64,000 nt of DNA from a virus (taxonomy: Duplodnaviria > Caudoviricetes). The stretch spans positions 24,641 to 88,640 of IMG/VR virus record IMGVR_UViG_3300020045_015293; one strand, written 5' to 3'. The notes below the pieces were generated by a model. The model saw only the letters and a program-made list of their open reading frames with translations, did no database searches and was not told the DNA's origin. The position numbers and the translations under genes are program-made. Numbering within the stretch: position 1 is the stretch's first letter; the number at the start of each line of letters is the position of its first letter. Shown here piece after piece: positions 1 through 64,000 of this stretch.

Positions 1-2
1 TT

Positions 3-263
3 GATGAAAATACAAAAATAAATTTTATTCCATATATTAATTATTGTTTAATTGATTTAGATTTTTCAGTAGCTATGAAAAATGCATATAATTTAATTAA
101 AGATAAATTAGTAAAAGGAGCTTATTTATGTTTACATGATGTTATACCAAATGGACATATAAAAGGATTAAATGAATGGTATCAAATTATTAAAAATTCA
201 GGAGAATATGAAATTTTAGGAGAATATTCAAATAGTTACCTAGCAATTTTAAAAAAATTATAA
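3..263 (+). CDS. 3' part of a SAM-dependent methyltransferase (TylF/Methyltransf_24-like); runs off the window start
   Basis: Frame is open from position 3 (DENTKINYFPYINYCLIDLDFSVAMKNAY...LHD); IDLD...G...HD pattern. Confidence 0.55.
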   Translation, partial: DENTKINFIPYINYCLIDLDFSVAMKNAYNLIKDKLVKGAYLCLHDVIPNGHIKGLNEWYQIIKNSGEYEILGEYSNSYLAILKKL

Positions 264-268
264 AAAAT

Positions 269-904
269 ATGGGATTTATAGCTTTAGAATTTGATATAGT
301 AAATCATTATGTTGATTATTATAAAAAAATATATAATAAACAATATGAAGACATACAAATGTTAGAATTGGGAGATCAAATTTTTTATGTTGATCATCCA
401 TCAGTTGGAGTATTAAATAGTAACAATTTTAAATATAAAGTTGCTAAAGATTATTTTCAAAATAAAAAAATTAATCATACTTCAATAGATTTAAATGGAA
501 ATAATGGATCTATATCCTTAGATTTATCTAAATCTTTACCTGAAGAATTTTATAATAAATTTGATATAATTACGAATGTGGGTACTGTTGAACATGTGGA
601 AGAAGATCAATATGAAACTTTTAAAAACATACATAAATGTTTAAAAGTAAATGGAATGTTTATGTCTTTTATGCCTAAAGTAGGAAGTTTTGATATTAAT
701 CATTGTTCTTGGTTTTATAATTTAGATTTTTATCGAGATTTAGCAAATGAACAAAAATATACTATATTTTACTTAGGAGAAATATTATATCCTTCAATTA
801 ATAGAGATATGGGAACATTAGTAACATGTGTTTTACAAAAAACAGAAAATAATGATTTTATAATAAATAAAGATATATTTCATAGAAATTTATTTCGAAA
901 ATAA
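269..904 (+). CDS. class I SAM-dependent methyltransferase
   Basis: MLELGDQ, SIDLNG, FDIITNVGTVEHV...CLKVNG motifs. Confidence 0.75.
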   Translation: MGFIALEFDIVNHYVDYYKKIYNKQYEDIQMLELGDQIFYVDHPSVGVLNSNNFKYKVAKDYFQNKKINHTSIDLNGNNGSISLDLSKSLPEEFYNKFDIITNVGTVEHVEEDQYETFKNIHKCLKVNGMFMSFMPKVGSFDINHCSWFYNLDFYRDLANEQKYTIFYLGEILYPSINRDMGTLVTCVLQKTENNDFIINKDIFHRNLFRK

Positions 905-1389
905 TGAGAAAAACATTTGCAAATTTAATATTAGAAGAAACTAAAATTAATCCAAATATTGTTGTATTAACGGGGGATTTAGGTTATAAAGTATGGGATG
1001 AATATAAAGAAAATTTTCCTAATAATTTTTATAATGTAGGTTCTGCTGAACAATTAATGATAGGCACAGCTATAGGATTATCATATACAAATAAAATTCC
1101 AATATGTTATTCTATTACTCCATTTTTATTATATAGACCATTAGAATTAATAAAAAATTATATAAATCATGAAAATGTTCCTATAAAATTGGTAGGTAGT
1201 GGTCGTAATAAAGAATATAAAGATGATGGTATATCTCATTGGGCTGAAGAAGATAAAGAAATTATGAAAGTTTTTATTAATATTATAACATGGATTCCTA
1301 ATTCAATAGAGGAGTTAGAAAAATTTTATAAAGAATTTCTTTATTCAGAGTCTCCTATTTATCTTAATTTAAGTAAAAAAATATATTAA
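904..1389 (+). CDS. transketolase C-terminal (pyrimidine-binding) subunit of a split transketolase-like enzyme
   Basis: LTGDLG, NVGSAEQLMIGTAIGLS, GISH motifs. Confidence 0.85.
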   Translation: MRKTFANLILEETKINPNIVVLTGDLGYKVWDEYKENFPNNFYNVGSAEQLMIGTAIGLSYTNKIPICYSITPFLLYRPLELIKNYINHENVPIKLVGSGRNKEYKDDGISHWAEEDKEIMKVFINIITWIPNSIEELEKFYKEFLYSESPIYLNLSKKIY

Positions 1390-2331
1390 ATGAAAAAAAT
1401 AGCATGTTCTTTTTTTTATACTGATGATAGATATAAACATTTAGCAGATTTAGCTATACAAAGTTTTAAAACATGGCATCCAGATATTGATGTTTTTATT
1501 TTTGATAAAAATAATATAGATTTAAACATGCCTTATAACTATACTGCTGGATATACTAAATTTTATTATGCATCTACTTTATTTAGAAAAGGATATAATA
1601 AAGTTATAAGTTTAGGAGTTGATACTGTTACTTGTGGTCGTTTAGATGAATTTATTAATAATGAAGAAGATGTTTTAACAACTTTAGATTTCAATTATGG
1701 AATAAATTTTAATGGAATAAACATTCCAGCAGATCATCATTATAATGCAGATGTTATATGTTTTAATAATAAATTTTTTATTTTTGATTTATTAAGATTA
1801 ATGAGAAAATATGCTAATGATTATTTTGAACAAGGGGCATTAAACCAAATGTTAGCTATTACAGATAGTAAATATTCATATAAAAACGTTGATTATATGG
1901 ATCAAAAAGTGGTTTATAATTGTAGAGCATATTATAGGGATGAAGGAAATAATAATTCATTTCATGGTCAATATCCATATCCATTTAGAGTTGAAGAAGA
2001 TAAATTAATTTCTCCTTTAGAAAAAATTGTAAAAATAATTCATTTTGTTAAAGGATTTGGTACTTTTGATAAACCAAGATTTGTACAAGAAATAAATAGT
2101 ATTAAAGATGGGGTTTTTAATGAGGAAACTAAAAAATTTATTATAGAAAAATGTGGGGTACCACAATCTTGGTTTGATACAAAAATGACCGAAGAAGAAT
2201 ATCCTGAAAATTTAAAATTACATCCAAGTAAAACAAATGCAATGTTTCCAAGAGGTGATAAATTAAAATTTGATGGAGATATAAATATAAGTGATTATTT
2301 AAATAAAAAATTGAAAAAAATAGAGTTGTGA
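1390..2331 (+). CDS. putative glycosyltransferase (GT-A/GT8-like)
   Basis: LGVDTV, YNADV, FEQGALN, IIHF motifs; sugar-cluster context. Confidence 0.55.
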   Translation: MKKIACSFFYTDDRYKHLADLAIQSFKTWHPDIDVFIFDKNNIDLNMPYNYTAGYTKFYYASTLFRKGYNKVISLGVDTVTCGRLDEFINNEEDVLTTLDFNYGINFNGINIPADHHYNADVICFNNKFFIFDLLRLMRKYANDYFEQGALNQMLAITDSKYSYKNVDYMDQKVVYNCRAYYRDEGNNNSFHGQYPYPFRVEEDKLISPLEKIVKIIHFVKGFGTFDKPRFVQEINSIKDGVFNEETKKFIIEKCGVPQSWFDTKMTEEEYPENLKLHPSKTNAMFPRGDKLKFDGDINISDYLNKKLKKIEL

Positions 2332-3251
2332 AAAAAATATTAGTTACGGGTTCAACAGGTTTTTTAGGTAAACATTTTATACAATATTTACATAAATATT
2401 TTCCTGATTACTTTGAAATAGTTGAATCAAATACTCAAAAATTAAATTTATTAACAACTAATTTGTTAGCTTGGGAATGGGGGTTTAATGAATTTGATTA
2501 TATCTTTCATTTTGCTGCAGTTACAAAAGCAGGGGATTGGTGCTTAACTCATACAGGTGAACAATGGTTAACAAATCAACAAATTAATACAAATATAATT
2601 AAATTTTGGAAAGATTATAGTCCTAGAGCAACATTTATTGGAATAGGAACATCATGTAGTTATGGAGATGATTGGCGTAAAGATGAACAAAACTATTTAA
2701 CTTATGAACCAGAGCAATCTTTATACACATATGCTTATACAAAAAGAATGTTATATTTGGGTTTAGAAGCAATGAAAAAACAATATGGAATGAATCATTG
2801 TTATTTTGTTCCTTCTACATTATATGGTACTCAATTTTCTGAAAATGATAATCATTTTATTTATGATATTGTAAGAAAATTTTATGATGGAGTATATAAT
2901 AATAAAGAAGTAGAAATGTGGGGAACAGGAATAGCAACAAGAGAATTAACATGGGTTAATGATTTTATTGAATTAATGTTAAAAATTGTTTTTGATTTAC
3001 CTCAATATCATAATAAAATAGTTAATATAGCGAGTGGACAAAGTAGAATGATTTCTGAATATTATTATTATGTTTCTAAACTATTTAATTATGATTTTAA
3101 AAATATAATTAGGAATACAGAAAAATATGTAGGAATGAAAGATAATAAATTAATTACTACAATTCCAGAAGTAAAAAATTTTGAATTTAAAAAATTAGAA
3201 GAAGGTTTAGAAGAATTAGTTAAATATTACAAAGCATTAAAATATGAATAA
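2328..3251 (+). CDS. NAD-dependent epimerase/reductase, GDP-L-fucose synthase-like (extended SDR)
   Basis: TGSTGFLG, HFAA, GTSCSYG, YAYTK (YxxxK), PSTLYG, WGTG..TRE. Confidence 0.85.
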   Translation: MKKILVTGSTGFLGKHFIQYLHKYFPDYFEIVESNTQKLNLLTTNLLAWEWGFNEFDYIFHFAAVTKAGDWCLTHTGEQWLTNQQINTNIIKFWKDYSPRATFIGIGTSCSYGDDWRKDEQNYLTYEPEQSLYTYAYTKRMLYLGLEAMKKQYGMNHCYFVPSTLYGTQFSENDNHFIYDIVRKFYDGVYNNKEVEMWGTGIATRELTWVNDFIELMLKIVFDLPQYHNKIVNIASGQSRMISEYYYYVSKLFNYDFKNIIRNTEKYVGMKDNKLITTIPEVKNFEFKKLEEGLEELVKYYKALKYE

Positions 3252-3906
3252 TATTGAACAAATTATAAATAAAAATAAAGGTATAAATAATCAAGGATTA
3301 CCTGGTTATCAACATCATGATGGATTATGGTTTGGAGAAGAAGAACATAATTCATATTATAATTTAGCACAAATTATTAATAAAACATTTCCACAAGATA
3401 ATTTAAATATTTTAGATATAGGTTCTGGAGCAGGTTCATTATCACATTGGTTAAGAACCTTAAATAAAACTTATAATGTTGTAACTCTAGATGGAAATAT
3501 AGATATATTAAATAGTCCTTATATTTTAAATAATTATCATTTTGTAATTAGAACTGATGAAGAGTATGAATTAATTAATGATAATCAAACTATTAAATTT
3601 AATTTAATATTATGTTATGAACATCTAGAACATATACAAGAACATAAATTAGAAAAATGGTTTAAAAATTTAAATAAACATAGTAATTTAGAAACAATAT
3701 TTCTAGGGACATCATCAACAAATCCATATAATGATGATGTACATGTAACTGTTCGCCCTAAAAAATGGTGGATAAATATATTTAAAAAATATGGATGGAT
3801 AAATATTACTGATTCATTTTTAAATGAAACTACCAAACCATTTAATTTTGTTTTAGAAGATACTAGTGAATTAAACTTCATAAAATTAGATATAAATGAA
3901 ATATAA
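3244..3906 (+). CDS. class I SAM-dependent methyltransferase
   Basis: ILDIGSGAG motif I; CYEHLEHI. Confidence 0.8.
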   Translation: MNNIEQIINKNKGINNQGLPGYQHHDGLWFGEEEHNSYYNLAQIINKTFPQDNLNILDIGSGAGSLSHWLRTLNKTYNVVTLDGNIDILNSPYILNNYHFVIRTDEEYELINDNQTIKFNLILCYEHLEHIQEHKLEKWFKNLNKHSNLETIFLGTSSTNPYNDDVHVTVRPKKWWINIFKKYGWINITDSFLNETTKPFNFVLEDTSELNFIKLDINEI

Positions 3907-4612
3907 ATTTCTTATAGGTATAATGATACCTACACGTAAACGCATTCAATTTTTAAAAGAATGCTTAGATAGTTTTAATACTAAAACTAAAGATAAATCA
4001 TTAGTAGAATTATTATTAAAAATAGATTCTGATGATTTAGATACATTAAAATTTGCTGAAGCATATAAATCAAAAATTGAAATTAAAATTTGTGTAACAG
4101 ATAGAAAAAAAGGTTATGGAAGTTTACATGAACATTATGATTCATTAGCAAAAATATCAGAATCAGAATTTTTACAAGTTTTTAATGATGATATTGAAAT
4201 GTTAACTCAAGATTGGGAACAACAAATAATTCCTTATTCAGGTAAATATAATGTATTAGCTGTTAAAAATGAAAGAATTAAAAATGGAGAAAAAATATCT
4301 ATATTTGATGGTTATAATGGAAACCCAATAATTCCAAGGTTTTTTTATGAAGATTACGGTACTTTATCTGAACATCCAATGTTAGATGATTGGTGGGTTA
4401 ATGTAACAAATGCTGTACCTGGATTACAAAAATGGTTAGATATAACTGTATGGTTTAAGAGACCAGATGGTGAATATACAGATTTTGCATTAGATGAAAC
4501 TTTTTCAGAAGGTAGAGCTCACATAAATTGGAGTCATCATGGTTCAAAAGGATTAAATGATTATATTAATTACATTAAAAATTGTGTTTTGATTAATCCT
4601 GAAAAATTTTAA
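3896..4612 (+). CDS. glycosyltransferase family 2-like
   Basis: IMIPTRKR, IDSDD, FNDD motifs. Confidence 0.7.
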   Translation: MKYKFLIGIMIPTRKRIQFLKECLDSFNTKTKDKSLVELLLKIDSDDLDTLKFAEAYKSKIEIKICVTDRKKGYGSLHEHYDSLAKISESEFLQVFNDDIEMLTQDWEQQIIPYSGKYNVLAVKNERIKNGEKISIFDGYNGNPIIPRFFYEDYGTLSEHPMLDDWWVNVTNAVPGLQKWLDITVWFKRPDGEYTDFALDETFSEGRAHINWSHHGSKGLNDYINYIKNCVLINPEKF

Positions 4613-4615
4613 AAT

Positions 4616-4638
4616 CCAAAATTTAATTTTTACCTTTA
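4616..4638 (+). promoter_or_regulatory. phage promoter CCAAA-N10-TACCTTTA
   Basis: CCAAA 4616-4620, TACCTTTA 4631-4638, 4 nt before ATG; about 17 copies in the window. Confidence 0.65.
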
Positions 4639-4642
4639 CCAA

Positions 4643-5362
4643 ATGCTAAAATTTAATTCACATTCAATACAAGGGAGAAGGGCCTATCAAGAAGATAGAA
4701 TAGCAATAATCCAAGATAATGGAGATATAGTTGCTGCTATTATTGATGGGCATGGTGGAGATAATACTGCGGAATTTATTAAAAAATATATTGAAGGAAT
4801 TGCTTTTTCTTCTCATGAAGATGATGTTAATAAATCATTAGAAGAAATATACGATGATATGCATTATTATGCATCGGATAAAGATGAAAACAATTTTCAA
4901 GATGGTGCTTGTTTACTTGTATCTAATGTAGGGGAAAAAGGTGATTTTGAAATATCTTGGGTTGGTGATTGTGTTGCCTTTCAAAGAGGAGAAAAAATAA
5001 CAACACAATTAAATAAAATTCATAATTTGAATAATGTTCAAGAAGTAGAAAGAATAACAAAAGAAATAGGAAGATTATATAGATCAGGTCCATATTTAAT
5101 GTCTTCTACAATAAGAGAATATGGTTTAATACCTACAAGAACAATAGGAGATAGAGATTTTGAAGTTGATGGTGTATCACATGAACCTGAAATTATAACA
5201 GGTAAATTAGAAAAAGGTGAGTCCTTAATATTAGTTACTGATGGAGTTACAGATGTATTATCAAAGGATCAATTAGAAAAAACAGCAGAAGAAATTGTAT
5301 TAAGAGCTTATAAAGCAGGTTCCTCAGATAACATTTCAGCAATTGTAATAACTTTAGAATGA
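4643..5362 (+). CDS. PP2C/PPM-family Ser/Thr protein phosphatase
   Basis: GRR.YQEDR, DGHGG, VGD, TRTIGD, TDG, GSSDNIS motifs. Confidence 0.9.
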   Translation: MLKFNSHSIQGRRAYQEDRIAIIQDNGDIVAAIIDGHGGDNTAEFIKKYIEGIAFSSHEDDVNKSLEEIYDDMHYYASDKDENNFQDGACLLVSNVGEKGDFEISWVGDCVAFQRGEKITTQLNKIHNLNNVQEVERITKEIGRLYRSGPYLMSSTIREYGLIPTRTIGDRDFEVDGVSHEPEIITGKLEKGESLILVTDGVTDVLSKDQLEKTAEEIVLRAYKAGSSDNISAIVITLE

Positions 5363-5763
5363 AAATAGTTAAAGAAACACCAGAATTAAAATTTAAAATA
5401 TTTTTACAAAATATTGGTGGTTTAAAATCAGGATATTATCCAGAAGATAGACCACCAATTATAGGAAATATATGTGAATGTGGTGATGGATGGTTACCTT
5501 TAATTCAGGAATGTATTCAAAAATTAATTGATGCTGGATGGAATAAAGAAATTATTCAAATAAAAGAGAAATTTGGAACATTGCGCTTTTATACTAATAA
5601 ATTAAATGATGAATGTTGGAAAATAATTTCAGAAGCAGAAGAAAAATCTGCTGTTACTTGTGAATTATGTGGTCAACCAGGAATTTTAAGAAAAGATTTT
5701 CCTTGGATTAGAACACTATGTGAAAATGATTATAATGAATTTAAAAAAAGATATGAAAAATAA
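5359..5763 (+). CDS. hypothetical phage protein
   Basis: GDGW..LI, QIKEKFG.LRFY, CELCG pattern; stop/start overlap. Confidence 0.6.
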   Translation: MKIVKETPELKFKIFLQNIGGLKSGYYPEDRPPIIGNICECGDGWLPLIQECIQKLIDAGWNKEIIQIKEKFGTLRFYTNKLNDECWKIISEAEEKSAVTCELCGQPGILRKDFPWIRTLCENDYNEFKKRYEK

Positions 5764-6516
5764 ATGATTAAAATAGTGCATATTTCTGATCTTCATGGAA
5801 AACATGAAGAATTAAACATTCCTGAATGTGATGTTTTGATTTGTTCGGGGGATGTTGGTAATGTGCGTACTACTTTAAATGAATTAAATTTATTTTTAAT
5901 TTGGTTTGAGAAACAACCAGCAAGATTAAAAATATTTGTTGCTGGTAATCATGATGTATTATTAGATAAATATTTTGCCAAAAAACAAGGTGATTCGATA
6001 GCTATAATGTTAGCTGAACAAAAATATCAAGATGCTAAAAAATTAATTGAAGCTTATAATATAAAATATTTAGAAGATAAGGATTATTGCTTTGAAGGTA
6101 TAAAATTTTATGGTTCACCTTATTCACCTTCATTTGGAGACAATTGGGGCTTTAATGCAGATAGAGGTAATAAAATTAAAACAATTTGGGGAAAAATACC
6201 TTCAGATGTTGATGTTTTAATTACACATACACCTGTTTATAAAATATTGGATAAAGTTGAAGATAAGCAAAAAAGATATCCTGATGAAGATACAAATGTT
6301 GGATGTCAAGATTTATTAAATGTAATTAAAAAAAGACTAACAAAATTAAAATTACATTGTAGTGGTCACATTCATGAACAATATGGCGTTGTTCATATTA
6401 AAATATCTAATACAAGAAGTATTTTGTTTTCAAATGGAGCAGTAGTAAAAAATGAATATGATAAAGATCAACAACCTATTATTTGTATAAAAAATCCATT
6501 ATTAATAACTTTATGA
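5764..6516 (+). CDS. calcineurin-like metallophosphoesterase
   Basis: ISDLHG, SGD, AGNHD, ITHTP, GHIHE motifs. Confidence 0.9.
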   Translation: MIKIVHISDLHGKHEELNIPECDVLICSGDVGNVRTTLNELNLFLIWFEKQPARLKIFVAGNHDVLLDKYFAKKQGDSIAIMLAEQKYQDAKKLIEAYNIKYLEDKDYCFEGIKFYGSPYSPSFGDNWGFNADRGNKIKTIWGKIPSDVDVLITHTPVYKILDKVEDKQKRYPDEDTNVGCQDLLNVIKKRLTKLKLHCSGHIHEQYGVVHIKISNTRSILFSNGAVVKNEYDKDQQPIICIKNPLLITL

Positions 6517-6728
6517 AATTAATATCTGTTAACATAACACCAAAACAAATTATAAAAATGGATGAATTATCTAGAACGACAGGTGAAGGATATGCTTTTA
6601 AAAAATTAAAAGAATTAGGATGGGCTAAAGATCTATTGTGTCCAAGTTTTGAGAAATGGTTAGAACTTTTAACTCCAAAACAAAGAATTGAATTATATAT
6701 TGCTTATTTTAAAGATCAAAATTTATGA
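6513..6728 (+). CDS. hypothetical protein
   Basis: ORF; likely start MKLISV overlapping the previous stop. Confidence 0.5.
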   Translation: MKLISVNITPKQIIKMDELSRTTGEGYAFKKLKELGWAKDLLCPSFEKWLELLTPKQRIELYIAYFKDQNL

Positions 6729-7216
6729 AATTATATTTTTTCCAATCTAAAAACATAAATCAATATAAAACAATTTTGGAAAAAATGGTTGATGTATGGG
6801 AACATGAACATTATTCCCATATTTTAGAATATTGTGAAATTATTGAAACTGATTATAATTTATATTGGGAAATATGGTTAATTCAAAATGAAAAATATGA
6901 AGTAATTGGAATTTGTGGTTTATATTCATTAAGAAAAGATTATGAAGAATTATGGTTAAGTTGGTTAGGATTAATTCCTGAATATCGTAATAATAATTTA
7001 GGTGATCAAATATTAAATTTTATTGAAAATAAAGCTAAAGAAAAAGGAACTAAAAGATTACTTTCTTATGTAGGGGAAGATGGAGATGCATTAAATTTTT
7101 ATTATAAACATGGATATCAATGGGGTGGAAGTGTTGAAAAATATATTAAAGAACATCCTGATGTTAAAAATGAATTTGGTAATATCAAAGATTTTATAAT
7201 TTATAAGGATTTATGA
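6725..7216 (+). CDS. GNAT family acetyltransferase
   Basis: GLIPEYRNNNLG motif A; ALNFYYKHGY motif B. Confidence 0.85.
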   Translation: MKLYFFQSKNINQYKTILEKMVDVWEHEHYSHILEYCEIIETDYNLYWEIWLIQNEKYEVIGICGLYSLRKDYEELWLSWLGLIPEYRNNNLGDQILNFIENKAKEKGTKRLLSYVGEDGDALNFYYKHGYQWGGSVEKYIKEHPDVKNEFGNIKDFIIYKDL

Positions 7217-8001
7217 CATTAAAAGACATTATACCAAACTCTATATATTGCACAATAGGTTATTGTGATGAAAAACATTTAGAAACATTAGAACAATATA
7301 TACAACAAAACAAATTTTTGTTAGAATTATTTGATAAAATATCTATTGCTTATAATGGAGAAAGAGAAAAATGTTTAGAAGCAATTAAAATATGGAATGA
7401 CCGTTTTCCTGGTAAATTATTATTTGGTATTTTACCAATAAATAGAGGCCAAACATATGGTACTATGGATCTTGATAATGAAGTTATCAGGTTAGGATTA
7501 ATTTCTAATAAAGATTATATTTGGAAAACATCAGCAGATACAATATTCTTTGAACAAATTCTAGAAAAAGAAATTGCCGAAGCAGATTTTTATTATTTAA
7601 ATGGAATAGGATATGCCGGTTTAGAACGTTTTAATTCTGAATATTTTTTTCCGCAAACTAATTTTTATATAATTTCTTCAAATATTGATTATTTAAATGA
7701 TGAAAATGAAGTTGATGAAGTATATGAATTACAAAAGGTTAACCCAAATAAAAGACCTTGGGAATTAAAACAAGGTTTTGAAAGTGAAACATTTTTAAAA
7801 CGTTGTGTGGAACGAAATAAATTATGGAAATTTCATTTATGTAATGATTCATATTTTAGAAAAATTATGAATGTTGTGAGAAATTATCAAATACATGATA
7901 GTAGTCATAAAAATTTAATTATTGAAGATCCTGGTGTTTCTCATTTACATTATCCAGATAAACCAGCATATAGTATTAGTATATTAAATGAACATATATA
8001 A
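7213..8001 (+). CDS. hypothetical protein, possibly glycosyltransferase-like
   Basis: Long ORF; KTSADT DxD-like segment; sugar-cluster context. Confidence 0.45.
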   Translation: MTLKDIIPNSIYCTIGYCDEKHLETLEQYIQQNKFLLELFDKISIAYNGEREKCLEAIKIWNDRFPGKLLFGILPINRGQTYGTMDLDNEVIRLGLISNKDYIWKTSADTIFFEQILEKEIAEADFYYLNGIGYAGLERFNSEYFFPQTNFYIISSNIDYLNDENEVDEVYELQKVNPNKRPWELKQGFESETFLKRCVERNKLWKFHLCNDSYFRKIMNVVRNYQIHDSSHKNLIIEDPGVSHLHYPDKPAYSISILNEHI

Positions 8002-8012
8002 AAATAAAAAAT

Positions 8013-8633
8013 ATGGATGGAATATTTGAACATTTTAATTTAAAAATAGGAGAAAAAAAAGAAAAGGGAATAGCATCTATTTCTGCTTATGAATTTAAAA
8101 CAGCAGAAGATCCAATTTATGCTATGAGACAAGCTATGAATGGACTTAGTATAAGTGATGGAAAATATGTAAGACTCAATGTAAATGGACAATTAATGAT
8201 GTCTGATACAGATATGGAAAAAAGAAGTAACAGAGGATTTATATATGCTGCAAACGGAAATGTTTTAATTGCAGGATTAGGAATTGGTTTAATTTTAAAA
8301 GCAATATTAGAAAAACCAGAAGTAGAAAGTATAACAATTATTGAAAAATATAAGGATGTTATTGATTTAGTTAGTCCTTACTTTACTAATCCTAAAATAG
8401 AAATAATAGAAGCTGATATATTTGAATGGAAACCACCTAAAGATAAAAAATACGATACTATATATTTTGATATATGGCCTGAAATATCTACAGATAATTT
8501 AGAAGATATTAAAATATTACATAATCGTTTTAAAAATAAACTAAATAGAAACAATCCTGATTGTTGGATGAATAGTTGGATGAAAGAAAGATTACAAAGA
8601 GAAAAAAGAAAAGAAAGAAATTATTTTTGGTAA
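8013..8633 (+). CDS. SAM-dependent methyltransferase, spermidine synthase-like fold
   Basis: VLIAGLGIG, IIEKY, EADIF, YDTIYFDIW. Confidence 0.75.
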   Translation: MDGIFEHFNLKIGEKKEKGIASISAYEFKTAEDPIYAMRQAMNGLSISDGKYVRLNVNGQLMMSDTDMEKRSNRGFIYAANGNVLIAGLGIGLILKAILEKPEVESITIIEKYKDVIDLVSPYFTNPKIEIIEADIFEWKPPKDKKYDTIYFDIWPEISTDNLEDIKILHNRFKNKLNRNNPDCWMNSWMKERLQREKRKERNYFW

Positions 8634-8635
8634 AA

Positions 8636-9355
8636 ATGACCAAACCAATAGAAATATTTGTTAGACACTGTAATACGTCTAGTAATAGTGTAGGAAAATC
8701 ACGTCCAGAGTGGTTTTCAAGGGAGAAATGTTTTCAAAATTTATTAAATACATTTAATCCTGAGCTTGCAAATATTACTGTTATATTTGATGGAACACCA
8801 AATGCTGAACATTTTTTAAATAAATTTGATACTCCACATTATAAACAGTGGTGGAAATTGGTTTGTAAACATGGGGGTAATGATGCTGTTTCATTTTTGA
8901 ATGTATTAGAATATATAAAAGAACAAAATTTACCTCCTGAAACTATAACTTATTTATTAGAAGATGATTATTTACATAAACCAAAATGGTGTGAAATTTT
9001 GCTAGAAATATGGGATTATATGGATGTTGATTATGTAACCTTATACGACCATTTTGATAAATATTTTTTACCAATGTATATAGGATTACAATCAACAATT
9101 TATTGCACTGAATCTTGTCATTGGCGTACAACTCCATCAACTACAAATACTTATGCTACAAAATGGAAAACATTAAAAAAACATTTTGAAATACATAAAT
9201 CATTTTGTGATTTAGAAAAAGGATATACTCGTGACCATGATAAGTTTACAAAACTTTGGGAAATAGGTTCTAATCTAGTATCATGTATTCCAGGATATTC
9301 AACTCATGTAGAAACACAATATTTATCACCTTGTATAGATTGGTCTAAAATTTAA
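8636..9355 (+). CDS. putative glycosyltransferase (GT-A)
   Basis: IFDG, YLLEDDYLH motif; start moved to MTKPIE. Confidence 0.6.
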   Translation: MTKPIEIFVRHCNTSSNSVGKSRPEWFSREKCFQNLLNTFNPELANITVIFDGTPNAEHFLNKFDTPHYKQWWKLVCKHGGNDAVSFLNVLEYIKEQNLPPETITYLLEDDYLHKPKWCEILLEIWDYMDVDYVTLYDHFDKYFLPMYIGLQSTIYCTESCHWRTTPSTTNTYATKWKTLKKHFEIHKSFCDLEKGYTRDHDKFTKLWEIGSNLVSCIPGYSTHVETQYLSPCIDWSKI

Positions 9356-9358
9356 ATT

Positions 9359-9601
9359 ATGAAACCTGTTGTATCATCTCCTACATTAGCTTTAAATGCT
9401 TTAATTAAAGGTTGGAAATTTAATAAAAAATATATTAAAGCTATATTTGAATATTTTAATAGTAGTTTTGATCAAACTGATAATTATTTAGATGGAATGG
9501 ATGGAGAAGGAGTTACACATCCTAAAGATTATTGGAAAATATGGTGTAGAGGTGAGAGAATTATGCATGAAAGTGATAATAATCCTTTTTTAAATATTTA
9601 A
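9359..9601 (+). CDS. hypothetical protein
   Basis: ORF in co-directional run. Confidence 0.5.
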   Translation: MKPVVSSPTLALNALIKGWKFNKKYIKAIFEYFNSSFDQTDNYLDGMDGEGVTHPKDYWKIWCRGERIMHESDNNPFLNI

Positions 9602-9605
9602 ATTT

Positions 9606-9830
9606 ATGATTTTTATACTCAAAGAATCCATAATGAATGGAACTGTTACTATGTTTACAAAAACAACAGGAATTGAAGCTAATACTTTTGAAGAAGCAAA
9701 AGAAAAGGTAAAATTATTACCAAATGTTATTAATAAATTTGATGTAATTGAAAAAGAAGATTTAATTTCGATAAAATTAAAACCTGAATTTATAGAAAGT
9801 TATCCATGTTATGGAACTATGGATAATTAA
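9606..9830 (+). CDS. hypothetical protein
   Basis: ORF in co-directional run. Confidence 0.5.
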   Translation: MIFILKESIMNGTVTMFTKTTGIEANTFEEAKEKVKLLPNVINKFDVIEKEDLISIKLKPEFIESYPCYGTMDN

Positions 9831-9850
9831 CCTTTAAAAATAATATAAAT

Positions 9851-10075
9851 ATGAATAAAATACAAGAAATAAAACAGGTGTGGTATAAAAATCCTAAAAT
9901 AAAATTTAATGTAAGTACTAAGGAAAGAAAAGATATAATGTTAAATGAAAATTTAAATATAATATTTCAAGGAGAAATTTATGATATTAAGTTTAAAAAT
10001 TTAGGAGGAGGGGTATGGGAAATATATACTGAAAAAAAATTAAATAAATATGATTCCTCAAACACTAATAAATAA
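9851..10075 (+). CDS. hypothetical protein
   Basis: ORF in co-directional run. Confidence 0.5.
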   Translation: MNKIQEIKQVWYKNPKIKFNVSTKERKDIMLNENLNIIFQGEIYDIKFKNLGGGVWEIYTEKKLNKYDSSNTNK

Positions 10076-10286
10076 ATATAAAATAGAAAACCAACGACTA
10101 GCTGCTTATGTAGAATATCTAAATATTTTAGGTGTTGTAGGTTTTGAAAAACAACATGATTTAAATATGGTTTCATTATGGTTGGATAAAAATAAAATAC
10201 CACATGAAAAAAATGATAGATATTTTATATGGATAGACACATTAGGGGAGAATTTAAAAAAATGGTTTAAAAAACCTTTAAAATAA
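10050..10286 (+). CDS. hypothetical protein
   Basis: ORF in co-directional run. Confidence 0.45.
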   Translation: MIPQTLINKYKIENQRLAAYVEYLNILGVVGFEKQHDLNMVSLWLDKNKIPHEKNDRYFIWIDTLGENLKKWFKKPLK

Positions 10287-11062
10287 TGCCAATAAGTATA
10301 ATTATACCAACATATGATGCTGTAGATTATTTAGTATTGTGTTTAGAATCAATTTATCAAAATCAAGTCGATCCTAACAATGAAATTATTGTAGTTGTTG
10401 ATGGTAAGCCTGAATTAAATAAGCATATTTTAGAGCAATATAAAACTAAATTAAATTTAAAAACAGTTATTTTTACGGAGAACGTAGGTTTAGCTTTAGC
10501 AACAAATTATGGCTTTTATAGTGCTTCTAACAAATATTGTTTAAATATAAATGATGATAATGTATGTCCACATGAATTTGATAGGATATTAATGGAAGAT
10601 TATATTAAATATTCAAATTCAGGAGTATTAATAGTGCCTAATCAAATCGAACCTAGACCATCAATGTTTAAATCATTTATAATAAGAAATTTTGGAGAAG
10701 ATGTAAATGAATTTGATTTAAAAATATTTAGTACCGAAGAAACAAAATTAAGAAAAAATAATCATAGTGGTGATGGATGGACATTTCCATTTTTTATAAA
10801 TAAATTGGATTTTATTAGGGTTGGGGGATTTGACCCATATTATAATAGTAGTCATGTAATTGATTGGGAATTATTTTTGAAATTAAAATTATCAATGGTT
10901 TCATCATTTAGGACTCATAGATGTAATTTTTATCATTTTGGTTCTAAATCAGCTAGAACACCAGGTAGTGAGGAGAAAGAAAGAGCAGCTCATGAATATG
11001 CTAAATTAAAATGGGGATCATATATTAAACATAATCCTGATACAAACGAAAAATATATATGA
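10286..11062 (+). CDS. glycosyltransferase family 2
   Basis: ISIIIPTY, VVVDG, ENVGLA.ATN.G, INDD, GGFD...DWE motifs. Confidence 0.9.
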   Translation: MPISIIIPTYDAVDYLVLCLESIYQNQVDPNNEIIVVVDGKPELNKHILEQYKTKLNLKTVIFTENVGLALATNYGFYSASNKYCLNINDDNVCPHEFDRILMEDYIKYSNSGVLIVPNQIEPRPSMFKSFIIRNFGEDVNEFDLKIFSTEETKLRKNNHSGDGWTFPFFINKLDFIRVGGFDPYYNSSHVIDWELFLKLKLSMVSSFRTHRCNFYHFGSKSARTPGSEEKERAAHEYAKLKWGSYIKHNPDTNEKYI

Positions 11063-11265
11063 AAACAAAAATACAAATAATAGCAGAGTTATTAGATAAA
11101 AAAGCAATAACAGCTGAAGAAGCAGTTGTATTATTGACACCTGATGAACCTTCTAAAAATATTATATATGGACATCCTTTATCAAATCCTTGGAAACCTC
11201 AACCATATACTGGAGACCCTTTACCTAATCAAGACCCAATAATAACTTGTAAAAATGGCAAATAA
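11059..11265 (+). CDS. hypothetical protein
   Basis: ORF; proline-rich C-terminus. Confidence 0.5.
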   Translation: MKTKIQIIAELLDKKAITAEEAVVLLTPDEPSKNIIYGHPLSNPWKPQPYTGDPLPNQDPIITCKNGK

Positions 11266-11812
11266 AAAAATATATAATAGTAGATTATTAATGCTTTCTG
11301 AAATTGAAGCTAAAGAAGTTGATAAAATAGTGGAAGCTATTTACTATTTTAATGAAGAGGAATCACAAAAAGTTATTAATGTATTAGAACATCCTAGTTA
11401 TAAACCTGAACCCATTAGAATTGTATTAAAAAGTGAAGGAGGATCAATGTATGATGGTTTGGCTTTAATAGATGTTATTGAAAACTCAAAAATTCCAATA
11501 CACATCACAGCTCACGGTTGTGTAATGTCAATGGCCTTAAATGTATTAGTATCAGGACATGAAAAATATTGTAGTAAAAACACTACATTTATGTATCATG
11601 AAGGTTGGTATTCCATACCTGAATCTAATATACAAGAACATAAAGATGAATTACAAGAAGCTGAACGTTTAAATGAATTATGTGATAATTATTTAATCTC
11701 AAAAACAAAATTTACTATTGAAATTTTAGAAAAAATAAGAAAATCACGTAAAAATTGGTACTTCGATGCTAATGAAGCTTTAAAATATGGGGTAGTAAAT
11801 AAGATTCTCTAA
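11255..11812 (+). CDS. clpP: ClpP-like protease
   Basis: SEGGSMYDGLAL, GCVMSMA (Ser), FMYHE (His), WYFDA.EALKYG. Confidence 0.8.
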   Translation: MANKKIYNSRLLMLSEIEAKEVDKIVEAIYYFNEEESQKVINVLEHPSYKPEPIRIVLKSEGGSMYDGLALIDVIENSKIPIHITAHGCVMSMALNVLVSGHEKYCSKNTTFMYHEGWYSIPESNIQEHKDELQEAERLNELCDNYLISKTKFTIEILEKIRKSRKNWYFDANEALKYGVVNKIL

Positions 11813-11822
11813 AAAACCCATA

Positions 11823-11831
11823 ATATTTATA
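11823..11831 (+). promoter_or_regulatory. ATATTTATA putative late promoter box
   Basis: Recurs 5-25 nt upstream of starts (also 17266, 18461, 22719, 26680, 34948, 57743, 61379). Confidence 0.5.
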
Positions 11832-11848
11832 CATAAAGATAATTTGTT

Positions 11849-12163
11849 ATGATAAAAAAAACAAAAAATTTTATGCGTAAATTATTAGGAGCAAATACAG
11901 GAATATCATCAAAAAGATTTATTGCTATATATGGATTTTTTTTAATTGCATTTGTAGTTTTAATAAACCTATTTACAGGTTTAAAAGTCAATGATTATAT
12001 ATTCAATGGATTGGTAATTACAGTGGGAGCGGCTTTGGGTGCTACTAGTATGGAACTTTTTGGAAAAGAAAGAAATTCAAGTTCATTTGATAGTACAACA
12101 ACTACAACAATTAATAAAACTAATAATGCAGAAACTCCACCAAGTGGAATTGTTGAAAGATAA
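11849..12163 (+). CDS. small two-TM membrane protein (holin-like)
   Basis: SSKRF followed by two hydrophobic helices; polar C-terminal tail. Confidence 0.5.
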   Translation: MIKKTKNFMRKLLGANTGISSKRFIAIYGFFLIAFVVLINLFTGLKVNDYIFNGLVITVGAALGATSMELFGKERNSSSFDSTTTTTINKTNNAETPPSGIVER

Positions 12164-12173
12164 TTTTTATAAA

Positions 12174-12491
12174 ATGAAATCTAATAAATATATTAAAAGA
12201 GTAATTCCAATTTTAAGAATCCCTTTAAATACTAATGCTGATTACGATAAAATTTGTGAAGTCCCTGAATTTAAAAAAATTATGATGCTTGAAACATTAT
12301 TAGCTATTAAAGAAGGAATTATAAAAAATAAAAAATCAATTTCATTATTCGAAATATCAGATTCCAAACATTGTTTAAATATAGATAAAAAAAATTGGAA
12401 ACCCCCTTTAAATACAGTTATGAAATATTTTATAGAATTGGAAGATTATGATAAAGCAATAGAGTGTAGAGAATTATTAAAACAAATTTAA
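12174..12491 (+). CDS. hypothetical protein with C-terminal UvrB/UvrC-like motif
   Basis: EDYDKAIECRELL; start moved to MKSNKY. Confidence 0.5.
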   Translation: MKSNKYIKRVIPILRIPLNTNADYDKICEVPEFKKIMMLETLLAIKEGIIKNKKSISLFEISDSKHCLNIDKKNWKPPLNTVMKYFIELEDYDKAIECRELLKQI

Positions 12492-12493
12492 TT

Positions 12494-12916
12494 ATGGATG
12501 GAAAAAAATCAATTGATAAAATAAAAAATTCTATTGAAAGTTTATTAAATACCAAAACAGATTTAGTTCCTAAAAAAATCACAAAAGAAGATAAAGATAA
12601 AATATTATTTGAAAAAATAATAAAAAATATAGAATTGGTAGATATTCGCTCTTTTATTTTAGAAGAAAAAAGTGATATTAATTTATCAAAATATGATAAT
12701 AAATTTTTTAATATAATAGATGATCTAATACTTCTTCATTTTGGAATTGAAGCTTCAGAACTTATATCTTTTTATTTATATGAAAGACATAACCCAGATG
12801 GAAGTATTAATCAAATATTAGATAATGAAAATACTCCCATTCCTTTAGAAAACCCTTCAGACTTATGGAATTTAATACAAATTATTAAAACTTTTAAAAA
12901 ACCAAAATCAAAATAA
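12494..12916 (+). CDS. hypothetical protein
   Basis: ORF. Confidence 0.55.
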   Translation: MDGKKSIDKIKNSIESLLNTKTDLVPKKITKEDKDKILFEKIIKNIELVDIRSFILEEKSDINLSKYDNKFFNIIDDLILLHFGIEASELISFYLYERHNPDGSINQILDNENTPIPLENPSDLWNLIQIIKTFKKPKSK

Positions 12917-12917
12917 T

Positions 12918-13148
12918 ATGGATTGTATAAGATGTGGTGAACAAATTAATCCAAAACGATTAAAAATTCTTCCTGAAACTAAAATATGTGTTAATTGTTC
13001 AACTACTAATAAATTAGTAGGAGTTCCAATTGCTATAGGAAAGGGTGAAGAAATTTATACTGATTTAAATATTATGACTCAAGAATCATTTAAAGAACTT
13101 TCTAAATTACAAAGAGGAACATTTTTAGGAGGAGAAGATTATGGCTAA
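12918..13148 (+). CDS. DksA/TraR C4 zinc-finger protein
   Basis: CIRCGEQINPKRLKILPETKICVNC (Cx2Cx17Cx2C). Confidence 0.8.
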   Translation: MDCIRCGEQINPKRLKILPETKICVNCSTTNKLVGVPIAIGKGEEIYTDLNIMTQESFKELSKLQRGTFLGGEDYG

Positions 13149-13809
13149 TGGAAAATTACCTGGAAGGCCCAGAACTAAATTTATTACTAAAGAAGATATT
13201 CTTAGAGCTATGAAACATACTAAGAGTATTAAAGCATTAGCAAGATATTTAAAAGTAAGTTATCCCTATATTAAACCTTACATGAAAATGTTTAAGGATG
13301 AAGAAAGTGGAAAAACTTTATATGAAATTCATAAAAATCAACAAGGTAAGGGAATTAAAAAATTCATGAAAAATGGATATAAATTCCCAAATGTAAAACA
13401 AATTTTTAAAGAAGGAACGGGATTCGAATCATTTACTCCTGAAAAAATTAAAGTAAGAGGAATACAAGAAGGATACTTAAAAGAATGTTGTTATAGGTGT
13501 GGATTTGAAGAAAGAAGAGTTATAGATTTTAAAGTACCATTATTAATGAATTTCAAAGACGGTAACCATCAAAATTATTTATTAGACAATATTGAATTAC
13601 TTTGTTATAATTGTTATTTTTTAACAATAGGTAATATATTTACTCCAGATCAAATAAGATATATTGAAGATTATGTTACTGTTAAAACAAAATCTTTTAA
13701 TTGGGAATTGGAGCATATTCCAAATAACCCTAAAACAGATTGGAATTTAACAGAAGATCAAATTACTAATATGAAAGCATTAGGATTATTAGATAATAAT
13801 GATTCCTAA
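13141..13809 (+). CDS. HNH-like endonuclease domain protein
   Basis: CYRCG...DGNHQN..LDNIELLCYNC. Confidence 0.65.
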   Translation: MANGKLPGRPRTKFITKEDILRAMKHTKSIKALARYLKVSYPYIKPYMKMFKDEESGKTLYEIHKNQQGKGIKKFMKNGYKFPNVKQIFKEGTGFESFTPEKIKVRGIQEGYLKECCYRCGFEERRVIDFKVPLLMNFKDGNHQNYLLDNIELLCYNCYFLTIGNIFTPDQIRYIEDYVTVKTKSFNWELEHIPNNPKTDWNLTEDQITNMKALGLLDNNDS

Positions 13810-13868
13810 CTTACAATAAAAAATTTTAAAGTCCAAAATTTTTAATTTAATTTTATAACAAATGTGAA

Positions 13869-14411
13869 ATGCATATAAATAAAATAGAAACTGTTAGAAG
13901 ATTTGCATTTTATTGTCACAAAAATGTTAATCATTTATATGATGGAAGACCTTATGAAGTTCATTTAGATATGGCTAGTGATGTTGGAAAAAAATTTATT
14001 CATTTAATACCAGTAAAAGATAGAGAAAATGTAATAGGAGCTATATATTTGCATGATGTAATAGAAGATACAAGAAAAACTTATAATGATATTACAAAAG
14101 TTACAAACAAAACAATAGCGGATATTGTATATGCATTAACAAATGAAAAGGGAAAAACTAGAAAAGAACGTGCAAATAAAAAATATTATAAAAGTATAAG
14201 ATATACAAAGTATGCAACATTTGTTAAATTATGTGATAGAATTGCAAACATTGAATATAGTAAAGAAAAAAATAATTCAATGTTTAATACATATGTAAAA
14301 GAAAATAAATTATTTGTAAATTCATTGAAAAAAAATTGGTTTGAACGTATATTTTGGAAAGAAAATAATTATAAAGAAATGTTTGATTATTTAAATAAAC
14401 TAGTAAAATGA
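13869..14411 (+). CDS. HD-domain (p)ppGpp hydrolase-like protein (RelA/SpoT small alarmone hydrolase type)
   Basis: H...Y.G.PY..H, LHDVIEDT, V.ALT, VKLCDRIAN motifs. Confidence 0.8.
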   Translation: MHINKIETVRRFAFYCHKNVNHLYDGRPYEVHLDMASDVGKKFIHLIPVKDRENVIGAIYLHDVIEDTRKTYNDITKVTNKTIADIVYALTNEKGKTRKERANKKYYKSIRYTKYATFVKLCDRIANIEYSKEKNNSMFNTYVKENKLFVNSLKKNWFERIFWKENNYKEMFDYLNKLVK

Positions 14412-14606
14412 AAGTTTTGGGAAAAAATAATGTAACTCCAAAAATTGTTAGTGATTTTTATTATTCATTATTAATAGAAAAAAGGTTACTTTGTCAAGAT
14501 TTAAAGGTAGAATGTTTTGGAGAAAGGTTTTTTAAGTAAAGAAAAATTACAAACTTTTCCACATAATCAATTGGTAAATTTTTATCAAAAATTATTAAGT
14601 TTATAA
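14408..14606 (+). pseudogene. frameshifted small gene resembling the IKVIGKVTP...LKQIY family
   Basis: MKVLGKNNVTPKIV...FGE stops at 14539; -1 frame continues KGFLSKEKLQTFPHNQLVNFYQKLLSL. Confidence 0.4.
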
Positions 14607-14692
14607 ATGGGGATTTTAATATTAATATATTATATAATTATTGGTAAATTAACATTACCTGAATATTGGGAAAATGATTAAAAATAAAGTTT

Positions 14693-15067
14693 ATGGATAC
14701 AAAACAACAAAAAGAAAAACCTCACGTAGAATTATTAGCTAAATTGTTTTCTAATTTCAAAGATCCAGAGCCATTTAGAAAAAACCCAAAACAAAATGAA
14801 TATGTTTTAGGTTCAAAAAATTTCACTAAAATGGTTATGTTTGCTATTGAAACTCAATTAGACAATAATGATATTGATTTTTGGTGTCATCAATTACCAA
14901 AACGTAGTTCTGAAGAATCATATGAATCTTATAAACAACGAATGATATTTACTAAACTATTAAATAAATATCGTCCATTTTTATATAATTATAATGTATA
15001 TAATGTTGAAAAGAAACATTCAACAAAACGTGCTAAAAAAGTTATGAAAGAACTTGGAATTGCTTAA
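14693..15067 (+). CDS. hypothetical protein
   Basis: ORF. Confidence 0.55.
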   Translation: MDTKQQKEKPHVELLAKLFSNFKDPEPFRKNPKQNEYVLGSKNFTKMVMFAIETQLDNNDIDFWCHQLPKRSSEESYESYKQRMIFTKLLNKYRPFLYNYNVYNVEKKHSTKRAKKVMKELGIA

Positions 15068-15120
15068 AAGTTTGTTTTCCAAAATTTTATTTTTAATTTT
15101 ACAAAAACATAAAAAAAGTT

Positions 15121-15609
15121 ATGAAAAGAAAGTTTATTGTAAATAATGAAATTTCATCTGGAGGAATTCCTACTCTATTTATGAAGTATATCATTAACAA
15201 AAAGGGAACAAAATATGTTTTTGGTTGTGGGGATGTTACTATTGGTGTGGAAGGAATAAGAGCTTTTAGAGAATTAATGACATCTCTTAGAATATATCAT
15301 CAAGGTCCATGGAATGGAAAAATAAAATCAATTGAAAATGCTCAAATATATATTAATAGAGCAATTTATAATGATAAATTTAATGATAAATTTAATAATT
15401 GGGGATATAGGGCAACAAGAACAAAATCAGGAGGAATTTCATTTGGATGCGGTGTGGTAAAATTCACTTATAGAGAATTAAAATATCTTAACAATATATT
15501 AAGTTATATCATTCCTTATTTAAAATCATTTAAATATGATGATGCTTTATTAGCATTAAATGAATTATTATTATTATCAAGAAATATGTTAATTACTTTA
15601 AGCAATTAA
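15121..15609 (+). CDS. GC[QGE]-repeat family protein (2 copies)
   Basis: FGCGDVTI and FGCGVVKF; CCAAA promoter at 15079. Confidence 0.6.
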   Translation: MKRKFIVNNEISSGGIPTLFMKYIINKKGTKYVFGCGDVTIGVEGIRAFRELMTSLRIYHQGPWNGKIKSIENAQIYINRAIYNDKFNDKFNNWGYRATRTKSGGISFGCGVVKFTYRELKYLNNILSYIIPYLKSFKYDDALLALNELLLLSRNMLITLSN

Positions 15610-15611
15610 TA

Positions 15612-15881
15612 ATGAATTTAAAATTTAATTTAAATAAAGATAATATAACACTTTCTATGGAAATAGATGGCGAAAATATTGCAGATAATATTTTATTTAT
15701 TCCCGAAAAATGTGTTGATCATCGTGGTTTGGCTCTAAATTTATATGCTAGTGAACATGGTTATAAATTAAATGATTTTATATTTGATGATGTTAATGGA
15801 GAAATAAAACGTGGATTTAATTATATGTTAAATCCTATATATATTAAAAGAGCAATTAATAATTTTAAAAATAGAGAATAA
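15612..15881 (+). CDS. hypothetical protein
   Basis: ORF. Confidence 0.5.
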   Translation: MNLKFNLNKDNITLSMEIDGENIADNILFIPEKCVDHRGLALNLYASEHGYKLNDFIFDDVNGEIKRGFNYMLNPIYIKRAINNFKNRE

Positions 15882-15909
15882 TAAACTTAAAAACAAAAAA
15901 AATAAAGTT

Positions 15910-16575
15910 ATGAAACAAACTGCATTTGATTTAAACAATTCTTATTTTATAAACACTACATTTCGCAAAATGAGAATTCATGGAAAAGAATTTGATATTT
16001 TATCATTTCCAAGAAATGGTAATAATGTAAAAGTGGATGATGTCAAAAGTGTATTTAATGGTAAAAATACTATTTCAATTTATAACAATAATGGAAGGTG
16101 TATATCTGAAAATTTTAATATTAAAAAAAGTAAAAATGATGAGGGCCCATGGGAATTAGGTTGTCAAACCATTACAAAGCAAAATGTTAATAAACTAAGA
16201 AGTTTATTGTTTGAAACTAAACCAAAAGTAGCAGCTAAACCAAAAATTGTTAATAGAGTTTTTAATTTAAATACTAGGGATTTAAGAAATTCTAAAGTAA
16301 TAATTGCTGAAACATTTGGTGCTAGAAAGAAAAATGTACCGGTATTATATTTTCCAAGAAGAAGAGAAGCGGTTTCATTAGATGAAGTTAGAAAAGTTTT
16401 AACTAATAGAAATAAAACAAGTATGCATACTTATACTTATAATACTAATGAAAAACAATTAAATTTTCATTTTAGTGAATTCCATGGTATAAGTAGAAAA
16501 AATGGTTTAAAAATTGGTTGTCAAAAAATTAATTCAAGAGTATTACAATCTTTTAGAAAAGCTATTGGATTATAA
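15910..16575 (+). CDS. GC[QGE]-repeat family protein (2 copies)
   Basis: LGCQTIT and IGCQKIN; internal duplication. Confidence 0.6.
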   Translation: MKQTAFDLNNSYFINTTFRKMRIHGKEFDILSFPRNGNNVKVDDVKSVFNGKNTISIYNNNGRCISENFNIKKSKNDEGPWELGCQTITKQNVNKLRSLLFETKPKVAAKPKIVNRVFNLNTRDLRNSKVIIAETFGARKKNVPVLYFPRRREAVSLDEVRKVLTNRNKTSMHTYTYNTNEKQLNFHFSEFHGISRKNGLKIGCQKINSRVLQSFRKAIGL

Positions 16576-16592
16576 ATTAAAAAATAAAGTTT

Positions 16593-17246
16593 ATGTCAAA
16601 AATTATAACACTTCCAAACATAAAAATTAATAATAATTTAGGAACAATTGGTATTATAGAAGTAAGTATTAAGGGTAAAATTCATCAATGTATTCAATTT
16701 TCTTATAGATCTGATTGTATTAAAATTTCATCTGTAAAACAAATATTACAGGGAAAAATTAAAAAAAGGGTTACAACATATGATCGTTATGGTAATAAAT
16801 ATGATACTTATAATATAACAAATACTTCAAAAGGAATACATATAGGATGTCAATATATTCATTCATCAGTAGTTAATAAACTTAAAACTTTACTTTTAGG
16901 TACAAATATAGAAGCAGTTAAAAAACAATTTTCATTAACATCATTTAATAGTAATGACTTAAGAAGAATTTCAATAATAAATGAAAAAGTATATCGTAAA
17001 GGAGTTTTTTCATGTATATATTTTCCACTAAGAGAGGACTATGTTTTATTAAATGATGTTAAATTAGTAATTCAAAATAATAAATTGTCTTTTATTAATA
17101 CATATTATAAAAGAGGTAATATTTTAAGATTAAATGTAGCAAGAAAAATATATAGAAATTATAAAGGAAACATTATATCCGTTGGATGTCAAGGTATACC
17201 TTCTTCAACATTAATTCAATTAAAACAATATTTTAAAATAAAATAA
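16593..17246 (+). CDS. GC[QGE]-repeat family protein (2 copies), paralog of 15910-16575
   Basis: IGCQYIH and VGCQGIP; shared YFP.R...V.L..V and N..DLR segments. Confidence 0.6.
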   Translation: MSKIITLPNIKINNNLGTIGIIEVSIKGKIHQCIQFSYRSDCIKISSVKQILQGKIKKRVTTYDRYGNKYDTYNITNTSKGIHIGCQYIHSSVVNKLKTLLLGTNIEAVKKQFSLTSFNSNDLRRISIINEKVYRKGVFSCIYFPLREDYVLLNDVKLVIQNNKLSFINTYYKRGNILRLNVARKIYRNYKGNIISVGCQGIPSSTLIQLKQYFKIK

Positions 17247-17277
17247 CGGTTTTTAAAAAGTATATATATTTATAGAT

Positions 17278-17382
17278 ATGAAAAATAAAATGTCATATAG
17301 ATCCTTTAGTTGGTCAATTTGTCCCGGTGCACAACGCGTGCATGGAGAAGATACTAAGGGCTATAAAGATGTTATTGTATAA
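17278..17382 (+). CDS. putative leader peptide MKNKMSYRSFSWSICPGAQRVHGEDTKGYKDVIV
   Basis: Short ORF between the ATATTTATA box (17266) and the terminator preceding the first tRNA. Confidence 0.45.
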   Translation: MKNKMSYRSFSWSICPGAQRVHGEDTKGYKDVIV

Positions 17383-17407
17383 AACTATAAATTAACAATA
17401 TTTTAAG

Positions 17408-17433
17408 AAGCCCATTGAAAAATGGGCTTTTTT
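17408..17433 (+). terminator. intrinsic terminator
   Basis: aagcccatt-gaaa-aatgggctt followed by a T run. Confidence 0.8.
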
Positions 17434-17436
17434 ATT

Positions 17437-17511
17437 CGGTGACTAAGCTAATCTGGTGAAAGCGTATCCCTGAAGAGGATAAGAGTTCGGGTCGGAACCG
17501 AGAGTCACTGC
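17437..17511 (+). tRNA. trnF: tRNA-Phe(GAA), atypical T-loop
   Basis: Acceptor cggtgac/gtcactg; anticodon arm tatcc-ctgaaga-ggata. Confidence 0.75.
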
Positions 17512-17651
17512 AAAAATAAAAGTTAAAAGTTAATAGCGGTTCGCATTTAAATGGCAAGTAGTAGAGGTCCAAACTCATAAATCTATCCAACTCCTGAGGG
17601 CTGGAAGGTACCCAAGAGTAATATCAGGCAAGTTAAATGTACTTTTATTTT
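17512..17651 (+). ncRNA. unassigned structured RNA
   Basis: aaaataaaagt/acttttatttt, catttaa/ttaaatg, cctga/tcagg pairings. Confidence 0.4.
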
Positions 17652-17657
17652 AAATAC

Positions 17658-17728
17658 GCGGGTATGGTGCAATGGTAGCATAAGTGATTCCAAACCACTT
17701 GATAAGAGTTCGAACCTTTTTATCCGTG
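17658..17728 (+). tRNA. trnW: tRNA-Trp(CCA)
   Basis: Loop ttccaaa; T-loop ttcgaac. Confidence 0.85.
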
Positions 17729-17733
17729 CAAAT

Positions 17734-17806
17734 GACTCTATGGTGAAATTGAATATCATTCTTCTTTCCTAAAGAAGCGTTTCAGATTTGAATTCTGATA
17801 GAGTTA
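17734..17806 (+). tRNA. trnR: tRNA-Arg(CCT)
   Basis: cttct-ttcctaa-agaag anticodon arm. Confidence 0.8.
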
Positions 17807-17815
17807 CTAAAATAT

Positions 17816-17888
17816 GGTTCCATGGTGAAATTGAATATCATTCTCGCCTTCTAAGCAAGAGTTTCGGGTTTAAATCCTGATGGAACTA
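17816..17888 (+). tRNA. trnR: tRNA-Arg(TCT)
   Basis: Loop cttctaa; acceptor ggttcca/tggaact. Confidence 0.8.
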
Positions 17889-17895
17889 CTAAAAT

Positions 17896-17968
17896 GGACT
17901 TATGGTGAAACAGAACATCACTCCACGCTACGGACGTGGCATTTCGGGTTTGAATCCTGATAAGTCTA
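17896..17968 (+). tRNA. trnR: tRNA-Arg(ACG)
   Basis: ccacg-ctacgga-cgtgg. Confidence 0.85.
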
Positions 17969-17970
17969 CT

Positions 17971-18054
17971 AAAAGAGGAGCGGAAACGTACCATGAAATC
18001 CCGAAAGGGAGAATTGGGTCAGATCGATGGCTTTAAAAATTCTAACCTCTTTTT
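17971..18054 (+). ncRNA. unassigned structured RNA
   Basis: aaaagagg/cctctttt closing stem; tccc-gaaa-ggga hairpin. Confidence 0.4.
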
Positions 18055-18060
18055 CAATAT

Positions 18061-18133
18061 GGCGGTATGTCCGAGCGATTATAGGTGCTAATCTGCAAAA
18101 TTAGTTAGGTTGGTTTAACTCCAACTACCGCTT
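18061..18133 (+). tRNA. trnC: tRNA-Cys(GCA)
   Basis: ctaat-ctgcaaa-attag; U73 discriminator. Confidence 0.85.
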
Positions 18134-18179
18134 CAAAAAATAAATTTTTTTATTCCAAAAAAAGAATTTAATTTTATAT

Positions 18180-18190
18180 GTTCTTTGAAA
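18180..18190 (+). promoter_or_regulatory. boxA-like antitermination element GTTCTTTGAAA
   Basis: Between the CCAAA promoter (18155) and tRNA-Pro; 8 further copies in the RNA island. Confidence 0.55.
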
Positions 18191-18199
18191 TTTAAATAT

Positions 18200-18272
18200 C
18201 TAGGTGTGGCCGAGATGGGAAGGCACTACTTTTGGGAAGTAGACCAAGCAGGATCGTCACCTGTCACCTAGA
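18200..18272 (+). tRNA. trnP: tRNA-Pro(TGG)
   Basis: ctact-tttggga-agtag; C1-G72 acceptor. Confidence 0.8.
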
Positions 18273-18345
18273 CATAACTACCTAGTCCGACTTAACTTTG
18301 AATTTAATTATGTTAAATTTAGGGGATTGTGAGGGGTAGTTAAAT

Positions 18346-18420
18346 GGGGATATAGTATAAATTGGAATAGTATGGTGGTTTTGCATACCATCGATCCGGA
18401 ATCGTGGTCCGGTATCTCCA
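18346..18420 (+). tRNA. trnA: tRNA-Ala(TGC)
   Basis: gtggt-tttgcat-accat; G3:U70 identity pair. Confidence 0.85.
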
Positions 18421-18482
18421 CAAAAGTTCTTTGAAAATATTCGTTTTTTATTTTTTCCACATATTTATACCAAATATAAATT

Positions 18483-19397
18483 ATGGGAAGATTAAAATAT
18501 ACTAAAGAATTACTTGAAATAAAAGTTAAAGAAAGTTTTTCATTAAGAGAATTAATGGAAAAATTAGGGATGAATTATTATTCAAGTCAAAAACATATAA
18601 GAAATTTACTTGAAGCTTATAATTTAAATACTTCACATTTTATTGGAATTAAGATACAAAAACGTAATAATGAAGAAATATTTAAAACTGATTCTAAAGT
18701 AAATAGATCAACTTTAAGAAAAAGAATTATTGATAATAATTTAATTCCATATATTTGTCAAAATTGTAATTGTAATGATGAATGGATGGGTAAAAAAATG
18801 CCTTTTATATTAGATCATATTAATGGAATAGGAGAGGATAATAGAATTGAAAATTTAAGATGGCTTTGTTCAAATTGTGATTCAATACAGGATACTTATA
18901 AATCAAAAAATAAAAATTCGAGTAAATCAAGAAAAAGAATAATTAATAAAATAAACAGAGAATCTGAAATATTAAATATTAAATTAAATAAACATAAAAT
19001 TACAGAATTAAAAAATAATGAATTAAAACAACAAATACTAAATTCAAGAGTAGAATTTAATGAAATGGGGTGGGGAGTAGAATTAAGTAAAATATTAAAT
19101 ATGACTCCTCAAAATTGTTTGAGAATAACTAAAAAATTATTACCTGAATTTTATAAAGAAAAATGTTGGAAAAAATTTGAAGATAAAAATAAATTTAAAA
19201 GACAAAAAGATTTAGAAATTGAAAAATCAAAATATAATTTAGAAAAAATAAAGAAAAATATTAACCTTATAAAAGCATCAAAAATTAATTTTAAAGAAAG
19301 AGGTTGTTTTGTAAAAGCTAATCAAATATTAGGATTTAAACAAACTACAGATGCTATTAAATGGTTAAAAAGAAATCTCCCCGAATTAATAAATTAA
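18483..19397 (+). CDS. HNH homing endonuclease inside the tRNA cluster
   Basis: CQNC...LDHING...DNRIENLRWLCSNCD; two C-terminal DF...GW/GC...LP repeats. Confidence 0.85.
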   Translation: MGRLKYTKELLEIKVKESFSLRELMEKLGMNYYSSQKHIRNLLEAYNLNTSHFIGIKIQKRNNEEIFKTDSKVNRSTLRKRIIDNNLIPYICQNCNCNDEWMGKKMPFILDHINGIGEDNRIENLRWLCSNCDSIQDTYKSKNKNSSKSRKRIINKINRESEILNIKLNKHKITELKNNELKQQILNSRVEFNEMGWGVELSKILNMTPQNCLRITKKLLPEFYKEKCWKKFEDKNKFKRQKDLEIEKSKYNLEKIKKNINLIKASKINFKERGCFVKANQILGFKQTTDAIKWLKRNLPELIN

Positions 19398-19469
19398 AAA
19401 CAAAAACATGAAAAATTCCAACAGCCTAACGCTTTAAGGTTACTGACAAAACAGTAGCCCAGCGTAAAA

Positions 19470-19640
19470 ATGGCTAAAAAAGAAGGCGGTGGTAAAGGTA
19501 AAAAAGGTAATAAAAAATACGGCCGCGAAATTAAAAAAAGATCAAATAGAGGAAGTACAATTTCTTTATTTGTTCGCAACAGAATTACTGCTGAAGAATA
19601 TTTTAGAAAAGCAGGATTATCTCTAAAAAGAGATAAATAA
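19470..19640 (+). CDS. small basic protein (56 aa, MAKKEGGGKGKKGNKKYGR...), not in the ORF track
   Basis: Read directly; K/G/R-rich; lies immediately before the Y RNA-like element. Confidence 0.6.
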   Translation: MAKKEGGGKGKKGNKKYGREIKKRSNRGSTISLFVRNRITAEEYFRKAGLSLKRDK

Positions 19641-19724
19641 ACAGGCTCCGGAAGTCGTGAGTTCGAGTCTCACCTTGGCCCGAAAGGGCTGAGTAGCTCA
19701 GTTGGTAGAGCGCCGGACTAGGTT
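19639..19724 (+). ncRNA. yrlA: YrlA-type bacterial Y RNA / circularly permuted tRNA mimic
   Basis: Order: tccgg, T-arm gtgag-ttcgagt-ctcac, acceptor-like hairpin cttggcc-cgaaag-ggctgag, D-arm gctc-agttggta-gagc, ccgga; Ro60 gene at 32798. Confidence 0.75.
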
Positions 19725-19788
19725 ATCAATTAACGAGGACGTTAGTGCACGCCTACAATGCAGTAATGCAAGAGGATAACCGCAAATT

Positions 19789-19861
19789 GGCCCTATAGCT
19801 CAGTTGAGAAGAGCTCTGGTTTTACATACCAGGTGCACCCGTTCGAATCGGGTTAGGGCTA
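19789..19861 (+). tRNA. trnV: tRNA-Val(TAC)
   Basis: ctggt-tttacat-accag; canonical T-arm. Confidence 0.9.
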
Positions 19862-19889
19862 CTTGAATTTTCGAAAAGATCTTTGAAAT

Positions 19890-20042
19890 AAATAACGTTC
19901 TTAATCAGGAATAGATTTTACAAAAAATGGGTGGGGTAATAAATTATCAAAAATAATAAATAGATCTCCTGCTTGGACTTTAAAATGGGTGAAAAGTAAT
20001 ATTCCAGAAATTGAAAAAATTTGTTTTAAACATTCTTTTTAA
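19890..20042 (+). pseudogene. remnant of an HNH endonuclease C-terminal repeat
   Basis: SGIDFTKNGWGNKLSKIINRSPAWTLKWVKSNIPE resembles NSRVEFNEMGWGVELSKILNMTP..LP of 18483-19397; no start, frame broken near 19902. Confidence 0.6.
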
Positions 20043-20044
20043 AA

Positions 20045-20118
20045 CGAGGTAACGCATAAATGATGGTGCACCTGCCTTCCAAGTAGGAATAGAGCCGGTT
20101 TGATCCCGGTTACCTTGA
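20045..20118 (+). tRNA. trnG: tRNA-Gly(TCC)
   Basis: cctgc-cttccaa-gtagg. Confidence 0.8.
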
Positions 20119-20224
20119 CAACATACACATTCCCCTTCTCATAAGAACAGGGTGCTCAGAGTGTGTTTTTTATATGCCGAGTTGAAAGGGAATCCACAGT
20201 GGGGACACTGCCCCTCGGCTCCAT

Positions 20225-20297
20225 GCGAATATAGCACAATGGCTCAGTGTACCGGCTTGCCAAGTCGGTGATGACAGTTCGAATCTGTTTATTCGCT
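20225..20297 (+). tRNA. trnG: tRNA-Gly(GCC)
   Basis: ccggc-ttgccaa-gtcgg; U73. Confidence 0.9.
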
Positions 20298-20358
20298 CAT
20301 AAATAAAAAATTATGATTATTCTTTCTGGTTGATGTCTTGACTCTGTAAAAAGAATCA

Positions 20359-20583
20359 ATGATGAATCAAAACAAACAAATTCGACTTTGGAGAGTCGAG
20401 TGGGTCCATAAAAATGGATACCGTGCCCCTCATTATTGGGTTGAGGCAAAAGTAGTAATAAGGAAAGGTAATGTGAATGAAAAGGAAACAAGAAAAAATG
20501 CAGTAAAAGCTGCAAAACAACACTCAAGATTAGGTGATTTTCCTAAAACTTGGTATTGTAAAATTACAGATGTTAGTGAATAA
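20359..20583 (+). CDS. hypothetical protein
   Basis: ORF between tRNAs. Confidence 0.55.
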   Translation: MMNQNKQIRLWRVEWVHKNGYRAPHYWVEAKVVIRKGNVNEKETRKNAVKAAKQHSRLGDFPKTWYCKITDVSE

Positions 20584-20669
20584 CTAATATCTTAAAAATA
20601 GATTCCACGCTTCCCATCTCGAAGGATAATGAGAAGAATAATACGTCTTTCAAGAATCTATTTTTATAT

Positions 20670-20741
20670 TGCCACTTGGTGTAATGCGTAGCACAAGAGT
20701 TTTTGGAGCTCTTTGTTTCAGTTCGAATCTGAAAGTGGTGA
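20670..20741 (+). tRNA. trnQ: tRNA-Gln(TTG)
   Basis: agagt-ttttgga-gctct; U1 start. Confidence 0.8.
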
Positions 20742-20749
20742 CTTAAAAT

Positions 20750-20833
20750 GGAGGATAGCATGCAAGGTGCATAACTGGCTTTGAACCCCAGGCCAACGCT
20801 GATCGCGTTGAGGTTTCGATACTTTATCCTCCG
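20750..20833 (+). tRNA. trnS: tRNA-Ser(TGA)
   Basis: Loop tttgaac; long variable arm caacgc/gcgttg; G73. Confidence 0.85.
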
Positions 20834-20836
20834 CAA

Positions 20837-21028
20837 AAATAAAAAATGAGCTATCGCTATATTAATATAGAGGAAACTCAGGACTCCGTTGTTTAATTTG
20901 GAAGACGAAAGTCGTTATACCAAAGAGGGAGAAACTTAAAACAGTCTATATGGATGAACAACATGGACAAGGTAAAGGATTAGACAAATGATAGCATAAA
21001 ACAGAAACCTGGTTACTATTTTTTATTT
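20837..21028 (+). ncRNA. rnpB: RNase P RNA, minimal (~190 nt)
   Basis: CR-I-like gaggaaactcagg, CR-V-like acagaaacctggtt forming P4 with bulged U; P1 aaataaaaaat/attttttattt; P2 ctatc/gatag; ggtaaa and tagacaaatga segments. Confidence 0.85.
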
Positions 21029-21030
21029 TA

Positions 21031-21103
21031 TCCCGCTATGGTGAAATGATATCACTTCAGTTTGTGGATCTGAAATTATAAGTTTGAATCTTATTAGTGG
21101 GAC
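21031..21103 (+). tRNA. trnH: tRNA-His(GTG)
   Basis: Loop ttgtgga; C73. Confidence 0.8.
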
Positions 21104-21111
21104 ATTAAAAA

Positions 21112-21202
21112 GGAAGTTAAACCCATGATGGCATTGGGGAATACCTGCTAAGTATTTTATCGGCTATAAACCGATACGTGAATTCGAGTTTCACAACTTC
21201 CG
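21112..21202 (+). tRNA. trnS: tRNA-Ser(GCT)
   Basis: aatac-ctgctaa-gtatt; long variable arm tatcgg/ccgata; G73. Confidence 0.85.
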
Positions 21203-21207
21203 CATAT

Positions 21208-21286
21208 TGGATAGTACCGAGCCATCCTGATAAGATGGATAATCGTAGCGGTGTTGTAAACGTGGGTTCAAATCCCTCCTATCCAA
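21208..21286 (+). tRNA. atypical tRNA-Ile(GAT) lacking a D-arm, with long variable region
   Basis: Acceptor tggatag/ctatcca; ccatc-ctgataa-gatgg; only 7 nt between acceptor and anticodon stems. Confidence 0.6.
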
Positions 21287-21288
21287 CT

Positions 21289-21428
21289 AAACTTCTGAGT
21301 CATAAACAAAAAAACCACTCGGGTTCAAGGGAACTATACACCATGCAGAGTAAGTATTTGCAAATGCTTGACTCATAAGAAAACCTTAAAGTATAGTAGT
21401 TGTGAGGGTGACACAAACTTAGAAGTTT
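21289..21428 (+). ncRNA. unassigned structured RNA
   Basis: aaacttctgag/cttagaagttt, actatac/gtatagt, gagtca/tgactc pairings. Confidence 0.45.
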
Positions 21429-21448
21429 AACTTATTTAATTTTTAGTT

Positions 21449-22003
21449 ATGAAATATAAAAAACTTAAAGTTCCTGAAACATCATCTTGGGATAGAAAAC
21501 CAACATTTTTTAGACGCTATTTCCCAATTTGGTTAAAAGAATTTGTTGAAGGAATAAAAAATATTATTAGATGGATTCCAACTATATATAAAGATAAAGA
21601 TTGGGATCAATATTTCATAATGAAATTACTTCAAAAGAAAATTGAACATCAAAGAGAATATTTAATTTATCATAATCGTCACATAGGAATAGAACAAGAT
21701 AATAGAAATATGACTTGGGTTCTAAATTTAATTGAGTACCAAATCAATGATTATTATGAATTAGAAAAATATGATTATGTTGAATTTGGAAAAAAATTAC
21801 TTGGACCTTATAAATCTGAGAAATTAGATAATTATTTAGTAAAATATCCAGGAACTATTCGAAGAGTAAAACAAAAATATCCTAATATAAACTTTGATAA
21901 TAAAGATAGACTTTCATTGTATGTAGGTATATATAATCAACAAAAATGTAATCATTTAATTTGGAAAATAATGGAAGAAAAAAGTGGGCAATGGTGGGAT
22001 TAA
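21449..22003 (+). CDS. hypothetical phage protein
   Basis: IIRWIPTIYKDKDWD...WWD; 184 aa ORF. Confidence 0.6.
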   Translation: MKYKKLKVPETSSWDRKPTFFRRYFPIWLKEFVEGIKNIIRWIPTIYKDKDWDQYFIMKLLQKKIEHQREYLIYHNRHIGIEQDNRNMTWVLNLIEYQINDYYELEKYDYVEFGKKLLGPYKSEKLDNYLVKYPGTIRRVKQKYPNINFDNKDRLSLYVGIYNQQKCNHLIWKIMEEKSGQWWD

Positions 22004-22056
22004 TACTTTTTTCCAAAGTTTTTTTCTTACCTTTATGCTAGTAAAAAGGTTATGAA

Positions 22057-22404
22057 ATGAAAGTAATTCCTAAAATAGAACCTAAAAAAGTTTATACTTT
22101 ACGAACTTTTTATGATGCAGGTATAATTCATATACATACTTTAGTTTATTTAAGATTTCAACATATATTTAATTCTAATATATATTATATACCACATCGT
22201 ACTAGTGAGTATTTAAAATCATTTAAATTTTTAAATTTAAATTCAGCAAAAAATGCACCAATACCAAGTAACCCTGAAATTAAATCATTTGAAAAAGATA
22301 TTGAAATTAAAATTTGTGGGGAAGTATTTGAAGCTGAAAGAATCGAAGCAGATACTAAATTAATATCAGATATTATTGGGGAAAATGGTATTATTTTATT
22401 ATAA
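22057..22404 (+). CDS. hypothetical protein
   Basis: ORF after CCAAA promoter at 22013. Confidence 0.55.
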   Translation: MKVIPKIEPKKVYTLRTFYDAGIIHIHTLVYLRFQHIFNSNIYYIPHRTSEYLKSFKFLNLNSAKNAPIPSNPEIKSFEKDIEIKICGEVFEAERIEADTKLISDIIGENGIILL

Positions 22405-22413
22405 TTTTTTAAA

Positions 22414-22710
22414 ATGAATGTAATTCCTGAAACATTTTTGAGAAAGTTAACTATTAGGAACAATGCAATAGTTATCCCTAAGAAAATAGATGAATTAAAA
22501 GACAGATCTAATGAATATAAACAATTATTTGAAATGCGTTTACTTTCATTTGTTCATGATGGAACAATAACAAGAGCGGTGTGTGAATTGTTAAATGATC
22601 TTCCTTATGATCATAATTTTAATATTGCACAAGAAAATAGAGAAAAAGGTAGTATTATTTCATTACCAATAAGTATTTTAAAGTTTGTTAAAGAACCTGA
22701 GGTTTCCTAA
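22414..22710 (+). CDS. hypothetical protein
   Basis: ORF. Confidence 0.5.
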   Translation: MNVIPETFLRKLTIRNNAIVIPKKIDELKDRSNEYKQLFEMRLLSFVHDGTITRAVCELLNDLPYDHNFNIAQENREKGSIISLPISILKFVKEPEVS

Positions 22711-22744
22711 ATTTCGATATATTTATATACAACAAAAAATTATT

Positions 22745-22834
22745 ATGTTTTTACAAAGTTTGATAAATACAAATATTCTTACGTTAGATTATATGGATAA
22801 TCTAAATGAGGATAAATCTGTTACATCAGGCTAG
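22745..22834 (+). CDS. putative leader peptide MFLQSLINTNILTLDYMDNLNEDKSVTSG ending in TAG
   Basis: Short ORF after ATATTTATA (22719); last codons are complementary to the 5' arm of the downstream terminator. Confidence 0.5.
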   Translation: MFLQSLINTNILTLDYMDNLNEDKSVTSG

Positions 22835-22860
22835 ACCAAATCAATATATACCATTCGTAA

Positions 22861-22893
22861 AAGCCTGATGCCCCCGAAGCGTTAGGCTTTTTT
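22861..22893 (+). terminator. intrinsic terminator (attenuator-type)
   Basis: aagcctgatgc-ccccgaa-gcgttaggctt followed by a T run. Confidence 0.8.
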
Positions 22894-22959
22894 AGTTCTT
22901 TGAAAATATTTTTTTACCCAAAATTTTTTACATAATTTTATATTATAAAATATAAGGTT

Positions 22960-23220
22960 ATGAGTCAAGTAATAAATAAAAAAATCAACCTAAATTTAGT
23001 AGGTTTAGATGGAAATGCATTTTCTATTATGGGAGCATTTCAAAAACAAGCCCGTAAAGAAGGATGGAGTAAAGAGGAAATTGATGCTGTGATAACAGAG
23101 ATGCAATCTGGAGATTATAATCATTTGTTACAAACAGCAATGGCACATTGTGAAGATCCAGAAGATGAAGAAATGGATGAAAATTATGTAACTGATGAAG
23201 ATGGAGATTTTAATTATTAA
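22960..23220 (+). CDS. hypothetical phage protein
   Basis: LVGLDGNAFSIMG...GDYNHLL motif; acidic tail. Confidence 0.65.
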   Translation: MSQVINKKINLNLVGLDGNAFSIMGAFQKQARKEGWSKEEIDAVITEMQSGDYNHLLQTAMAHCEDPEDEEMDENYVTDEDGDFNY

Positions 23221-23231
23221 AATACAAATTT

Positions 23232-23426
23232 ATGTATTTAAATACACATAAAGATCGTGGTGAATCAACTTACCAATTAGCCAATAATGTAGGCGATAGA
23301 GGAGGATGGGTTAAATTTGATTGGGATAAAGATGTTCAAGCTGTTAAACCACATTATGAAAATACAATTGTTGTATTAAAAAATGGTACACATTATTTGT
23401 TATTTGGAAGAGGATATGGTGTATAA
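23232..23426 (+). CDS. hypothetical protein
   Basis: ORF. Confidence 0.5.
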   Translation: MYLNTHKDRGESTYQLANNVGDRGGWVKFDWDKDVQAVKPHYENTIVVLKNGTHYLLFGRGYGV

Positions 23427-23438
23427 AAATTAATTTTT

Positions 23439-23681
23439 ATGGCTAAATTATATACAATAGAAGAAATTAAAACATATATAACATCACAAGATTCACTTGG
23501 TGATGCCTTATATAACTTGAATGAAGATAATGTTGATAAAGCAGTATGGGAAGATAAATTTCAAGCTATAAAAGAAGAAATAATGGATGATAGTTTTGAT
23601 GGTAATGAAGATGAATTAATGAGAGAAACAGAAGAACTATTTAAGAAAAGATATAAATTTGATTATTACGATAAATATTAA
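23439..23681 (+). CDS. hypothetical acidic protein
   Basis: ORF. Confidence 0.5.
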   Translation: MAKLYTIEEIKTYITSQDSLGDALYNLNEDNVDKAVWEDKFQAIKEEIMDDSFDGNEDELMRETEELFKKRYKFDYYDKY

Positions 23682-23685
23682 AAAT

Positions 23686-23757
23686 GGACTGGTAACTTAA
23701 AGGCAAAGTAGCATCCTGTTAAGATGAAGAGTGTGGTATCGTGATCCACCCAGTCCG
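23686..23757 (+). tRNA. trnN: tRNA-Asn(GTT)
   Basis: Loop ctgttaa; G73. Confidence 0.8.
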
Positions 23758-23869
23758 CAAAAAAATTAATAGTACTCATAGTTTAAAACTGTTATAAAGG
23801 AGTAGTTAAATTAGAATATGGAGACCATATTTAGCTATTAGTTCTTTAACATTATAAATTTTAAAAAAA

Positions 23870-23940
23870 GGGATAACGTCCAGGGCAGATCACAACGACT
23901 GTAAATCGTAGGTGTTGAGTTTCGATTACTCATTATCCCA
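23870..23940 (+). tRNA. trnY: tRNA-Tyr(GTA) with short variable region
   Basis: acga-ctgtaaa-tcgt; acceptor gggataa/ttatccc, A73. Confidence 0.75.
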
Positions 23941-24066
23941 CTTAAATAAAAAATTCTTTTTCCAAAATTATTTGTTTAATTTTATAAAAGTAGAAATTTT
24001 TCAAAAACCAAACTGTTATGTTGGGAAAAAATATCTAAACAATATTTTTGACTAAGTAAACATAAC

Positions 24067-24402
24067 ATGAAAGTAATATCTCAATCCTATTTTAGAAATC
24101 AATATATTCGAGAAATAATTGATAACTTTAATTGGGAAAGAATTCATAAAGTGATGGTTTTTCTTCAATGGAAATATTTAAATGAAGAAATTCCTGAAAT
24201 TGATGATTTAAAATTATTAAGTAAAAATTTACTTGACAATATTTGGTTATCAACAACTAAACAACAGAATGAAACATGGAGCATAAAATCAGGTGGTTTT
24301 AAAGCAACAGCTTCATACAATTCAAATAAAAAAAGAATTGACTTTTTAAAATTGGAATTTATACTTAGTGATTATTATAAAGAAGAAAATGATGAAGGAT
24401 AA
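24067..24402 (+). CDS. hypothetical protein
   Basis: ORF. Confidence 0.55.
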   Translation: MKVISQSYFRNQYIREIIDNFNWERIHKVMVFLQWKYLNEEIPEIDDLKLLSKNLLDNIWLSTTKQQNETWSIKSGGFKATASYNSNKKRIDFLKLEFILSDYYKEENDEG

Positions 24403-24628
24403 AGTAACTATAGTAACAGCTGATTGGAAAGATATTGATGGATTAGCTAATGCTTTTAAAAAAGCTATAAGAAAATTAGGAGCTCATATTTATAATCATC
24501 CTGATTTTGAAGGTAGCGATACTTATGGTTTTATTGTTAGTGATAAAAAATTGAGTAGAAAGAAAATTAAAGATAATTATTGTATTCCAAAAGAAGAAAT
24601 AGATTATATTTATCCAATTGGAGCATAA
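24389..24628 (+). CDS. hypothetical protein
   Basis: ORF; start moved. Confidence 0.5.
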   Translation: MMKDKVTIVTADWKDIDGLANAFKKAIRKLGAHIYNHPDFEGSDTYGFIVSDKKLSRKKIKDNYCIPKEEIDYIYPIGA

Positions 24629-24633
24629 AAAAC

Positions 24634-24813
24634 ATGAATAGGGAAGAAAGAGAAGAAAGAATACAACGTGCCAAAGAAGAATTTGGTGAACAAGTTGTAG
24701 CAGAAGTTAGAGAAGTTGTATCAATGAGTGATCCTGATGGAGCTTGGAGTACATATAGAGATTTTGAAAAGTATGATCATTGTGCATGTATTGAAATGAT
24801 TTATTTTGAATAA
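24634..24813 (+). CDS. hypothetical protein
   Basis: ORF; start moved to MNREE. Confidence 0.5.
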   Translation: MNREEREERIQRAKEEFGEQVVAEVREVVSMSDPDGAWSTYRDFEKYDHCACIEMIYFE

Positions 24814-25052
24814 AAAGTTCTTTGAAGACAAGAACCTGATAACTAACAGGCACTTTTAAAAGTTAGGAAACAGGGAATATGCGGTGCCAGCATGTGGATA
24901 GCTACTAAATAATATTAAAAGTAGTTCCGGTGAAAGGATGTTTCACAACCAATCACTGAAAAAATAAAAATGAATAATAGAACGTTTTGGACGTCTGAAC
25001 GACAGCTCGAAAGAGTTATTACGGTTCCCTATTATTCATTAACTTGATTAAA

Positions 25053-25172
25053 ATTATTAGGTGGTAATGAGTAGAGTTACATCGCGTGGAATGGTTCCAC
25101 ACCCAACTCAGGATTAGGCTCTGCCGTTCAATTCGGCCAGTTAATCTCTACCAAATTTTCCCCTAAAATAAT
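25053..25172 (+). ncRNA. UACAUCGC-motif RNA, copy A (contains a T-arm-like hairpin)
   Basis: ttagg/cctaa, tggtaat..aaattttcc internal loop, gtagag/ctctac, ttacatcgc; gccg-ttcaatt-cggc. Confidence 0.6.
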
Positions 25173-25176
25173 TATA

Positions 25177-25257
25177 AATTATTGGATGGTTATAAATCAG
25201 TTTCATCGCTAATGGTCAATTTGCAAAAAATACTGATTTAAATTTTCCTCCAAAATT
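25177..25257 (+). ncRNA. UACAUCGC-motif RNA, copy B
   Basis: ttgga/tccaa, tggttat..aaattttcc, aaatcagt/actgattt, ttcatcgc. Confidence 0.6.
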
Positions 25258-25262
25258 AATTT

Positions 25263-25335
25263 GGCCCTGTCGAATAATGTGTTAGTTCGTTGCCCTTTCA
25301 CGGCAAAAATTTCGGTTCAAATCCGTGCGGGGCTA
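25263..25335 (+). tRNA. trnE: tRNA-Glu(TTC)
   Basis: ttgcc-ctttcac-ggcaa. Confidence 0.85.
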
Positions 25336-25357
25336 CTAAAAGAAAAAGGTTGCGTAA

Positions 25358-25945
25358 ATGAATATATTAAAATTAGATGATTTACCTCTATATGACTTAG
25401 GTAATACAATTCAAATATCAGGAATGATATTACAAGGTAATGATAAAACTTACAATGTATTTTTTCCAGATAAAAAAATTGAGAATCCTGAATTAGTAGA
25501 AGTAAATGAAGATGAATGGAAAAAATTGTTGCTACAATTAGATACTTTAGAAACAGTTTTATTTCCAGGTAATCCAGGTGCTAAAATAGTTGTACGTAAA
25601 TCTCAACGTATAATCGAATCAGCAATGATTTGGAAAGTTTTTAGGAGAGATAATTATACTTGTCAGTATTGTGGTGCAAGAGATAAACCATTGTCAGTTG
25701 ATCATGTAGTTCTTTGGGAAGATATGGGTGGAACTGTTGAAGAAAATTTATTAACTGCATGTTCTGCATGTAATATGAAAAGAGGTAATATGAGGTTTTT
25801 AGATTGGTTGGATAGCGATTATTATAATAAATGTTTGAAAAATTTTGGTAATGAAGATCAACAATATAATCAAGATAAAAAATTGTTAGATTTTTGGATA
25901 ATAGCAAGAGATTTACCATTACGTACAAATAAAAGAGGGAGGTAA
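25358..25945 (+). CDS. HNH endonuclease family protein
   Basis: VFRRDNYTCQYCG...SVDHV...GG...NLLTACSACNMKRG. Confidence 0.85.
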   Translation: MNILKLDDLPLYDLGNTIQISGMILQGNDKTYNVFFPDKKIENPELVEVNEDEWKKLLLQLDTLETVLFPGNPGAKIVVRKSQRIIESAMIWKVFRRDNYTCQYCGARDKPLSVDHVVLWEDMGGTVEENLLTACSACNMKRGNMRFLDWLDSDYYNKCLKNFGNEDQQYNQDKKLLDFWIIARDLPLRTNKRGR

Positions 25946-25947
25946 TT

Positions 25948-26232
25948 ATGAATACTATATTAATAATACTTTGTAGTTGTTTATTTCTTATTCAGTTAGG
26001 ATTAATATTAAGATATTTTAATATTGAAAAAAATAATGATTGGAATTTTTTAGGACAAGGAGGATTGGTAAATTTAATTGCATACCCTATAATGGTATGG
26101 ATAATGTTTTTAATGTGGAAAGAAAGTGAGAATTATTATAAAAAAATAGTTGAAAAAAATAAAATAGAACAAAAATATTCACCAACTTATACTTCAGAAA
26201 AGGGGGATACTTTGTTTACAAGAGTAAAATAA
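25948..26232 (+). CDS. hypothetical membrane protein
   Basis: Two hydrophobic segments. Confidence 0.5.
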   Translation: MNTILIILCSCLFLIQLGLILRYFNIEKNNDWNFLGQGGLVNLIAYPIMVWIMFLMWKESENYYKKIVEKNKIEQKYSPTYTSEKGDTLFTRVK

Positions 26233-26236
26233 ATAT

Positions 26237-26304
26237 GGAGGGGTAGCTCAGAGTAGAGCACTGTCTAAACAACAGGGGTCGGTAATTCAGTTTGCCCCCT
26301 TCCG
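26237..26304 (+). tRNA. degenerate tRNA (Asp-like acceptor, AAA in anticodon loop)
   Basis: ggagggg/cccttcc, G73; ctgt-ctaaaca-acag; irregular T-arm. Confidence 0.45.
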
Positions 26305-26327
26305 CAATAATTAGTTCTTTAAAATAT

Positions 26328-26380
26328 GGAGATGAATGTTTGTAATAGAACATTTTGGTTATTCGGTTAATCCATCTCCA
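26328..26380 (+). ncRNA. mini tRNA-like hairpin element
   Basis: ggagatg/catctcc+A, one internal hairpin aatgtt/aacatt, ttcgg loop. Confidence 0.35.
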
Positions 26381-26386
26381 CTACAT

Positions 26387-26499
26387 GCCGGGAAAGCAAA
26401 AACATACTGTTTTAAACTTTCCCCGAAAGGTGGTAACTAAACAGTTACATCGCAATACAATCAACATTTGTTAAGATTCCCGCAAGGGTCCCGGCACCA
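26387..26499 (+). ncRNA. UACAUCGC-motif RNA, copy C: circularly permuted, closed by acceptor-like stem with ACCA end
   Basis: gccggga/tcccggc-A-CCA; actgtttt-aaactttcc-cc-gaaa-gg-tggtaac-taaacagt-tacatcgc. Confidence 0.6.
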
Positions 26500-26505
26500 T
26501 TTTGA

Positions 26506-26597
26506 AACATTCGCGCCTGATGGTTAATGATCATTAAGACTGTGAGGCTAGCAGTTGACCCCAACACTTAAGTCAGTGGGGTATGGCGACGAATGTT
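26506..26597 (+). ncRNA. unassigned cloverleaf-like RNA
   Basis: aacattcgcgcc/ggcgacgaatgtt closing three hairpins. Confidence 0.45.
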
Positions 26598-26601
26598 AAA
26601 C

Positions 26602-26676
26602 AGCCACGTAGTTTACTGTGTGTAATCGGGAAATTGTCGATTTCCGTCGGGGCGAGTTCGATTCTCGTCGTGGCTG
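26602..26676 (+). tRNA. trnD: tRNA-Asp(GTC)
   Basis: ggaaa-ttgtcga-tttcc; G73. Confidence 0.8.
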
Positions 26677-26686
26677 CATATATTTA

Positions 26687-26779
26687 TACACCCACAGAAT
26701 GAATCTAACTTAAGGGTACTAGTAAAAACTTAAGGTAATGCGTTTGAAATTTGGTTCAGGTTTCGCCTGTGTGGGTGTA
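26687..26779 (+). ncRNA. unassigned structured RNA directly after an ATATTTATA box
   Basis: tacacccacag/ctgtgtgggtgta terminal stem. Confidence 0.4.
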
Positions 26780-26844
26780 TAAAAATCTCAATGTGTAAAT
26801 TAACTAGTGCATGACACCGTAGCGTAGAAAGTTGAGATGAATAT

Positions 26845-26918
26845 ACTGATATAGCTCAGAGGTTTAGAGCAGGATGCTTATACCATCAAGGTCGGGATTT
26901 CAAAATTCTCTATCAGTA
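26845..26918 (+). tRNA. trnI: tRNA-Ile(TAT)
   Basis: gatg-cttatac-catc; acceptor actgata/tatcagt, A73. Confidence 0.75.
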
Positions 26919-26935
26919 CAACAAAATTTTTATAT

Positions 26936-27015
26936 CGTGGGGGAGTGGAAAGGACACACAAACCATTCAAGCCTCATAAGCTTTGAGATAGCCAGTTCGA
27001 TTCTGGTCCCCGCAA
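26936..27015 (+). tRNA. trnM: tRNA-Met(CAT), initiator-like (C1:A72 mismatch), enlarged D-loop
   Basis: Loop ctcataa; cgtgggg/ccccgca. Confidence 0.75.
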
Positions 27016-27099
27016 CAAACTATTCTTATAATAGTATGAATTGGAAAATAAATTTCCAATTAAAAAACTCCCGAATTCATTCTTGATATAGGGGAGTTA

Positions 27100-27171
27100 T
27101 GGCGCAGCCTCAGGTGAGGAATTTTGGCTCATATCCTAAATTAGACATGGTTCAATACCAGTATGCGCTAC
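27100..27171 (+). tRNA. atypical tRNA(CAT), Met or Ile2
   Basis: tggcgca/tgcgcta; loop ctcatat; 4-nt D-loop; T-loop ttcaata. Confidence 0.55.
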
Positions 27172-27175
27172 ACCA

Positions 27176-27308
27176 GATGTAATAGTGTAAGCTAGAAGTA
27201 CATCAGCAATTGGGATCTTACAATCCGTGAATTGTGGTTTAGGTTAACACGAAGGTAACGAAGTGCTTTAAGTCACCTAGCAGTTAGAATACCACTAGAA
27301 GTTCTAAC
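27176..27308 (+). ncRNA. unassigned pseudoknot-rich RNA
   Basis: gatgta/tacatc with loop tgtaag pairing cttaca; gtggt/accac; gttagaa/ttctaac. Confidence 0.4.
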
Positions 27309-27313
27309 AAAAT

Positions 27314-27388
27314 GCCTCTTTAGTAGTAATTGCAGCAGCTATCCGCACTTGTAATGCGGGGGTAACAGTTTGAATCTGTTAAGGGGCT
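27314..27388 (+). tRNA. trnT: tRNA-Thr(TGT)
   Basis: cgca-cttgtaa-tgcg; acceptor gcctctt/aaggggc. Confidence 0.85.
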
Positions 27389-27522
27389 CAAAGAAATTAA
27401 TATAAGTTTTATGACCCCCCTGGTTACAAACAAAATATTAGTTTCTTTACCGGTTACGGGTTTATTTTGTTGGTTTTTATCCCGTAAAAATTAAAAGAAA
27501 AACCAATAGAATTAAACCCGAT

Positions 27523-27800
27523 GTTAAACGCTGTTATAAAATTTTAGCGATGAAAGTTAAATATGTGAAATTACAAAGCGGAGAGGTAATAATGTTTCCT
27601 CCCGTTATTGAACACGATACATTCAAATACCTGAACCCAATAACGGCAGGATTTTGTTGCATCGGAAATGATAAAGTAGAGTGCTTTGGAGAAAGTTACT
27701 CACTCAAATTGAAGGCAGACGAAAAGCAAGATACATTAGATGCAACAAAACATTATTTTGGAATAGAGGCGATGATAAAAATTTTATAATTGCGTTTAAC
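27523..27800 (+). mobile_element. integron-like gene cassette (GTTRRRY ... ORF ... RYYYAAC)
   Basis: GTTAAAC 27523-27529 and GTTTAAC 27794-27800 within 23-bp imperfect inverted repeats around ORF 27550-27789. Confidence 0.55.
27550..27789 (+). CDS. hypothetical cassette protein
   Basis: KYV......IMFP..I.H...; AGFC; higher GC than neighbours. Confidence 0.6.
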   Translation: MKVKYVKLQSGEVIMFPPVIEHDTFKYLNPITAGFCCIGNDKVECFGESYSLKLKADEKQDTLDATKHYFGIEAMIKIL

Positions 27801-27801
27801 A

Positions 27802-27872
27802 GCGTCATTGGTATATTGACTGTGCCTTCGTCTCTAAAGCGAAAGAAAGGAGTTTAATTCTCTTATGACGCT
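27802..27872 (+). tRNA. amber suppressor tRNA (anticodon CTA)
   Basis: Acceptor gcgtcat/atgacgc+T; D gtat/gtgc; ttcgt-ctCTAaa-gcgaa; T-arm aggag-tttaatt-ctctt. Confidence 0.85.
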
Positions 27873-28013
27873 CTAAAATAAATTAAAAGTGTTTACCTTT
27901 ATTGTAATATGTATAGCAATAATGGAATTAATAAGGATGACACTAAAATCAATTTTTAAAAAATGAAGCGAAAACAGTAAGCTACCCTCAAGCTAAAATG
28001 AGGGATTAAGTAT

Positions 28014-28085
28014 GCCCTCGTAGCAAACAGGTGTAGGCAACAGACTTTTAATCTGTGAGGTTTGGATCGTTACCAAACGGGGGTA
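28014..28085 (+). tRNA. trnK: tRNA-Lys(TTT)
   Basis: acaga-cttttaa-tctgt. Confidence 0.85.
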
Positions 28086-28134
28086 CTGTTAAAAAATTTT
28101 TTATTTTCCAAAACTTTATATATACCTTTATATA

Positions 28135-28410
28135 ATGAAAATATATTCTAAAAGTCAATTATTTTCTAAAAATAAGGAATGGTATTGGAAAATGAACAAT
28201 GAAAATGAAGTAAGAAATATTTTAAATTATTTAGCACAAAATGGATTTATTTGGAATGGTTCAAAATGTAAAGCTAATGAATTACATAAAGTATTTGAAT
28301 TTAATTATCCTTGGTATTTAGAATATAGTGATGGTACTTTGTCATATAATATAGGAGGAGAAATTAGATCAACTCAGAGTCGTATTCATCATATTCATTT
28401 GAATTTTTAA
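28135..28410 (+). CDS. hypothetical protein
   Basis: ORF after CCAAA promoter at 28108. Confidence 0.55.
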   Translation: MKIYSKSQLFSKNKEWYWKMNNENEVRNILNYLAQNGFIWNGSKCKANELHKVFEFNYPWYLEYSDGTLSYNIGGEIRSTQSRIHHIHLNF

Positions 28411-28578
28411 TAATATGAAAAAACATGTAGCATCAACAATGATATATAAAGGTGAAATAACACAAGCAATAACTTGGTTAAATAAATTACCTAGAGAATA
28501 TCCAGTGTGGAGATTAAAAGGTATAGAAAAAGGAGATATATTAGTTTGGACTACTGAAAATGGATTAAAAATTTGGAA

Positions 28579-29052
28579 ATGAAAAAATTAGAAATTGAAC
28601 GTCGTTTTTTATTAAAAAAATTACCTGATCTAACTAAACCACATAAATTATTTATAATAAAACAATATTATAATAAAACAGAAGGTGGGGTAATAAGATA
28701 TAGAGAATCCAGAGAGTATGCAAATTTTCCTAACAAGTATGAAAAAATAATTAAGTTAAAAGTATCAAAGGGAATAAATAATGAAGAAGATTTTGAAATT
28801 GATCAATTACAATTTTTCAATGAAATTCAACAAATAAAAAATTTAAAGTCAATTAAAAAACATCGAATAGTTTTTGAAGAAAATGGATTAAAATGGGAAG
28901 TTGATAGTTTCAATGATTTAAAATTAATAATTTGTGAAGTTGAATTAAAATCACTGAAACAAAAAATTCAAATTCCTGAACATATACAAAAAGTATTAAT
29001 TAAAGAAATAACTGGGGAATATGAATTTAGTAATTATAATTTAGCACAATGA
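28579..29052 (+). CDS. CYTH-domain protein (adenylate cyclase/triphosphatase-like)
   Basis: EIERRFL, I.Q.Y, K.R, WEVD.F, EVEL, Y.FSNY.LA motifs. Confidence 0.85.
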   Translation: MKKLEIERRFLLKKLPDLTKPHKLFIIKQYYNKTEGGVIRYRESREYANFPNKYEKIIKLKVSKGINNEEDFEIDQLQFFNEIQQIKNLKSIKKHRIVFEENGLKWEVDSFNDLKLIICEVELKSLKQKIQIPEHIQKVLIKEITGEYEFSNYNLAQ

Positions 29053-29546
29053 TTAAAAAAATAACAACATTAATATTATCAAGTTTTACATCTATATTAA
29101 TGCTAGCTAATTTTAAACCATTAAATGAATTAAGATTAAAATCTAAATTTTCAACACTATTGAATGTAAGTATTAGTGAAATAAAAAATTTAAATTTTTA
29201 TGAATTTTTAAATAGTTGGTTAGGCACAAGATACAAATATGCTGGTAATACAAAATATGGAGTTGATTGTTCAGGATTTACTCAAGAAATATTTAAAGCA
29301 ATTTATAATATTAATTTACCACGTACATCACGTGATCAATTTAAAGTAAGTAATAAAATTGATAAAAGTGAATTACAAGAAGGAGATTTGTTATTTTTTA
29401 AAACAAAAGGTAAATTTATATCTCATGTAGGAATATATTTACAAAACAATAAATTTATTCATGCATCAGTAAGTAATGGAGTAATAGTATCAGATTTAAA
29501 TTCACCTTATTATAGTTCTAAATTTTATAAAGCAGGTAGAATATGA
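29049..29546 (+). CDS. NlpC/P60 cell-wall peptidase (Spr-like)
   Basis: WLGTRYKYAG....GVDCSGF, LPRTS, GDLLFF, SHVGIY...FIHAS. Confidence 0.9.
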   Translation: MIKKITTLILSSFTSILMLANFKPLNELRLKSKFSTLLNVSISEIKNLNFYEFLNSWLGTRYKYAGNTKYGVDCSGFTQEIFKAIYNINLPRTSRDQFKVSNKIDKSELQEGDLLFFKTKGKFISHVGIYLQNNKFIHASVSNGVIVSDLNSPYYSSKFYKAGRI

Positions 29547-29715
29547 AACGTTTTGTAGCAATTAGATTAGTTTCTAATTTAAAAAATATTTGTAATAGAG
29601 AAAATGTTCATCATGGATCATATTTGATGAAAGGTAGTTATAAAAGATTTATGAAATTTCAAAAATAATTTTTATGAATAAGTTTTTTACTAAAGCATCA
29701 ATAAATTTAAATAAA

Positions 29716-30075
29716 ATGAATAACTAGAAATTAATTATTATAACCAGGAAAGATTTAACACCAGGTTACCAAGCTGTACAATCAACACATGCAGCAATCG
29801 ATTTTTGTTTTAAATACCCAGATATAGCCAAAGAATGGCATTAGGTATCAAATTACTTATGTCAAGTATCATGTGAAAATGAAGAACACTTAAGAAAATA
29901 TGTGTTAAAAGCTAAACAAAGAGGAATTGAATATATTGAATTTTATGAACCTGATATAAACAATGAGTTAACAGCTATTGCTTTAGAACCAGGTGAAAAA
30001 AGTAAAAAATTAATTTCAAACTTACCACTAATGTTAAAAGGATATAATAATGAAAGTTTGGATATCAAAAATTGA
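29716..30075 (+). CDS. Pth2-like peptidyl-tRNA hydrolase with two in-frame TAG codons (codons 4 and 43); absent from the ORF track
   Basis: MNN*KLIIITRKDLTPGYQAVQSTHAA...EWH*VSNYL...FYEPDINNELTAIALEP...NLPL; TAG at 29725 and 29842, TGA stop at 30073. Confidence 0.8.
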
Positions 30076-30232
30076 AACAGAAGATTGTGAAGAATATTAT
30101 TTAGGTTTTAATTCACAACCAACTGAAAACCAAGTAAAAAAAGAATTTTTCAAAGATCATGGAAATATTTATGAAGAAGAAGATTGGGGAGTTTGTATAT
30201 CACATGATATATTTGAAGTTGAAGTAATATGA
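30050..30232 (+). CDS. hypothetical acidic protein
   Basis: ORF. Confidence 0.5.
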   Translation: MKVWISKIETEDCEEYYLGFNSQPTENQVKKEFFKDHGNIYEEEDWGVCISHDIFEVEVI

Positions 30233-30312
30233 TTATACTTTATATAATAATAGGAATTGGAGTAATATTTCAAGGATATTTATTAATTAAAGATGTTTTG
30301 AAAAAATAAAAT

Positions 30313-30386
30313 GGCTCTGTAGCCCAACGGGAGAGGCAATAACCTTAGGAGTTATCAAGGTGTCGGTTCGAATCTGACTAGAGCTA
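30313..30386 (+). tRNA. trnL: tRNA-Leu(TAG) with short variable region
   Basis: ataac-cttagga-gttat; A73. Confidence 0.8.
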
Positions 30387-30395
30387 CTATATAAT

Positions 30396-30469
30396 GGTCC
30401 TGTAACCCAACTGGAAGAGGTAACAAACTTAAAATTTGTAAAGTGTCGGTTCGAATCTGATCAGGACTA
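30396..30469 (+). tRNA. trnL: tRNA-Leu(TAA) with short variable region
   Basis: acaaa-cttaaaa-tttgt; A73. Confidence 0.8.
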
Positions 30470-30474
30470 CTAAT

Positions 30475-30563
30475 GCCTAGATGGTGAAACTGGCAGACAC
30501 AAATCATTCAAAATGATTCGACCGATAATAAAGGTTTTGAAGGTTCGACCCCTTCTCTAGGTA
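30475..30563 (+). tRNA. trnL: tRNA-Leu(CAA)
   Basis: aatca-ttcaaaa-tgatt; long variable arm. Confidence 0.85.
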
Positions 30564-30575
30564 CTAATAAAATAT

Positions 30576-30809
30576 ATGAAAATATATCCTCCACTTGTAA
30601 TTAAAGCCTATGAATTTACTGATGGATGGAGCAATTGGGGTTATGGTTGGTTTGTATTGGGAATGAAACGTCCTTGTAAATGGCTTGGTAAAAATTTTAA
30701 ATATAATAATATTACTTATCATATTGATTTATGGAGTGATAATATTATTACTATATCAAGAGAAGAAAAAATAATTTTTCGTTTTCTAAAATTTATTATT
30801 CAAAAATGA
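30576..30809 (+). CDS. hypothetical protein
   Basis: ORF. Confidence 0.45.
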   Translation: MKIYPPLVIKAYEFTDGWSNWGYGWFVLGMKRPCKWLGKNFKYNNITYHIDLWSDNIITISREEKIIFRFLKFIIQK

Positions 30810-31360
30810 TCAAACTAAAAGATATATTATTAGAAAAAAAAGGGGATAAATATGAAACTGGAGCAGTTGTATTAAATGTTATTATTCCAAAACAATTGCT
30901 TCATTCCAAAATATCTAAAGAAGATTTATTTCAAGAAGAAGGAGATAGGACTTATGGTATTGAAGATGAACCTCATATAACTTTATTATTTGGATTACAT
31001 AGTGATGAAATAATAGATAATGATATTAAAAAATGTATTTCTGAATTTACATTTCCTGAGTTAATACTTCATAATGTTTCATTATTTAATAATGATAATT
31101 ATGATGTATTAAAATTTGATGTACTTGATAAAAGTAAAACATTAGTTAAATGTAATGTTGCTTTAAAACAGTTTCCATATAGCAATGATTATCCTGAATA
31201 CCATCCTCATTGTACTATAGCATATATTAAACCAGGATTGGGTGACAAATATGTTAAATTATTTAAAAAATTAAAATTTGTTGTAGAACCAGAATTATGT
31301 ATATATAGTAAACCTGATGGTTCAAAGCAAAAATTTGGAATTTCCAAAGTTCGTTTTTAA
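30806..31360 (+). CDS. 2H phosphoesterase, T4 gp57B/Acb1-like, with MIKLKDILLE N-terminal leader
   Basis: Two HxT motifs (EPHITLLFGLH, YHPHCTIAY). Confidence 0.8.
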   Translation: MIKLKDILLEKKGDKYETGAVVLNVIIPKQLLHSKISKEDLFQEEGDRTYGIEDEPHITLLFGLHSDEIIDNDIKKCISEFTFPELILHNVSLFNNDNYDVLKFDVLDKSKTLVKCNVALKQFPYSNDYPEYHPHCTIAYIKPGLGDKYVKLFKKLKFVVEPELCIYSKPDGSKQKFGISKVRF

Positions 31361-31381
31361 TTTTATAAAAATATAAAGGTT

Positions 31382-32044
31382 ATGGAACAAAACATTCAAG
31401 AAAAATATACAAATTTATTAAATGAATTATATCGTTCATTTGATTTTTTTAATGAATTTTTTTGTCAAGGAAAATTAAATAAACCAATTATTACTACACA
31501 AGGTGAAAAGCGTAAAGGTAAAACTTGGGGATGGTTTGGAAAAGATTTTTGGACTGAACATAGTGGTGAAGAACATAATAAATTAAATGAAATTAATTTA
31601 ACTGCTGAATCATTACATAGAGAACCAAATGCTGTTTTATGTACTTTATTGCATGAAATGGCTCATTTAAAAAATTCTCAAGAAGGTATTTTTGATTGTA
31701 CTACAACTCAATATCATAATAAAGAATTTAAGAAAACAGCTGAATTTTTTGGATTGATTGTTGAAAAGATGAAAGCAAGAGGTTGGGCAACAACTACATT
31801 AGGAGAAAAAGCATTAGGTGCTATTGAATTATTAAAACCTGATGTTTCATTATATAAAATTGTAAGAACACCCCCTTATAAATTAGCAAAAGATCCAACA
31901 GTAATTAATTTAAATGTGTCGTTGGATTATGAAGATAAAGTTGAATATTTAACTTCAAGATATGGTAAAAAACGTGAAATGACTGAAGCTGCAATTGATA
32001 TGTTATATCAACATGAAAAAAGTCCTAAACCAGAATATGTATAA
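31382..32044 (+). CDS. SprT-like zinc metalloprotease domain protein
   Basis: TLLHEMAH...H (YHNKEF). Confidence 0.8.
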   Translation: MEQNIQEKYTNLLNELYRSFDFFNEFFCQGKLNKPIITTQGEKRKGKTWGWFGKDFWTEHSGEEHNKLNEINLTAESLHREPNAVLCTLLHEMAHLKNSQEGIFDCTTTQYHNKEFKKTAEFFGLIVEKMKARGWATTTLGEKALGAIELLKPDVSLYKIVRTPPYKLAKDPTVINLNVSLDYEDKVEYLTSRYGKKREMTEAAIDMLYQHEKSPKPEYV

Positions 32045-32450
32045 AATAATAGTTAAAGGTGAAGCTAAAACTAGATATCCTAATTTACAAGAATTAGATG
32101 GTATAGATTGTCAAGATAAATTTTCTGATTATTTTGATGATAAAAGATGTGGTTCATTTAAAGGGGATGTAACTAATGGTTACATGAGATTTGAATTTAG
32201 CAATGGTAAATTATGGACAATAACTGAATATTTATCAAAACGTGAATTAAGTGAACAAGAATTAGATACTTTAAAAGATTATACAATTGGACAATGGAGT
32301 GATGGCATTGGTGAAGGATTTGAACAACAACCCTGTATGGAAGGAAATGAAGAATATGATGTAAATGAAGATGGGGAAATGGGTACTGAAGTATATATTT
32401 CACCTTGGTCAAGAGAACAAGTAACAACTATTGAGCAAATAACACAATAA
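32037..32450 (+). CDS. hypothetical protein
   Basis: GQWSDGIGEGFEQ motif; start moved to MYKIIV. Confidence 0.55.
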   Translation: MYKIIVKGEAKTRYPNLQELDGIDCQDKFSDYFDDKRCGSFKGDVTNGYMRFEFSNGKLWTITEYLSKRELSEQELDTLKDYTIGQWSDGIGEGFEQQPCMEGNEEYDVNEDGEMGTEVYISPWSREQVTTIEQITQ

Positions 32451-32454
32451 AAAT

Positions 32455-32757
32455 ATGAATACAAGTAATTACATTAGAAAATTTCATTATATAGATGCAC
32501 CAATGGCTAAAATAGCTACTGATTGTGAAAGACCTACAAAAGAATTAAGGCCTGAACCAATTAATGGTGAAACAATACCCGAACCCAAAATCCGTGAAAT
32601 AAATATCCAAGCAATGGATCATGGATTTGTTGTAAGAGTAGGTTGTCAAACATTTGCAATTGAAGATGCTCAAAAATTAATGAATAATTTAACAGCATAT
32701 TTAAAAGATCCTGGTGGAATGGAAAAACAATGGATGGGTTCCAAAAAATTAAATTAA
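32455..32757 (+). CDS. GC[QGE] family protein
   Basis: HGFVVRVGCQTFAIE. Confidence 0.55.
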   Translation: MNTSNYIRKFHYIDAPMAKIATDCERPTKELRPEPINGETIPEPKIREINIQAMDHGFVVRVGCQTFAIEDAQKLMNNLTAYLKDPGGMEKQWMGSKKLN

Positions 32758-32797
32758 GTCAACAATAATATTCTTTAATATAAAAATTAATAGTAAA

Positions 32798-34363
32798 ATG
32801 AAATACAACAAAAAATCAATGACTGCTGTATCAACAGTACAAACACATCAAGGTGGAATGGGTTTCCAACTTGAACCAAAATTAGAATTAATTGCATTAC
32901 TTGCTTCAGGTATTGAAAACAAGTATTATGAAAAAGAATCTGAACGTGAACAACGTTTAAATAAATTAGTATCAGAAATAGCTGTGAAAGATAAAAATTT
33001 TGTAGCTAAAGCATTAATATATGCTCGTACTAAAATGGGTCAACGTTCTGTTACTCATATAGGAGCAGTTAATTTAGCTAAATTTTTAAGTGGTGATGGA
33101 TTAGGTTCTCGTTTTTTCTCAAAACGTGATAGAAAAGAAAATAAAGGAGGAATAGTATTCCGTTTAGATGATATGCTTGAAATAGCAGCATGTTATCAAG
33201 CTAAAAATCCAAATACAAAAACAAGAAAAAATGGATCACCTTCAATGACATTGCCAAATTCTATTAAAAAAGGATTTAAATCAGCTTTAGAAGCAGCTGA
33301 TGAATATGAATTAGCTAAATATCAAGGTAAAACAAGAGACATATCATTAGTTGATATTTGTAATTTGGTTCATCCTAAGCCATCTAAAAAAATGGTACCA
33401 GTATTTAAAAAATTGATGAATGGTGAATTAAAACAATTTAATACTGTTGAAGATAAAAACTCTGCTGCTGGGCAAGAAGTGGCTGCAGCGATTGCAAGTG
33501 GAGAAATGAGTGCAACTGAAGCTAAAGTTGCTTTACAAGAAGCAAAAGAAGAAAATTATGCTGAACTAATAAGAAATAAAAAAATTGGTTATTTAGCATT
33601 ATTACGTAATTTACGTAATATTTTAAAAAATACCACTGATAAAACACTTATTAATGATGCTTGTGATTTATTAACAGATGCTAAATTTGTAAGAAATTCA
33701 TTAGTGTTTCCTCACCAAATTGATATAGCATTAGAAATAATGTTATCTGAATTTGGAGTTTCAAAAATGGGTAAATTTGCTACTGCTTTGAATACAGCAT
33801 ATGAATTAGCAATTCCAAATTTAACTGAATTATTTACTTCAGGTAAAACTGCAGTTGTATTTGATTCTTCAGGTTCAATGAGTGCATCTATTATGTTAAG
33901 TAATAAAAGTAGAGGTAGCGAAGCTGCTTTAGATAAAGCTGTTTTAATAGCTGCTACTTTAGCTAAAGGTATAGGTGCTGATGTTTATACATTTGCAAAT
34001 AATTGTCATTCTATTTCTTATAATCCAGGTGATACTGTTAATACTTTGAAGAAACATTTTAAATCTAGTGCTCATGCTGGAGGAGGAACATATTTTGGTT
34101 CAATATTCCAAGTTTTAGGAACTAAATATGATCGTGTATTTGTTATTTCAGATGAACAAGGTGCTGATTCATTAGAAAGAAGTTCATATTCAAATACTCA
34201 TATTTACTCTATAAATTTATGTGGTTATGGAACTACAATGTTTAAACCAGGTAATAAAGTTTATAGATTATTTGGATATGGAGCTGATATATATGAATTA
34301 ATTAAAAAAGTAGAAGTAGATCCTAAAGCAATATTAGCTGAAATTGAAGCAATTCAAATATAA
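32798..34363 (+). CDS. rsr: Ro60/TROVE-domain RNA-binding protein with C-terminal vWA domain
   Basis: THQGGMGF, R...G.RS, YEL.KY, LVHPKP, ALLRNLRN, FDSSGSM MIDAS, GGGT, VISDEQ. Confidence 0.92.
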   Translation: MKYNKKSMTAVSTVQTHQGGMGFQLEPKLELIALLASGIENKYYEKESEREQRLNKLVSEIAVKDKNFVAKALIYARTKMGQRSVTHIGAVNLAKFLSGDGLGSRFFSKRDRKENKGGIVFRLDDMLEIAACYQAKNPNTKTRKNGSPSMTLPNSIKKGFKSALEAADEYELAKYQGKTRDISLVDICNLVHPKPSKKMVPVFKKLMNGELKQFNTVEDKNSAAGQEVAAAIASGEMSATEAKVALQEAKEENYAELIRNKKIGYLALLRNLRNILKNTTDKTLINDACDLLTDAKFVRNSLVFPHQIDIALEIMLSEFGVSKMGKFATALNTAYELAIPNLTELFTSGKTAVVFDSSGSMSASIMLSNKSRGSEAALDKAVLIAATLAKGIGADVYTFANNCHSISYNPGDTVNTLKKHFKSSAHAGGGTYFGSIFQVLGTKYDRVFVISDEQGADSLERSSYSNTHIYSINLCGYGTTMFKPGNKVYRLFGYGADIYELIKKVEVDPKAILAEIEAIQI

Positions 34364-34423
34364 CTTGCAGGAAGACCGTACCGAGTATTGGAGAAGGATT
34401 TTTAACCGATTAAATAACGAAAA

Positions 34424-34660
34424 ATGATAACAGAACAGGATTTACACGAATACAATAAATGGCTAATGGAAGTTTGGAATCCAAAACAACTTAACATACC
34501 ATTTGCTATTGATGCACCGAAGGCATTTTTAGACCACAGAAGCAAGGTTAAAAATCTTTCTTCCAATACTTTGTTAGGTGATAGTTTGCCGATTAAAAGC
34601 AACTGCCCTGACTGTGGAACTGAATGTGATAATGTGATACACTTTTGCCCGAAGCGATAA
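34424..34660 (+). CDS. hypothetical protein with C-terminal CPDC...C zinc ribbon
   Basis: ORF with higher GC than flanks. Confidence 0.5.
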   Translation: MITEQDLHEYNKWLMEVWNPKQLNIPFAIDAPKAFLDHRSKVKNLSSNTLLGDSLPIKSNCPDCGTECDNVIHFCPKR

Positions 34661-34712
34661 TGTTAAGGCAAATTTCACCTAACGCTCGGATTTAAATTGA
34701 CAGGAGGTTCAT

Positions 34713-34741
34713 ATCCCCTTGGAATATAGGGGATATTTTTT
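34713..34741 (+). terminator. intrinsic terminator
   Basis: atatcccc/ggggatat hairpin followed by T run. Confidence 0.65.
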
Positions 34742-35007
34742 AAAATTATATAAATTAAGTATTAAAGAATATTTTAAAATAAAAAGTTATGAAAAATAAA
34801 AATATTAGAAGAATATTATGTATAATTGGAATAATAATTGCTATAATTGGAATAATTTTTCATTTTCCTCCATTAGATATGATTTTTTGTATAATTGGTG
34901 GAGGTATGACAGGGTATTTTTCATTTGATTTATTTTAAATTTTTGATATATTTATATATGAAAAATAAATTTATGGAGAGAACAATAGGATAGATAAGAC
35001 CGCCTTA

Positions 35008-35092
35008 AAATAATTTAGTAGTGATATAAGTGTTACATCGCTAACCAAAACAATGAGAAATATACACTTATAAATTTTCTCTAAACTTATTT
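35008..35092 (+). ncRNA. UACAUCGC-motif RNA, copy D
   Basis: aaataatttag/ctaaacttattt, tagtgat..aaattttct, ataagtgt/acacttat, tacatcgc. Confidence 0.6.
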
Positions 35093-35112
35093 AAAACAAA
35101 TGGAGGTAAACA

Positions 35113-35592
35113 ATGAATAAAATATTTAAAACATTAGGAACAAGAGAAGAAGTTGACTTAATACCATATATTACAGAATATTTAATTAAATATCCAGAAA
35201 CTGAAATATTAATTGGTTGTGATTCTCAAAATAGAAAACGCAATACTGTATATGCAACTTGTGTAGTATTATATAGGCCCCAAAAAGGTGGTCACGTATT
35301 ATATGCACGTCAAGAATTACCAAGAGTACGTGTTATTAAAGGTGAATTTGATAAAATGCGTTTATTAAATGAAACTTGGTTTTCAGTAGAAGTAGCTGAA
35401 GCAATTAGAGAAGGTGTTGGTAGAAGGGCAACATGGATTGATATTGATATAAACAATGACAAAAAATGGAAAAGTAATACTGTATTAGCAGAAGCTTTAG
35501 GTTTAGTAACTGCATATGGATATTCACCAAGGTATAAAAATTCTCAATTTACACCTGTTGTAACATATTGTTGCGACAACTTAGTAAAGTAG
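35113..35592 (+). CDS. RNase H-like YkuK/DUF458 family protein
   Basis: ILIGCDSQ, GGHVLY, RLLNE.W.SVE.A, IDIDIN motifs. Confidence 0.8.
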   Translation: MNKIFKTLGTREEVDLIPYITEYLIKYPETEILIGCDSQNRKRNTVYATCVVLYRPQKGGHVLYARQELPRVRVIKGEFDKMRLLNETWFSVEVAEAIREGVGRRATWIDIDINNDKKWKSNTVLAEALGLVTAYGYSPRYKNSQFTPVVTYCCDNLVK

Positions 35593-35620
35593 AGGAATTA
35601 AAATTTAAAATAAACCTATA

Positions 35621-35656
35621 TAAAAGGGGATTTTGTTAACCAAAGTCCCTTTTTTA
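35621..35656 (+). terminator. intrinsic terminator
   Basis: aaaaggggattt/aaagtcccttttt. Confidence 0.65.
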
Positions 35657-35724
35657 ATTTTACGTCACTTAAATAAAAGATTATGTCAAATAAAAAAATC
35701 AAAAAATTAATCAAAAAAGTTTGG

Positions 35725-35823
35725 AAAAAACTATCACAATAAAAAATAAGCTGTCCTTCTCTGTAATCTACTGTCCATGCGACCGGACATAAAAAAATTA
35801 TTAATTAAAATAAATGTTATGAA
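35725..35823 (+). repeat. 99-bp direct repeat, copy 1
   Basis: Near-identical to 38774-38872. Confidence 0.9.
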
Positions 35824-35893
35824 CCCAATTAAAGTACCAACAATCAATGTAATTCCTCAACCCAATATATTTGTGTTGGAAGAAGATTAAGTT

Positions 35894-36124
35894 ATGAAAT
35901 TAAGTAATGATAAAATAAAAGAACTAAATGATAAATTCTTAGGAAAAAGAATTGAAATTCCTCATAGACATTCTCAAGGACTTGGTTCACCTAAAGAAAC
36001 AGTAGCTGGTATTTGTACTTTTATAGGATATAATTCACATTTTCCTAATAAAGGGTTGCAAGTAACTATTGATAGAATGCCTATAATTAATGTTGATTAT
36101 ACTCAAATTAAATTTATATATTAA
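35894..36124 (+). CDS. hypothetical protein
   Basis: ORF. Confidence 0.5.
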   Translation: MKLSNDKIKELNDKFLGKRIEIPHRHSQGLGSPKETVAGICTFIGYNSHFPNKGLQVTIDRMPIINVDYTQIKFIY

Positions 36125-36139
36125 TAAAATAATTTAATT

Positions 36140-36394
36140 ATGACAACAGAACAATTTATTATACTTATAATATTGAACCTACTTATAATTACTCCTATTA
36201 TAATAGGGATTTATAAAGTACAAAAATGGTGGTTTATAGTATTGATTTTTCTTGCTTTCTTTTCATTGATTACTATTGATGGGATCTTTATATCATATGT
36301 AACAGAAGGAAACAAGAAACCAGTTACAACTCCAATAGATAGATATGAACAGGTAATAATACCAAATGACACTCTCTATCGTAAAATTAAATAA
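36140..36394 (+). CDS. hypothetical membrane protein
   Basis: Two TM segments. Confidence 0.5.
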   Translation: MTTEQFIILIILNLLIITPIIIGIYKVQKWWFIVLIFLAFFSLITIDGIFISYVTEGNKKPVTTPIDRYEQVIIPNDTLYRKIK

Positions 36395-36532
36395 CTATGA
36401 AACTACTTAATCTGATATTTTTTGCAGTTACATGTTATTTTATGGTGACATATAATCCTCTGTCATTCTTTTCAGGATTGGGGTTTGGATATACATTATC
36501 ACGAATAAAACCTACAAAATAAATAATGAAAA

Positions 36533-36754
36533 ATGAAAGTTGAAATAGCTGCTGAAAGGTGTTTTTGGATTTACGATAGGACTATCAAAGTAAATAGTTT
36601 GCCGCCCGTTGGGAGTAAAATAGAACTTGATGGTGAAGCAATGTTTATCGTTAAATGGCATTATTATAGGGGGCATAAAGATTGGAGGGGAAGGCTTATT
36701 TGTAGATTAGTTGGAGAATTTAAGTTTGTAGAAAAAGAAGAACAAGATAAATAA
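36533..36754 (+). CDS. hypothetical protein
   Basis: ORF. Confidence 0.5.
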   Translation: MKVEIAAERCFWIYDRTIKVNSLPPVGSKIELDGEAMFIVKWHYYRGHKDWRGRLICRLVGEFKFVEKEEQDK

Positions 36755-36777
36755 TAAACCATTTTTAAAATAATTAA

Positions 36778-36981
36778 TTGAGTATGAAAATCGGAAAATT
36801 GAAAGTAAAATTTGTAATGAGTACTGGCAATGTAGTTGTGGTTAAGTGTAAGAAAATTAATATGACAAAACTAAGCGGCTCAAAAGGAAGTAGAGAGTGC
36901 GAGATTACTGCCGCCGACAGATTATGGAGTATTGACTTAGACCATGTTGTTGCTGTTACTGCAAAATGGTGTCTGTTTTAA
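36778..36981 (+). CDS. hypothetical protein
   Basis: ORF. Confidence 0.45.
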   Translation: MSMKIGKLKVKFVMSTGNVVVVKCKKINMTKLSGSKGSRECEITAADRLWSIDLDHVVAVTAKWCLF

Positions 36982-37002
36982 AAGTAATACCTATTTTGGG
37001 AT

Positions 37003-37248
37003 ATGAAAATGATTAATTTGGAAGAAGCAAAAAAAGTTATTGCAGAGTATCTAAACAAGGATGCTTATATTCTTGCAAACATTAAGCGTTGGTGGGGAGA
37101 AAATGGCGCAGATGATAATTCGTGCCAACTATCTGAATATTGGGATTCGTGTGAAGAAACAATTAAATATTCAAAAAAGAAAGTTGATGGCAGAAAGTAC
37201 AACGGCAACCATCACAATTTCGCAGGGAAGAAAAACCATAACCAATAA
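37003..37248 (+). CDS. hypothetical protein
   Basis: ORF ending Q-TAA. Confidence 0.45.
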   Translation: MKMINLEEAKKVIAEYLNKDAYILANIKRWWGENGADDNSCQLSEYWDSCEETIKYSKKKVDGRKYNGNHHNFAGKKNHNQ

Positions 37249-37277
37249 GTACAGTAACCAATTAAAATTAATGATAT

Positions 37278-37529
37278 ATGAAAAAATCTGAAAAGTACTT
37301 TGTTGAAAGAATTTGTATGGGAGGGGATTGTACGGCAAAGTCACAAAAGTTCATATATGCTCCGGCTGCTCAAACAGCGGCATCAATGTTTTCCTCTGAA
37401 GTATTGGATATGGCTATTAAAAGAGTTAATAGGGGTGCTAATATTAATGGGATAAAAGGCTTGTGTGCAAAGAAAGACGTTATCGCTATATTAAAAGAAC
37501 TTCAAAAAGAAAAGTTTTCAATACAGTAA
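37278..37529 (+). CDS. hypothetical protein
   Basis: ORF ending Q-TAA. Confidence 0.5.
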   Translation: MKKSEKYFVERICMGGDCTAKSQKFIYAPAAQTAASMFSSEVLDMAIKRVNRGANINGIKGLCAKKDVIAILKELQKEKFSIQ

Positions 37530-37555
37530 CCAATAACCATTAAACAATAAAATTT

Positions 37556-37783
37556 ATGGCAAAGACAGCTATGCAGGAATTGATTGAAAGACTTGAAGAT
37601 TATCTATCATCCTCATTTAATGTGGCAATACCAAAGCATATAAAAAGAGAATCACTTGAAAAAGAAAAGCAGCAGATAATAGATGCTGTTCAGTATGGGG
37701 TTAATAGTGTAGGCCAATTCAATACAAATAATCCAAAATACAAAACACCCGAAGATTACTACAACCAAATCTTTAACCAATAA
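37556..37783 (+). CDS. hypothetical protein, paralog of 55265-55486(-)
   Basis: TAMQELIE...EKEKQQIIDA...YYNQ.F. Confidence 0.6.
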   Translation: MAKTAMQELIERLEDYLSSSFNVAIPKHIKRESLEKEKQQIIDAVQYGVNSVGQFNTNNPKYKTPEDYYNQIFNQ

Positions 37784-37807
37784 CCCTACGGGGAATAAAA
37801 ATGAATT

Positions 37808-38086
37808 ATGGAAAGAAATGATGTTTACGCTGCTATTAACAGCGAAAGAGATTATCAGAACGAATTATGGAACGGAACAAAATCAAGCCGCCAACCATCG
37901 GATAGTCCTAATGCAATGGAAAGAACGATTGATGAGTTCGCATTGTATGTAACAAGATATACAAATCGTTTAATTGAAGTATGTGGCACAACAGACTATC
38001 CAGAAGAAAAGATGGAAGTGTTCAGAAAGATAGCTGCTTTATGTGTCGCTTGTGGCGAGGCTCATGGTATGCTAAAAAGACAATAA
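37808..38086 (+). CDS. hypothetical all-alpha protein, possibly MazG-like
   Basis: ERDYQ..W; FRKIAALCVACGE. Confidence 0.45.
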   Translation: MERNDVYAAINSERDYQNELWNGTKSSRQPSDSPNAMERTIDEFALYVTRYTNRLIEVCGTTDYPEEKMEVFRKIAALCVACGEAHGMLKRQ

Positions 38087-38115
38087 CCCTACGGGGTGAA
38101 GTTCTTTAAAATATT

Positions 38116-38293
38116 GCGGGTATGGCGAAACTGGCAGACGCATTGCCTCCTTTTGAAATAAGCTGATGGATAAAGGCAAGTATAAAAGGGAATGCTTATT
38201 AGCACTGAATATTGACGAATATTCTTTGATGCAGGAAATATTTGGCTCCGTAAAACCTCTCCCTTCGTATGAGTTCGATTCTCATTACCCGCA
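38116..38293 (+). ncRNA. 178-nt tRNA-Leu-like RNA with expanded anticodon loop and variable arm
   Basis: gcgggta/tacccgc+A; Leu-type D-loop aaactggcagac; T-arm atgag-ttcgatt-ctcat; ttgcc/ggcaa closes a 27-nt loop. Confidence 0.65.
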
Positions 38294-38310
38294 CATCTAT
38301 TAAGTTCTTT

Positions 38311-38399
38311 GTACTGGTAAGTGGTGGCGGAGGTTTCTATGAATAAAAAGCTACCCCGTTGATATTACGGGACGGATTCTGACCGCCCACTGCCAGTAC
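38311..38399 (+). ncRNA. unassigned long hairpin RNA
   Basis: gtactggt..gtgg/ccactgccagtac, ggcgg/ccgcc, cccgt/acggg; follows a boxA-like site. Confidence 0.5.
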
Positions 38400-38587
38400 A
38401 TTTTTTAAACAGTAAACATATGAAGCCATTAGAAAGAAAATTGCTTAAAAACAAGATAGCAAATAAACTTGTTTCTTACATTCAAAAGGAGGGTATTAAA
38501 CTTTCTGATAAAGATTTCAAAGCCGTAATAAGAATGACAATCAGAAAATATTTAAAGTTGAAATCTATAATCTAAAAACAGATAACA

Positions 38588-38791
38588 ATGGCAACAAGAG
38601 AAGAAACACTTGAAATGGCACACCTTGACAAGAGTTATATGACTCCACCAAATGTCAATTATACCACTGTATATAAAGCAATGGATATGTGGGCAAAACA
38701 GGAATGTGCTGCTAAAGATGCAGAAATAGAAAGGCTACATATTTTGATTGATGGCTTAAATAAAATAATTGATAAAAAACTATCACAATAA
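38588..38791 (+). CDS. hypothetical protein whose C-terminus lies inside the direct repeat
   Basis: Ends KKLSQ* like the 19-aa ORF at 35684-35743. Confidence 0.5.
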   Translation: MATREETLEMAHLDKSYMTPPNVNYTTVYKAMDMWAKQECAAKDAEIERLHILIDGLNKIIDKKLSQ

Positions 38792-38872
38792 AAAATAAGC
38801 TGTCCTTCTCTGTAGCCTAGTGTCCTTGCTACCGGACATAAAAAAATTATTAATTAAAATAAATGTTATGAA
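38774..38872 (+). repeat. 99-bp direct repeat, copy 2
   Basis: Near-identical to 35725-35823. Confidence 0.9.
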
Positions 38873-39077
38873 ATCAGTAATTAAATATTATAAAAAAAAA
38901 TATTTTGCTTTTATTAAAAAGAGATTTTTGGGTATTCCTTATTTATTATTTGTAAAGTACTATCCTGGTTCGGATGAGCTTTTTACACGCATTATACCGC
39001 CATTTGTGTTTTTATATGAACATGATTCAATAGAAGAAGCACAAAGAAGCATTGACGAATATTTTAAAAGAATTTAA
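38868..39077 (+). CDS. hypothetical protein
   Basis: ORF; start moved to MKSVIK. Confidence 0.45.
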   Translation: MKSVIKYYKKKYFAFIKKRFLGIPYLLFVKYYPGSDELFTRIIPPFVFLYEHDSIEEAQRSIDEYFKRI

Positions 39078-39124
39078 TTTATTTTTATTATTTAATTTTT
39101 AATATTTATATCAAATTTATTGAT

Positions 39125-39577
39125 ATGAAATATTTATTAATTATTCTATTATTATTATCATCATGTATTAAACCACTTAATAACACATTACGAATTAAAG
39201 TATTAGAAAATTGGCCAATTGTTAAAGGATGTTTAAATGGGAAAGAAGCATGGTTTTTATTAGATACTGGTGCCTCTGGATTTAATTTATTGAATATAAC
39301 AGACAGCTCAACATATCATTTTGATATTTCAAATAAATATCAAATTATTAAAGGAATAGGGGGGTATTCCATTACATATTTAATAGAAAATATTCAACTT
39401 AATTTTAATAAAACTAAAATAAATTCAAAATTTATTTCATATGATGTAGATTATATTTTTGATGAATTTGAAATTAAAACAGGTATTAATATAACAGGAA
39501 TTATAGGAAGTGAAGTTTTTATACAATATGGAGCAATAATAAATTATAAAGAAAATACAATAACCTTTACTAAATAA
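39125..39577 (+). CDS. retropepsin-like aspartyl protease, lipoprotein-like signal
   Basis: FLLDTGAS; GIIGSE; LLSSC N-terminus. Confidence 0.8.
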   Translation: MKYLLIILLLLSSCIKPLNNTLRIKVLENWPIVKGCLNGKEAWFLLDTGASGFNLLNITDSSTYHFDISNKYQIIKGIGGYSITYLIENIQLNFNKTKINSKFISYDVDYIFDEFEIKTGINITGIIGSEVFIQYGAIINYKENTITFTK

Positions 39578-39646
39578 ATTCCAAAATTTTTTTATTATTT
39601 TTACATAAATAAAATAAAAAGTTATGAAAACATTAGAATTAGTAAA

Positions 39647-39874
39647 ATGAAACCAACACCATTACAATCAGAAAAATTACAGTTATTAGATAACTTGCGT
39701 TTAAATATAGATAATTTAAATGAAGAAGATTTAGAAATAATTCAATCATTATCTAATAAAGGTTATAATAAACATTATTTAAGTGAAATAAAAAATGAAG
39801 CATATAATATAGGATTCATATATGGTGAATATGCCGGTTATAAACAAAGTTTAGTAGAAAATATTTTTTTATAA
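39647..39874 (+). CDS. hypothetical protein
   Basis: ORF. Confidence 0.5.
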   Translation: MKPTPLQSEKLQLLDNLRLNIDNLNEEDLEIIQSLSNKGYNKHYLSEIKNEAYNIGFIYGEYAGYKQSLVENIFL

Positions 39875-39890
39875 AATAAAAACAAAGGTT

Positions 39891-40955
39891 ATGAAAAATT
39901 TTAAGTATAAAATTACAGTTAGTGGTTCAAAAGAAAATTTAAGTAAATTTTGGTCTGAATTATTAAGAATGGGGTATAGTTCTGGAAGAAATGAATTCAA
40001 TGGAGAAAATAATTATACCATTACAGTTAATTATGCTAATTATGATAGAAAAATAATAAAACCAGGATTAATAAATTATTTTTCAAATCCATATAGTGAT
40101 TGGGTTAAAAATCCTGAGTATTGTATAGATTATAGTTTTCAAATCAATAATCAAAATGAATTTGATGCTGCATTAGCAATTGCTGCAATTACTAATGACC
40201 TTAATTATAATATAGGAGAAATAATTCTGGCTATTAAAGATTCAAATGATATAATGACAGATATTAAAAAAGGAGACTTGTATTTAATTACAGATATCCA
40301 AAAGGAGTTTAGATCAAATATAACTGAAAATTGGTATTATTATAAACGTATAAATCGTAAAGGAGAAAAAAAATTATCATCATTTTCTGAGGGAAGTAAT
40401 TTTAAAAATGCAATGTCTTGTAAAGCATCTGTTGATGAAATATTAAATTTTTATAATATATCTAATATAAATCAAAATCCAAATATTGGATATAAATGCC
40501 CTACAGATTTATTTAATGGAAAAGTGAAAAAAGGAACTATTTTTAAAAAATATATTACTAATATTGGATATTCCACTACAAAAGAACATTGGGAATCATG
40601 TGGTGGTGTATCTCCATATAATCTTCCTAATGAAATTGTAGAACAATGGGAAAAAGTTGAAGATATAAAAACAATAAATGTTACATGTGGAAACAATAAT
40701 GTTAAATTTGATATTACTTCAAACAGTGATATTATAAAAGTTACAAGTAAATATGGACCTGAAATATATCCCATTAAAGATGTTGAAGAAATATTAAAAA
40801 TAGTTTTACATTCTCCAATTTTGCTTCATCAACATACTGCTTGTATTGATAATAACATTAGATTTATTAGAGTAGGTTGTGAAGAACACAATAATTTATT
40901 TTCAATAGATGATTTAAAAATGGTATGGGATACATGGAAAAAATTAAATGAATAA
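39891..40955 (+). CDS. modular hypothetical protein with C-terminal GC[QGE] domain
   Basis: IRVGCEEHNNLFS; LPNEIVEQWE module. Confidence 0.6.
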   Translation: MKNFKYKITVSGSKENLSKFWSELLRMGYSSGRNEFNGENNYTITVNYANYDRKIIKPGLINYFSNPYSDWVKNPEYCIDYSFQINNQNEFDAALAIAAITNDLNYNIGEIILAIKDSNDIMTDIKKGDLYLITDIQKEFRSNITENWYYYKRINRKGEKKLSSFSEGSNFKNAMSCKASVDEILNFYNISNINQNPNIGYKCPTDLFNGKVKKGTIFKKYITNIGYSTTKEHWESCGGVSPYNLPNEIVEQWEKVEDIKTINVTCGNNNVKFDITSNSDIIKVTSKYGPEIYPIKDVEEILKIVLHSPILLHQHTACIDNNIRFIRVGCEEHNNLFSIDDLKMVWDTWKKLNE

Positions 40956-40966
40956 TATTTATATTT

Positions 40967-41308
40967 ATGAAAACCGTTCCTCAATCCTCTGTATGTAATT
41001 ATACAAATAATAATAAAAAAGAAATTCATATAAGTAATATAAGAATTAGGAATGTTATAGAAATAAATGCTAAATGGTATTGTAAATCAACATTTAATTC
41101 TGAATATGTTGAATTAAATAGAGGTACTATTGCAAAAGTAATTGCTATTAATCAAAAACAATTTGCTAACTATGAAAATAATTTACCATTACAAAATAGT
41201 TTTCAGTTAGATTTATTAATAGAACTAAATAATAAATCACGTTATTATGTTCCTTCATTAATTTGTAAAAAAATTGAAAATAAATGGAATAAATTTTTAT
41301 CTAAATGA
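40967..41308 (+). CDS. hypothetical protein
   Basis: ORF. Confidence 0.5.
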   Translation: MKTVPQSSVCNYTNNNKKEIHISNIRIRNVIEINAKWYCKSTFNSEYVELNRGTIAKVIAINQKQFANYENNLPLQNSFQLDLLIELNNKSRYYVPSLICKKIENKWNKFLSK

Positions 41309-41619
41309 AAATACTTTCCACTAAACGTATTAATGAAATAAAAAGAATTTTTGAAGCAGATGTTAAAAAATACTTCAAATATGAAATAGAATCTGGAAGA
41401 GTTCATTGGGGATATCAACAAATTGATGAACCTAAAATAAAAAAAGTTGAAAACATTTATATAAGTGGTTATGAAAGTATTTTTTTTGAATTAATTAAAC
41501 AGGATAAAAAACATAAAATATTATTTACTGAAGAAACAAAAATAATTAGAATATTATTAAGTTATAATCAAAATAATAATGTTGGTTTTAGAGTAAGTGC
41601 AACATTGGAGTTTTTATGA
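41305..41619 (+). CDS. hypothetical protein (MKILS leader)
   Basis: ORF with stop/start overlap. Confidence 0.5.
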   Translation: MKILSTKRINEIKRIFEADVKKYFKYEIESGRVHWGYQQIDEPKIKKVENIYISGYESIFFELIKQDKKHKILFTEETKIIRILLSYNQNNNVGFRVSATLEFL

Positions 41620-41927
41620 AAATATTGTCTAAAAATAAAATTGATGCGTTAATTCAAAAAATAATTATTGAACCAATACTTATTCCTGAAATTAATTCCA
41701 TAATGAATTGTAGGTCAAATGAAAAAAATATAAGTTATGAACGTTCTTATTATTTAAACAATAATAAATTTAATTTAAATAAAGATCTTATAAAAAGCAT
41801 TTTAAAAAATGAGCATTGTTATCAATATAAAAAAGGCACAAGACAAATAAATATAAAATATAAGGTAAAAAATAAAAATGAAGATGACATTCTTTTAGAT
41901 ATTAAAGTAAATGCTTTAAGAAAATGA
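41616..41927 (+). CDS. hypothetical protein (MKILS leader)
   Basis: ORF with stop/start overlap. Confidence 0.5.
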   Translation: MKILSKNKIDALIQKIIIEPILIPEINSIMNCRSNEKNISYERSYYLNNNKFNLNKDLIKSILKNEHCYQYKKGTRQINIKYKVKNKNEDDILLDIKVNALRK

Positions 41928-42253
41928 AAGTAGTTCCATTATCATATTATAAAAAAAAATTTGATGAATATATTACTAAATATATAAAATCTATTATACA
42001 TACAAATTATACTACTAATTTAAAACATCAAATTTCATGTTATATAGGAGATAATAATCCAATATACGATTCATTTAAATATTATTATGAAATAAAAAAG
42101 CCTTTATGTATTAAAATAGATAATTATATTTATAATATTATAATAAATGAACATAAAAGTTATGGTGATAATTATATTATTTATGAAGTTAATTTAATAA
42201 CAAAATCTTTTTCTTTCCAAAATTCCATACATACCTTTATGAAACAAGAATAA
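41924..42253 (+). CDS. hypothetical protein
   Basis: ORF with stop/start overlap. Confidence 0.5.
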   Translation: MKVVPLSYYKKKFDEYITKYIKSIIHTNYTTNLKHQISCYIGDNNPIYDSFKYYYEIKKPLCIKIDNYIYNIIINEHKSYGDNYIIYEVNLITKSFSFQNSIHTFMKQE

Positions 42254-42270
42254 CCTTTTAAAACTGCTTA

Positions 42271-42711
42271 ATGATAGAACAATGTATAGAAGAATTAAAA
42301 CCGATAGCAAAATATTATAAAGTCAATGTAAATTTTTCAGATAAATTACCAAAATGGGTAGATGGATTATCACATAAAAAAAATGGGTTTACAATTAATA
42401 CAAGTGGAGAACGTAAAAGAGAACAAATAATATCAACATTTTTCCATGAATTAGGTCATGTATATTGTAAACGAAATAAATTATGGGAATCATATCATAA
42501 TCCTAGATCTGTATCAATACAAAAAGTAAGACGTACTGCATTAAAAGCCGAATTATGGATTGATAGATGGGCTATTACAGAAATGGAAAATTGGTTTCCA
42601 AATATTGAATATACAGGTAGTTATATTAATATGAAGCGATATACTTGTAAAAAAATATTTTATGAAAATTATTTAAATAAATATTATAAAGAACAAAAAA
42701 TTATTAACTAA
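42271..42711 (+). CDS. HExxH zinc metallopeptidase (ImmA/IrrE-like)
   Basis: TFFHELGHVY...E.W.D.WA. Confidence 0.7.
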   Translation: MIEQCIEELKPIAKYYKVNVNFSDKLPKWVDGLSHKKNGFTINTSGERKREQIISTFFHELGHVYCKRNKLWESYHNPRSVSIQKVRRTALKAELWIDRWAITEMENWFPNIEYTGSYINMKRYTCKKIFYENYLNKYYKEQKIIN

Positions 42712-42723
42712 AAAATTAAAGTT

Positions 42724-43230
42724 ATGTTTAAATTTTCAGATTTTAAAGAAGGTCAATTATTTTCCGCTATTATTTATGAACGACAGTGTAATGGACAAAT
42801 TCAAATTGAAAATGGAAAGGTTTTCTTGTGTCAAAATAAAATAGAAGGGGATAATTGTAATTCTAAATTAGGATATAAATATTCATGGGTGTTACCAAAA
42901 CCAGATAAACATAATAACATTAATCCATCTGGGGAACATGTTGAAGGTTTAAAATTAACAGAAAATCCATCATTTCAAAGACCAAAATTATTTCAGGCAT
43001 TTGGTTATAATATTGAAAGAAAAAAAATAAATCGTCAAAATACTGAATTTATTTTTGGATGTGGGGAAGTTAAAGTAACTAAAAATGAATTAAGAAATTA
43101 TGTAAAAACACTAAAGAACAAATCAATAAAGGATTTTTTAAAAGTTAATAATATAATTATAAATAGAAACCTAAATATAAATGTTGCTAACGATGTTATT
43201 AATCAATTAATTTCTGAAAAAACAAAATAA
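42724..43230 (+). CDS. GC[QGE] family protein
   Basis: FIFGCGEVKVT..EL. Confidence 0.55.
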   Translation: MFKFSDFKEGQLFSAIIYERQCNGQIQIENGKVFLCQNKIEGDNCNSKLGYKYSWVLPKPDKHNNINPSGEHVEGLKLTENPSFQRPKLFQAFGYNIERKKINRQNTEFIFGCGEVKVTKNELRNYVKTLKNKSIKDFLKVNNIIINRNLNINVANDVINQLISEKTK

Positions 43231-43235
43231 AAGTT

Positions 43236-43646
43236 ATGAAAAGAAGAAAATTTCAACCACAAATTACAGACTCATTTATTCCAAAAATTGATAAAACCCA
43301 AAATACGGTAAATGTACTGTTTCCATATCGTACTAAATATGGAGTTTGGTGTTTTGATGATGAACAATTGGGAATTGTTGGAGAACCATTTGTAGGAGAT
43401 ATTAATACTATGATTGATATACATGCTCAAGGTTCTGAAAATTTGATAATTAATATATCAAGTCAACCAATACCTGGTTCCACTTTATCATTAACAAAAA
43501 GGGAGGATTTAGGACAAGGATTCTATCAATTGGATGGTACAGAAATTACAGGATGGTTATGCCCATGTTTCCTTAATTACTTTCCTGATTATGTTGAAAA
43601 AGTTTATGCTAAAATAACATTACCTAAAGAACAAATATTAAATTAA
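43236..43646 (+). CDS. hypothetical protein (DUF6717-like)
   Basis: PYR..GVWCFDD...EPFV...GWLCP....YF. Confidence 0.55.
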   Translation: MKRRKFQPQITDSFIPKIDKTQNTVNVLFPYRTKYGVWCFDDEQLGIVGEPFVGDINTMIDIHAQGSENLIINISSQPIPGSTLSLTKREDLGQGFYQLDGTEITGWLCPCFLNYFPDYVEKVYAKITLPKEQILN

Positions 43647-43658
43647 AAAATTAAAGTT

Positions 43659-44216
43659 ATGAAATTTAATGCAAAAATTCTAGCAATCAGTGGCATTGCA
43701 CTGATTTTAATTTTATCTATTGGAGGATGTTTTATTTCAAAATCAAATGCTGAAATTGATTTACGAAATTCATTTACTCAAGCAAGTTCTGAGCGAACTA
43801 CAATTTACGACAATAAGGTATATAAAGTAGTTGCTCAAAAAACACAAATTGCTTTAAAAAATGATTCCTCATTCATAAAAGTAGTTAACGCTCAAATGGA
43901 AGGGCAAAAGGATGCACCTGGACTATTTATGAAATGGATACAACAAAGTAATCCAACTGCTACATTTACAGAAGTATCAGCACTATATAAGGATTTAGGT
44001 AGAACTGTAGAATCTGTGCGAACAGAATTTGTTGAACAAGAAAAGAAAATGCAGGATATAAAGAAACAACATGATAATTTGTTATCAAAATTTCCAAGTT
44101 CAATAGTATTATCAATATTAGGTAGAAAACATCTTGTGTATAAACCAATAACTTCTGACAAAACTGATAAAATAATGACCACTGGTAAAGATAATGATAT
44201 AAATATATTTCAATAA
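43659..44216 (+). CDS. membrane-anchored LemA-like protein
   Basis: N-terminal TM, helical coiled coil, FPSSIVL..G tail. Confidence 0.5.
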   Translation: MKFNAKILAISGIALILILSIGGCFISKSNAEIDLRNSFTQASSERTTIYDNKVYKVVAQKTQIALKNDSSFIKVVNAQMEGQKDAPGLFMKWIQQSNPTATFTEVSALYKDLGRTVESVRTEFVEQEKKMQDIKKQHDNLLSKFPSSIVLSILGRKHLVYKPITSDKTDKIMTTGKDNDINIFQ

Positions 44217-44234
44217 ATAAAAAAAATTAAAGTT

Positions 44235-44471
44235 ATGGCACGTACTGCATTAAGAGAAAAAAAGGGACAACAAACAAGAGCATTTGGATTCAATGTTTAT
44301 AAAACACCAAAAGGATTTAGTTTTGGGTGTGGTGAAGTAAAATTAACAAGAGCTGAATTAAGAGGATTTTTAAAAGTAATACGAACATTACAACGCAGAG
44401 GATATAATTTTCATTCAAGAATAATTACCCAAGCTATAAATACCTCTAATAAATTATTAAGAAAACGCTAA
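44235..44471 (+). CDS. GC[QGE] family protein (single domain)
   Basis: AFGFNV......FSFGCGEVKLT..EL, close to 42724. Confidence 0.55.
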   Translation: MARTALREKKGQQTRAFGFNVYKTPKGFSFGCGEVKLTRAELRGFLKVIRTLQRRGYNFHSRIITQAINTSNKLLRKR

Positions 44472-44474
44472 ACT

Positions 44475-45725
44475 ATGGAATGGTTTGCTTTATTAGTGCC
44501 ATTATTTATTGTAGGTTTATTAGTAGTTATATTTAAAAAATCATTTACTTGGTGGGAAGTAAGTTTACCTTTAATATCAACTGTTATTATAATATTAATT
44601 ACTAAATTAATAATAATTTCTAGTAAAACAAAAGACACCGAGTATTGGGGTTCAATGATAGTTGAGGCTAGGTATTATGAATATTATGAATCATGGGTTG
44701 AAAGGACTTGTTCATATACTACTACTTGTTGTTGTGATGATAAAGGAAATAACTGTCAAACAATTACACATTATTACGATTGTTCTTATTGTGATAATAA
44801 TTCTGCATATTGGGAAGTTAGAGATGATGTAGGGAATGTTTGGGGAATTTCTGAAAAATATTATAATTATTTAAAAAATAGGTGGAAATCAATTCCTGAA
44901 TTTGTTGAATTAAATAGAAATATTGATTATTATGGTTCTTGTGGTGATGATGGAGATATGTATAGAATTAAATGGAAGGGTGAAATTGAAACATCTGAAG
45001 CTGCTGTAACAAAACATACTTATGAAAACAAAATACAATCTTCAAAATCAGCGTTTAAATTTGAAAATATTTCTAATAAAGAAGCATTAAAATATGGTTT
45101 ATATAAATATCCTAAAATATATAATTATTATAAACAAAAAGTAATACTTGGATTAGATAGTTTACCTGAATATAAAATTGATATGGAAAATATTGAAACT
45201 TATTACCAATATTTTAATGGGTCAAGAGGAGCTAAAAATAAAGTAAAAATATTTATATGTTTATTTTTTGATAAATCATTAAGTGTTGTACGAAAACAAC
45301 AAGCCTATTGGGATGGAGCAAATCAAAATGAGTTAATAATTTGTATTGGATTAAATAAACAAATGGTTAATGATATAAGAAAATTAGATTGGGTTGAAGC
45401 ATTTAGTTTTACTAATAATAAACGAGTATTAGTTGATTTAAGGGAAGATATCATGAGTTTAGAATCATTTCAACCTTATAATATATATGGTATAATTGAT
45501 AAATCTATAGGTAATAATATAATGTACCGTGATTTTAAAAAGGATTTTAGTTATTTAAAAGTTGAATTATCTAGAGGAAATATAAGATTAATTTATATAT
45601 TGTCTTTTATTATAACTTTAATATCTTGTTTTTATTGTTTAACCAATGAATTTGGTGAAACATTAGATGAATATAACATTAAACAAAGATGGAATGAATT
45701 TATAGATAAAATATTAAAAAAATGA
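44475..45725 (+). CDS. membrane protein with Cys-rich extracytoplasmic region
   Basis: Two N-terminal and one C-terminal TM; CSYTTTCCCD...CQ...C..C. Confidence 0.6.
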   Translation: MEWFALLVPLFIVGLLVVIFKKSFTWWEVSLPLISTVIIILITKLIIISSKTKDTEYWGSMIVEARYYEYYESWVERTCSYTTTCCCDDKGNNCQTITHYYDCSYCDNNSAYWEVRDDVGNVWGISEKYYNYLKNRWKSIPEFVELNRNIDYYGSCGDDGDMYRIKWKGEIETSEAAVTKHTYENKIQSSKSAFKFENISNKEALKYGLYKYPKIYNYYKQKVILGLDSLPEYKIDMENIETYYQYFNGSRGAKNKVKIFICLFFDKSLSVVRKQQAYWDGANQNELIICIGLNKQMVNDIRKLDWVEAFSFTNNKRVLVDLREDIMSLESFQPYNIYGIIDKSIGNNIMYRDFKKDFSYLKVELSRGNIRLIYILSFIITLISCFYCLTNEFGETLDEYNIKQRWNEFIDKILKK

Positions 45726-45862
45726 AAATTATTTCATCATTTAAAGATTATTATATTTATAATTGGAATATTTGTTATAATTAGTATTGGAGCATGGCTT
45801 AATGAGAGGTGAAAAATAATTTTTCCAAAGTTTTTTTCTTACCTTTATGCAAATAAAAGGTT

Positions 45863-46567
45863 ATGTCATACGAAACATCAGTTGAATTATTACCTAAAAC
45901 TGAATTACCTGTTGAATTAGAACAACAAGGAGTTAAAGTTATTCAGGTTCCATCAATTAGTACTCCAGGTGCTAGTAGAAAGATCTTTATTAATCTCAAA
46001 CCAGAATATATAGAATTTAAACAAGGTCAACGTGTATTACCTGCTGAATTTGTAGGTATTCCTGATCAAGGTGCTGTTTATTTTAATAAAACATATCCAC
46101 CAGGTACTAAATTTTATGCAGACGGAGGACATCAATGTTTAACTGAATTAGGAGGAAGAAGAACATTTTTTTTAGATGCATTAATGATTCATCCATCCGA
46201 ATTTAAAAAATCTCAAAGAATAACAATTGAAGGATTAAAGAGGAGAGGTCGTAAATCTGATCCTAATAAAATAAAAGTTGATAAAAATCCAAATGCTCCT
46301 AAAGGTAAACGTGGACGTAAACCGTTAGATCCTGAAGAAAAATTAAGACGGGAAGCATTAAAAATTCCAAAAATAGGTGGTACTGGTAAAAGGGGAAGAC
46401 CAAAAAAAGACCCAAATGAATTAAAAGTAAAAGAAGTAATAATAAGACCTGAAGGATATATACCTAAACGTGGAAGACCTGCTAAAGAAGGTGGAATTAA
46501 ATCAGTTCCATATATTAAAACAGGAAAACCTAGAGGACGTCCTAAAAAAATAATTATTGAACAATAA
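45863..46567 (+). CDS. AT-hook-rich DNA-binding protein
   Basis: Five RGRK/RGRP motifs in the C-terminal half. Confidence 0.65.
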   Translation: MSYETSVELLPKTELPVELEQQGVKVIQVPSISTPGASRKIFINLKPEYIEFKQGQRVLPAEFVGIPDQGAVYFNKTYPPGTKFYADGGHQCLTELGGRRTFFLDALMIHPSEFKKSQRITIEGLKRRGRKSDPNKIKVDKNPNAPKGKRGRKPLDPEEKLRREALKIPKIGGTGKRGRPKKDPNELKVKEVIIRPEGYIPKRGRPAKEGGIKSVPYIKTGKPRGRPKKIIIEQ

Positions 46568-46754
46568 TTAAGGTTATGAAAAAAATTATGTTATATTTTA
46601 TTAAAATACAAAATTATTTTATTAGTTTATTTATCAAATATATTGATAAATATTCATATTTTGATGCTTTAGTATTAGTGTGTATAATTATAACAATTAC
46701 ATTTTTATTTATGTTTCTTTTAAGCCTATTTTTCAAATAATAAAACATTTAATT

Positions 46755-48011
46755 ATGAAAAAATACTTTAAACCAGGAGATAAAATAGTAGTATTACAAG
46801 ATTTTCCAAATACATTTGGAATGGAAAATGGTAATAATAATAGAGAAGGAATTTTTGTTAGATATACTAATCGTAAATTGGATGCTTGTGATACTAATAT
46901 ATATCATTATATAGTTAGAATTCCAAATGGACCAGATAATTTAGTATGTCATGATATACAATTATTATCAATGTCAAAATATAAATTTAGTGATGTTGTA
47001 TCAGAAAATAGTAAAATATGGGTAAAATGCTATAATGTAGAGCAAGCTAATAAAATTAGAGGAAATGACCTTAAAAGTTATGATTATACAAGTTGGCCTA
47101 TTTTTGCATATATACATGGAAGGAGTCATGGTTTTAATTATAATTGTTGTGATCCTAGTTATGGAGATCCTATTATAGAATATAATGAAATAGATTTTGA
47201 AGAAGAATTTATTTTACCTGAAAAATGGTGTATTAAAGTAACAAATGAAAATCAAGAGGATATAACAAATTATTTTCATAGAGGATATACAGCAGAAATT
47301 GATTATTATTTATATGTTGATAATAATCAATTTCATTATAAATCAATAGTAAAAGATGAGTATTACACAGAAATAACATTTGAACAATTTAAAAAATATG
47401 TATTAAAACAAAATAATATGGAAAAGAAAATAATTGGATATAAATTAATTAAACCAGAATATGAATCCGCAGCACATGCTATAATGGGTAATACAGGATT
47501 TAGTGGTGATGGTAAAACAGATATTAAACTTCAGGACACAATAAATTTATTTAAAAATGCTGGAGTATTGGATTTATGGTTTAAACCAGTGTATGAAGAA
47601 GAATTTAAAGTTGGAGACTGGATTTATTTCTTAAAAGCATTTGATGGTAGTAATATAGGTCATGTTGGTCAAATAACTAATATTAAACCAGATAGTTATA
47701 AAAATTCCCAATGGTTATCATATTCACCTGCTAATATTGGAGGGGGCTTTAGAATAGGTGGAAATGGATATTTTTATGGAAAAGACTTTAGATTAGCAAC
47801 ACCAGAAGAAATAAAAGCTGTTACAAAATTAGAAATAGGAGGATATAAAGCAGAAAAAACATCAAAAGGAATAAAATTTGGATGTCAAGAATTTAGTATT
47901 GAAGAATTAAAAACAATTAAAAAATTATTTAATTCAGAATTACAAACCAAATTAATTATTCGCGGTGTTGAAATTAAACTATCATTAATTGATAAATTAA
48001 TTAATTTATGA
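46755..48011 (+). CDS. modular hypothetical protein with LPEKWCIK module and C-terminal GC[QGE] domain
   Basis: IKFGCQEFS; start moved to MKKYFK. Confidence 0.6.
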   Translation: MKKYFKPGDKIVVLQDFPNTFGMENGNNNREGIFVRYTNRKLDACDTNIYHYIVRIPNGPDNLVCHDIQLLSMSKYKFSDVVSENSKIWVKCYNVEQANKIRGNDLKSYDYTSWPIFAYIHGRSHGFNYNCCDPSYGDPIIEYNEIDFEEEFILPEKWCIKVTNENQEDITNYFHRGYTAEIDYYLYVDNNQFHYKSIVKDEYYTEITFEQFKKYVLKQNNMEKKIIGYKLIKPEYESAAHAIMGNTGFSGDGKTDIKLQDTINLFKNAGVLDLWFKPVYEEEFKVGDWIYFLKAFDGSNIGHVGQITNIKPDSYKNSQWLSYSPANIGGGFRIGGNGYFYGKDFRLATPEEIKAVTKLEIGGYKAEKTSKGIKFGCQEFSIEELKTIKKLFNSELQTKLIIRGVEIKLSLIDKLINL

Positions 48012-48523
48012 ATACACTAGTAATACATCCCAAAGATATAACAACTGATTTTTTAACTGAAATATATTTAAATAAAAATTGGGATGTAATTAATACAAAT
48101 GTACCTCCACATCAATTAAAAGAACAAATACAAAAATATGATCGTATAATAATGTTGGGACATGGAATACCACAAGGATTATTAGGATTTGGTCGTTTAA
48201 TTATTGATACAACATTTATTCCATTACTAAAAGAAAAAATTAATAATGTTTATATTTGGTGTAATGCTGATCAATTTGTTAAAGCAAATGGATTAAAAGG
48301 ATTTGCTACTGGAATGATAATTTCTGAAGTTGGAGAAGCATTATATTTTGGAATATTACCTGAGAAAGGTGAAATTGAAGTATCAAATAAATTATTTGCT
48401 GAGGCAATAAAAAATTCAATTGAATTAGTACCTAATAAAATGGTAAATGAAGTAATGTATGATTATAAACATTATAATAATCAAATAATTGAATATAATA
48501 AATCAAATATTTATTCATTTTGA
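48008..48523 (+). CDS. hypothetical protein, possible clan CD (caspase/gingipain-like) peptidase
   Basis: IMLGHG...IWCNA His-Gly/Cys pattern. Confidence 0.4.
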   Translation: MNTLVIHPKDITTDFLTEIYLNKNWDVINTNVPPHQLKEQIQKYDRIIMLGHGIPQGLLGFGRLIIDTTFIPLLKEKINNVYIWCNADQFVKANGLKGFATGMIISEVGEALYFGILPEKGEIEVSNKLFAEAIKNSIELVPNKMVNEVMYDYKHYNNQIIEYNKSNIYSF

Positions 48524-48524
48524 A

Positions 48525-48899
48525 ATGAAAATAGTATCACCAAATAAATTATTAGAAGCAACTCGGGGATGTTTAATATGTTTTGCTCATTATGGAGATG
48601 GGGAATTTATTGGATTTCATGCTGATACTTATGGTACTATATCTAAAGAATATCCTAAAATATATGAAAATAGTGAACGCCAAATAGAAATCATTGAAAC
48701 AAATTATAAAACAAGAATTAATTCAATGCGTTTAATGAGGGAAAAACAGAGGAATTATAAACATGAATTATCTAAATATAAAGATATTGAATTAAAAGTT
48801 GTTTTATGTGAAGGATTGAATGATATATATCCAACTAAAGAACAAATTGATAAATGGTTAAAAAAACCATTTAAAACAATTTATACTATAAAATCATAA
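48525..48899 (+). CDS. hypothetical protein
   Basis: ORF; start moved to MKIVSP. Confidence 0.5.
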   Translation: MKIVSPNKLLEATRGCLICFAHYGDGEFIGFHADTYGTISKEYPKIYENSERQIEIIETNYKTRINSMRLMREKQRNYKHELSKYKDIELKVVLCEGLNDIYPTKEQIDKWLKKPFKTIYTIKS

Positions 48900-48955
48900 C
48901 TATTTTTTGAATTTCCAAAACTTTATACGTATCTTTATATATTAAATGAAAGGTT

Positions 48956-49243
48956 ATGTCTAAAATCGAAATTAAATCCATTTTTGAACAAATTGCTGAG
49001 AAAGTGTTTAAAATGAATGACTTAGAATCAGCTAAATCATTTATTATAGAATTTGTGGAAAGTAAAAATATAAATATTAGTGATAAAGGAAAAATAATTG
49101 CTGAAGTAAATAAAGTGAAAACAATTCAAAAATTATGGTTTTATATTTCTAATTCTTTATTAAAATATGAAGGTTTAGGAAAAAATCAAATTGATAAAAC
49201 TGCTCGCAAAGCAGCTTCTGAAACTGAATTTGAAGAATGTTAA
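48956..49243 (+). CDS. hypothetical protein
   Basis: ORF after CCAAA promoter at 48915. Confidence 0.55.
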   Translation: MSKIEIKSIFEQIAEKVFKMNDLESAKSFIIEFVESKNINISDKGKIIAEVNKVKTIQKLWFYISNSLLKYEGLGKNQIDKTARKAASETEFEEC

Positions 49244-49356
49244 AAAGTAGCAAGGACGTTACCAATATCGGGAATTGAAAGGGATAATATAGATCTCCAC
49301 ACTCAAATAATGTTCTTGCTACTATTTAATAAATTTGTTAAAAAAATGTTAATGTT

Positions 49357-49602
49357 ATGAAAAAAATATTTGAATTATTAGTTTTTGGAAAAAAAATACA
49401 AGGTGAAATACCTAAATCCACCTACCATACTATTCAACCATCAATGATTCCATCATTTAGTGATTGGTGTAATGAAAATAGAGTTAGTTCTAATTACAAA
49501 AACAATGAACCTATAATTAGAGCTAAAACAATGATGAATCAATGGGGTGATCATAAAGGTGTAAATTGGAAAAAAACTATATTAAACATTAAAATAAATT
49601 AA
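49357..49602 (+). CDS. hypothetical protein
   Basis: ORF. Confidence 0.5.
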   Translation: MKKIFELLVFGKKIQGEIPKSTYHTIQPSMIPSFSDWCNENRVSSNYKNNEPIIRAKTMMNQWGDHKGVNWKKTILNIKIN

Positions 49603-49605
49603 AAT

Positions 49606-49986
49606 ATGAATACTCAAATCCCAACACAAGATATTAAATTAATGGATATTAATCCTAGTGTTGTCAATTTAACAATTAAATATTTGAAGAAAATAGGTGT
49701 GCCATTTTATTCAGAAACAAATGAATTTGATATAAGATATCCTTATTTATATTGGTATTCAAGTAATAAACAAATGTCTCAAAGTAGGAATCATTACTCG
49801 GAGAAAATTTGTAATACAGCAGATGAATTTATTTCTAATTTTGAAAAACCAACTGAAATAAAAATTAAATTAAATGATAAATACACTGCTTTAGTTACAA
49901 AAAATGAAATAAACGTTGGTTGTCAAACATTTACAAAAGAAGTTTTTGAGGACGTATATAATGCATTACTGAAATTAAACCAATAA
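49606..49986 (+). CDS. GC[QGE] family protein
   Basis: INVGCQTFT. Confidence 0.55.
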   Translation: MNTQIPTQDIKLMDINPSVVNLTIKYLKKIGVPFYSETNEFDIRYPYLYWYSSNKQMSQSRNHYSEKICNTADEFISNFEKPTEIKIKLNDKYTALVTKNEINVGCQTFTKEVFEDVYNALLKLNQ

Positions 49987-49997
49987 TTAAATTGGTT

Positions 49998-50261
49998 ATG
50001 AAAATTATATCTGATAAAAATAAAGAATATTGGAATTGGTTAAATGAATTTAATACTATATATTGGCCAAAAGTATCTAAATTAGGACATATAAGAAAAG
50101 GACAAGCATTATTTAATTATTTATATGAAAAATATCCTGCAATTGCTGATAAAGTGAGTGGTAGTATATATGACTGTTATTATAATGATGAAGAATCTAG
50201 AATAAAGTTAACATTAACATATTTAAAACAAAATTGGGAATCATTAAAAAAACAGATATGA
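49998..50261 (+). CDS. hypothetical protein
   Basis: R.GQALFN.L....P...D.YY motif. Confidence 0.55.
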   Translation: MKIISDKNKEYWNWLNEFNTIYWPKVSKLGHIRKGQALFNYLYEKYPAIADKVSGSIYDCYYNDEESRIKLTLTYLKQNWESLKKQI

Positions 50262-50623
50262 GTATCCAAAGTGTAAATATGAATTATCACACAATTAATG
50301 TATTTTCTCAGATACAAGAATCAGGTACTCAAAATGTGGTACCAATTGTAGGAATGCCTGTTACATTAAATTATTACACTGATAGATATGCTGGAACAAT
50401 TACACAAGTTATAAATGATAAAACAATTATTATAAAAAATAATAAAACTGAAACTATTGATTATTATGCTGGTGAATATAAAGTATTACCTGAATTACAA
50501 GGAAATGAACAAATATTTACTAAACGCAAAAATGGGCGTTGGGTGCGAAAGGGTGATAATCAAAGTAAAGGTTTAGGATTATCATTAGGAATACATGCTC
50601 ATTATATTGACCCTAATTTTTAA
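50258..50623 (+). CDS. hypothetical phage protein
   Basis: VGM.VT..Y.TDRYA.TI...FT.RKNGRW...YIDPNF. Confidence 0.6.
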   Translation: MSIQSVNMNYHTINVFSQIQESGTQNVVPIVGMPVTLNYYTDRYAGTITQVINDKTIIIKNNKTETIDYYAGEYKVLPELQGNEQIFTKRKNGRWVRKGDNQSKGLGLSLGIHAHYIDPNF

Positions 50624-50775
50624 AAAATAATGAATATAACCAAATTAATATCAACAATAATATTATTACCTATAGTGATTTTGTGTTATTTTGGTAAAGC
50701 AATATTGGATACTATTACAGATTGGTGGGAATGGGTAACAGATAAAAGAAAATATTTGTTTTAAAATATTTAATT

Positions 50776-51459
50776 ATGAACACCATTAAAGTACAAGTAC
50801 ATCTTATAGCTACAGATAAAGATTATCCATCTTTAGGACAGTTAATTTTGAGTAAAGGAAATAATCTTTTAGGGCAAAAAGGTGAATATTCTGTAACAGA
50901 TGAGATGATACCACAACATCTTTATTTCACTAATTCTGAAGAGATAAAAGAAGGTGATTGGCATATCAACTTACTTAATAATAGTATTGAGAAAGCAAGC
51001 AAAAATGTAGCAGCTAATTGGAAATCTAACATGTCTTATAATAATGAGACAAGATTTCTAAGAAATGATTATAAGAAGATAGTAGCTACAACAAATCCTG
51101 AATTGTGGGGATTACATGTAGAAGTTAAGGAAGCTTTTTATCCATTTGGTATTCCTAAAATTCCCCAATCCTTCATATCATCCTATATTAAGAGATATAA
51201 TGAAAATAATTCTATTAAGGAAGTGTGGTTAGAACAAAGTAACATGGATGGTATTATGTCTTCTGTAAATAAAAAATACCATACTCAATTAAAACTCACT
51301 CCTGATGGAGAAGTAATAGTAGTTCCTAAAGAGGAGAAAATATATACAAGAGAAGAATTAATACAAGCTTGTATGGATTTTAGGTCTGCTGGAGGTGATA
51401 TAAGAAATATGCGACCTCTTGATAAAGAATGGTTTGATAAAAACTATCCTATAAACTAA
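50776..51459 (+). CDS. hypothetical phage protein
   Basis: QHLYFT..EEIKEGDW; KIVATT. Confidence 0.6.
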   Translation: MNTIKVQVHLIATDKDYPSLGQLILSKGNNLLGQKGEYSVTDEMIPQHLYFTNSEEIKEGDWHINLLNNSIEKASKNVAANWKSNMSYNNETRFLRNDYKKIVATTNPELWGLHVEVKEAFYPFGIPKIPQSFISSYIKRYNENNSIKEVWLEQSNMDGIMSSVNKKYHTQLKLTPDGEVIVVPKEEKIYTREELIQACMDFRSAGGDIRNMRPLDKEWFDKNYPIN

Positions 51460-51464
51460 TTAAT

Positions 51465-51677
51465 ATGATAACAATATCAACTTATTGGGGAATAACAATT
51501 ATAGTATGGATTATAATTGGAATATGTCTCATTCTTCTTAAAAAAGGTGATTTAGAAATAGCAGGAATTATTCCAGCAGGAATAGCTACAATATTATTTT
51601 GGATATGGTTTATATATACTATGGTTCGTATAATGAACGGATGGAATACTATTCCTCAAATTATTAAATTTACTTAA
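51465..51677 (+). CDS. small membrane protein
   Basis: Two TM segments. Confidence 0.5.
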   Translation: MITISTYWGITIIVWIIIGICLILLKKGDLEIAGIIPAGIATILFWIWFIYTMVRIMNGWNTIPQIIKFT

Positions 51678-51685
51678 TATAATAT

Positions 51686-51871
51686 ATGACTACCTTAAAA
51701 CAAATACAAAATTGTGTAAGTTATGAACGTTATTCCAAAGTAGCAGGTAAGTTACATGGATTGAAATTACCTAAAAAGAATTTAGGAAAAACAATACAAG
51801 TAATACATGATGATATTATGGAACAATATAGTGGATACCGTTCAGCAACTGCTTCTAGATATGCACAATAA
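51686..51871 (+). CDS. hypothetical protein
   Basis: ORF. Confidence 0.45.
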   Translation: MTTLKQIQNCVSYERYSKVAGKLHGLKLPKKNLGKTIQVIHDDIMEQYSGYRSATASRYAQ

Positions 51872-51900
51872 AGTATTAATTTAATCAAAAAAGAATTAAA

Positions 51901-52359
51901 ATGAAAAAATTATTAACCATATTATCATGTATATTAATAATATCATGTCAAAAGGAAAATGACAATATTGTTGAAAAAAATATTTCATTTCCTGGTTTTG
52001 AAGTAGTGGGTAAATGGATATCAGATGATAGTGACTCTGTTGGTGTTAATCGAAGTTGGTGGTTACAATTAGATTCTACAAATGGTAGGGGATGGACGAC
52101 TATTAAACAAGTTTCTGAATATATTTATAATACCTCTCCTATCGCTTGGCAACCAGTTGTATTTACACCTCCTTGTAAATGGAAGATTATAGGAATGGCA
52201 ATAGAACAAGGTGGTAATACAGCATATCCACCAACTTCTCAATATTGGTATTTTATGGTAGATACTGCTAGTCCGCGTATTCTTAATACTTGGGAACCAA
52301 GATATGTTTCAGATTCAATTTATCATACCAGAGTAATTGGTAGTACATATTGTAATTAA
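51901..52359 (+). CDS. putative lipoprotein
   Basis: MKKLLTILSCILIISCQKE lipobox-like signal. Confidence 0.55.
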   Translation: MKKLLTILSCILIISCQKENDNIVEKNISFPGFEVVGKWISDDSDSVGVNRSWWLQLDSTNGRGWTTIKQVSEYIYNTSPIAWQPVVFTPPCKWKIIGMAIEQGGNTAYPPTSQYWYFMVDTASPRILNTWEPRYVSDSIYHTRVIGSTYCN

Positions 52360-52360
52360 A

Positions 52361-52672
52361 ATGAAAACAAAAACAATTCACATTCAGGACACATTAACAA
52401 CTGTGTATAAAAATAATTGGTATAGTGCTACAAGAGTAGTTATGAATGATGAATCCTTTAAATTATCTAAAATAAAGCGAATTATAAAGAAATGGAGAAA
52501 TGTGGGTAAAGGTATAAGAATAAAAGGAAATATTACAGGAAAAAATATAAAATATAAATATAACTTTTGCAAGATAAAAAGACATTGGGTAGTGGATAAA
52601 GAAGGTATTTCAATAGGATGTGAATTTTTTAATAACTCAACAATTGAGGCATTCATAAAAACAATACAATAA
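52361..52672 (+). CDS. GC[QGE] family protein
   Basis: ISIGCEFF; start moved to MKTKTI. Confidence 0.5.
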   Translation: MKTKTIHIQDTLTTVYKNNWYSATRVVMNDESFKLSKIKRIIKKWRNVGKGIRIKGNITGKNIKYKYNFCKIKRHWVVDKEGISIGCEFFNNSTIEAFIKTIQ

Positions 52673-53266
52673 ACAATAAAAACTTCTCAAAATATTACCT
52701 AATATATTGTTTATGGATGTTAAAAAAAGTATAATAACAATATGTAAAATAAAACATGGGCGTGGGGATATAAGAGTTTGGTGTGGCGGATATTTATGTT
52801 TATGAAGCAATTTTTCTTCCCACCCACCCCTATATCTTTATATATATTTGGTTTTACCAAAATTCTTACATACCTTTACACAAATTTATTTTCGTGGTTA
52901 TAATATCAAATAAAATAATAACCAACCCAAACCCCATAATAAAACCTGGGATGATATTTCAATCAGGCATGGTTAATCCAATATTTTCATATTCTGAGGA
53001 ATTGAAAAAAATTTTCCCAATATATGACGCAATTGATACAGCTTTTTATGAAAATGGAAAAGTATTTTATATTAAATATATTAATTGTTTTTATGGTAAA
53101 ATAAAAATATTAAAATCAATATCTACATTTTTTAAAGTGAGTAAATTATTTAATGAATTACCTAAATGGTATCATTTCGATATATTAGCAATATGGTTAT
53201 CTTCAAACCAAAAATTTATTTTTAATTCTAATGATGTAATTATTAACCCAACAACAACAATTAGTT

Positions 53267-53482
53267 ATGAATAAATATGAATTAAAATTCTGGTACACTA
53301 TATATGTGGGTGGTAGGTTACCATGCCGCAAATTATTTACTACCCAATACATTATGGCTGATAATATTGAATCAGCAAGAATAGAAGCAAATACTATTAT
53401 GGATATATTAAAAATAGAGATGCCTAGGATAAATGAAATAACTGTTAAAAGGGCATCGATATTAAAATCCATATTGAATTAA
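53267..53482 (+). CDS. hypothetical protein
   Basis: ORF. Confidence 0.45.
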   Translation: MNKYELKFWYTIYVGGRLPCRKLFTTQYIMADNIESARIEANTIMDILKIEMPRINEITVKRASILKSILN

Positions 53483-53500
53483 TAATTAAAGATCTTTATA

Positions 53501-53692
53501 ATGAACAAATATACTGAAGTATCCCCAGATAGTTCTGTGGATGAAATTGCCCAAGCACTAATAAAATATTTTAATAATGATTTACCTATGGATATAAATA
53601 AAATAAATGCAGTGTTAAAAAAATGGGAAATATTGGACACAAAGAAACAAAAAGCAAGTATTAAGAAAGCGTTAGCATTGATTATGAAATGA
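53501..53692 (+). CDS. hypothetical protein
   Basis: ORF. Confidence 0.45.
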   Translation: MNKYTEVSPDSSVDEIAQALIKYFNNDLPMDINKINAVLKKWEILDTKKQKASIKKALALIMK

Positions 53693-53920
53693 TTATTTAT
53701 TACACACCACTATATTTATAAAATAAATTTTTTTACCACAATTTTTGTTTGTACCTTTATAATGTAAAAAAGATTAAGTTATGACAATAAAACAAACCAA
53801 TACAAATCATTACAATGTATTTTTAATTAAAAAAATATTTGTATAAAAATTTGGTTTATCCAAAGTTCCAACTTAATTTTATGTCTGAAATTAAAATTAT
53901 AAAAATTTAAAAAAACGGTT

Positions 53921-54391
53921 ATGAAAAAAGGTAACAAAGTAAAAACAGAACAACCCGTGGTTGAGATTACTCCCACCGTTGAAACTGTAGTTGAAACATC
54001 ACAACCACAGGTTGCTGATGTAGAAGTAAAAAAACAATTGGGACGTCCACCAGTACCTGGCAGCAAACGCCAAATAGCAATGGCTGAAAGAGCAGCTAAA
54101 CTTGCTAATGGCACATTAAAAAGAGGACGTAAATCAAACCCCAATTCAAAACGCCAGGCACGCCTTGCACACAGAGCAGAATTGATCGCCTCAGGTGTAT
54201 TAACAGGTAAAAAAGGTCGTCCAACAAATTCTAATTCAAAGCATCAAAAAGCATTGGCTGAAAAACAAGCCAGAATTAATGCTAATGGTGGTGTAGCATT
54301 GAAACCAGGACGTCCAAAAATGACTGAAGAACAAAAAGCAGCAGCCGCAGCAGCAAAAATTACCCCCGGTATTGAAAACGTTGTTTCCTAA
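53921..54391 (+). CDS. basic AT-hook-like (GRP/GRK repeat) DNA-binding protein
   Basis: LGRPP, KRGRKS, KKGRP, KPGRPK in a repeated G.KG RP.N.NSK.Q unit. Confidence 0.65.
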   Translation: MKKGNKVKTEQPVVEITPTVETVVETSQPQVADVEVKKQLGRPPVPGSKRQIAMAERAAKLANGTLKRGRKSNPNSKRQARLAHRAELIASGVLTGKKGRPTNSNSKHQKALAEKQARINANGGVALKPGRPKMTEEQKAAAAAAKITPGIENVVS

Positions 54392-54414
54392 AGCATAAAT
54401 AAAAAACAACCCCG

Positions 54415-54446
54415 ACTCACCTTAGTAATAAGGTGAGTTTTTTTGT
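54415..54446 (+). terminator. intrinsic terminator
   Basis: actcacctta-gtaa-taaggtgagt followed by T run. Confidence 0.8.
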
Positions 54447-54468
54447 CCAAGATTCTATTCTTACTTTT

Positions 54469-54708
54469 ATGGAAATATTTATTAGTATGGGTAAACATGT
54501 TAATCATTATGATGTTCAAGATAGATTGATTGATCGTAATTCCAGAATTAATAAACATACCGGTTCATTAGAACAAAGAGATCCATCCACCCTATCTATT
54601 GCTGAACAAGAAATACTTATGGCTAAAATATTGGCTAATAAGAAAAAAGCAGCAGCTATGGTTATAAAAACTCCACCCAAAGTAAGATTTACAGGTAAGA
54701 AACCATAA
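54469..54708 (+). CDS. hypothetical protein
   Basis: ORF; start uncertain. Confidence 0.45.
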   Translation: MEIFISMGKHVNHYDVQDRLIDRNSRINKHTGSLEQRDPSTLSIAEQEILMAKILANKKKAAAMVIKTPPKVRFTGKKP

Positions 54709-54831
54709 ACATAACATATGGATATATGGCGCCGCGGTCACTGTGCGCGCCATTTCGTTGTGGTAAATGCATTTGATATATTACCAGCTCGTAACCATCC
54801 CTTCACCCCGACACCTATATACGTATATATT

Positions 54832-55026
54832 ATTTATAAGTATATGTAAATACAATTTTTCCATTTTGTAATTCCTTGAATTCTACTAAAGGAATACCAA
54901 ATTTTTTTTATAAATTTCCAATAATACTATATCATTTTCAGTAAGTACACCAAATATTGGTATCAATGTTGCATATAACAATGATTCATAATGTTTTTTT
55001 ATTTGTTGTTCAGATAGAACTTTCAT
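54832..55026 (-). pseudogene. small gene broken at an A8 homopolymer
   Basis: MKVLSEQQ...EIYKKN then TAG TAG; one extra A would give KFGIPLVEFKELQNGKIVFTYTYK*. Confidence 0.35.
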
Positions 55027-55049
55027 AATTAACCTTCTTTGGGTAAAAA

Positions 55050-55268
55050 TCAGCGCTTTAAAAAAAGATTCTTTAAAGAAATTTTTATCGACAAAAACAT
55101 ATATACAAATATATTTGAATAAAATTTAGGCTTTTTTGTTGCTTTTAAATATATTTTAAATAATGGGTCCCTAGCAATAGGATTAAATGTAACTGCATAT
55201 TCAGGAAATAATTTATCTAAATCATCATTTGCAGCGTATAATTGTTTATAATTAGGAATTAATTTCAT
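55050..55268 (-). CDS. hypothetical protein
   Basis: Minus-strand ORF coupled to 55265-55486. Confidence 0.45.
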   Translation of the reverse strand: MKLIPNYKQLYAANDDLDKLFPEYAVTFNPIARDPLFKIYLKATKKPKFYSNIFVYMFLSIKISLKNLFLKR

Positions 55269-55486
55269 TGCTCAAAGGTTTGGTTGTAATAATATTTGCC
55301 CGTCATATTAATTTCATCAAGAGTTCCGCTTTGCTCATTAGATTTACCATCAATATAAGCATCTATTATCTGCTGCTTTTCTTTTTCAAGTAATGATTGT
55401 GCTTTATCAATAATATGAGATTGCCTGTTTGGATTACCTATTGTAGTGACAATATACTCAATCAATTCCTGCATTGCTGATTTCAT
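55265..55486 (-). CDS. hypothetical protein, paralog of 37556-37783
   Basis: SAMQELIE...EKEKQQIIDAY...YYNQTF. Confidence 0.6.
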   Translation of the reverse strand: MKSAMQELIEYIVTTIGNPNRQSHIIDKAQSLLEKEKQQIIDAYIDGKSNEQSGTLDEINMTGKYYYNQTFEQ

Positions 55487-55946
55487 GTTATTTATTTTTT
55501 AAGGTATATAAAAAATTCAGTTGTCATAATTAATCTTTTTATTTTAAAAATAAAAAATAAATTTTGGTAACCCAAGATTTTTAACTTATATTTATATATA
55601 CATAATTAGATATGATGGTAGGTAGGAATGATATTAATGCTTTCAAAAAAGAAAAATTTGGTAATCCAAGATTCTTTTATTATCTTCTATTTATTAATAA
55701 AAATTGTGGAAAAAGAAATGAGTAGTAAATGTAAACAATTAAACAACATAAAATGAGATACAAAGAACAAACACTAAATGCAATTGAAAAAACTGACAAT
55801 CTACTTAAGCTTATACAAGCTCAAATTAACCGTGGTGAATCACGTGATACAGTATTACAAACATTAGAAAGAGTAAAGGAAAATTTGGAAGAAGTACGTT
55901 CATTAGTAAATATTGAAGCAAACGAATATTAAAAAATAAAAAAGTT

Positions 55947-56732
55947 ATGTTAACAGCAGAACAAATACAAGGAAATTGGGTAGAATTTTTGAATCATATT
56001 CAAAATTCAATATCATCTCCACGTAAAGAAAAATTATTGGAATTTTATCAAAAATATGAAGATAGATTTATGTTAATGCCTGCATCTCATAAACCTCAAT
56101 ATCATTCATGTTTTCCAGGAGGATATATAGATCATGTTAATAGAGTAATACAATGTTCATTATTATTATATTCAGCATGGCGTACAATGGGTGCTAATAT
56201 GGATACATTTTCTGAAGAAGAATTAATATTTGCAGCTATAAATCATGATTTAGGAAAATTTGGTACTGAAAAAGAAGAAGCATATATTGAACAAACAGAT
56301 CAGTGGCGTCGTGATAAATTAGGAGAAACATATGAATATAATAATAAAATAGAATTTATGAGTGTTCCTGATCGTTCATTATATTTACTAATGTCTAATG
56401 GTATTATATTTTCTAAAAATGAATTACTTGCTATTAAATTACATGATGGTATATATGATGAAGCCAATAAACCTTATTTAGTTAATTGGTTACCAGAACA
56501 AAAACCACGTTCTTCAATTGTATATATTTTACATCATGCAGATATGATGGCTACACGTATTGAATTTGAAAAAGAATGGTTACCTAAATTTAATGAAGTT
56601 AAAAAAGAAATAAATCAAAATAATAGTAATGGAGCTTTAAAAACAAGACCTAAAAAAGAAGAATTAAAAACAAAGGAATTATCTAAAATAATAGGAAATA
56701 ATAATGTTTTATCTTCATTTTTTAAAAAATAA
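55947..56732 (+). CDS. HD-domain phosphohydrolase
   Basis: PAS....H....GG...H, NHDLGK, HDG, HHAD motifs. Confidence 0.8.
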   Translation: MLTAEQIQGNWVEFLNHIQNSISSPRKEKLLEFYQKYEDRFMLMPASHKPQYHSCFPGGYIDHVNRVIQCSLLLYSAWRTMGANMDTFSEEELIFAAINHDLGKFGTEKEEAYIEQTDQWRRDKLGETYEYNNKIEFMSVPDRSLYLLMSNGIIFSKNELLAIKLHDGIYDEANKPYLVNWLPEQKPRSSIVYILHHADMMATRIEFEKEWLPKFNEVKKEINQNNSNGALKTRPKKEELKTKELSKIIGNNNVLSSFFKK

Positions 56733-56737
56733 AAATC

Positions 56738-57058
56738 ATGAGTATTATATTAATTATAATTTTATTATCTATAAGTACAATATGTTTATTATATACTACT
56801 TATAATTTATTAAAAAAAAATGAAAAATTAGAAGATATTGTTGATAAACAAGATTTATATATAAATAATATATCAGAAATTATTAATGCCTCTTCTAATA
56901 GATTAAATGAAATTGATGAAAGAGGAATATTTGAAGCTGATGATGAAATTGGATGGTTTTTTAAAGAAATTAAAAAAATAAATGTTATGTTAGAAAATTT
57001 TATTTTAGAAGAAAACAAGGAATATGATAAAAAAAACAAGAAAGAAAAAAGAACCTAA
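56738..57058 (+). CDS. membrane-anchored coiled-coil protein
   Basis: N-terminal TM; D.RG.FEADDEIGWFF. Confidence 0.6.
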   Translation: MSIILIIILLSISTICLLYTTYNLLKKNEKLEDIVDKQDLYINNISEIINASSNRLNEIDERGIFEADDEIGWFFKEIKKINVMLENFILEENKEYDKKNKKEKRT

Positions 57059-57728
57059 AACTTATTTTACTAAAGATACAGAAAACGCTATATTAGAATA
57101 TCTAACAATAACTGATCAGAATCAAAGAGATAAATTATATAAAGATAGAATAGAATATGGCTTTTTTAAATTAACCCAAAATATAATTCATACTTATAAA
57201 TATTATTATACAGATGGTGAAAGTATTGAGGATTTACAACAAGAAGTAATTTATTTTTTATTATTACAACTCCATAAATATAAACCTGAAAAAGGTGCAG
57301 CATATTCTTATTTTGGTACCATTGCTAAACGTTACCTAATTAATAAAAATAAGAAAAATTATAAAAAACTTCAGGAAAAAACAGAAGTTTCAGAGATTGA
57401 TGATGATCATCAAACCTACACAGATTTAATTAATGAATCAAACAAAATTGATTTATCTAAATTTTTAGATTTATACATTCAATATGTTTATAAACATATT
57501 AATGAAATATTCCCCAAATCTATAGATCATCCTATAGTATTTGCTATGTTGCACTTATTTAAAACCCGCAATACTTTAGAAATATTTAATAAAAAAGCAA
57601 TATATATTTATATTCGTGAAATGACAGGTGTAAATACTTCACAAATCACCAAAATAATTAAACAATTAAAAGTTATTTATAAAAAATTATTTAATCAATA
57701 TTATGAAAATGATTATATAATTATATAA
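57024..57728 (+). CDS. RNA polymerase sigma-factor-like protein (phage late sigma type)
   Basis: Region-2-like EDLQQEV...KYKPEKGAAYSYFGTIAKRY; C-terminal HTH-like segment. Confidence 0.75.
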   Translation: MIKKTRKKKEPKTYFTKDTENAILEYLTITDQNQRDKLYKDRIEYGFFKLTQNIIHTYKYYYTDGESIEDLQQEVIYFLLLQLHKYKPEKGAAYSYFGTIAKRYLINKNKKNYKKLQEKTEVSEIDDDHQTYTDLINESNKIDLSKFLDLYIQYVYKHINEIFPKSIDHPIVFAMLHLFKTRNTLEIFNKKAIYIYIREMTGVNTSQITKIIKQLKVIYKKLFNQYYENDYIII

Positions 57729-57775
57729 ATTAAATTTATTTCATATTTATATATATCAATTAAATTAAAATAAAT

Positions 57776-58171
57776 ATGAGTGAATTTAAGCAAATAATAT
57801 TTGGTAAAAAAACTTTTTCAGATATTTTAAAGGATATATATGATAATTCCCGTAAAACTGAAAAACAAATTAACGAATTAATAATTACCCTAGGAGATAA
57901 AATAGATGGGCCTGGTGCTGCTGCTATAATGGTTCCATTAATAGTTCAATATTTAGATGTTAAAGTTAAAAATGATGAACATTTAGTAAAAATGGCAGCT
58001 ATTGTCCAACGTTCAATATCTAATAAACAAAATAATAATGATTCATTATTATTAACTCCCAAAGAAGAAGAAGAATTAATTGCAACTGCTAAAGAATTAC
58101 AATCTTCTGCAAATTCCTTAAAAGTAATACCCTCTCCATCACTATTATTAGAAAAAGTAAATAATGGATAA
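57776..58171 (+). CDS. conserved hypothetical phage protein
   Basis: FGKKTFSD.L..IY...VPLI..YLDV.VKNDEHL.K.A.IVQR. Confidence 0.65.
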   Translation: MSEFKQIIFGKKTFSDILKDIYDNSRKTEKQINELIITLGDKIDGPGAAAIMVPLIVQYLDVKVKNDEHLVKMAAIVQRSISNKQNNNDSLLLTPKEEEELIATAKELQSSANSLKVIPSPSLLLEKVNNG

Positions 58172-59618
58172 TTTAATTAAAATAAAAAAATATCAAAAAA
58201 TTAATACTTCTTTTAATAATAATCAAATAATTATAGGAAGAGTAATTGATATTATTTTAGATAATAAACATGAAAAATTTAAAGAATTAGGAGAATGGGA
58301 TTCATTAGGTACAATATTTTTTGCAGAATCAAATAAAAATATTTATAATGAATCTATTTTAGAAAATCTACCATTTGCAAAACCTTTTCATTCATATAAA
58401 AAACATTATCCTTTAAAGGGAGAATTAGTATATATAATATCATTTGCTAATATTCAATCTCAAAATAATTTATTAACAACAGATTATTATTATTTAGATG
58501 TATTAAATGTTTGGAATCATCCTCATCAAAATATTTTACCTTTAATAAATGAATCAGATGAAAAAATAAATAATGATTATTCTAAAATAGGAAAAGGTAA
58601 TTTACAAAAATCAAAAGAAACATCTACATCAAATTCAGATTCTTCTACTAAATTTAATAATACAAAATTAAAACCTCTTTTACCACAGGAAGGAGATTTT
58701 ATTCTAGAAGGAAGATTTGGTTCTTCCATTAGATTTGGAAGTGATATAAATGGAAATCCAATTACAATTATTAGAAATGGGCAAAATCCTAATGTTGATG
58801 AAAAAGGATGGATCCCAAATAAAGAAGATATAAATAATGATTTTTCTTCAATATATTTTAGTACAACAGGTTCTATAGCAATAAAAGTAGCTTCTAGCAA
58901 TTTAAAATCATTTGATGCTTTCAAAAATGATTCTACAGCAATTGTTTCTCCTAATTTTGAAGCACCTAATCAATATTTAACTTCATCAAACTTATCCCCA
59001 ACTTCTTCATTTGATTTAAGTGATGATTTTATTGTTTCAGAAGATGTTTTTAATTCTTCAAGTTTTAACGATTTAGGAGATATATTAGAATCAACTTTTG
59101 TTGCCCCTATAACTGGAGATATTAATTCAATTAATACAACAAAAATAATAAATAAAAAAGATGTTAAAACTTCTTACCCTAATCTTGAATTTAAACAAGC
59201 AAAAATAATTCAATATAATCCAACTCAAAGAGCAGCTGAAATAAAATCAGCTATACCTGATTTTTCAAAAGATATACAAAAAGCAGTTTATATTATAATG
59301 ACATATGAAAATTCAGGAAAAACATATAATTATAATGGATGGGGTATTGAAATGAAAAATGGTAAATGGACAGATCCTGAGCATTCAATTACCCATCAAA
59401 TTGTTTTGAAAGAAAAAGCAAGTGGTACTTATAAGAGTTATGCTGGATTTGATAGCATACGTTCCGCTATTAGATTTGTTGCATATGCATTAAAGAGAAA
59501 AAATATTAATGCTTCAGATCCTAATTTAGCTGAAATATATTCTAAAAAATGGGTTGGTTTATCTATATCAAGTGATGAATTTAACAAAATTGTAAATGAT
59601 GCAAATAAATTATGGTAA
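58164..59618 (+). CDS. baseplate hub/gp5-like protein with C-terminal lysozyme-like extension
   Basis: P.KGELV.I OB-fold-like N-terminus; EGD.ILEGRFG.SIRFG; C-terminal E...YNYNG.G. Confidence 0.55.
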   Translation: MDNLIKIKKYQKINTSFNNNQIIIGRVIDIILDNKHEKFKELGEWDSLGTIFFAESNKNIYNESILENLPFAKPFHSYKKHYPLKGELVYIISFANIQSQNNLLTTDYYYLDVLNVWNHPHQNILPLINESDEKINNDYSKIGKGNLQKSKETSTSNSDSSTKFNNTKLKPLLPQEGDFILEGRFGSSIRFGSDINGNPITIIRNGQNPNVDEKGWIPNKEDINNDFSSIYFSTTGSIAIKVASSNLKSFDAFKNDSTAIVSPNFEAPNQYLTSSNLSPTSSFDLSDDFIVSEDVFNSSSFNDLGDILESTFVAPITGDINSINTTKIINKKDVKTSYPNLEFKQAKIIQYNPTQRAAEIKSAIPDFSKDIQKAVYIIMTYENSGKTYNYNGWGIEMKNGKWTDPEHSITHQIVLKEKASGTYKSYAGFDSIRSAIRFVAYALKRKNINASDPNLAEIYSKKWVGLSISSDEFNKIVNDANKLW

Positions 59619-59851
59619 AATTAAGCACATTATATAATGAAATAAGAATAATTTCTTCTAAACCAAATTTAGAAAAAATTTGGGAACTATATATAGACTT
59701 AATTATTGATAATAATTACAAAGATAAAACTATTAAATTAATAAGAAAAATAGGTTATAATGATGGAAGTTTTTATACTTTTTTAAACAATAATCCTGAT
59801 AAATGGCTTCAATTTTATATAGGTATGATTAAAATAAAAAATGAATTATAA
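59612..59851 (+). CDS. MIKL..L.E leader family protein
   Basis: MVKLSTLYNEIRII. Confidence 0.5.
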   Translation: MVKLSTLYNEIRIISSKPNLEKIWELYIDLIIDNNYKDKTIKLIRKIGYNDGSFYTFLNNNPDKWLQFYIGMIKIKNEL

Positions 59852-60266
59852 ACCAGAAATACCAGATCAATATACGAAGGAACAAATAATTTTATCTTCG
59901 GGACGTCTTGTTTTTAATGCTAAATCAGATTCTGTAATGTTATTTGGTTCTAAAGCAATTTTATTATCATCTGCAGGAACAATAAATTTAGATAGTGATT
60001 CACATACAATAATAAATTCTCCTAAAATATATTTAGGTTTACAAGCCTCAAAAGAAAAAGAACCATTAATGCTAGGTATTCAAACAAATAATTTATTAAA
60101 GGATTTAATTGAAGCAATAAAAATATTTACTTCATTAGTTAAAGCAGGTGCTGCTTCTCCTCAATCAGTAATGGCTGCTGTAGGTGCATTAGAAGGTAGA
60201 ATTATAACAATTGAACCCTTGATAAATAATAAAACATTATTATCTAAACAAAATTTTACTATATAA
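59841..60266 (+). CDS. baseplate spike-like protein
   Basis: IILSSGRLVFNAK.D; SP.IYLG; EPL.LG. Confidence 0.55.
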   Translation: MNYKPEIPDQYTKEQIILSSGRLVFNAKSDSVMLFGSKAILLSSAGTINLDSDSHTIINSPKIYLGLQASKEKEPLMLGIQTNNLLKDLIEAIKIFTSLVKAGAASPQSVMAAVGALEGRIITIEPLINNKTLLSKQNFTI

Positions 60267-60551
60267 ATGATTAAGTTGGTAAAAATATATAATGAAATAA
60301 AAGTAATTGGAAAAGTTACTCCTAAATTAATTAATCAACTTCATAAGGATATTTGGAAAAGGAATGATGATGATGATGAAAATGAAATATGGAATAATAT
60401 GTCTGGTTATGATAAAGATAAATGGTTTGCGGTATATGAAAAAAATGGTGTTTCCGCCCCATTTGAAAATAATTTATTATATAAATCACAACATACTTTG
60501 AAACAAATATATAAAGATATGTTAGAATTTAAAGCAAAATATAACTTATAA
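60267..60551 (+). CDS. MIKL..L.E leader family protein
   Basis: MIKLVKIYNEIKVIGKVTP. Confidence 0.55.
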   Translation: MIKLVKIYNEIKVIGKVTPKLINQLHKDIWKRNDDDDENEIWNNMSGYDKDKWFAVYEKNGVSAPFENNLLYKSQHTLKQIYKDMLEFKAKYNL

Positions 60552-61378
60552 TGAGTGCAATATTTGATACCAAAATAAAACAATTTTTATTTAATAGCTT
60601 CAAAACCCAAGCTAATATTGAATCCACTGTTATAAAAAATATAACTAAAGGAAATAATATATATAATGATTTAATTACCAAGTTTGGTAATGTAACAAAT
60701 ATGTCAGATGAAGAGGTTGTAAAAGTAGAAAAAGAATTAAAGACATTAATAAATATAAAAAATAAAATATCTAATATAATAAATACGTCAATTACAACAT
60801 TAAATACTATAAATTCAATAATAAAAATAATTTCAACAATTATTACTATAGCCCAAATTATTATTCAAATATTAAAAGCATTACCTATACCTGCATTATA
60901 TATGACTTCAGGAATAATAATAACATTTTCTGATATAGTAGCAAAAGCAGATAAAAAAATTGATACATTAAATACCATTATTAAAGCAGCATCACCATTT
61001 TTAAAGAAAATATTAGAATTATTACAAAAAGTTAAATCATTATTAACAACATTAGATCAAATAATTGCAATGATTCAAGCATTTTTAGCAGCACGAAATA
61101 AAAATTATTTAAAAACAACTACAATATTTCCTGAAACACATACAATTATTAATATCCCTAATAGTAATGTAATAGGTTCATATAATGGATTTATGTTTGA
61201 ATTAAAACAAGAAGAAAATCCTAAATTTCAGGTAGGTGATATTAAACGTAATTATGCTGTTGCTATTGATAGTAAAGGAGTGGAACGCTTAAAATCATCC
61301 CCCTCATTTGCATCAGAACCTAGTATATTAATTGACGAACTTAAATTCCAAATTGATACAAATAATTTAAAACCATAA
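60551..61378 (+). CDS. hypothetical coiled-coil protein
   Basis: Long helical region; C-terminal YNGF.FE...R.YAVA...SFAS...LIDELKF.ID. Confidence 0.6.
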   Translation: MSAIFDTKIKQFLFNSFKTQANIESTVIKNITKGNNIYNDLITKFGNVTNMSDEEVVKVEKELKTLINIKNKISNIINTSITTLNTINSIIKIISTIITIAQIIIQILKALPIPALYMTSGIIITFSDIVAKADKKIDTLNTIIKAASPFLKKILELLQKVKSLLTTLDQIIAMIQAFLAARNKNYLKTTTIFPETHTIINIPNSNVIGSYNGFMFELKQEENPKFQVGDIKRNYAVAIDSKGVERLKSSPSFASEPSILIDELKFQIDTNNLKP

Positions 61379-61391
61379 ATATTTATAGACA

Positions 61392-61760
61392 ATGAATACC
61401 AAAGCATTAAAACAATTAATAAAAGAAAGTGTACATGAAGTTATTAAGGAAGAATTATCAGATATTCTTAAAGAAGCAGTACTAGGTAATCGCAAAACTC
61501 AAGAATTTTTAAATGAAGAACAAACTTCATTTAAATTTAATTCTAATGATGTAATTACTAAACCTTCTAATGGTGCATTAAGATCAAAATTAAATGAAAT
61601 ATATGGAATAAATGATGGTAAACCAAAACAAATTCCAAAAGCGGTTGAAGCAGTTGTTGAGGCAGTAGGTGGAGAAAAAAATCCATTTGCTGCAATGTTT
61701 GCTCAAACTGCAGTTGAAATGACACCTGCAGATAGAGCTAATTTATCAAGATTAGATTAA
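61392..61760 (+). CDS. hypothetical protein
   Basis: LK.LIKE.V.EVIKEEL N-terminus; ATATTTATA at 61379. Confidence 0.55.
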   Translation: MNTKALKQLIKESVHEVIKEELSDILKEAVLGNRKTQEFLNEEQTSFKFNSNDVITKPSNGALRSKLNEIYGINDGKPKQIPKAVEAVVEAVGGEKNPFAAMFAQTAVEMTPADRANLSRLD

Positions 61761-62032
61761 TGATAAAACTTATTAATATATTAAGTGAAATTAAAGTTAT
61801 TTCAAAAATAACTCCTGAATTAATTGTTAAGGAAAGTAATTATATTTTTATGGGGGGATTTTTAAATAGTGATGATGAATTAAATGAATGGATTAATATT
61901 TTTTATAAAAATGGAATAAATAAAAGTGCAATATTTAATGATTTGAATAGTTATCAAAATTTATCCCAAAAACAATTAAATAATATTTATCAAGAAATTT
62001 TAAATTTTAAAGCAAAATATAATTATAAATAA
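61760..62032 (+). CDS. MIKL..L.E leader family protein
   Basis: MIKLINILSEIKVISKITP; similar to 60267 and 62436. Confidence 0.55.
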   Translation: MIKLINILSEIKVISKITPELIVKESNYIFMGGFLNSDDELNEWINIFYKNGINKSAIFNDLNSYQNLSQKQLNNIYQEILNFKAKYNYK

Positions 62033-62439
62033 TGCCAATTCAAGTACCTAAAAAAATAAATGTTCAAGATTTAAATCAAAATATTGGAATTGGTGTATCT
62101 CTACCTTTTAATGGTCCTGGAGTATTTGTAACAACATATACAACAAGAGATCAAATTAGGTCAAATATAATTAATTTTTTATTAACAAATAGAAGAGAAA
62201 GAGTATTTAATCCAAATTTTGGTGCTAATTTAAGAGAATTATTATTTTCTCAAATTGATGATTTAGATACTATGAAACAAATTATATTAGATAAATTAGC
62301 ATTTTATTTTGGTAATTTATTAATTTCAGAAATAACAATTGAACCAGATGCAGATAATAATACAATTAGAATTCATTTAGTATTTACTATAAATGGCAAC
62401 TTAGAAACAGTTGACTCAGTACAAATTAATATAGCATGA
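62032..62439 (+). CDS. baseplate wedge subunit, T4 gp25-like
   Basis: QIRSNIINFLLT...ER.FNP.FG..L..LLF. Confidence 0.9.
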   Translation: MPIQVPKKINVQDLNQNIGIGVSLPFNGPGVFVTTYTTRDQIRSNIINFLLTNRRERVFNPNFGANLRELLFSQIDDLDTMKQIILDKLAFYFGNLLISEITIEPDADNNTIRIHLVFTINGNLETVDSVQINIA

Positions 62440-63200
62440 TTAGGTTAATTGATATATTAAATGAAATTAAAGTTATTAGTAAAATTACTCCTGAAATGAT
62501 TATAAATATGTGGAATGATGTTTGTATTAAATATAATTCTAAACAATATTTAGTTGATTTTGAAAGTAAATGGAAGAATAAATATCTTAATAGAAGAGAC
62601 ATATCTTTATTAAATGGGAATGGGGAAGAAATATTAAAAAATCTATCATCTAATAGATTAAATAATATGTATGCTGATTTATTGAATTTTACTCAAAAAT
62701 ATCCTTTAAATGAAATAAAAATTATTAAACCTACTACTCCACTTATAATAGGAAATAAAAAAATAAATCCTTCTACATCTATTCCCGGTGAACAACCAAA
62801 TCAAATCCAAACACATTCATGGGAAGATGGTAAAAATTTATTAAGTAGTACTACTAAAAAAAATACTGAGCGATTATTTATAGAAATTTTAGGTATAACT
62901 CCTAAATGGGTTAAAATAGAAATATCACCTAAAACTATGGATAAAATAAATAGAAGAGACCCTAATGATAATAGAACTTTTCCACCTAGAAAATCATTTT
63001 ATATATATGGAGAATATAATGAAGAACCAATATTAATTGCAAGAAGAGAAACTTCTTCTCATTCAGCTGGTCAAACTAAATTATATTCAAAATATAAAGT
63101 ATTTCAATTAAGTAAAATTTTATATAATAAGGGTAATAAGTGGGAACCAAAACAAAGAGATAAAGAATATATATTAAAAGCACTAAAAATAAATGTCTAA
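62436..63200 (+). CDS. MIKL..L.E leader family protein
   Basis: MIRLIDILNEIKVISKITP; internal LNEIKII repeat. Confidence 0.55.
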   Translation: MIRLIDILNEIKVISKITPEMIINMWNDVCIKYNSKQYLVDFESKWKNKYLNRRDISLLNGNGEEILKNLSSNRLNNMYADLLNFTQKYPLNEIKIIKPTTPLIIGNKKINPSTSIPGEQPNQIQTHSWEDGKNLLSSTTKKNTERLFIEILGITPKWVKIEISPKTMDKINRRDPNDNRTFPPRKSFYIYGEYNEEPILIARRETSSHSAGQTKLYSKYKVFQLSKILYNKGNKWEPKQRDKEYILKALKINV

Positions 63201-64000
63201 AGAAATTCGCTATATAAATAAAGACTTTAATAGTTTTAAAGCAAATCTAATTGATTTTGCTAAGTCTTACTTTCCCCAAAACTATAATGATTTTTCAGAA
63301 GCTACTCCTGGAATGATGTTTATAGATTTAGCATCATATATAGGAGATGTGTTGTCTTTTTACCAAGATACTCAAGTAGCAGAAACACAAGTATTAAATG
63401 CTAAAGAAAAATCTAATTTAATGGCTTTAGGATATGAAAGAGGATATAAACCCAAAGTAACATCTATATCAACTACATTAGTTGATTTATATCAATTAGT
63501 GCCTGCTATAAATGATATTACTAATTATTATCCTGATTTTAATTATGCTTTAACAATTAATTCAAATACTGTTTTAACTTCAAATCAAACAGGACAAACA
63601 TTTTTAACTCAAGACGGAGTTGATTTTTCATTTTCATCTTCATTAGATCCAACTGAAATATCTGTTTATCAAGTAGATGGTTCTAATAACCCTACTTATT
63701 ACTTATTAAAAAAGAAAGTTAGAGCAAATGCTGGTACAATACAAACTGAAACTTTTACTTTTGGTGCTCCTGAAAAATTCCCAAAAATTACTTTAAATAA
63801 TGATAATATTATTGGAATTTTAGATATAATAGATAGTGATGGTAATAAATGGTATGAAGTTCCATATTTGGCACAAGAAACAATATTTGAAGAAATTAAA
63901 AATATTAATTTAAATAATCCTAATTTTTCTCAATTTAATAATAGTGCTTTATATTTATTAAGATTGAAAAAAATACCAAGACGTTTTGTTACAAGATTTA
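63193..64000 (+). CDS. baseplate wedge subunit, T4 gp6-like (runs off the window end)
   Basis: MSKEIRYINKDFNSFKANLIDFAKSYFPQNYNDFSEATPGMMFIDLASYIGDVLSFYQD. Confidence 0.9.
   Translation, partial: MSKEIRYINKDFNSFKANLIDFAKSYFPQNYNDFSEATPGMMFIDLASYIGDVLSFYQDTQVAETQVLNAKEKSNLMALGYERGYKPKVTSISTTLVDLYQLVPAINDITNYYPDFNYALTINSNTVLTSNQTGQTFLTQDGVDFSFSSSLDPTEISVYQVDGSNNPTYYLLKKKVRANAGTIQTETFTFGAPEKFPKITLNNDNIIGILDIIDSDGNKWYEVPYLAQETIFEEIKNINLNNPNFSQFNNSALYLLRLKKIPRRFVTRF

What the first reader, a model, noticed from the sequence alone, without database searches (positions are those of the whole stretch)
27802..27872. Amber suppressor tRNA in a standard-code phage, with Gly-like acceptor identity
Seen: complete cloverleaf, loop CU-CUA-AA, acceptor G1-C72, C2-G71, G3-C70 and U73. 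Established: these acceptor elements and U73 are identity elements of bacterial tRNA-Gly, which also needs C35/C36 (absent here); suppressors in recoded phages usually decode TAG as Gln. Inference: the charged amino acid is uncertain. The tRNA could selectively extend host TAG-ending proteins and a few phage ORFs (29716 Pth2-like, 22745 leader, 35113).
Basis: partly seen in the sequence, partly recalled or inferred. Interest (0 to 1): 0.7.

Follow-up and report, generated by a model that had tools for sequence, protein, structure and literature searches.

The report
Phage stop-reading tRNA unlocks neighbouring gene
This large phage carries a real tRNA that reads the UAG stop codon, and its clearest job is to let the ribosome read through two UAG codons placed inside a nearby tRNA-hydrolase-like gene, a lock-and-key pairing that recurs in dozens of distant phages and seems undescribed in the literature.

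Summary
Window 27802-27872 is a tRNA with anticodon CUA, acceptor pairs G1-C72, C2-G71, G3-C70 and U73 (ARAGORN; Rfam 42 bits).

The held DNA is an 88.6-kb fragment, about 49% of the genome. It reads well in the standard code: 153 genes, of which only 2 end in TAG. One gene breaks the rule. The Pth2-like gene at 29716-30075 has TAG at codons 4 and 43.

The same layout recurs widely. It is a short leader (Met, 1-3 further codons, then TAG) in front of a Pth2-like gene, with a tRNA(CUA) on the same strand.
- It occurs in 54 of 56 distinct IMG/VR loci, and 46-47 of these have the tRNA within 8 kb.
- It occurs in cultured phages: mycobacteriophages Alice and Myrna, GAP32, Serratia BF, Yersinia fHe-Yen9-04, Acinetobacter ME3, Tenacibaculum pT24.
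- One genome with TAA in the leader carries a tRNA(UUA) instead.

So the tRNA is most likely the key to an amber-gated gene, not a sign of genome-wide recoding.

The Gly-like acceptor is real and matches the phage's own tRNA-Gly. It is not conserved: look-alike tRNAs with the same acceptor stem have A73. The inserted amino acid is unknown.

This scan has noted the same cassette before on other DNA (297 notes, at least 196 genomes). I found no published description.

The parts
27802..27872 (+). tRNA with anticodon CUA (amber suppressor), 71 nt up to discriminator U73; CCA is not encoded
   Evidence: ARAGORN; Rfam RF00005 at 42.1 bits; cloverleaf minimum-free-energy fold; sequence read
27834..27836 (+). 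anticodon CTA inside loop CTCTAAA (27832-27838)
   Evidence: the same loop in 53 of 71 cassette tRNAs
29716..30075 (+). Pth2-like gene, 119 codons, readable only through two TAG codons; lies 1.85 kb downstream of the tRNA on the same strand
   Evidence: Pfam PTH2 E 5.6e-7 spanning the second TAG; 86 homologues; AlphaFold2 model pLDDT 91; Foldseek top hits are archaeal Pth2 and human Bit1, probability 1.0
29725..29727 (+). TAG at codon 4 (leader Met-Asn-Asn-TAG, followed by AAA)
   Evidence: a homologous short leader ending in TAG in 54 of 56 distinct IMG/VR loci and in cultured phages
29842..29844 (+). second in-frame TAG (codon 43) inside the Pth2 fold, at a variable surface position, followed by G
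   Evidence: extra internal TAGs also in L025, L043 and L131
35590..35601 (+). TAG stop of the RNase H-like gene (35113-35592), one of only two TAG-terminated genes in 88.6 kb; backed up by TAA two codons later

Best explanation
The tRNA is a working amber suppressor. Its conserved client is the Pth2-like (peptidyl-tRNA-hydrolase-fold) gene 1.85 kb downstream. That gene opens with Met-Asn-Asn-UAG and has a second UAG at codon 43. Without the tRNA, ribosomes stop after three residues. With it, they read on and make the 119-residue protein. The tRNA is therefore the key and the early UAG the lock of a translational gate that ties production of the enzyme to the presence and activity of the suppressor. 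Shown here: both parts are present, the pairing recurs widely, and the leader stop changes together with the anticodon in one genome. Inferred: the tRNA is expressed, charged by a host synthetase and used. The inserted residue probably does not matter, because the first UAG sits in the N-terminal tail and the second at a variable surface position. My ranking for this tRNA is Gly first (about 35-40%), then Gln or Lys by capture through U35. My best guess at the purpose is damage control. An active amber suppressor pushes ribosomes past UAG stops and raises the load of stalled or dropped-off peptidyl-tRNA. The phage then makes its hydrolase in proportion to suppressor activity. It also keeps its own genes almost free of TAG stops.
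For: (1) The tRNA is real. (2) In 88.6 kb, only one of 153 genes has internal TAGs. It has two of them and no TAA or TGA, although its other four Gln codons are CAA and TAA is the commonest stop-type trinucleotide in this genome. (3) The interrupted gene is a conserved, well-folding Pth2 homologue. (4) Of 56 distinct Pth2-like loci in IMG/VR, 55 have a short Met-started leader ending in a stop: TAG in 54 and TAA in 1. Another one has the TAG but no obvious ATG. A tRNA(CUA) lies within the held flank in 46-47 of the 56, always on the same strand, at a median distance of 879 bp. (5) Control: 12 related tRNA-rich loci with 235 tRNAs have neither the gene nor a CUA tRNA. Fisher p is about 4e-8 by locus and 7e-12 by tRNA. 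(6) The layout is present in cultured standard-code phages: Alice, Myrna, GAP32, Serratia BF, fHe-Yen9-04, ME3 and pT24. It also spans GC contents of 23-66%. (7) Covariation: the one TAA-leader locus (L107) lies in a 676-kb genome that carries a tRNA(UUA), and the search pattern found no CUA tRNA there. (8) The base after the leader stop is a purine in 54 of 55 loci, and after both window TAGs. From my own knowledge, a purine there is the context that favours suppression over release in E. coli. (9) TAG is strongly avoided as a stop: 2 of 153 genes against an 18.7% off-frame share, binomial p about 1e-11. (10) Background: nonsense suppression creates non-stop ribosomes, and short ORFs near a start provoke peptidyl-tRNA drop-off that Pth must clear (PMC8012679).
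Against: There is no expression, charging or protein evidence. No sequencing run could be listed. This exact tRNA has no close relative that would show it is conserved as a gene. The contig is about half a genome. Nine or ten of the 56 loci show no CUA tRNA in the flank held. Four of those flanks are cut short, and a narrow pattern search failed to find one in three further genomes. A second Pth2-like subfamily sits right beside tRNA(CUA) genes without any TAG in the gene (L133, L134, L136), so decoding the gene's own TAG cannot be the whole reason for the linkage. The family replaces the canonical catalytic Lys of Pth2 with Tyr or Gln, so its substrate is unknown. The damage-control rationale is conjecture. 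An earlier check within this scan priced the bold 'self-contained switch' reading at 20/100.
Confidence: 0.7

Rival explanations
1. Genome-wide code switch. The tRNA supports reassignment of TAG (code 15) in late genes that lie on the missing half of the genome. The Pth2-like gene is just the first recoded gene seen.
For: The contig is about 49% complete and both ends fall inside ORFs. TAG is almost absent as a stop. TAG depletion and acquisition of a suppressor tRNA are described as precursors of recoding in phages (bioRxiv 10.1101/2021.08.26.457843).
Against: Only 1 of 153 genes has an in-frame TAG. The contig already reaches a baseplate-like gene with no in-frame TAG. Reading TAG as sense hardly raises coding density. 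The same cassette sits in complete, cultured phages annotated with the standard code.
Confidence: 0.07
2. Host-directed read-through. The main role of the tRNA is to corrupt host or rival-phage proteins that end in UAG, or to counter a tRNA-targeting defence. The amber-gated Pth2-like gene is only a sensor or a clean-up helper.
For: The phage avoids TAG stops itself. Both of its TAG-terminated genes have a nearby in-frame TAA, 2 and 20 codons on. tRNA(CUA) genes sit beside Pth2-like genes even where the gene has no TAG. Several phages carry two different tRNA(CUA) genes. Relatives encode tmRNA.
Against: Nothing here shows an effect on host genes, and the host is unknown. TAG avoidance is also expected from 26% GC. 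It does not explain why the early TAG in the Pth2-like gene is kept in 54 of 56 loci unless combined with the gate model.
Confidence: 0.15
3. Start-stop mini-ORF. Met-X-X-TAG is a tiny upstream ORF, and the Pth2-like protein is made by re-initiation at the next codon (ATT in 35 of 55 loci, GTG in the mycobacteriophages). The tRNA(CUA) is unrelated.
For: The codon after the stop is ATT, ATA, GTN or ATG in most loci. GenBank annotators placed the start of Alice gp150 and Myrna gp84 on the GTG right after the TAG.
Against: In this window the next codon is AAA, with no start codon before the conserved strand. Internal TAGs inside the fold, here at codon 43 and also in L025, L043 and L131, cannot be bypassed by re-initiation. 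It explains neither the tight same-strand linkage with tRNA(CUA) nor the TAA/tRNA(UUA) case.
Confidence: 0.04
4. Decay. The tRNA is a mutated, useless copy and the Pth2-like gene is a pseudogene with two nonsense mutations.
For: The D and T loops are degenerate. No close homologue of this exact tRNA was found.
Against: Both lesions are TAG, in a genome where CAA outnumbers CAG by 735 to 57 and TAA is the commonest stop-type trinucleotide. There is no frameshift or other stop. The TAG leader is conserved across 54 distinct loci. Other tRNAs of this phage have the same degenerate loops.
Confidence: 0.03

Closest known systems
Phage-encoded suppressor tRNAs of stop-codon-recoded phages (TAG read as Gln, 'code 15': crAss-like and Lak phages; Borges et al. 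preprint 10.1101/2021.08.26.457843; PMC9523058; PMC11210395)
   Same: A phage-borne tRNA(CUA) in a low-GC phage that has almost no TAG stops. It is presumably charged by a host synthetase.
   Different: There, many genes (mostly late ones) carry in-frame TAG and the residue is Gln. Here one small gene of 153 does. The pairing also occurs in GC-rich, fully standard-code cultured phages, and the tRNAs show no common amino-acid identity.
Orphan 'tRNA-Sup' genes annotated in jumbo phages (XacN1, GAP32, Serratia BF, fHe-Yen9-04, ME3, pT24, mycobacteriophage cluster C)
   Same: The same kind of gene. In seven of these records I found the Pth2-like gene with an early TAG within 0.25-3.3 kb of the tRNA.
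   Different: The XacN1 authors looked only at extensions of TAG-terminated genes and found no target (PMC5852040). In XacN1 the Pth2 domain is fused to a longer protein and has no TAG.
prfB (release factor 2) autoregulation through an early in-frame UGA
   Same: An early in-frame stop codon in a gene of the translation machinery, whose fate depends on the balance between termination and an alternative decoding event.
   Different: prfB uses a +1 frameshift and senses its own product. Here a separate tRNA decodes the stop, and feedback by the Pth2-like protein is untested.
Lambda bar minigenes and peptidyl-tRNA hydrolase
   Same: A two- or three-codon ORF followed by a stop, in a phage, functionally tied to Pth through peptidyl-tRNA drop-off (PMC8012679).
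   Different: bar minigenes end there and are toxic when Pth is low. Here the stop is followed in frame by the hydrolase-like gene itself.
E. coli amber suppressors derived from tRNA-Gly (McClain et al. 1991, as summarised in PMC9976931)
   Same: G1-C72, C2-G71, G3-C70 and U73 combined with a CUA anticodon.
   Different: The body of this tRNA is not recognisably tRNA-Gly. The tRNAs that share its acceptor stem and D arm have A73. C35/C36 are missing.

Membership tests
tRNA (Rfam RF00005) | Cloverleaf scoring above the curated gathering score | tested here: met
   42.1 bits against a gathering score of 29, full model 1-71; ARAGORN; cloverleaf minimum-free-energy fold
Amber suppressor tRNA | Anticodon CUA in a 7-nt loop with U33 and a purine at 37 | tested here: met
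   Loop C32 U33 C34 U35 A36 A37 A38 at 27832-27838
Amber suppressor tRNA | It is expressed, aminoacylated and reads UAG in vivo | not testable with these tools
   No sequencing run was listed. The only support is indirect: conserved in-frame TAG clients.
Bacterial tRNA-Gly identity set | G1-C72, C2-G71, G3-C70 and discriminator U73 | tested here: met
   Read from the sequence. Identical to the phage's own tRNA-Gly(GCC) at 20225-20298. The identity rules are as given in PMC9976931.
Bacterial tRNA-Gly identity set | C35 and C36 in the anticodon | tested here: not met
   U35 and A36
tRNA-Gln / supE-type suppressor | Weak 1-72 pair (U1-A72), G73, G10, U35 | tested here: not met
   G1-C72 and U73 are present instead. 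Only G10 and U35 fit (rules in PMC9976931). Some other cassette tRNAs do look Gln-like, with U1-A72 and G73.
tRNA-Pyl | Six-bp anticodon stem, 3-nt variable loop, G73, and a PylS synthetase in the genome | tested here: not met
   Five-bp stem, 4-nt variable loop and U73. No tRNA-synt_2d match in the contig, though this is half a genome. The list of tRNA-Pyl features is from my own knowledge.
Stop-codon-recoded (code 15) phage | Many genes with in-frame TAG; coding density rises when TAG is read as sense | tested here: not met
   One of 153 genes has internal TAG. Coverage rises only from 0.755 to 0.777. This applies to the 49% of the genome that is held.
PTH2 family (Pfam PF01981), for the client gene | Sequence and fold of archaeal/eukaryotic peptidyl-tRNA hydrolase 2 | tested here: met
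   Pfam 30.2 bits against a cut-off of 23. Profile against PDB Pth2 chains, E 2e-7. Foldseek TM 0.72-0.79, normalised to the target.
PTH2 family (Pfam PF01981), for the client gene | Canonical catalytic Lys of the Gly-Lys motif and the Asp of Asp-Ala-Gly | tested here: inconclusive
   The Lys position is Tyr or Gln (Pro-Gly-Tyr-Gln). An invariant Glu-Pro-Asp aligns with the Asp region. Activity is untested.
Amber-gated Pth2-like + suppressor tRNA cassette (defined in this scan) | Met, 1-3 further codons, then TAG, followed in frame by the conserved Pth2-like strand, with a same-strand tRNA(CUA) within a few kb | tested here: met
   Met-Asn-Asn-TAG at 29716-29727; tRNA 1.85 kb upstream on the same strand; the family pattern is shown

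The most novel reading that the evidence does not exclude
The tRNA and the Pth2-like enzyme form a self-regulating pair. The enzyme acts on the suppressor's own aminoacyl or short peptidyl form, so the UAG at codon 3-4 works as a feedback sensor, much as the in-frame UGA does for RF2. This sets a controlled level of UAG read-through in the infected cell. The phage, itself nearly free of TAG stops, uses that read-through to corrupt host or rival-phage proteins or to blunt a translation-targeting defence. The Gly-like acceptor here (U73 plus G71) is also the pair of nucleotides that specifies Gly-tRNA acetylation by the TacT toxin (PMC9976931). That hints at a link to toxins whose products Pth enzymes detoxify.
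Probability: 0.2. Interest if true: 0.9.

Novelty: new variant of a known kind. Interest (0 to 1): 0.7.

Why it matters
Suppressor tRNAs have been annotated for years in standard-code phages with no known target. The XacN1 authors said so explicitly. A conserved client gene gives these tRNAs a concrete, testable job in phages that grow on laboratory strains.

It also exposes systematic mis-annotation. In GenBank records the gene is given a start after the TAG, split in two, or missing altogether, and one suppressor is labelled tRNA-Ser.

It offers a natural example of gene-specific stop-codon gating. Such a gate could be a stepping stone towards full TAG reassignment. It could also serve as a ready-made orthogonal expression switch.

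For this window, it replaces a vague 'may extend TAG-ending proteins' with a specific gene and two specific codons.

Tried and rejected
1. I first took the Gln aligned with the first TAG in 'full-length' database homologues as evidence that TAG is read as Gln. This is circular. For P0010 the database protein translates from its DNA only 'with_TAG=Q', meaning the gene caller had read TAG as Q. I dropped it.
2. Sequencing runs for 27500-30200: none was listed, so I could not check reads over the anticodon or test expression.
3. Extending the contig through an exact-protein look-up of the last complete gene found nothing on record.
4. An exact 17-mer of the anticodon arm had 0 hits in viral contigs.
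5. I looked for a parent of the tRNA among 256 tRNAs of the window and its relatives. No clear parent emerged; the best was 49 identical positions.
6. Relatives found through the flanking ORFs gave one locus, which has neither the tRNA nor the Pth2-like gene. The other ORF had no relative.
7. The promoter and terminator scan around the tRNA gave fewer sites than shuffled sequence. No signal.
8. I looked for a second early-TAG leader ORF in this genome, as earlier notes report elsewhere. The five other ATG-(1-3 codons)-TAG sites on the + strand lie off-frame inside other genes or ahead of short, unsupported frames.
9. A narrow pattern search for CUA tRNAs in LR745206, LR756504 and a 362-kb IMG/VR record that have the TAG leader but no nearby suppressor returned no tRNA. 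The pattern misses atypical loops, so this settles nothing.
10. No release factor, Glu/Gln-, class IIa- or Pyl/Phe-type synthetase domains were found in the contig, which is half a genome.

Full report
**1. The observation**

ARAGORN finds 21 tRNAs in the window, all on the + strand. One lies at 27802-27873 with anticodon cta. Rfam's tRNA model matches 27802-27872 at 42.1 bits (E 3.4e-6), mid-range among 23 tRNA matches of 34-64 bits in the same 14.5 kb.

Read from the sequence:
- The acceptor stem is GCGUCAU/AUGACGC, giving G1-C72, C2-G71 and G3-C70.
- The discriminator is U at 27872.
- The anticodon loop is CUCUAAA, with CUA at 27834-27836.
- The anticodon and T stems are 5 bp each, and the variable loop is 4 nt.

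The minimum-free-energy fold is a cloverleaf (-20.3 kcal/mol, z -2.5). The D loop lacks GG and the T loop is UUUAAUU. Canonical tRNAs of this phage show the same degeneracy.

**2. The genome**

The window is part of one 88,640-bp IMG/VR virus record. The record is classed as linear, and CheckV estimates it at 49% complete. GC is 26%, and all genes lie on the + strand. Both contig ends fall inside ORFs, and the 3' end enters a baseplate-like gene.

Recognisable genes include a family-B DNA polymerase, GroES and GroEL, glycosyltransferases and a Ro60-like protein. Relatives found through the Ro60-like protein sit on contigs of up to 434 kb. This is therefore a fragment of a large phage.

Under the standard code, 153 genes cover 86% of the DNA. 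Their stops are TAA 113, TGA 38 and TAG 2. TAG makes up 18.7% of off-frame stop trinucleotides, so its rarity as a stop gives a binomial p of about 1e-11. Reading TAG as sense barely raises coding coverage, from 0.755 to 0.777.

**3. The one exception**

I listed every frame that stays open when TAG is read through. Only one real gene has internal TAGs: 29716-30075. It begins Met-Asn-Asn-TAG-Lys-Leu-Ile-Ile-Ile-Thr-Arg-Lys-Asp-Leu and has a second TAG at codon 43.
- Pfam PTH2 matches across the second TAG (E 5.6e-7).
- The database holds 86 homologues.
- An AlphaFold2 model built from the alignment has pLDDT 91.
- Its best structural matches are archaeal Pth2 enzymes and human Bit1 (probability 1.0, TM 0.72-0.79).
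- The family profile matches Pth2 chains in the PDB at E 2e-7, but the canonical catalytic Lys is Tyr or Gln in this family.

The gene's other four Gln codons are CAA. Genome-wide, CAA outnumbers CAG by 735 to 57. Two random nonsense hits that both produce TAG would therefore be unlikely.

**4. A trap**

Many homologues appear to have Gln where the window has its first TAG. When I fetched the DNA of one of them, the protein translated only 'with_TAG=Q'. Its third codon is TAG, and a tRNA(CUA) lies 620 bp downstream. The 'Q' is the gene caller's reading of TAG, so it says nothing about the amino acid.

Homologues whose database proteins look cut short at the N terminus also turned out to have ATG, one or two further codons, then TAG upstream of the called start. 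tRNA(CUA) genes lay nearby wherever flanking DNA was available.

**5. How general it is**

*Cultured and named phages (tblastn; regions; analysis):*
- Mycobacteriophage Alice has ATG-TAG-GTG. GenBank places the start on the GTG. An annotated 'tRNA-suppressor (cta)' lies 250 bp downstream.
- Myrna has TAG-GTG, and a CUA tRNA that is annotated as tRNA-Ser.
- Tenacibaculum phage pT24 has Met-Lys-TAG.
- Acinetobacter phage ME3 has Met-Thr-TAG, and the gene is annotated as two CDS.
- Cronobacter phage GAP32, Serratia phage BF and Yersinia phage fHe-Yen9-04 each have Met, two further codons, then TAG. In BF and fHe-Yen9-04 no CDS is annotated on the gene; in GAP32 the CDS covers only its downstream part.
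- All seven have a tRNA(CUA) within 0.25-3.3 kb.
- Several uncultured huge phages of 460-735 kb show the same leader.
- RaK2, XacN1 and Stenotrophomonas phage CM1 have the domain without a TAG. In the last two it is fused to a longer protein.

*Survey of IMG/VR (80 loci, 56 distinct sequences):*
- 55 of 56 have a short Met-started leader ending in a stop: TAG in 54 and TAA in 1. The remaining locus has the TAG but no obvious ATG.
- Counting the Met, the leader before the stop is 2 codons long in 30 loci, 3 in 12 and 4 in 9.
- The next codon is ATT in 35 of 55, and the next base is a purine in 54 of 55.
- A tRNA(CUA) lies in the held flank in 46-47 of 56. All 54 such tRNAs are on the same strand as the gene, at a median distance of 879 bp.
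- Four of the loci without one have truncated flanks.

*Control:* the 12 Ro60-linked relatives, with 235 tRNAs, have neither the gene nor a CUA tRNA. Fisher p is 4e-8 by locus.

*Covariation:* the genome holding the single TAA-leader locus (L107, 676 kb) has a tRNA(UUA), and the CUA pattern found nothing there. Lak-B4 shows a possible second case: Met-Asn-Ile-TAA-ATT with a tRNA(UUA) 0.6 kb upstream. An in-frame ATG after the TAA makes that case ambiguous.

**6. Which amino acid?**

The 71 distinct tRNA(CUA) genes beside these Pth2-like genes have unrelated acceptor stems. Their discriminators are A (49), G (11) and U (11). Some look Gln-like (U1-A72 with G73). The enterobacterial ones resemble tRNA-Lys, by my own comparison. 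Several phages carry two different ones. The inserted residue therefore seems free to vary. This fits a UAG placed in the N-terminal tail, and a second one in this window at a site where homologues have K, N, Q, S, T, E, D, R or A.

For this tRNA, the acceptor set equals that of the phage's own tRNA-Gly(GCC) and the bacterial Gly identity set. It lacks C35/C36 (PMC9976931). GlnRS and LysRS often capture amber suppressors through U35, but they prefer G73 with a weak 1-72 pair and A73 respectively. Neither holds here. Gly is my first guess, weakly held.

A metagenome scan for the same acceptor stem plus loop returned 9 true tRNA(CUA) genes. Five of them lie next to Pth2-like genes of a second subfamily. 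Three or four share this tRNA's D arm, and all nine have A73. Stem pairs outside the acceptor show compensatory changes (8 pairs). The acceptor identity is by construction of the search. U73 is therefore a private change of this tRNA, not a family trait. The contig encodes no synthetase or release factor of the types tested.

**7. Mechanism**

*Shown:* the lock (early UAG), the key (tRNA-CUA), their linkage, and one case of stop/anticodon covariation.

*Inferred:* read-through by the tRNA is required to make the enzyme. An early position makes failure cheap, since the product is only a tripeptide. From my own knowledge of minigene work, it also favours the tRNA over RF1, because release on very short peptides is poor. 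The purine after the stop fits that reading.

*Purpose, as conjecture:* suppression creates non-stop ribosomes, and short peptidyl-tRNAs drop off and must be hydrolysed (PMC8012679). Tying hydrolase output to suppressor activity would be a feed-forward safeguard.

In the second subfamily the tRNA sits beside Pth2-like genes that have no TAG (L133, L134, L136). One member has an internal TAG (L131). This suggests the partnership goes deeper than decoding the gene's own stop, and it keeps a feedback model open.

**8. Prior knowledge**

Five literature searches found no paper that links a phage suppressor tRNA to a Pth gene; a sixth found no report of a natural in-frame amber client of a phage-encoded suppressor. 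[quoted passage not shown] Work on recoded phages treats suppressors as agents of genome-wide recoding.

Within this scan the cassette has been noted many times on other DNA: 297 notes in at least 196 genomes. Follow-up agents reached the same reading. A later check gave 85/100 for the observation and 20/100 for the boldest reading.

**9. Verdict**

The tRNA is real and almost certainly functional. It is best read as the key of an amber-gated Pth2-like gene in a phage that otherwise uses the standard code, as far as the half-genome shows. The Gly-like acceptor is a true but idiosyncratic feature, and the amino acid remains open.

Noticed in passing
window 20838-21031 (+): A short RNA matches bacterial RNase P class A across the whole model in only 194 nt (48 bits, below the gathering score of 100, E 1.8e-12). 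It may be a minimal phage RNase P RNA sitting inside the tRNA array.
   Followed up: no
window 19630-19732 (+) and 32798-34363 (+): A YrlA-like Y RNA match (40.7 bits, below the gathering score of 69) and a 521-aa Ro60/TROVE-like protein (phrog_850). The relative L017 has the same Ro60-like gene next to its Pth2-like gene.
   Followed up: partly
window 17438-17510, 20045-20118, 21208-21286, 23686-23757 (+): Four further tRNA matches by Rfam (34-44 bits) that ARAGORN does not call. They may supply the missing Phe, Tyr, Asn or Met.
   Followed up: no
L031 (Alice, NC_028986), L028 (Myrna, NC_011273), L034 (ME3), L036 (Serratia BF), L033 (fHe-Yen9-04), L035 (GAP32): The GenBank annotation of the Pth2-like gene is systematically off. 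The start is placed on the GTG after the TAG (Alice, Myrna), the gene is split into two CDS (ME3), no CDS is annotated on it (BF, fHe-Yen9-04), or the CDS covers only its downstream part (GAP32). Myrna's CUA tRNA is labelled tRNA-Ser.
   Followed up: yes
L107 (IMG/VR, 676-kb record) with L120:1485-1558; L029 (Lak-B4): Ochre variants of the cassette. L107 has the leader Met-Lys-Glu-Thr-TAA-ATT and a tRNA(UUA) elsewhere in the genome. Lak-B4 has Met-Asn-Ile-TAA-ATT with a tRNA(UUA) 0.6 kb upstream, but this case is ambiguous because an ATG follows.
   Followed up: partly
L039-L118 (IMG/VR survey loci): The codon right after the leader TAG is ATT in 35 of 55 distinct loci, far more uniform than the leader itself. 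The reason is unknown: suppression context, a required N-terminal Ile, or a near-cognate start.
   Followed up: no
L062, L066, L098, L110, L025, L068, L083, L093, L100, L019: Many phages carry two different tRNA(CUA) genes near the gated gene, often one Gln-like (U1-A72, G73) and one with A73. This may be insurance for charging in different hosts.
   Followed up: no
L131, L133, L134, L136, L142 (metagenome contigs): A second, distant Pth2-like subfamily (about 29-33% identity) lies 50-180 bp from tRNA(CUA) genes that share the window tRNA's acceptor stem. Most of these genes have no TAG. L131 has one internal TAG. L134 and L142 have an ATG-TAG mini-ORF upstream in the same frame.
   Followed up: partly
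window 30806-31360 (+), 29049-29546 (+), 31382-32044 (+): Around the cassette lie a 2H phosphoesterase (2'-5' RNA ligase superfamily, with a weak Acb1-like match), an NlpC/P60 peptidase and a SprT-like protein. HNH endonucleases are scattered among the tRNAs.
   Followed up: no
L001:5300-7234 (G000 upstream of the window): The phage encodes a GroES-like and a full GroEL-like chaperonin (phrog_5725, E 4.5e-156).
   Followed up: no

Follow-up and report, generated by a model that had tools for sequence, protein, structure and literature searches.

A conserved early in-frame stop codon and matching suppressor tRNAs suggest a translational gate on a Pth2-like gene of huge phages

Introduction

An early in-frame stop codon can make a gene responsive to the outcome of decoding versus termination at that codon. 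The release factor 2 gene, prfB, is autoregulated through an early in-frame UGA, from which ribosomes escape by +1 frameshifting, with negative feedback exerted by the product itself. Short reading frames ending in a stop also bear on the biology of peptidyl-tRNA hydrolase; a nascent chain of only a few residues that reaches a stop codon readily drops off as peptidyl-tRNA, and the bar minigenes of phage lambda, which are separate elements with open reading frames (ORFs) of 2–5 codons, are toxic in Pth-defective hosts. On a much larger scale, stop codons are read through in recoded phages (crAss-like and Lak phages using code 15, and phages using code 4), where a phage-encoded tRNA reads a stop codon in phage genes within a host that uses the standard code (bioRxiv 10.1101/2021.08.26.457843; PMC8346664). 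A delay of expression until the tRNA is present was proposed for these phages (Borges et al., bioRxiv 10.1101/2021.08.26.457843) in a preprint in which no hydrolase is mentioned. In an engineered Escherichia coli suppressor-tRNA feed-forward loop directed against leaky expression, an amber gene is apparently on only when the suppressor is co-expressed, and extra TAGs are assumed to sharpen the threshold (PMC7969014). Suppressor tRNAs are also found in jumbo phages for which no use of them is evident: the authors of the XacN1 genome could not identify targets of its suppressor tRNAs (PMC5852040), and the same question was left open for Atu_ph07 (PMC6102473) and phiKp24 (PMC8386662).

Here we describe a Pth2-like gene with two in-frame TAG codons, located near a tRNA gene with anticodon CUA, in a metagenomic phage contig. 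The window, by which we mean the whole stretch of DNA that was analysed, is the final 64 kb of a single contig of 88,640 bp; the GC content is close to 25%, and a single strand carries all of the genes. As in the recoded phages, a phage tRNA would read a stop codon in a phage gene within a standard-code host; unlike in those phages, the genome is standard-coded, the stop still ends other genes, a single small gene (two in some relatives) appears to be gated, the position of the stop is fixed at codons 2–6, and the tRNA gene usually lies 0.1–3.6 kb away. The arrangement is like prfB in that an early in-frame stop in a gene for a translation factor would sense decoding versus termination at that codon, and unlike it in that the phage frame stays in phase and escape would occur via a separate, co-encoded tRNA, in feed-forward fashion. 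No prfB-type frameshift is indicated, the encoded domain being in the same frame after both TAGs. With the lambda bar minigenes it shares an ORF of 2–5 codons that ends in a stop and is tied to peptidyl-tRNA hydrolase biology, the difference being that the phage mini-frame is joined in phase to the hydrolase-like gene itself. The loop of PMC7969014, as far as its design is apparent to us, is engineered, whereas the phage cassette would be natural and its target an enzyme of tRNA metabolism. A full-text search of the literature found no description of a stop-gated pth2 gene.

Results

The Pth2-like ORF occupies positions 29716–30075 of the plus strand and consists of 119 codons, including the two TAGs, followed by TGA at 30073–30075. 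It opens with the leader ATG AAT AAC (M-N-N; 29716–29724, plus strand), which we propose carries the true start and which precedes a TAG in the same way in the metagenomic lineages L030, L003, L101, L104, and L108. The TAG at codon 4 (29725–29727, plus strand), the putative gate, is followed by AAA TTA, encoding K5 and L6; the TAG at codon 43 (29842–29844, plus strand) falls at a variable position and is particular to the window lineage. The readthrough frame runs M-N-N-TAG-K-L-I-I-I-T-R-K-D-L onward with no frameshift and no lesion besides the two TAGs, and thus the frame, the position of both stops, and the absence of other damage were reproduced, in coordinates and in translation, as originally described. 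Both residues after the gate are strongly conserved: K5 and L6 are invariant in our alignment A3, and in alignment A2 L6 is invariant and K5 is present in at least 90% of the sequences. As AAA is not a start codon, K5 and L6 could be translated solely via readthrough of the TAG. The second TAG of the window gene was seen in one assembly only, and the codons opposite it in relatives are AAA, CAA, AGC, and ACC, specifying K, Q, S, or T. Scans of the gate region for promoters, terminators, and RNA structure detected nothing that exceeded shuffled controls (z = −0.43 for local structure).

The readthrough protein matched the Pfam PTH2 family (PF01981) with 31 bits (cutoff 23; E = 3.3e-7), residues 5–97 aligning to positions 2–104 of the 115-position profile, and a profile built from 20 homologues matched the Pth2 chain 2zv3 of the PDB with E = 5.9e-8. 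When the TAGs were read as Gln, AlphaFold2 produced a complete Pth2 domain (pLDDT 91.9, pTM 0.84), for which the top 11 Foldseek matches were archaeal Pth2 or human Bit1 throughout, with TM scores of 0.71–0.79. The fold is therefore common to the phage protein and the archaeal/eukaryotic Pth2 enzymes (PF01981; 2zv3, 3erj, 1q7s, 1xty). In the model the second TAG lies at the end of the helix formed by residues 35–44, and the strands on either side of it belong to one sheet, so a product truncated at codon 43 could not fold. The motifs that the original prediction took as characteristic of the Pth2 family do assign the protein to the Pth2 fold, but its catalytic-loop residues differ from those of archaeal Pth2. 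In the HMMER alignment to 2zv3, "pg..Yq" of the phage clade stands opposite "MGkgKM", and "rEPDinn....qlT" opposite "RDAGHTQlepgTLT"; that is, in comparison with archaeal Pth2, P-G-Y-Q takes the place of the lysine-rich GKGK loop, two residues being deleted, and "xEPD" that of "RDAG..T", four residues being deleted. The residues that we take to be catalytic in characterised Pth2, from Sulfolobus work, are the Lys of the GKGK loop and the Asp of the D-A-G-x-T ("RDAG") motif. Neither is found in the phage clade, where the Lys is missing and a Glu is aligned to the Asp. Y18, E78, P79, D80, and T86 are invariant in that clade, and the active site may have been remodelled rather than lost. With the Lys missing and Glu in place of Asp, peptidyl-tRNA hydrolase activity can only be predicted; the assignment that stands is to the Pth2 fold, and we refer to the product as a Pth2-like protein and putative peptidyl-tRNA hydrolase.

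The candidate amber suppressor, a tRNA gene with anticodon CUA, lies at 27802–27873 on the plus strand, upstream of the Pth2-like ORF, with 1843 nt between its 3′ end and the ATG at 29716. The presence of a CUA cloverleaf beginning at 27802 had been proposed from the letters of the DNA, and ARAGORN and the Rfam tRNA model (42.1 bits; gathering score 29) agreed on it. ARAGORN detected 21 tRNA genes in the window, of which this is the one with anticodon CUA. The tRNA forms a cloverleaf of the elongator type, with a G1-C72 acceptor pair and an anticodon stem (UUCGU/GCGAA) that contains no run of three G-C pairs; its D and T loops are atypical, the T loop being TTTAATT. The paired 1-72 end and the lack of three G-C pairs in the anticodon stem led us to reject initiation at UAG by an initiator-like tRNA(CUA). 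No close isoacceptor relative of the window tRNA was found among the 409 unique tRNAs of the loci compared. The suppressor tRNAs of these loci comprise 53 unique sequences, are very diverse, and have no clear isoacceptor origin; nearest-neighbour comparison of them with the same 409 tRNAs pointed to no consistent isoacceptor.

To the question of whether homologues retain an internal TAG together with a CUA tRNA, which the original prediction had put forward as a check, the answer was affirmative. The closest relatives found by tblastn among phage records were the uncultured huge phages LR756500, LR756501, LR745206, and LR756504, and in all four an in-frame TAG lies 2–3 codons past an ATG and directly before the domain; these four have genomes of 462–735 kb, and across the relatives as a whole sizes span 429–735 kb. 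Alignment-driven scans of IMG/VR and JGI metagenomes yielded 104 further loci, which formed 64 clusters at about 90% identity. An early gate, defined as an ATG, 0–4 codons, a stop, and the Pth2 domain, was present in 52 of the 64 clusters, with the stop at codons 2–6; it is TAG in 49 clusters, TGA in two, and TAA in one, and the remaining 12 clusters have no gate. The leaders are short (M, MK, MT, MS, MN, MNN, MKK, MSL, and alike). Lineage L030, on a contig of 96.7 kb, has exactly the layout of the window, with MNN-TAG-K-L and a tRNA(CUA) 1.84 kb upstream. Second TAGs inside the folded domain arose independently in L002/L018/L053/L057 and in L013/L014, which together with the window makes three lineages; they fall at three different, variable surface positions. 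The "two-key" design originally envisaged thus does not describe the family, in which the conserved part is the first TAG alone.

The gene also occurs in cultured phages. Readthrough frames of the type MAQ-TAG, MT-TAG, ML-TAG, MTH-TAG, ML-TAG, and MK-TAG were found in Cronobacter phage GAP32, Acinetobacter phage ME3, Salmonella phage Arash, Serratia phage BF, Ralstonia phage RsoM2USA, and XacN1, respectively. An annotated Sup-tRNA lies 3.1 kb away in GAP32, and a tRNA annotated as "anticodon CTA" lies 0.43 kb upstream in ME3; Klebsiella phage RaK2 lacks both the gate and a neighbouring CUA tRNA. In Serratia BF, RsoM2USA, GAP32, and Arash the gene is either unannotated or annotated as a C-terminal fragment or a truncated gene.

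The sequence behind the stops evolves under purifying selection. In the double-TAG lineage L002/L018/L053/L057 both TAGs were kept over dS values of 0.46–0.92 while dN/dS was 0.09–0.13; five other close gated pairs gave dN/dS values of 0.09–0.17, and more divergent pairs gave values up to 0.44. For the window gene compared with L001 and L030, pN fell well short of pS on either side of the second TAG. The neutral decay by which an ordinary pseudogene might have been recognised was not seen, the close pairs ranging from 0.09 to 0.17 throughout.

The identity of the stop and that of the suppressor change together. In all 35 lineages in which both could be seen, the window among them, the gate stop matches the anticodon of the nearby suppressor tRNA: 32 have TAG with CUA (the window included), two have TGA with UCA (L039 and L079), and one has TAA with UUA (L027). 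The stop type was switched independently at least three times; the proteins of L033 (TAG/CUA) and L039 (TGA/UCA) are 84% identical with a dN/dS of 0.09. In a permutation test the probability of full agreement was 1 in 19,635, and the presence of a gate is associated with that of a suppressor (Fisher p = 3e-4), shared ancestry being ignored in both calculations. The tRNA gene often adjoins the Pth2-like gene, at a distance of 92–335 nt in L010, L012, L013, L024, L028, L070, and L073. No suppressor was found in the available flank of 18 of the 49 TAG-gated clusters, many of these 18 being short contigs. Two complete gated genomes have no standard tRNA(CUA): LR745206 contains a weak tRNA-Sec-like candidate (28.5 bits, below the gathering score), and LR756504 contains a tRNA whose anticodon loop, AUUCUAAC, is 8 nt long. 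Quadruplet decoding by the latter tRNA, with UCUA reading UAGA, was rejected as the frame would leave the Pth2 domain. Atu_ph07, which has a tRNA-UCA, yielded no member of the Pth2 clade to which the window gene belongs.

We assessed the genetic code of the contig by comparing coverage by ORFs of at least 80 aa under code 11 and with TAG as sense. Coverage of the window, which contains a large tRNA island, rose from 0.79 to 0.81, and that of the remaining 24.6 kb from 0.94 to 0.95, a gain of only about 1.5% when TAG was read as sense. Of the features of code-15 phages, a CUA tRNA is present, whereas a multitude of TAG-interrupted genes, with low coverage under code 11 that recovers under code 15, is not seen on this incomplete contig. 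In its 88.6 kb the Pth2-like ORF is the sole TAG-readthrough frame with a coding appearance to either side of a TAG, no further early-gated ORF was found elsewhere, and PHROG and Pfam annotation of the large ORFs revealed no structural genes. The conclusion that the genome is not globally recoded was thus borne out. The accompanying statement that TAG still serves as a stop, exemplified by the codon at 35592, was correct for that RNaseH-like gene and had to be refined in one respect: TAG is almost avoided as a terminator, ending just two of the 140 ORFs of the contig, and the one in question (35590–35601, plus strand) continues with AGA AAT TAA, so that a TAA backs up the TAG after two further codons. 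With only two ORFs ending in TAG, the phage itself would tolerate suppression.

The complete relatives gave a similar picture. LR756500, the closest of them (462 kb), has a coverage of 0.854 with code 11, which becomes 0.868 when TAG is counted as sense; 25 of its 486 long ORFs end in TAG, only two candidate merged ORFs were detected, and a single tRNA(CUA) lies 1.1 kb from pth2, the only convincing early-gated ORF of the genome. LR745206 (635 kb) is standard-coded, with TAG ending 58 of 704 long ORFs, and its gated genes are pth2 and an adjacent HD-like gene only. XacN1 (385 kb) is also standard-coded; its only gated ORF is one in which the Pth2 domain is fused to an HD-like domain, and its terminal repeats hold four copies of tRNA(CUA). 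We therefore reject global recoding, both of the contig and of these three relatives. A wider amber-gated regulon was also rejected: genome-wide scans for ORFs of 80 codons or more that are preceded by an ATG, 0–4 codons, and a TAG returned just pth2 and, in some clades, its HD-like neighbour, the other hits having an ATG right after the TAG or a non-coding look. The HD-like partner gene is absent from the 88.6-kb contig.

The signals for initiation were located in relatives of the window gene with SD-using hosts. SD-like motifs precede the leader ATG by 4–8 nt in eight lineages from metagenomes (L018, L008, L046, L045, L040, L035, L059, and L051), and in cultured phages the leader ATG is preceded by GAGGA at 8 nt (XacN1), 7 nt (Serratia BF), and 6 nt (Arash) and by AAGGAG at 7 nt (RsoM2USA). 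The base following the gate is a purine in all 52 representatives of the gated clusters, against a background of 57.5%. A purine after the stop is a context that favours nonsense suppression in E. coli.

Discussion

We conclude, with a probability of about 0.72, that the first TAG of the window gene is a conserved translational gate, by which the full-length Pth2-like protein would be made when the phage tRNA(CUA) overrides UAG. The original prediction that full-length protein depends on an active suppressor draws comparative support from four sides, namely the conserved early stop, the joint change of stop and anticodon, the purifying selection behind the stops, and the SD motifs before the leader ATG.

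The most serious competitor is a mini-ORF, ATG-x-x-TAG, that is ended by release factor, with Pth2 then produced by suppressor-free reinitiation at the next codon (ATT, ATA, ATG, or GTG) and tRNA(CUA) acting at most as a modulator. The codon after the stop is indeed ATT, ATA, or ATG in 36 of the 52 gated cluster representatives, and ATT by itself accounts for 32 of them against a background of 4.6%, which leaves room for reinitiation, although the Ile may simply be conserved, as it follows Met in the ungated lineage L011 (M-I-E-R-G-D). In the mycobacteriophages Catera and Myrna an SD lies 7 nt from the GTG after the TAG, which is the annotated start, and is not spaced for the NTG before the TAG; in XacN1 the annotated start is an ATG four codons past the TAG; and LR745206, as noted, has no standard suppressor tRNA. 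In the relatives described above, however, the SD motifs precede the leader ATG rather than follow the stop, and in the window, L030, L036, L038, L044, L059, L076, L091, Serratia BF, GAP32, and Arash the stop is followed by AAA, AAG, AAT, AAC, AGT, AGC, or GGT, none of them a start, with conserved residues from there on. Where the domain itself contains a second TAG, as in the window, L002/L018/L053/L057, and L013/L014, reinitiation would yield no functional protein. It also leaves unexplained why stop and anticodon agree in 35 of 35 lineages and why AT-rich genomes use a rare stop here instead of TAA. We therefore consider reinitiation an unlikely explanation for the family.

It is quite improbable, in our judgement, that TAG is an ordinary sense codon of a phage that uses code 15 in parts of its genome lying off this incomplete contig, with the TAGs of pth2 having no special role. 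This reading gains something from the size of the relatives, next to which the 88.6-kb contig is probably a fragment of a much larger genome, from the near-absence of TAG as a terminator (2 of 140 ORFs), and from the observation that recoded phages keep their early genes standard-coded (Borges et al., bioRxiv 10.1101/2021.08.26.457843). It is opposed by LR756500, which is standard-coded genome-wide, and likewise by LR745206 and XacN1; moreover, a stop fixed at codons 2–6 of one family in more than 50 lineages would not be expected of a random sense codon, and neither would TGA and TAA variants accompanied by their cognate tRNAs. A decaying pseudogene, or TAGs that are assembly errors, might be suspected on finding two nonsense codons within 119 codons, and is the least credible account of all, with hardly any probability left to it. 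There is no frameshift or other lesion, the full-length model has a pLDDT of 91.9 and a complete Pth2 domain, dN/dS is 0.09–0.17 behind the stops in six close gated pairs, and the first TAG recurs in independent assemblies and in cultured phage genomes. For the first TAG, comparison with homologues has already refuted such a reading, and the gene is neither a pseudogene nor, at that site, an error.

Returning to the translational gate, we propose that it would work as follows. Ribosomes would start at the ATG at 29716, as the placement of SD motifs in relatives suggests, and would meet UAG at codon 4 and, in the window gene, again at codon 43, where host release factor 1 would be expected to end the chain. 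Once tRNA(CUA) had been transcribed, processed, and charged, an amino acid would be inserted instead and the full 119-residue protein produced. Output would then follow suppressor activity in a coherent feed-forward arrangement. In the window lineage, with two UAGs, output would vary approximately as the square of readthrough efficiency, giving a sharper threshold. Placing the gate early would mean that an aborted attempt costs a tripeptide only and that the inserted residue sits in a tail that would accept any amino acid. More speculatively, the product would most likely act on peptidyl-tRNA or N-blocked aminoacyl-tRNA that piles up when the phage tRNA set and stop suppression disturb host translation; the feedback loop onto peptidyl-tRNA recycling envisaged in the original prediction would be likewise speculative.

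A bolder extension, which we advance tentatively as possible rather than probable, is that the cassette may be a self-contained sensor of suppression versus release-factor termination. The early stop on a chain of 2–5 residues, where termination would be slow and drop-off high, would read the charged suppressor, and the Pth2-like enzyme, alone or with its HD partner, would act back on the products of suppression (peptidyl-tRNA and acylated suppressor tRNA), holding readthrough at a set level. Such a cassette might also be the seed of whole-genome recoding and explain those suppressor tRNAs of standard-code jumbo phages that have no assigned target.

The arrangement, closest in its logic to the timing model for recoded phages, differs from that model, from prfB, and from the engineered loop in being a dedicated cassette of one or two genes in standard-code phages, with a fixed gate position and with stop and anticodon that co-vary. 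Since carriers are grown in the laboratory, among them phages of Salmonella, Cronobacter, Acinetobacter, Xanthomonas, Serratia, Ralstonia, and Mycobacterium, the idea is directly testable. It names a specific, conserved candidate target for the suppressor tRNAs of jumbo phages, one that annotation pipelines have missed, and it links a divergent Pth2-like enzyme, together with an HD-domain partner in some phages, to suppressor-tRNA biology. The cassette would be the natural equivalent of feed-forward circuits that have been engineered with amber gates, and stop suppression used as a dedicated single-gene switch in standard-code phages would be a plausible first step toward full recoding.

Genomic surroundings of the gated gene

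The Pth2-like gene lies inside a tRNA island spanning window positions 17658-30564, in which ARAGORN recognized 21 tRNAs and Rfam matched one more at 20045-20118. Immediately 5' of the gene is an NlpC/P60 gene (29049-29546), and adjoining the island is an RNA-repair-like gene set (30806-35592) made up of a gene resembling a 2H phosphoesterase or 2'-5' RNA ligase (30806-31360), an SprT-like gene (31382-32044), a TROVE/Ro60 gene (32798-34363), and an RNaseH-like gene (35113-35592). Outside the window, bases 1-30 of the 88,640-bp contig (G000:C1) recur as an exact copy 2.4 kb further in, at 2377-2406; this recurrence is a direct repeat or a repeated domain.

Sequence around the gate

Among the 52 gated cluster representatives, the codon following the early in-frame stop was ATT in 32, ATA in two, and ATC in none, and the base directly 3' of the stop was never C or T (0/52). 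Together, the ATT bias and the missing C and T exceed what a conserved Ile residue would lead one to expect. One homologue locus, L015 (7951-8010), has no in-frame start, and TGA immediately precedes its domain; a mini-ORF, ATG AAG CGG ATC TAA, is present in a different frame from the domain, and this locus may be a frameshifted copy or carry an assembly indel.

In cluster C mycobacteriophages the putative gate (Myrna, L110:3977-4000; Catera, L111:3968-3990) is ordered as a Shine-Dalgarno sequence (SD), one base, and (A/G)TG TAG GTG ACA. The GTG after TAG is the annotated start in both phages, and the SD spacing suits that GTG. ARAGORN assigns the nearby tRNA a CUA anticodon, with U33 and A37, whereas in GenBank it is tRNA-Arg or tRNA-Ser.

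The complete huge-phage genomes LR745206 and LR756504 are gated and lack a standard suppressor; each carries one odd tRNA candidate. That of LR756504 (281045-281120, minus strand; L183:1046-1120) is a good tRNA by its Rfam score (43.4 bits) but has an 8-nt anticodon loop, AUUCUAAC. The candidate in LR745206 (507340-507421; L142:7340-7421) is GC-rich, resembles tRNA-Sec or an allo-tRNA, and has a CUA anticodon; its score, 28.5 bits, is below the gathering score. Directly 3' of an ungated pth2 homologue there is also a tRNA-like gene (L017:8334-8407), for which ARAGORN reports a two-base anticodon, '(ct)'.

Annotation and a second gated family

GenBank entries for cultured jumbo phages leave the gated Pth2-like gene unannotated or show only a C-terminal fragment of it, likely because the early TAG halts gene callers. 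The loci concerned are in Serratia phage BF (L226, 286086-286403), RsoM2USA (L229), GAP32 (L227, GAP32_397), and Arash (L231, gp84c).

A second gene family, whose protein gives a weak Pfam HD match (20.9 bits), has the same TAG-gated start as the Pth2-like gene, ATG-x(-x)-TAG-ATT; examples are at L003:7007-7585 and L025:8981-9550. Members of the LR745206 clade have this HD-like gene about 1 kb downstream of the Pth2-like gene; at three other homologue loci (L035, L040, and L045) it lies upstream. In XacN1 (243735-244589; L112:946-1800) the HD-like domain (44% identity) is N-terminal to the Pth2 domain in one fused protein, and the fusion has a single gate, MK-TAG. The fusion points to a functional link between the HD-like and Pth2-like proteins.
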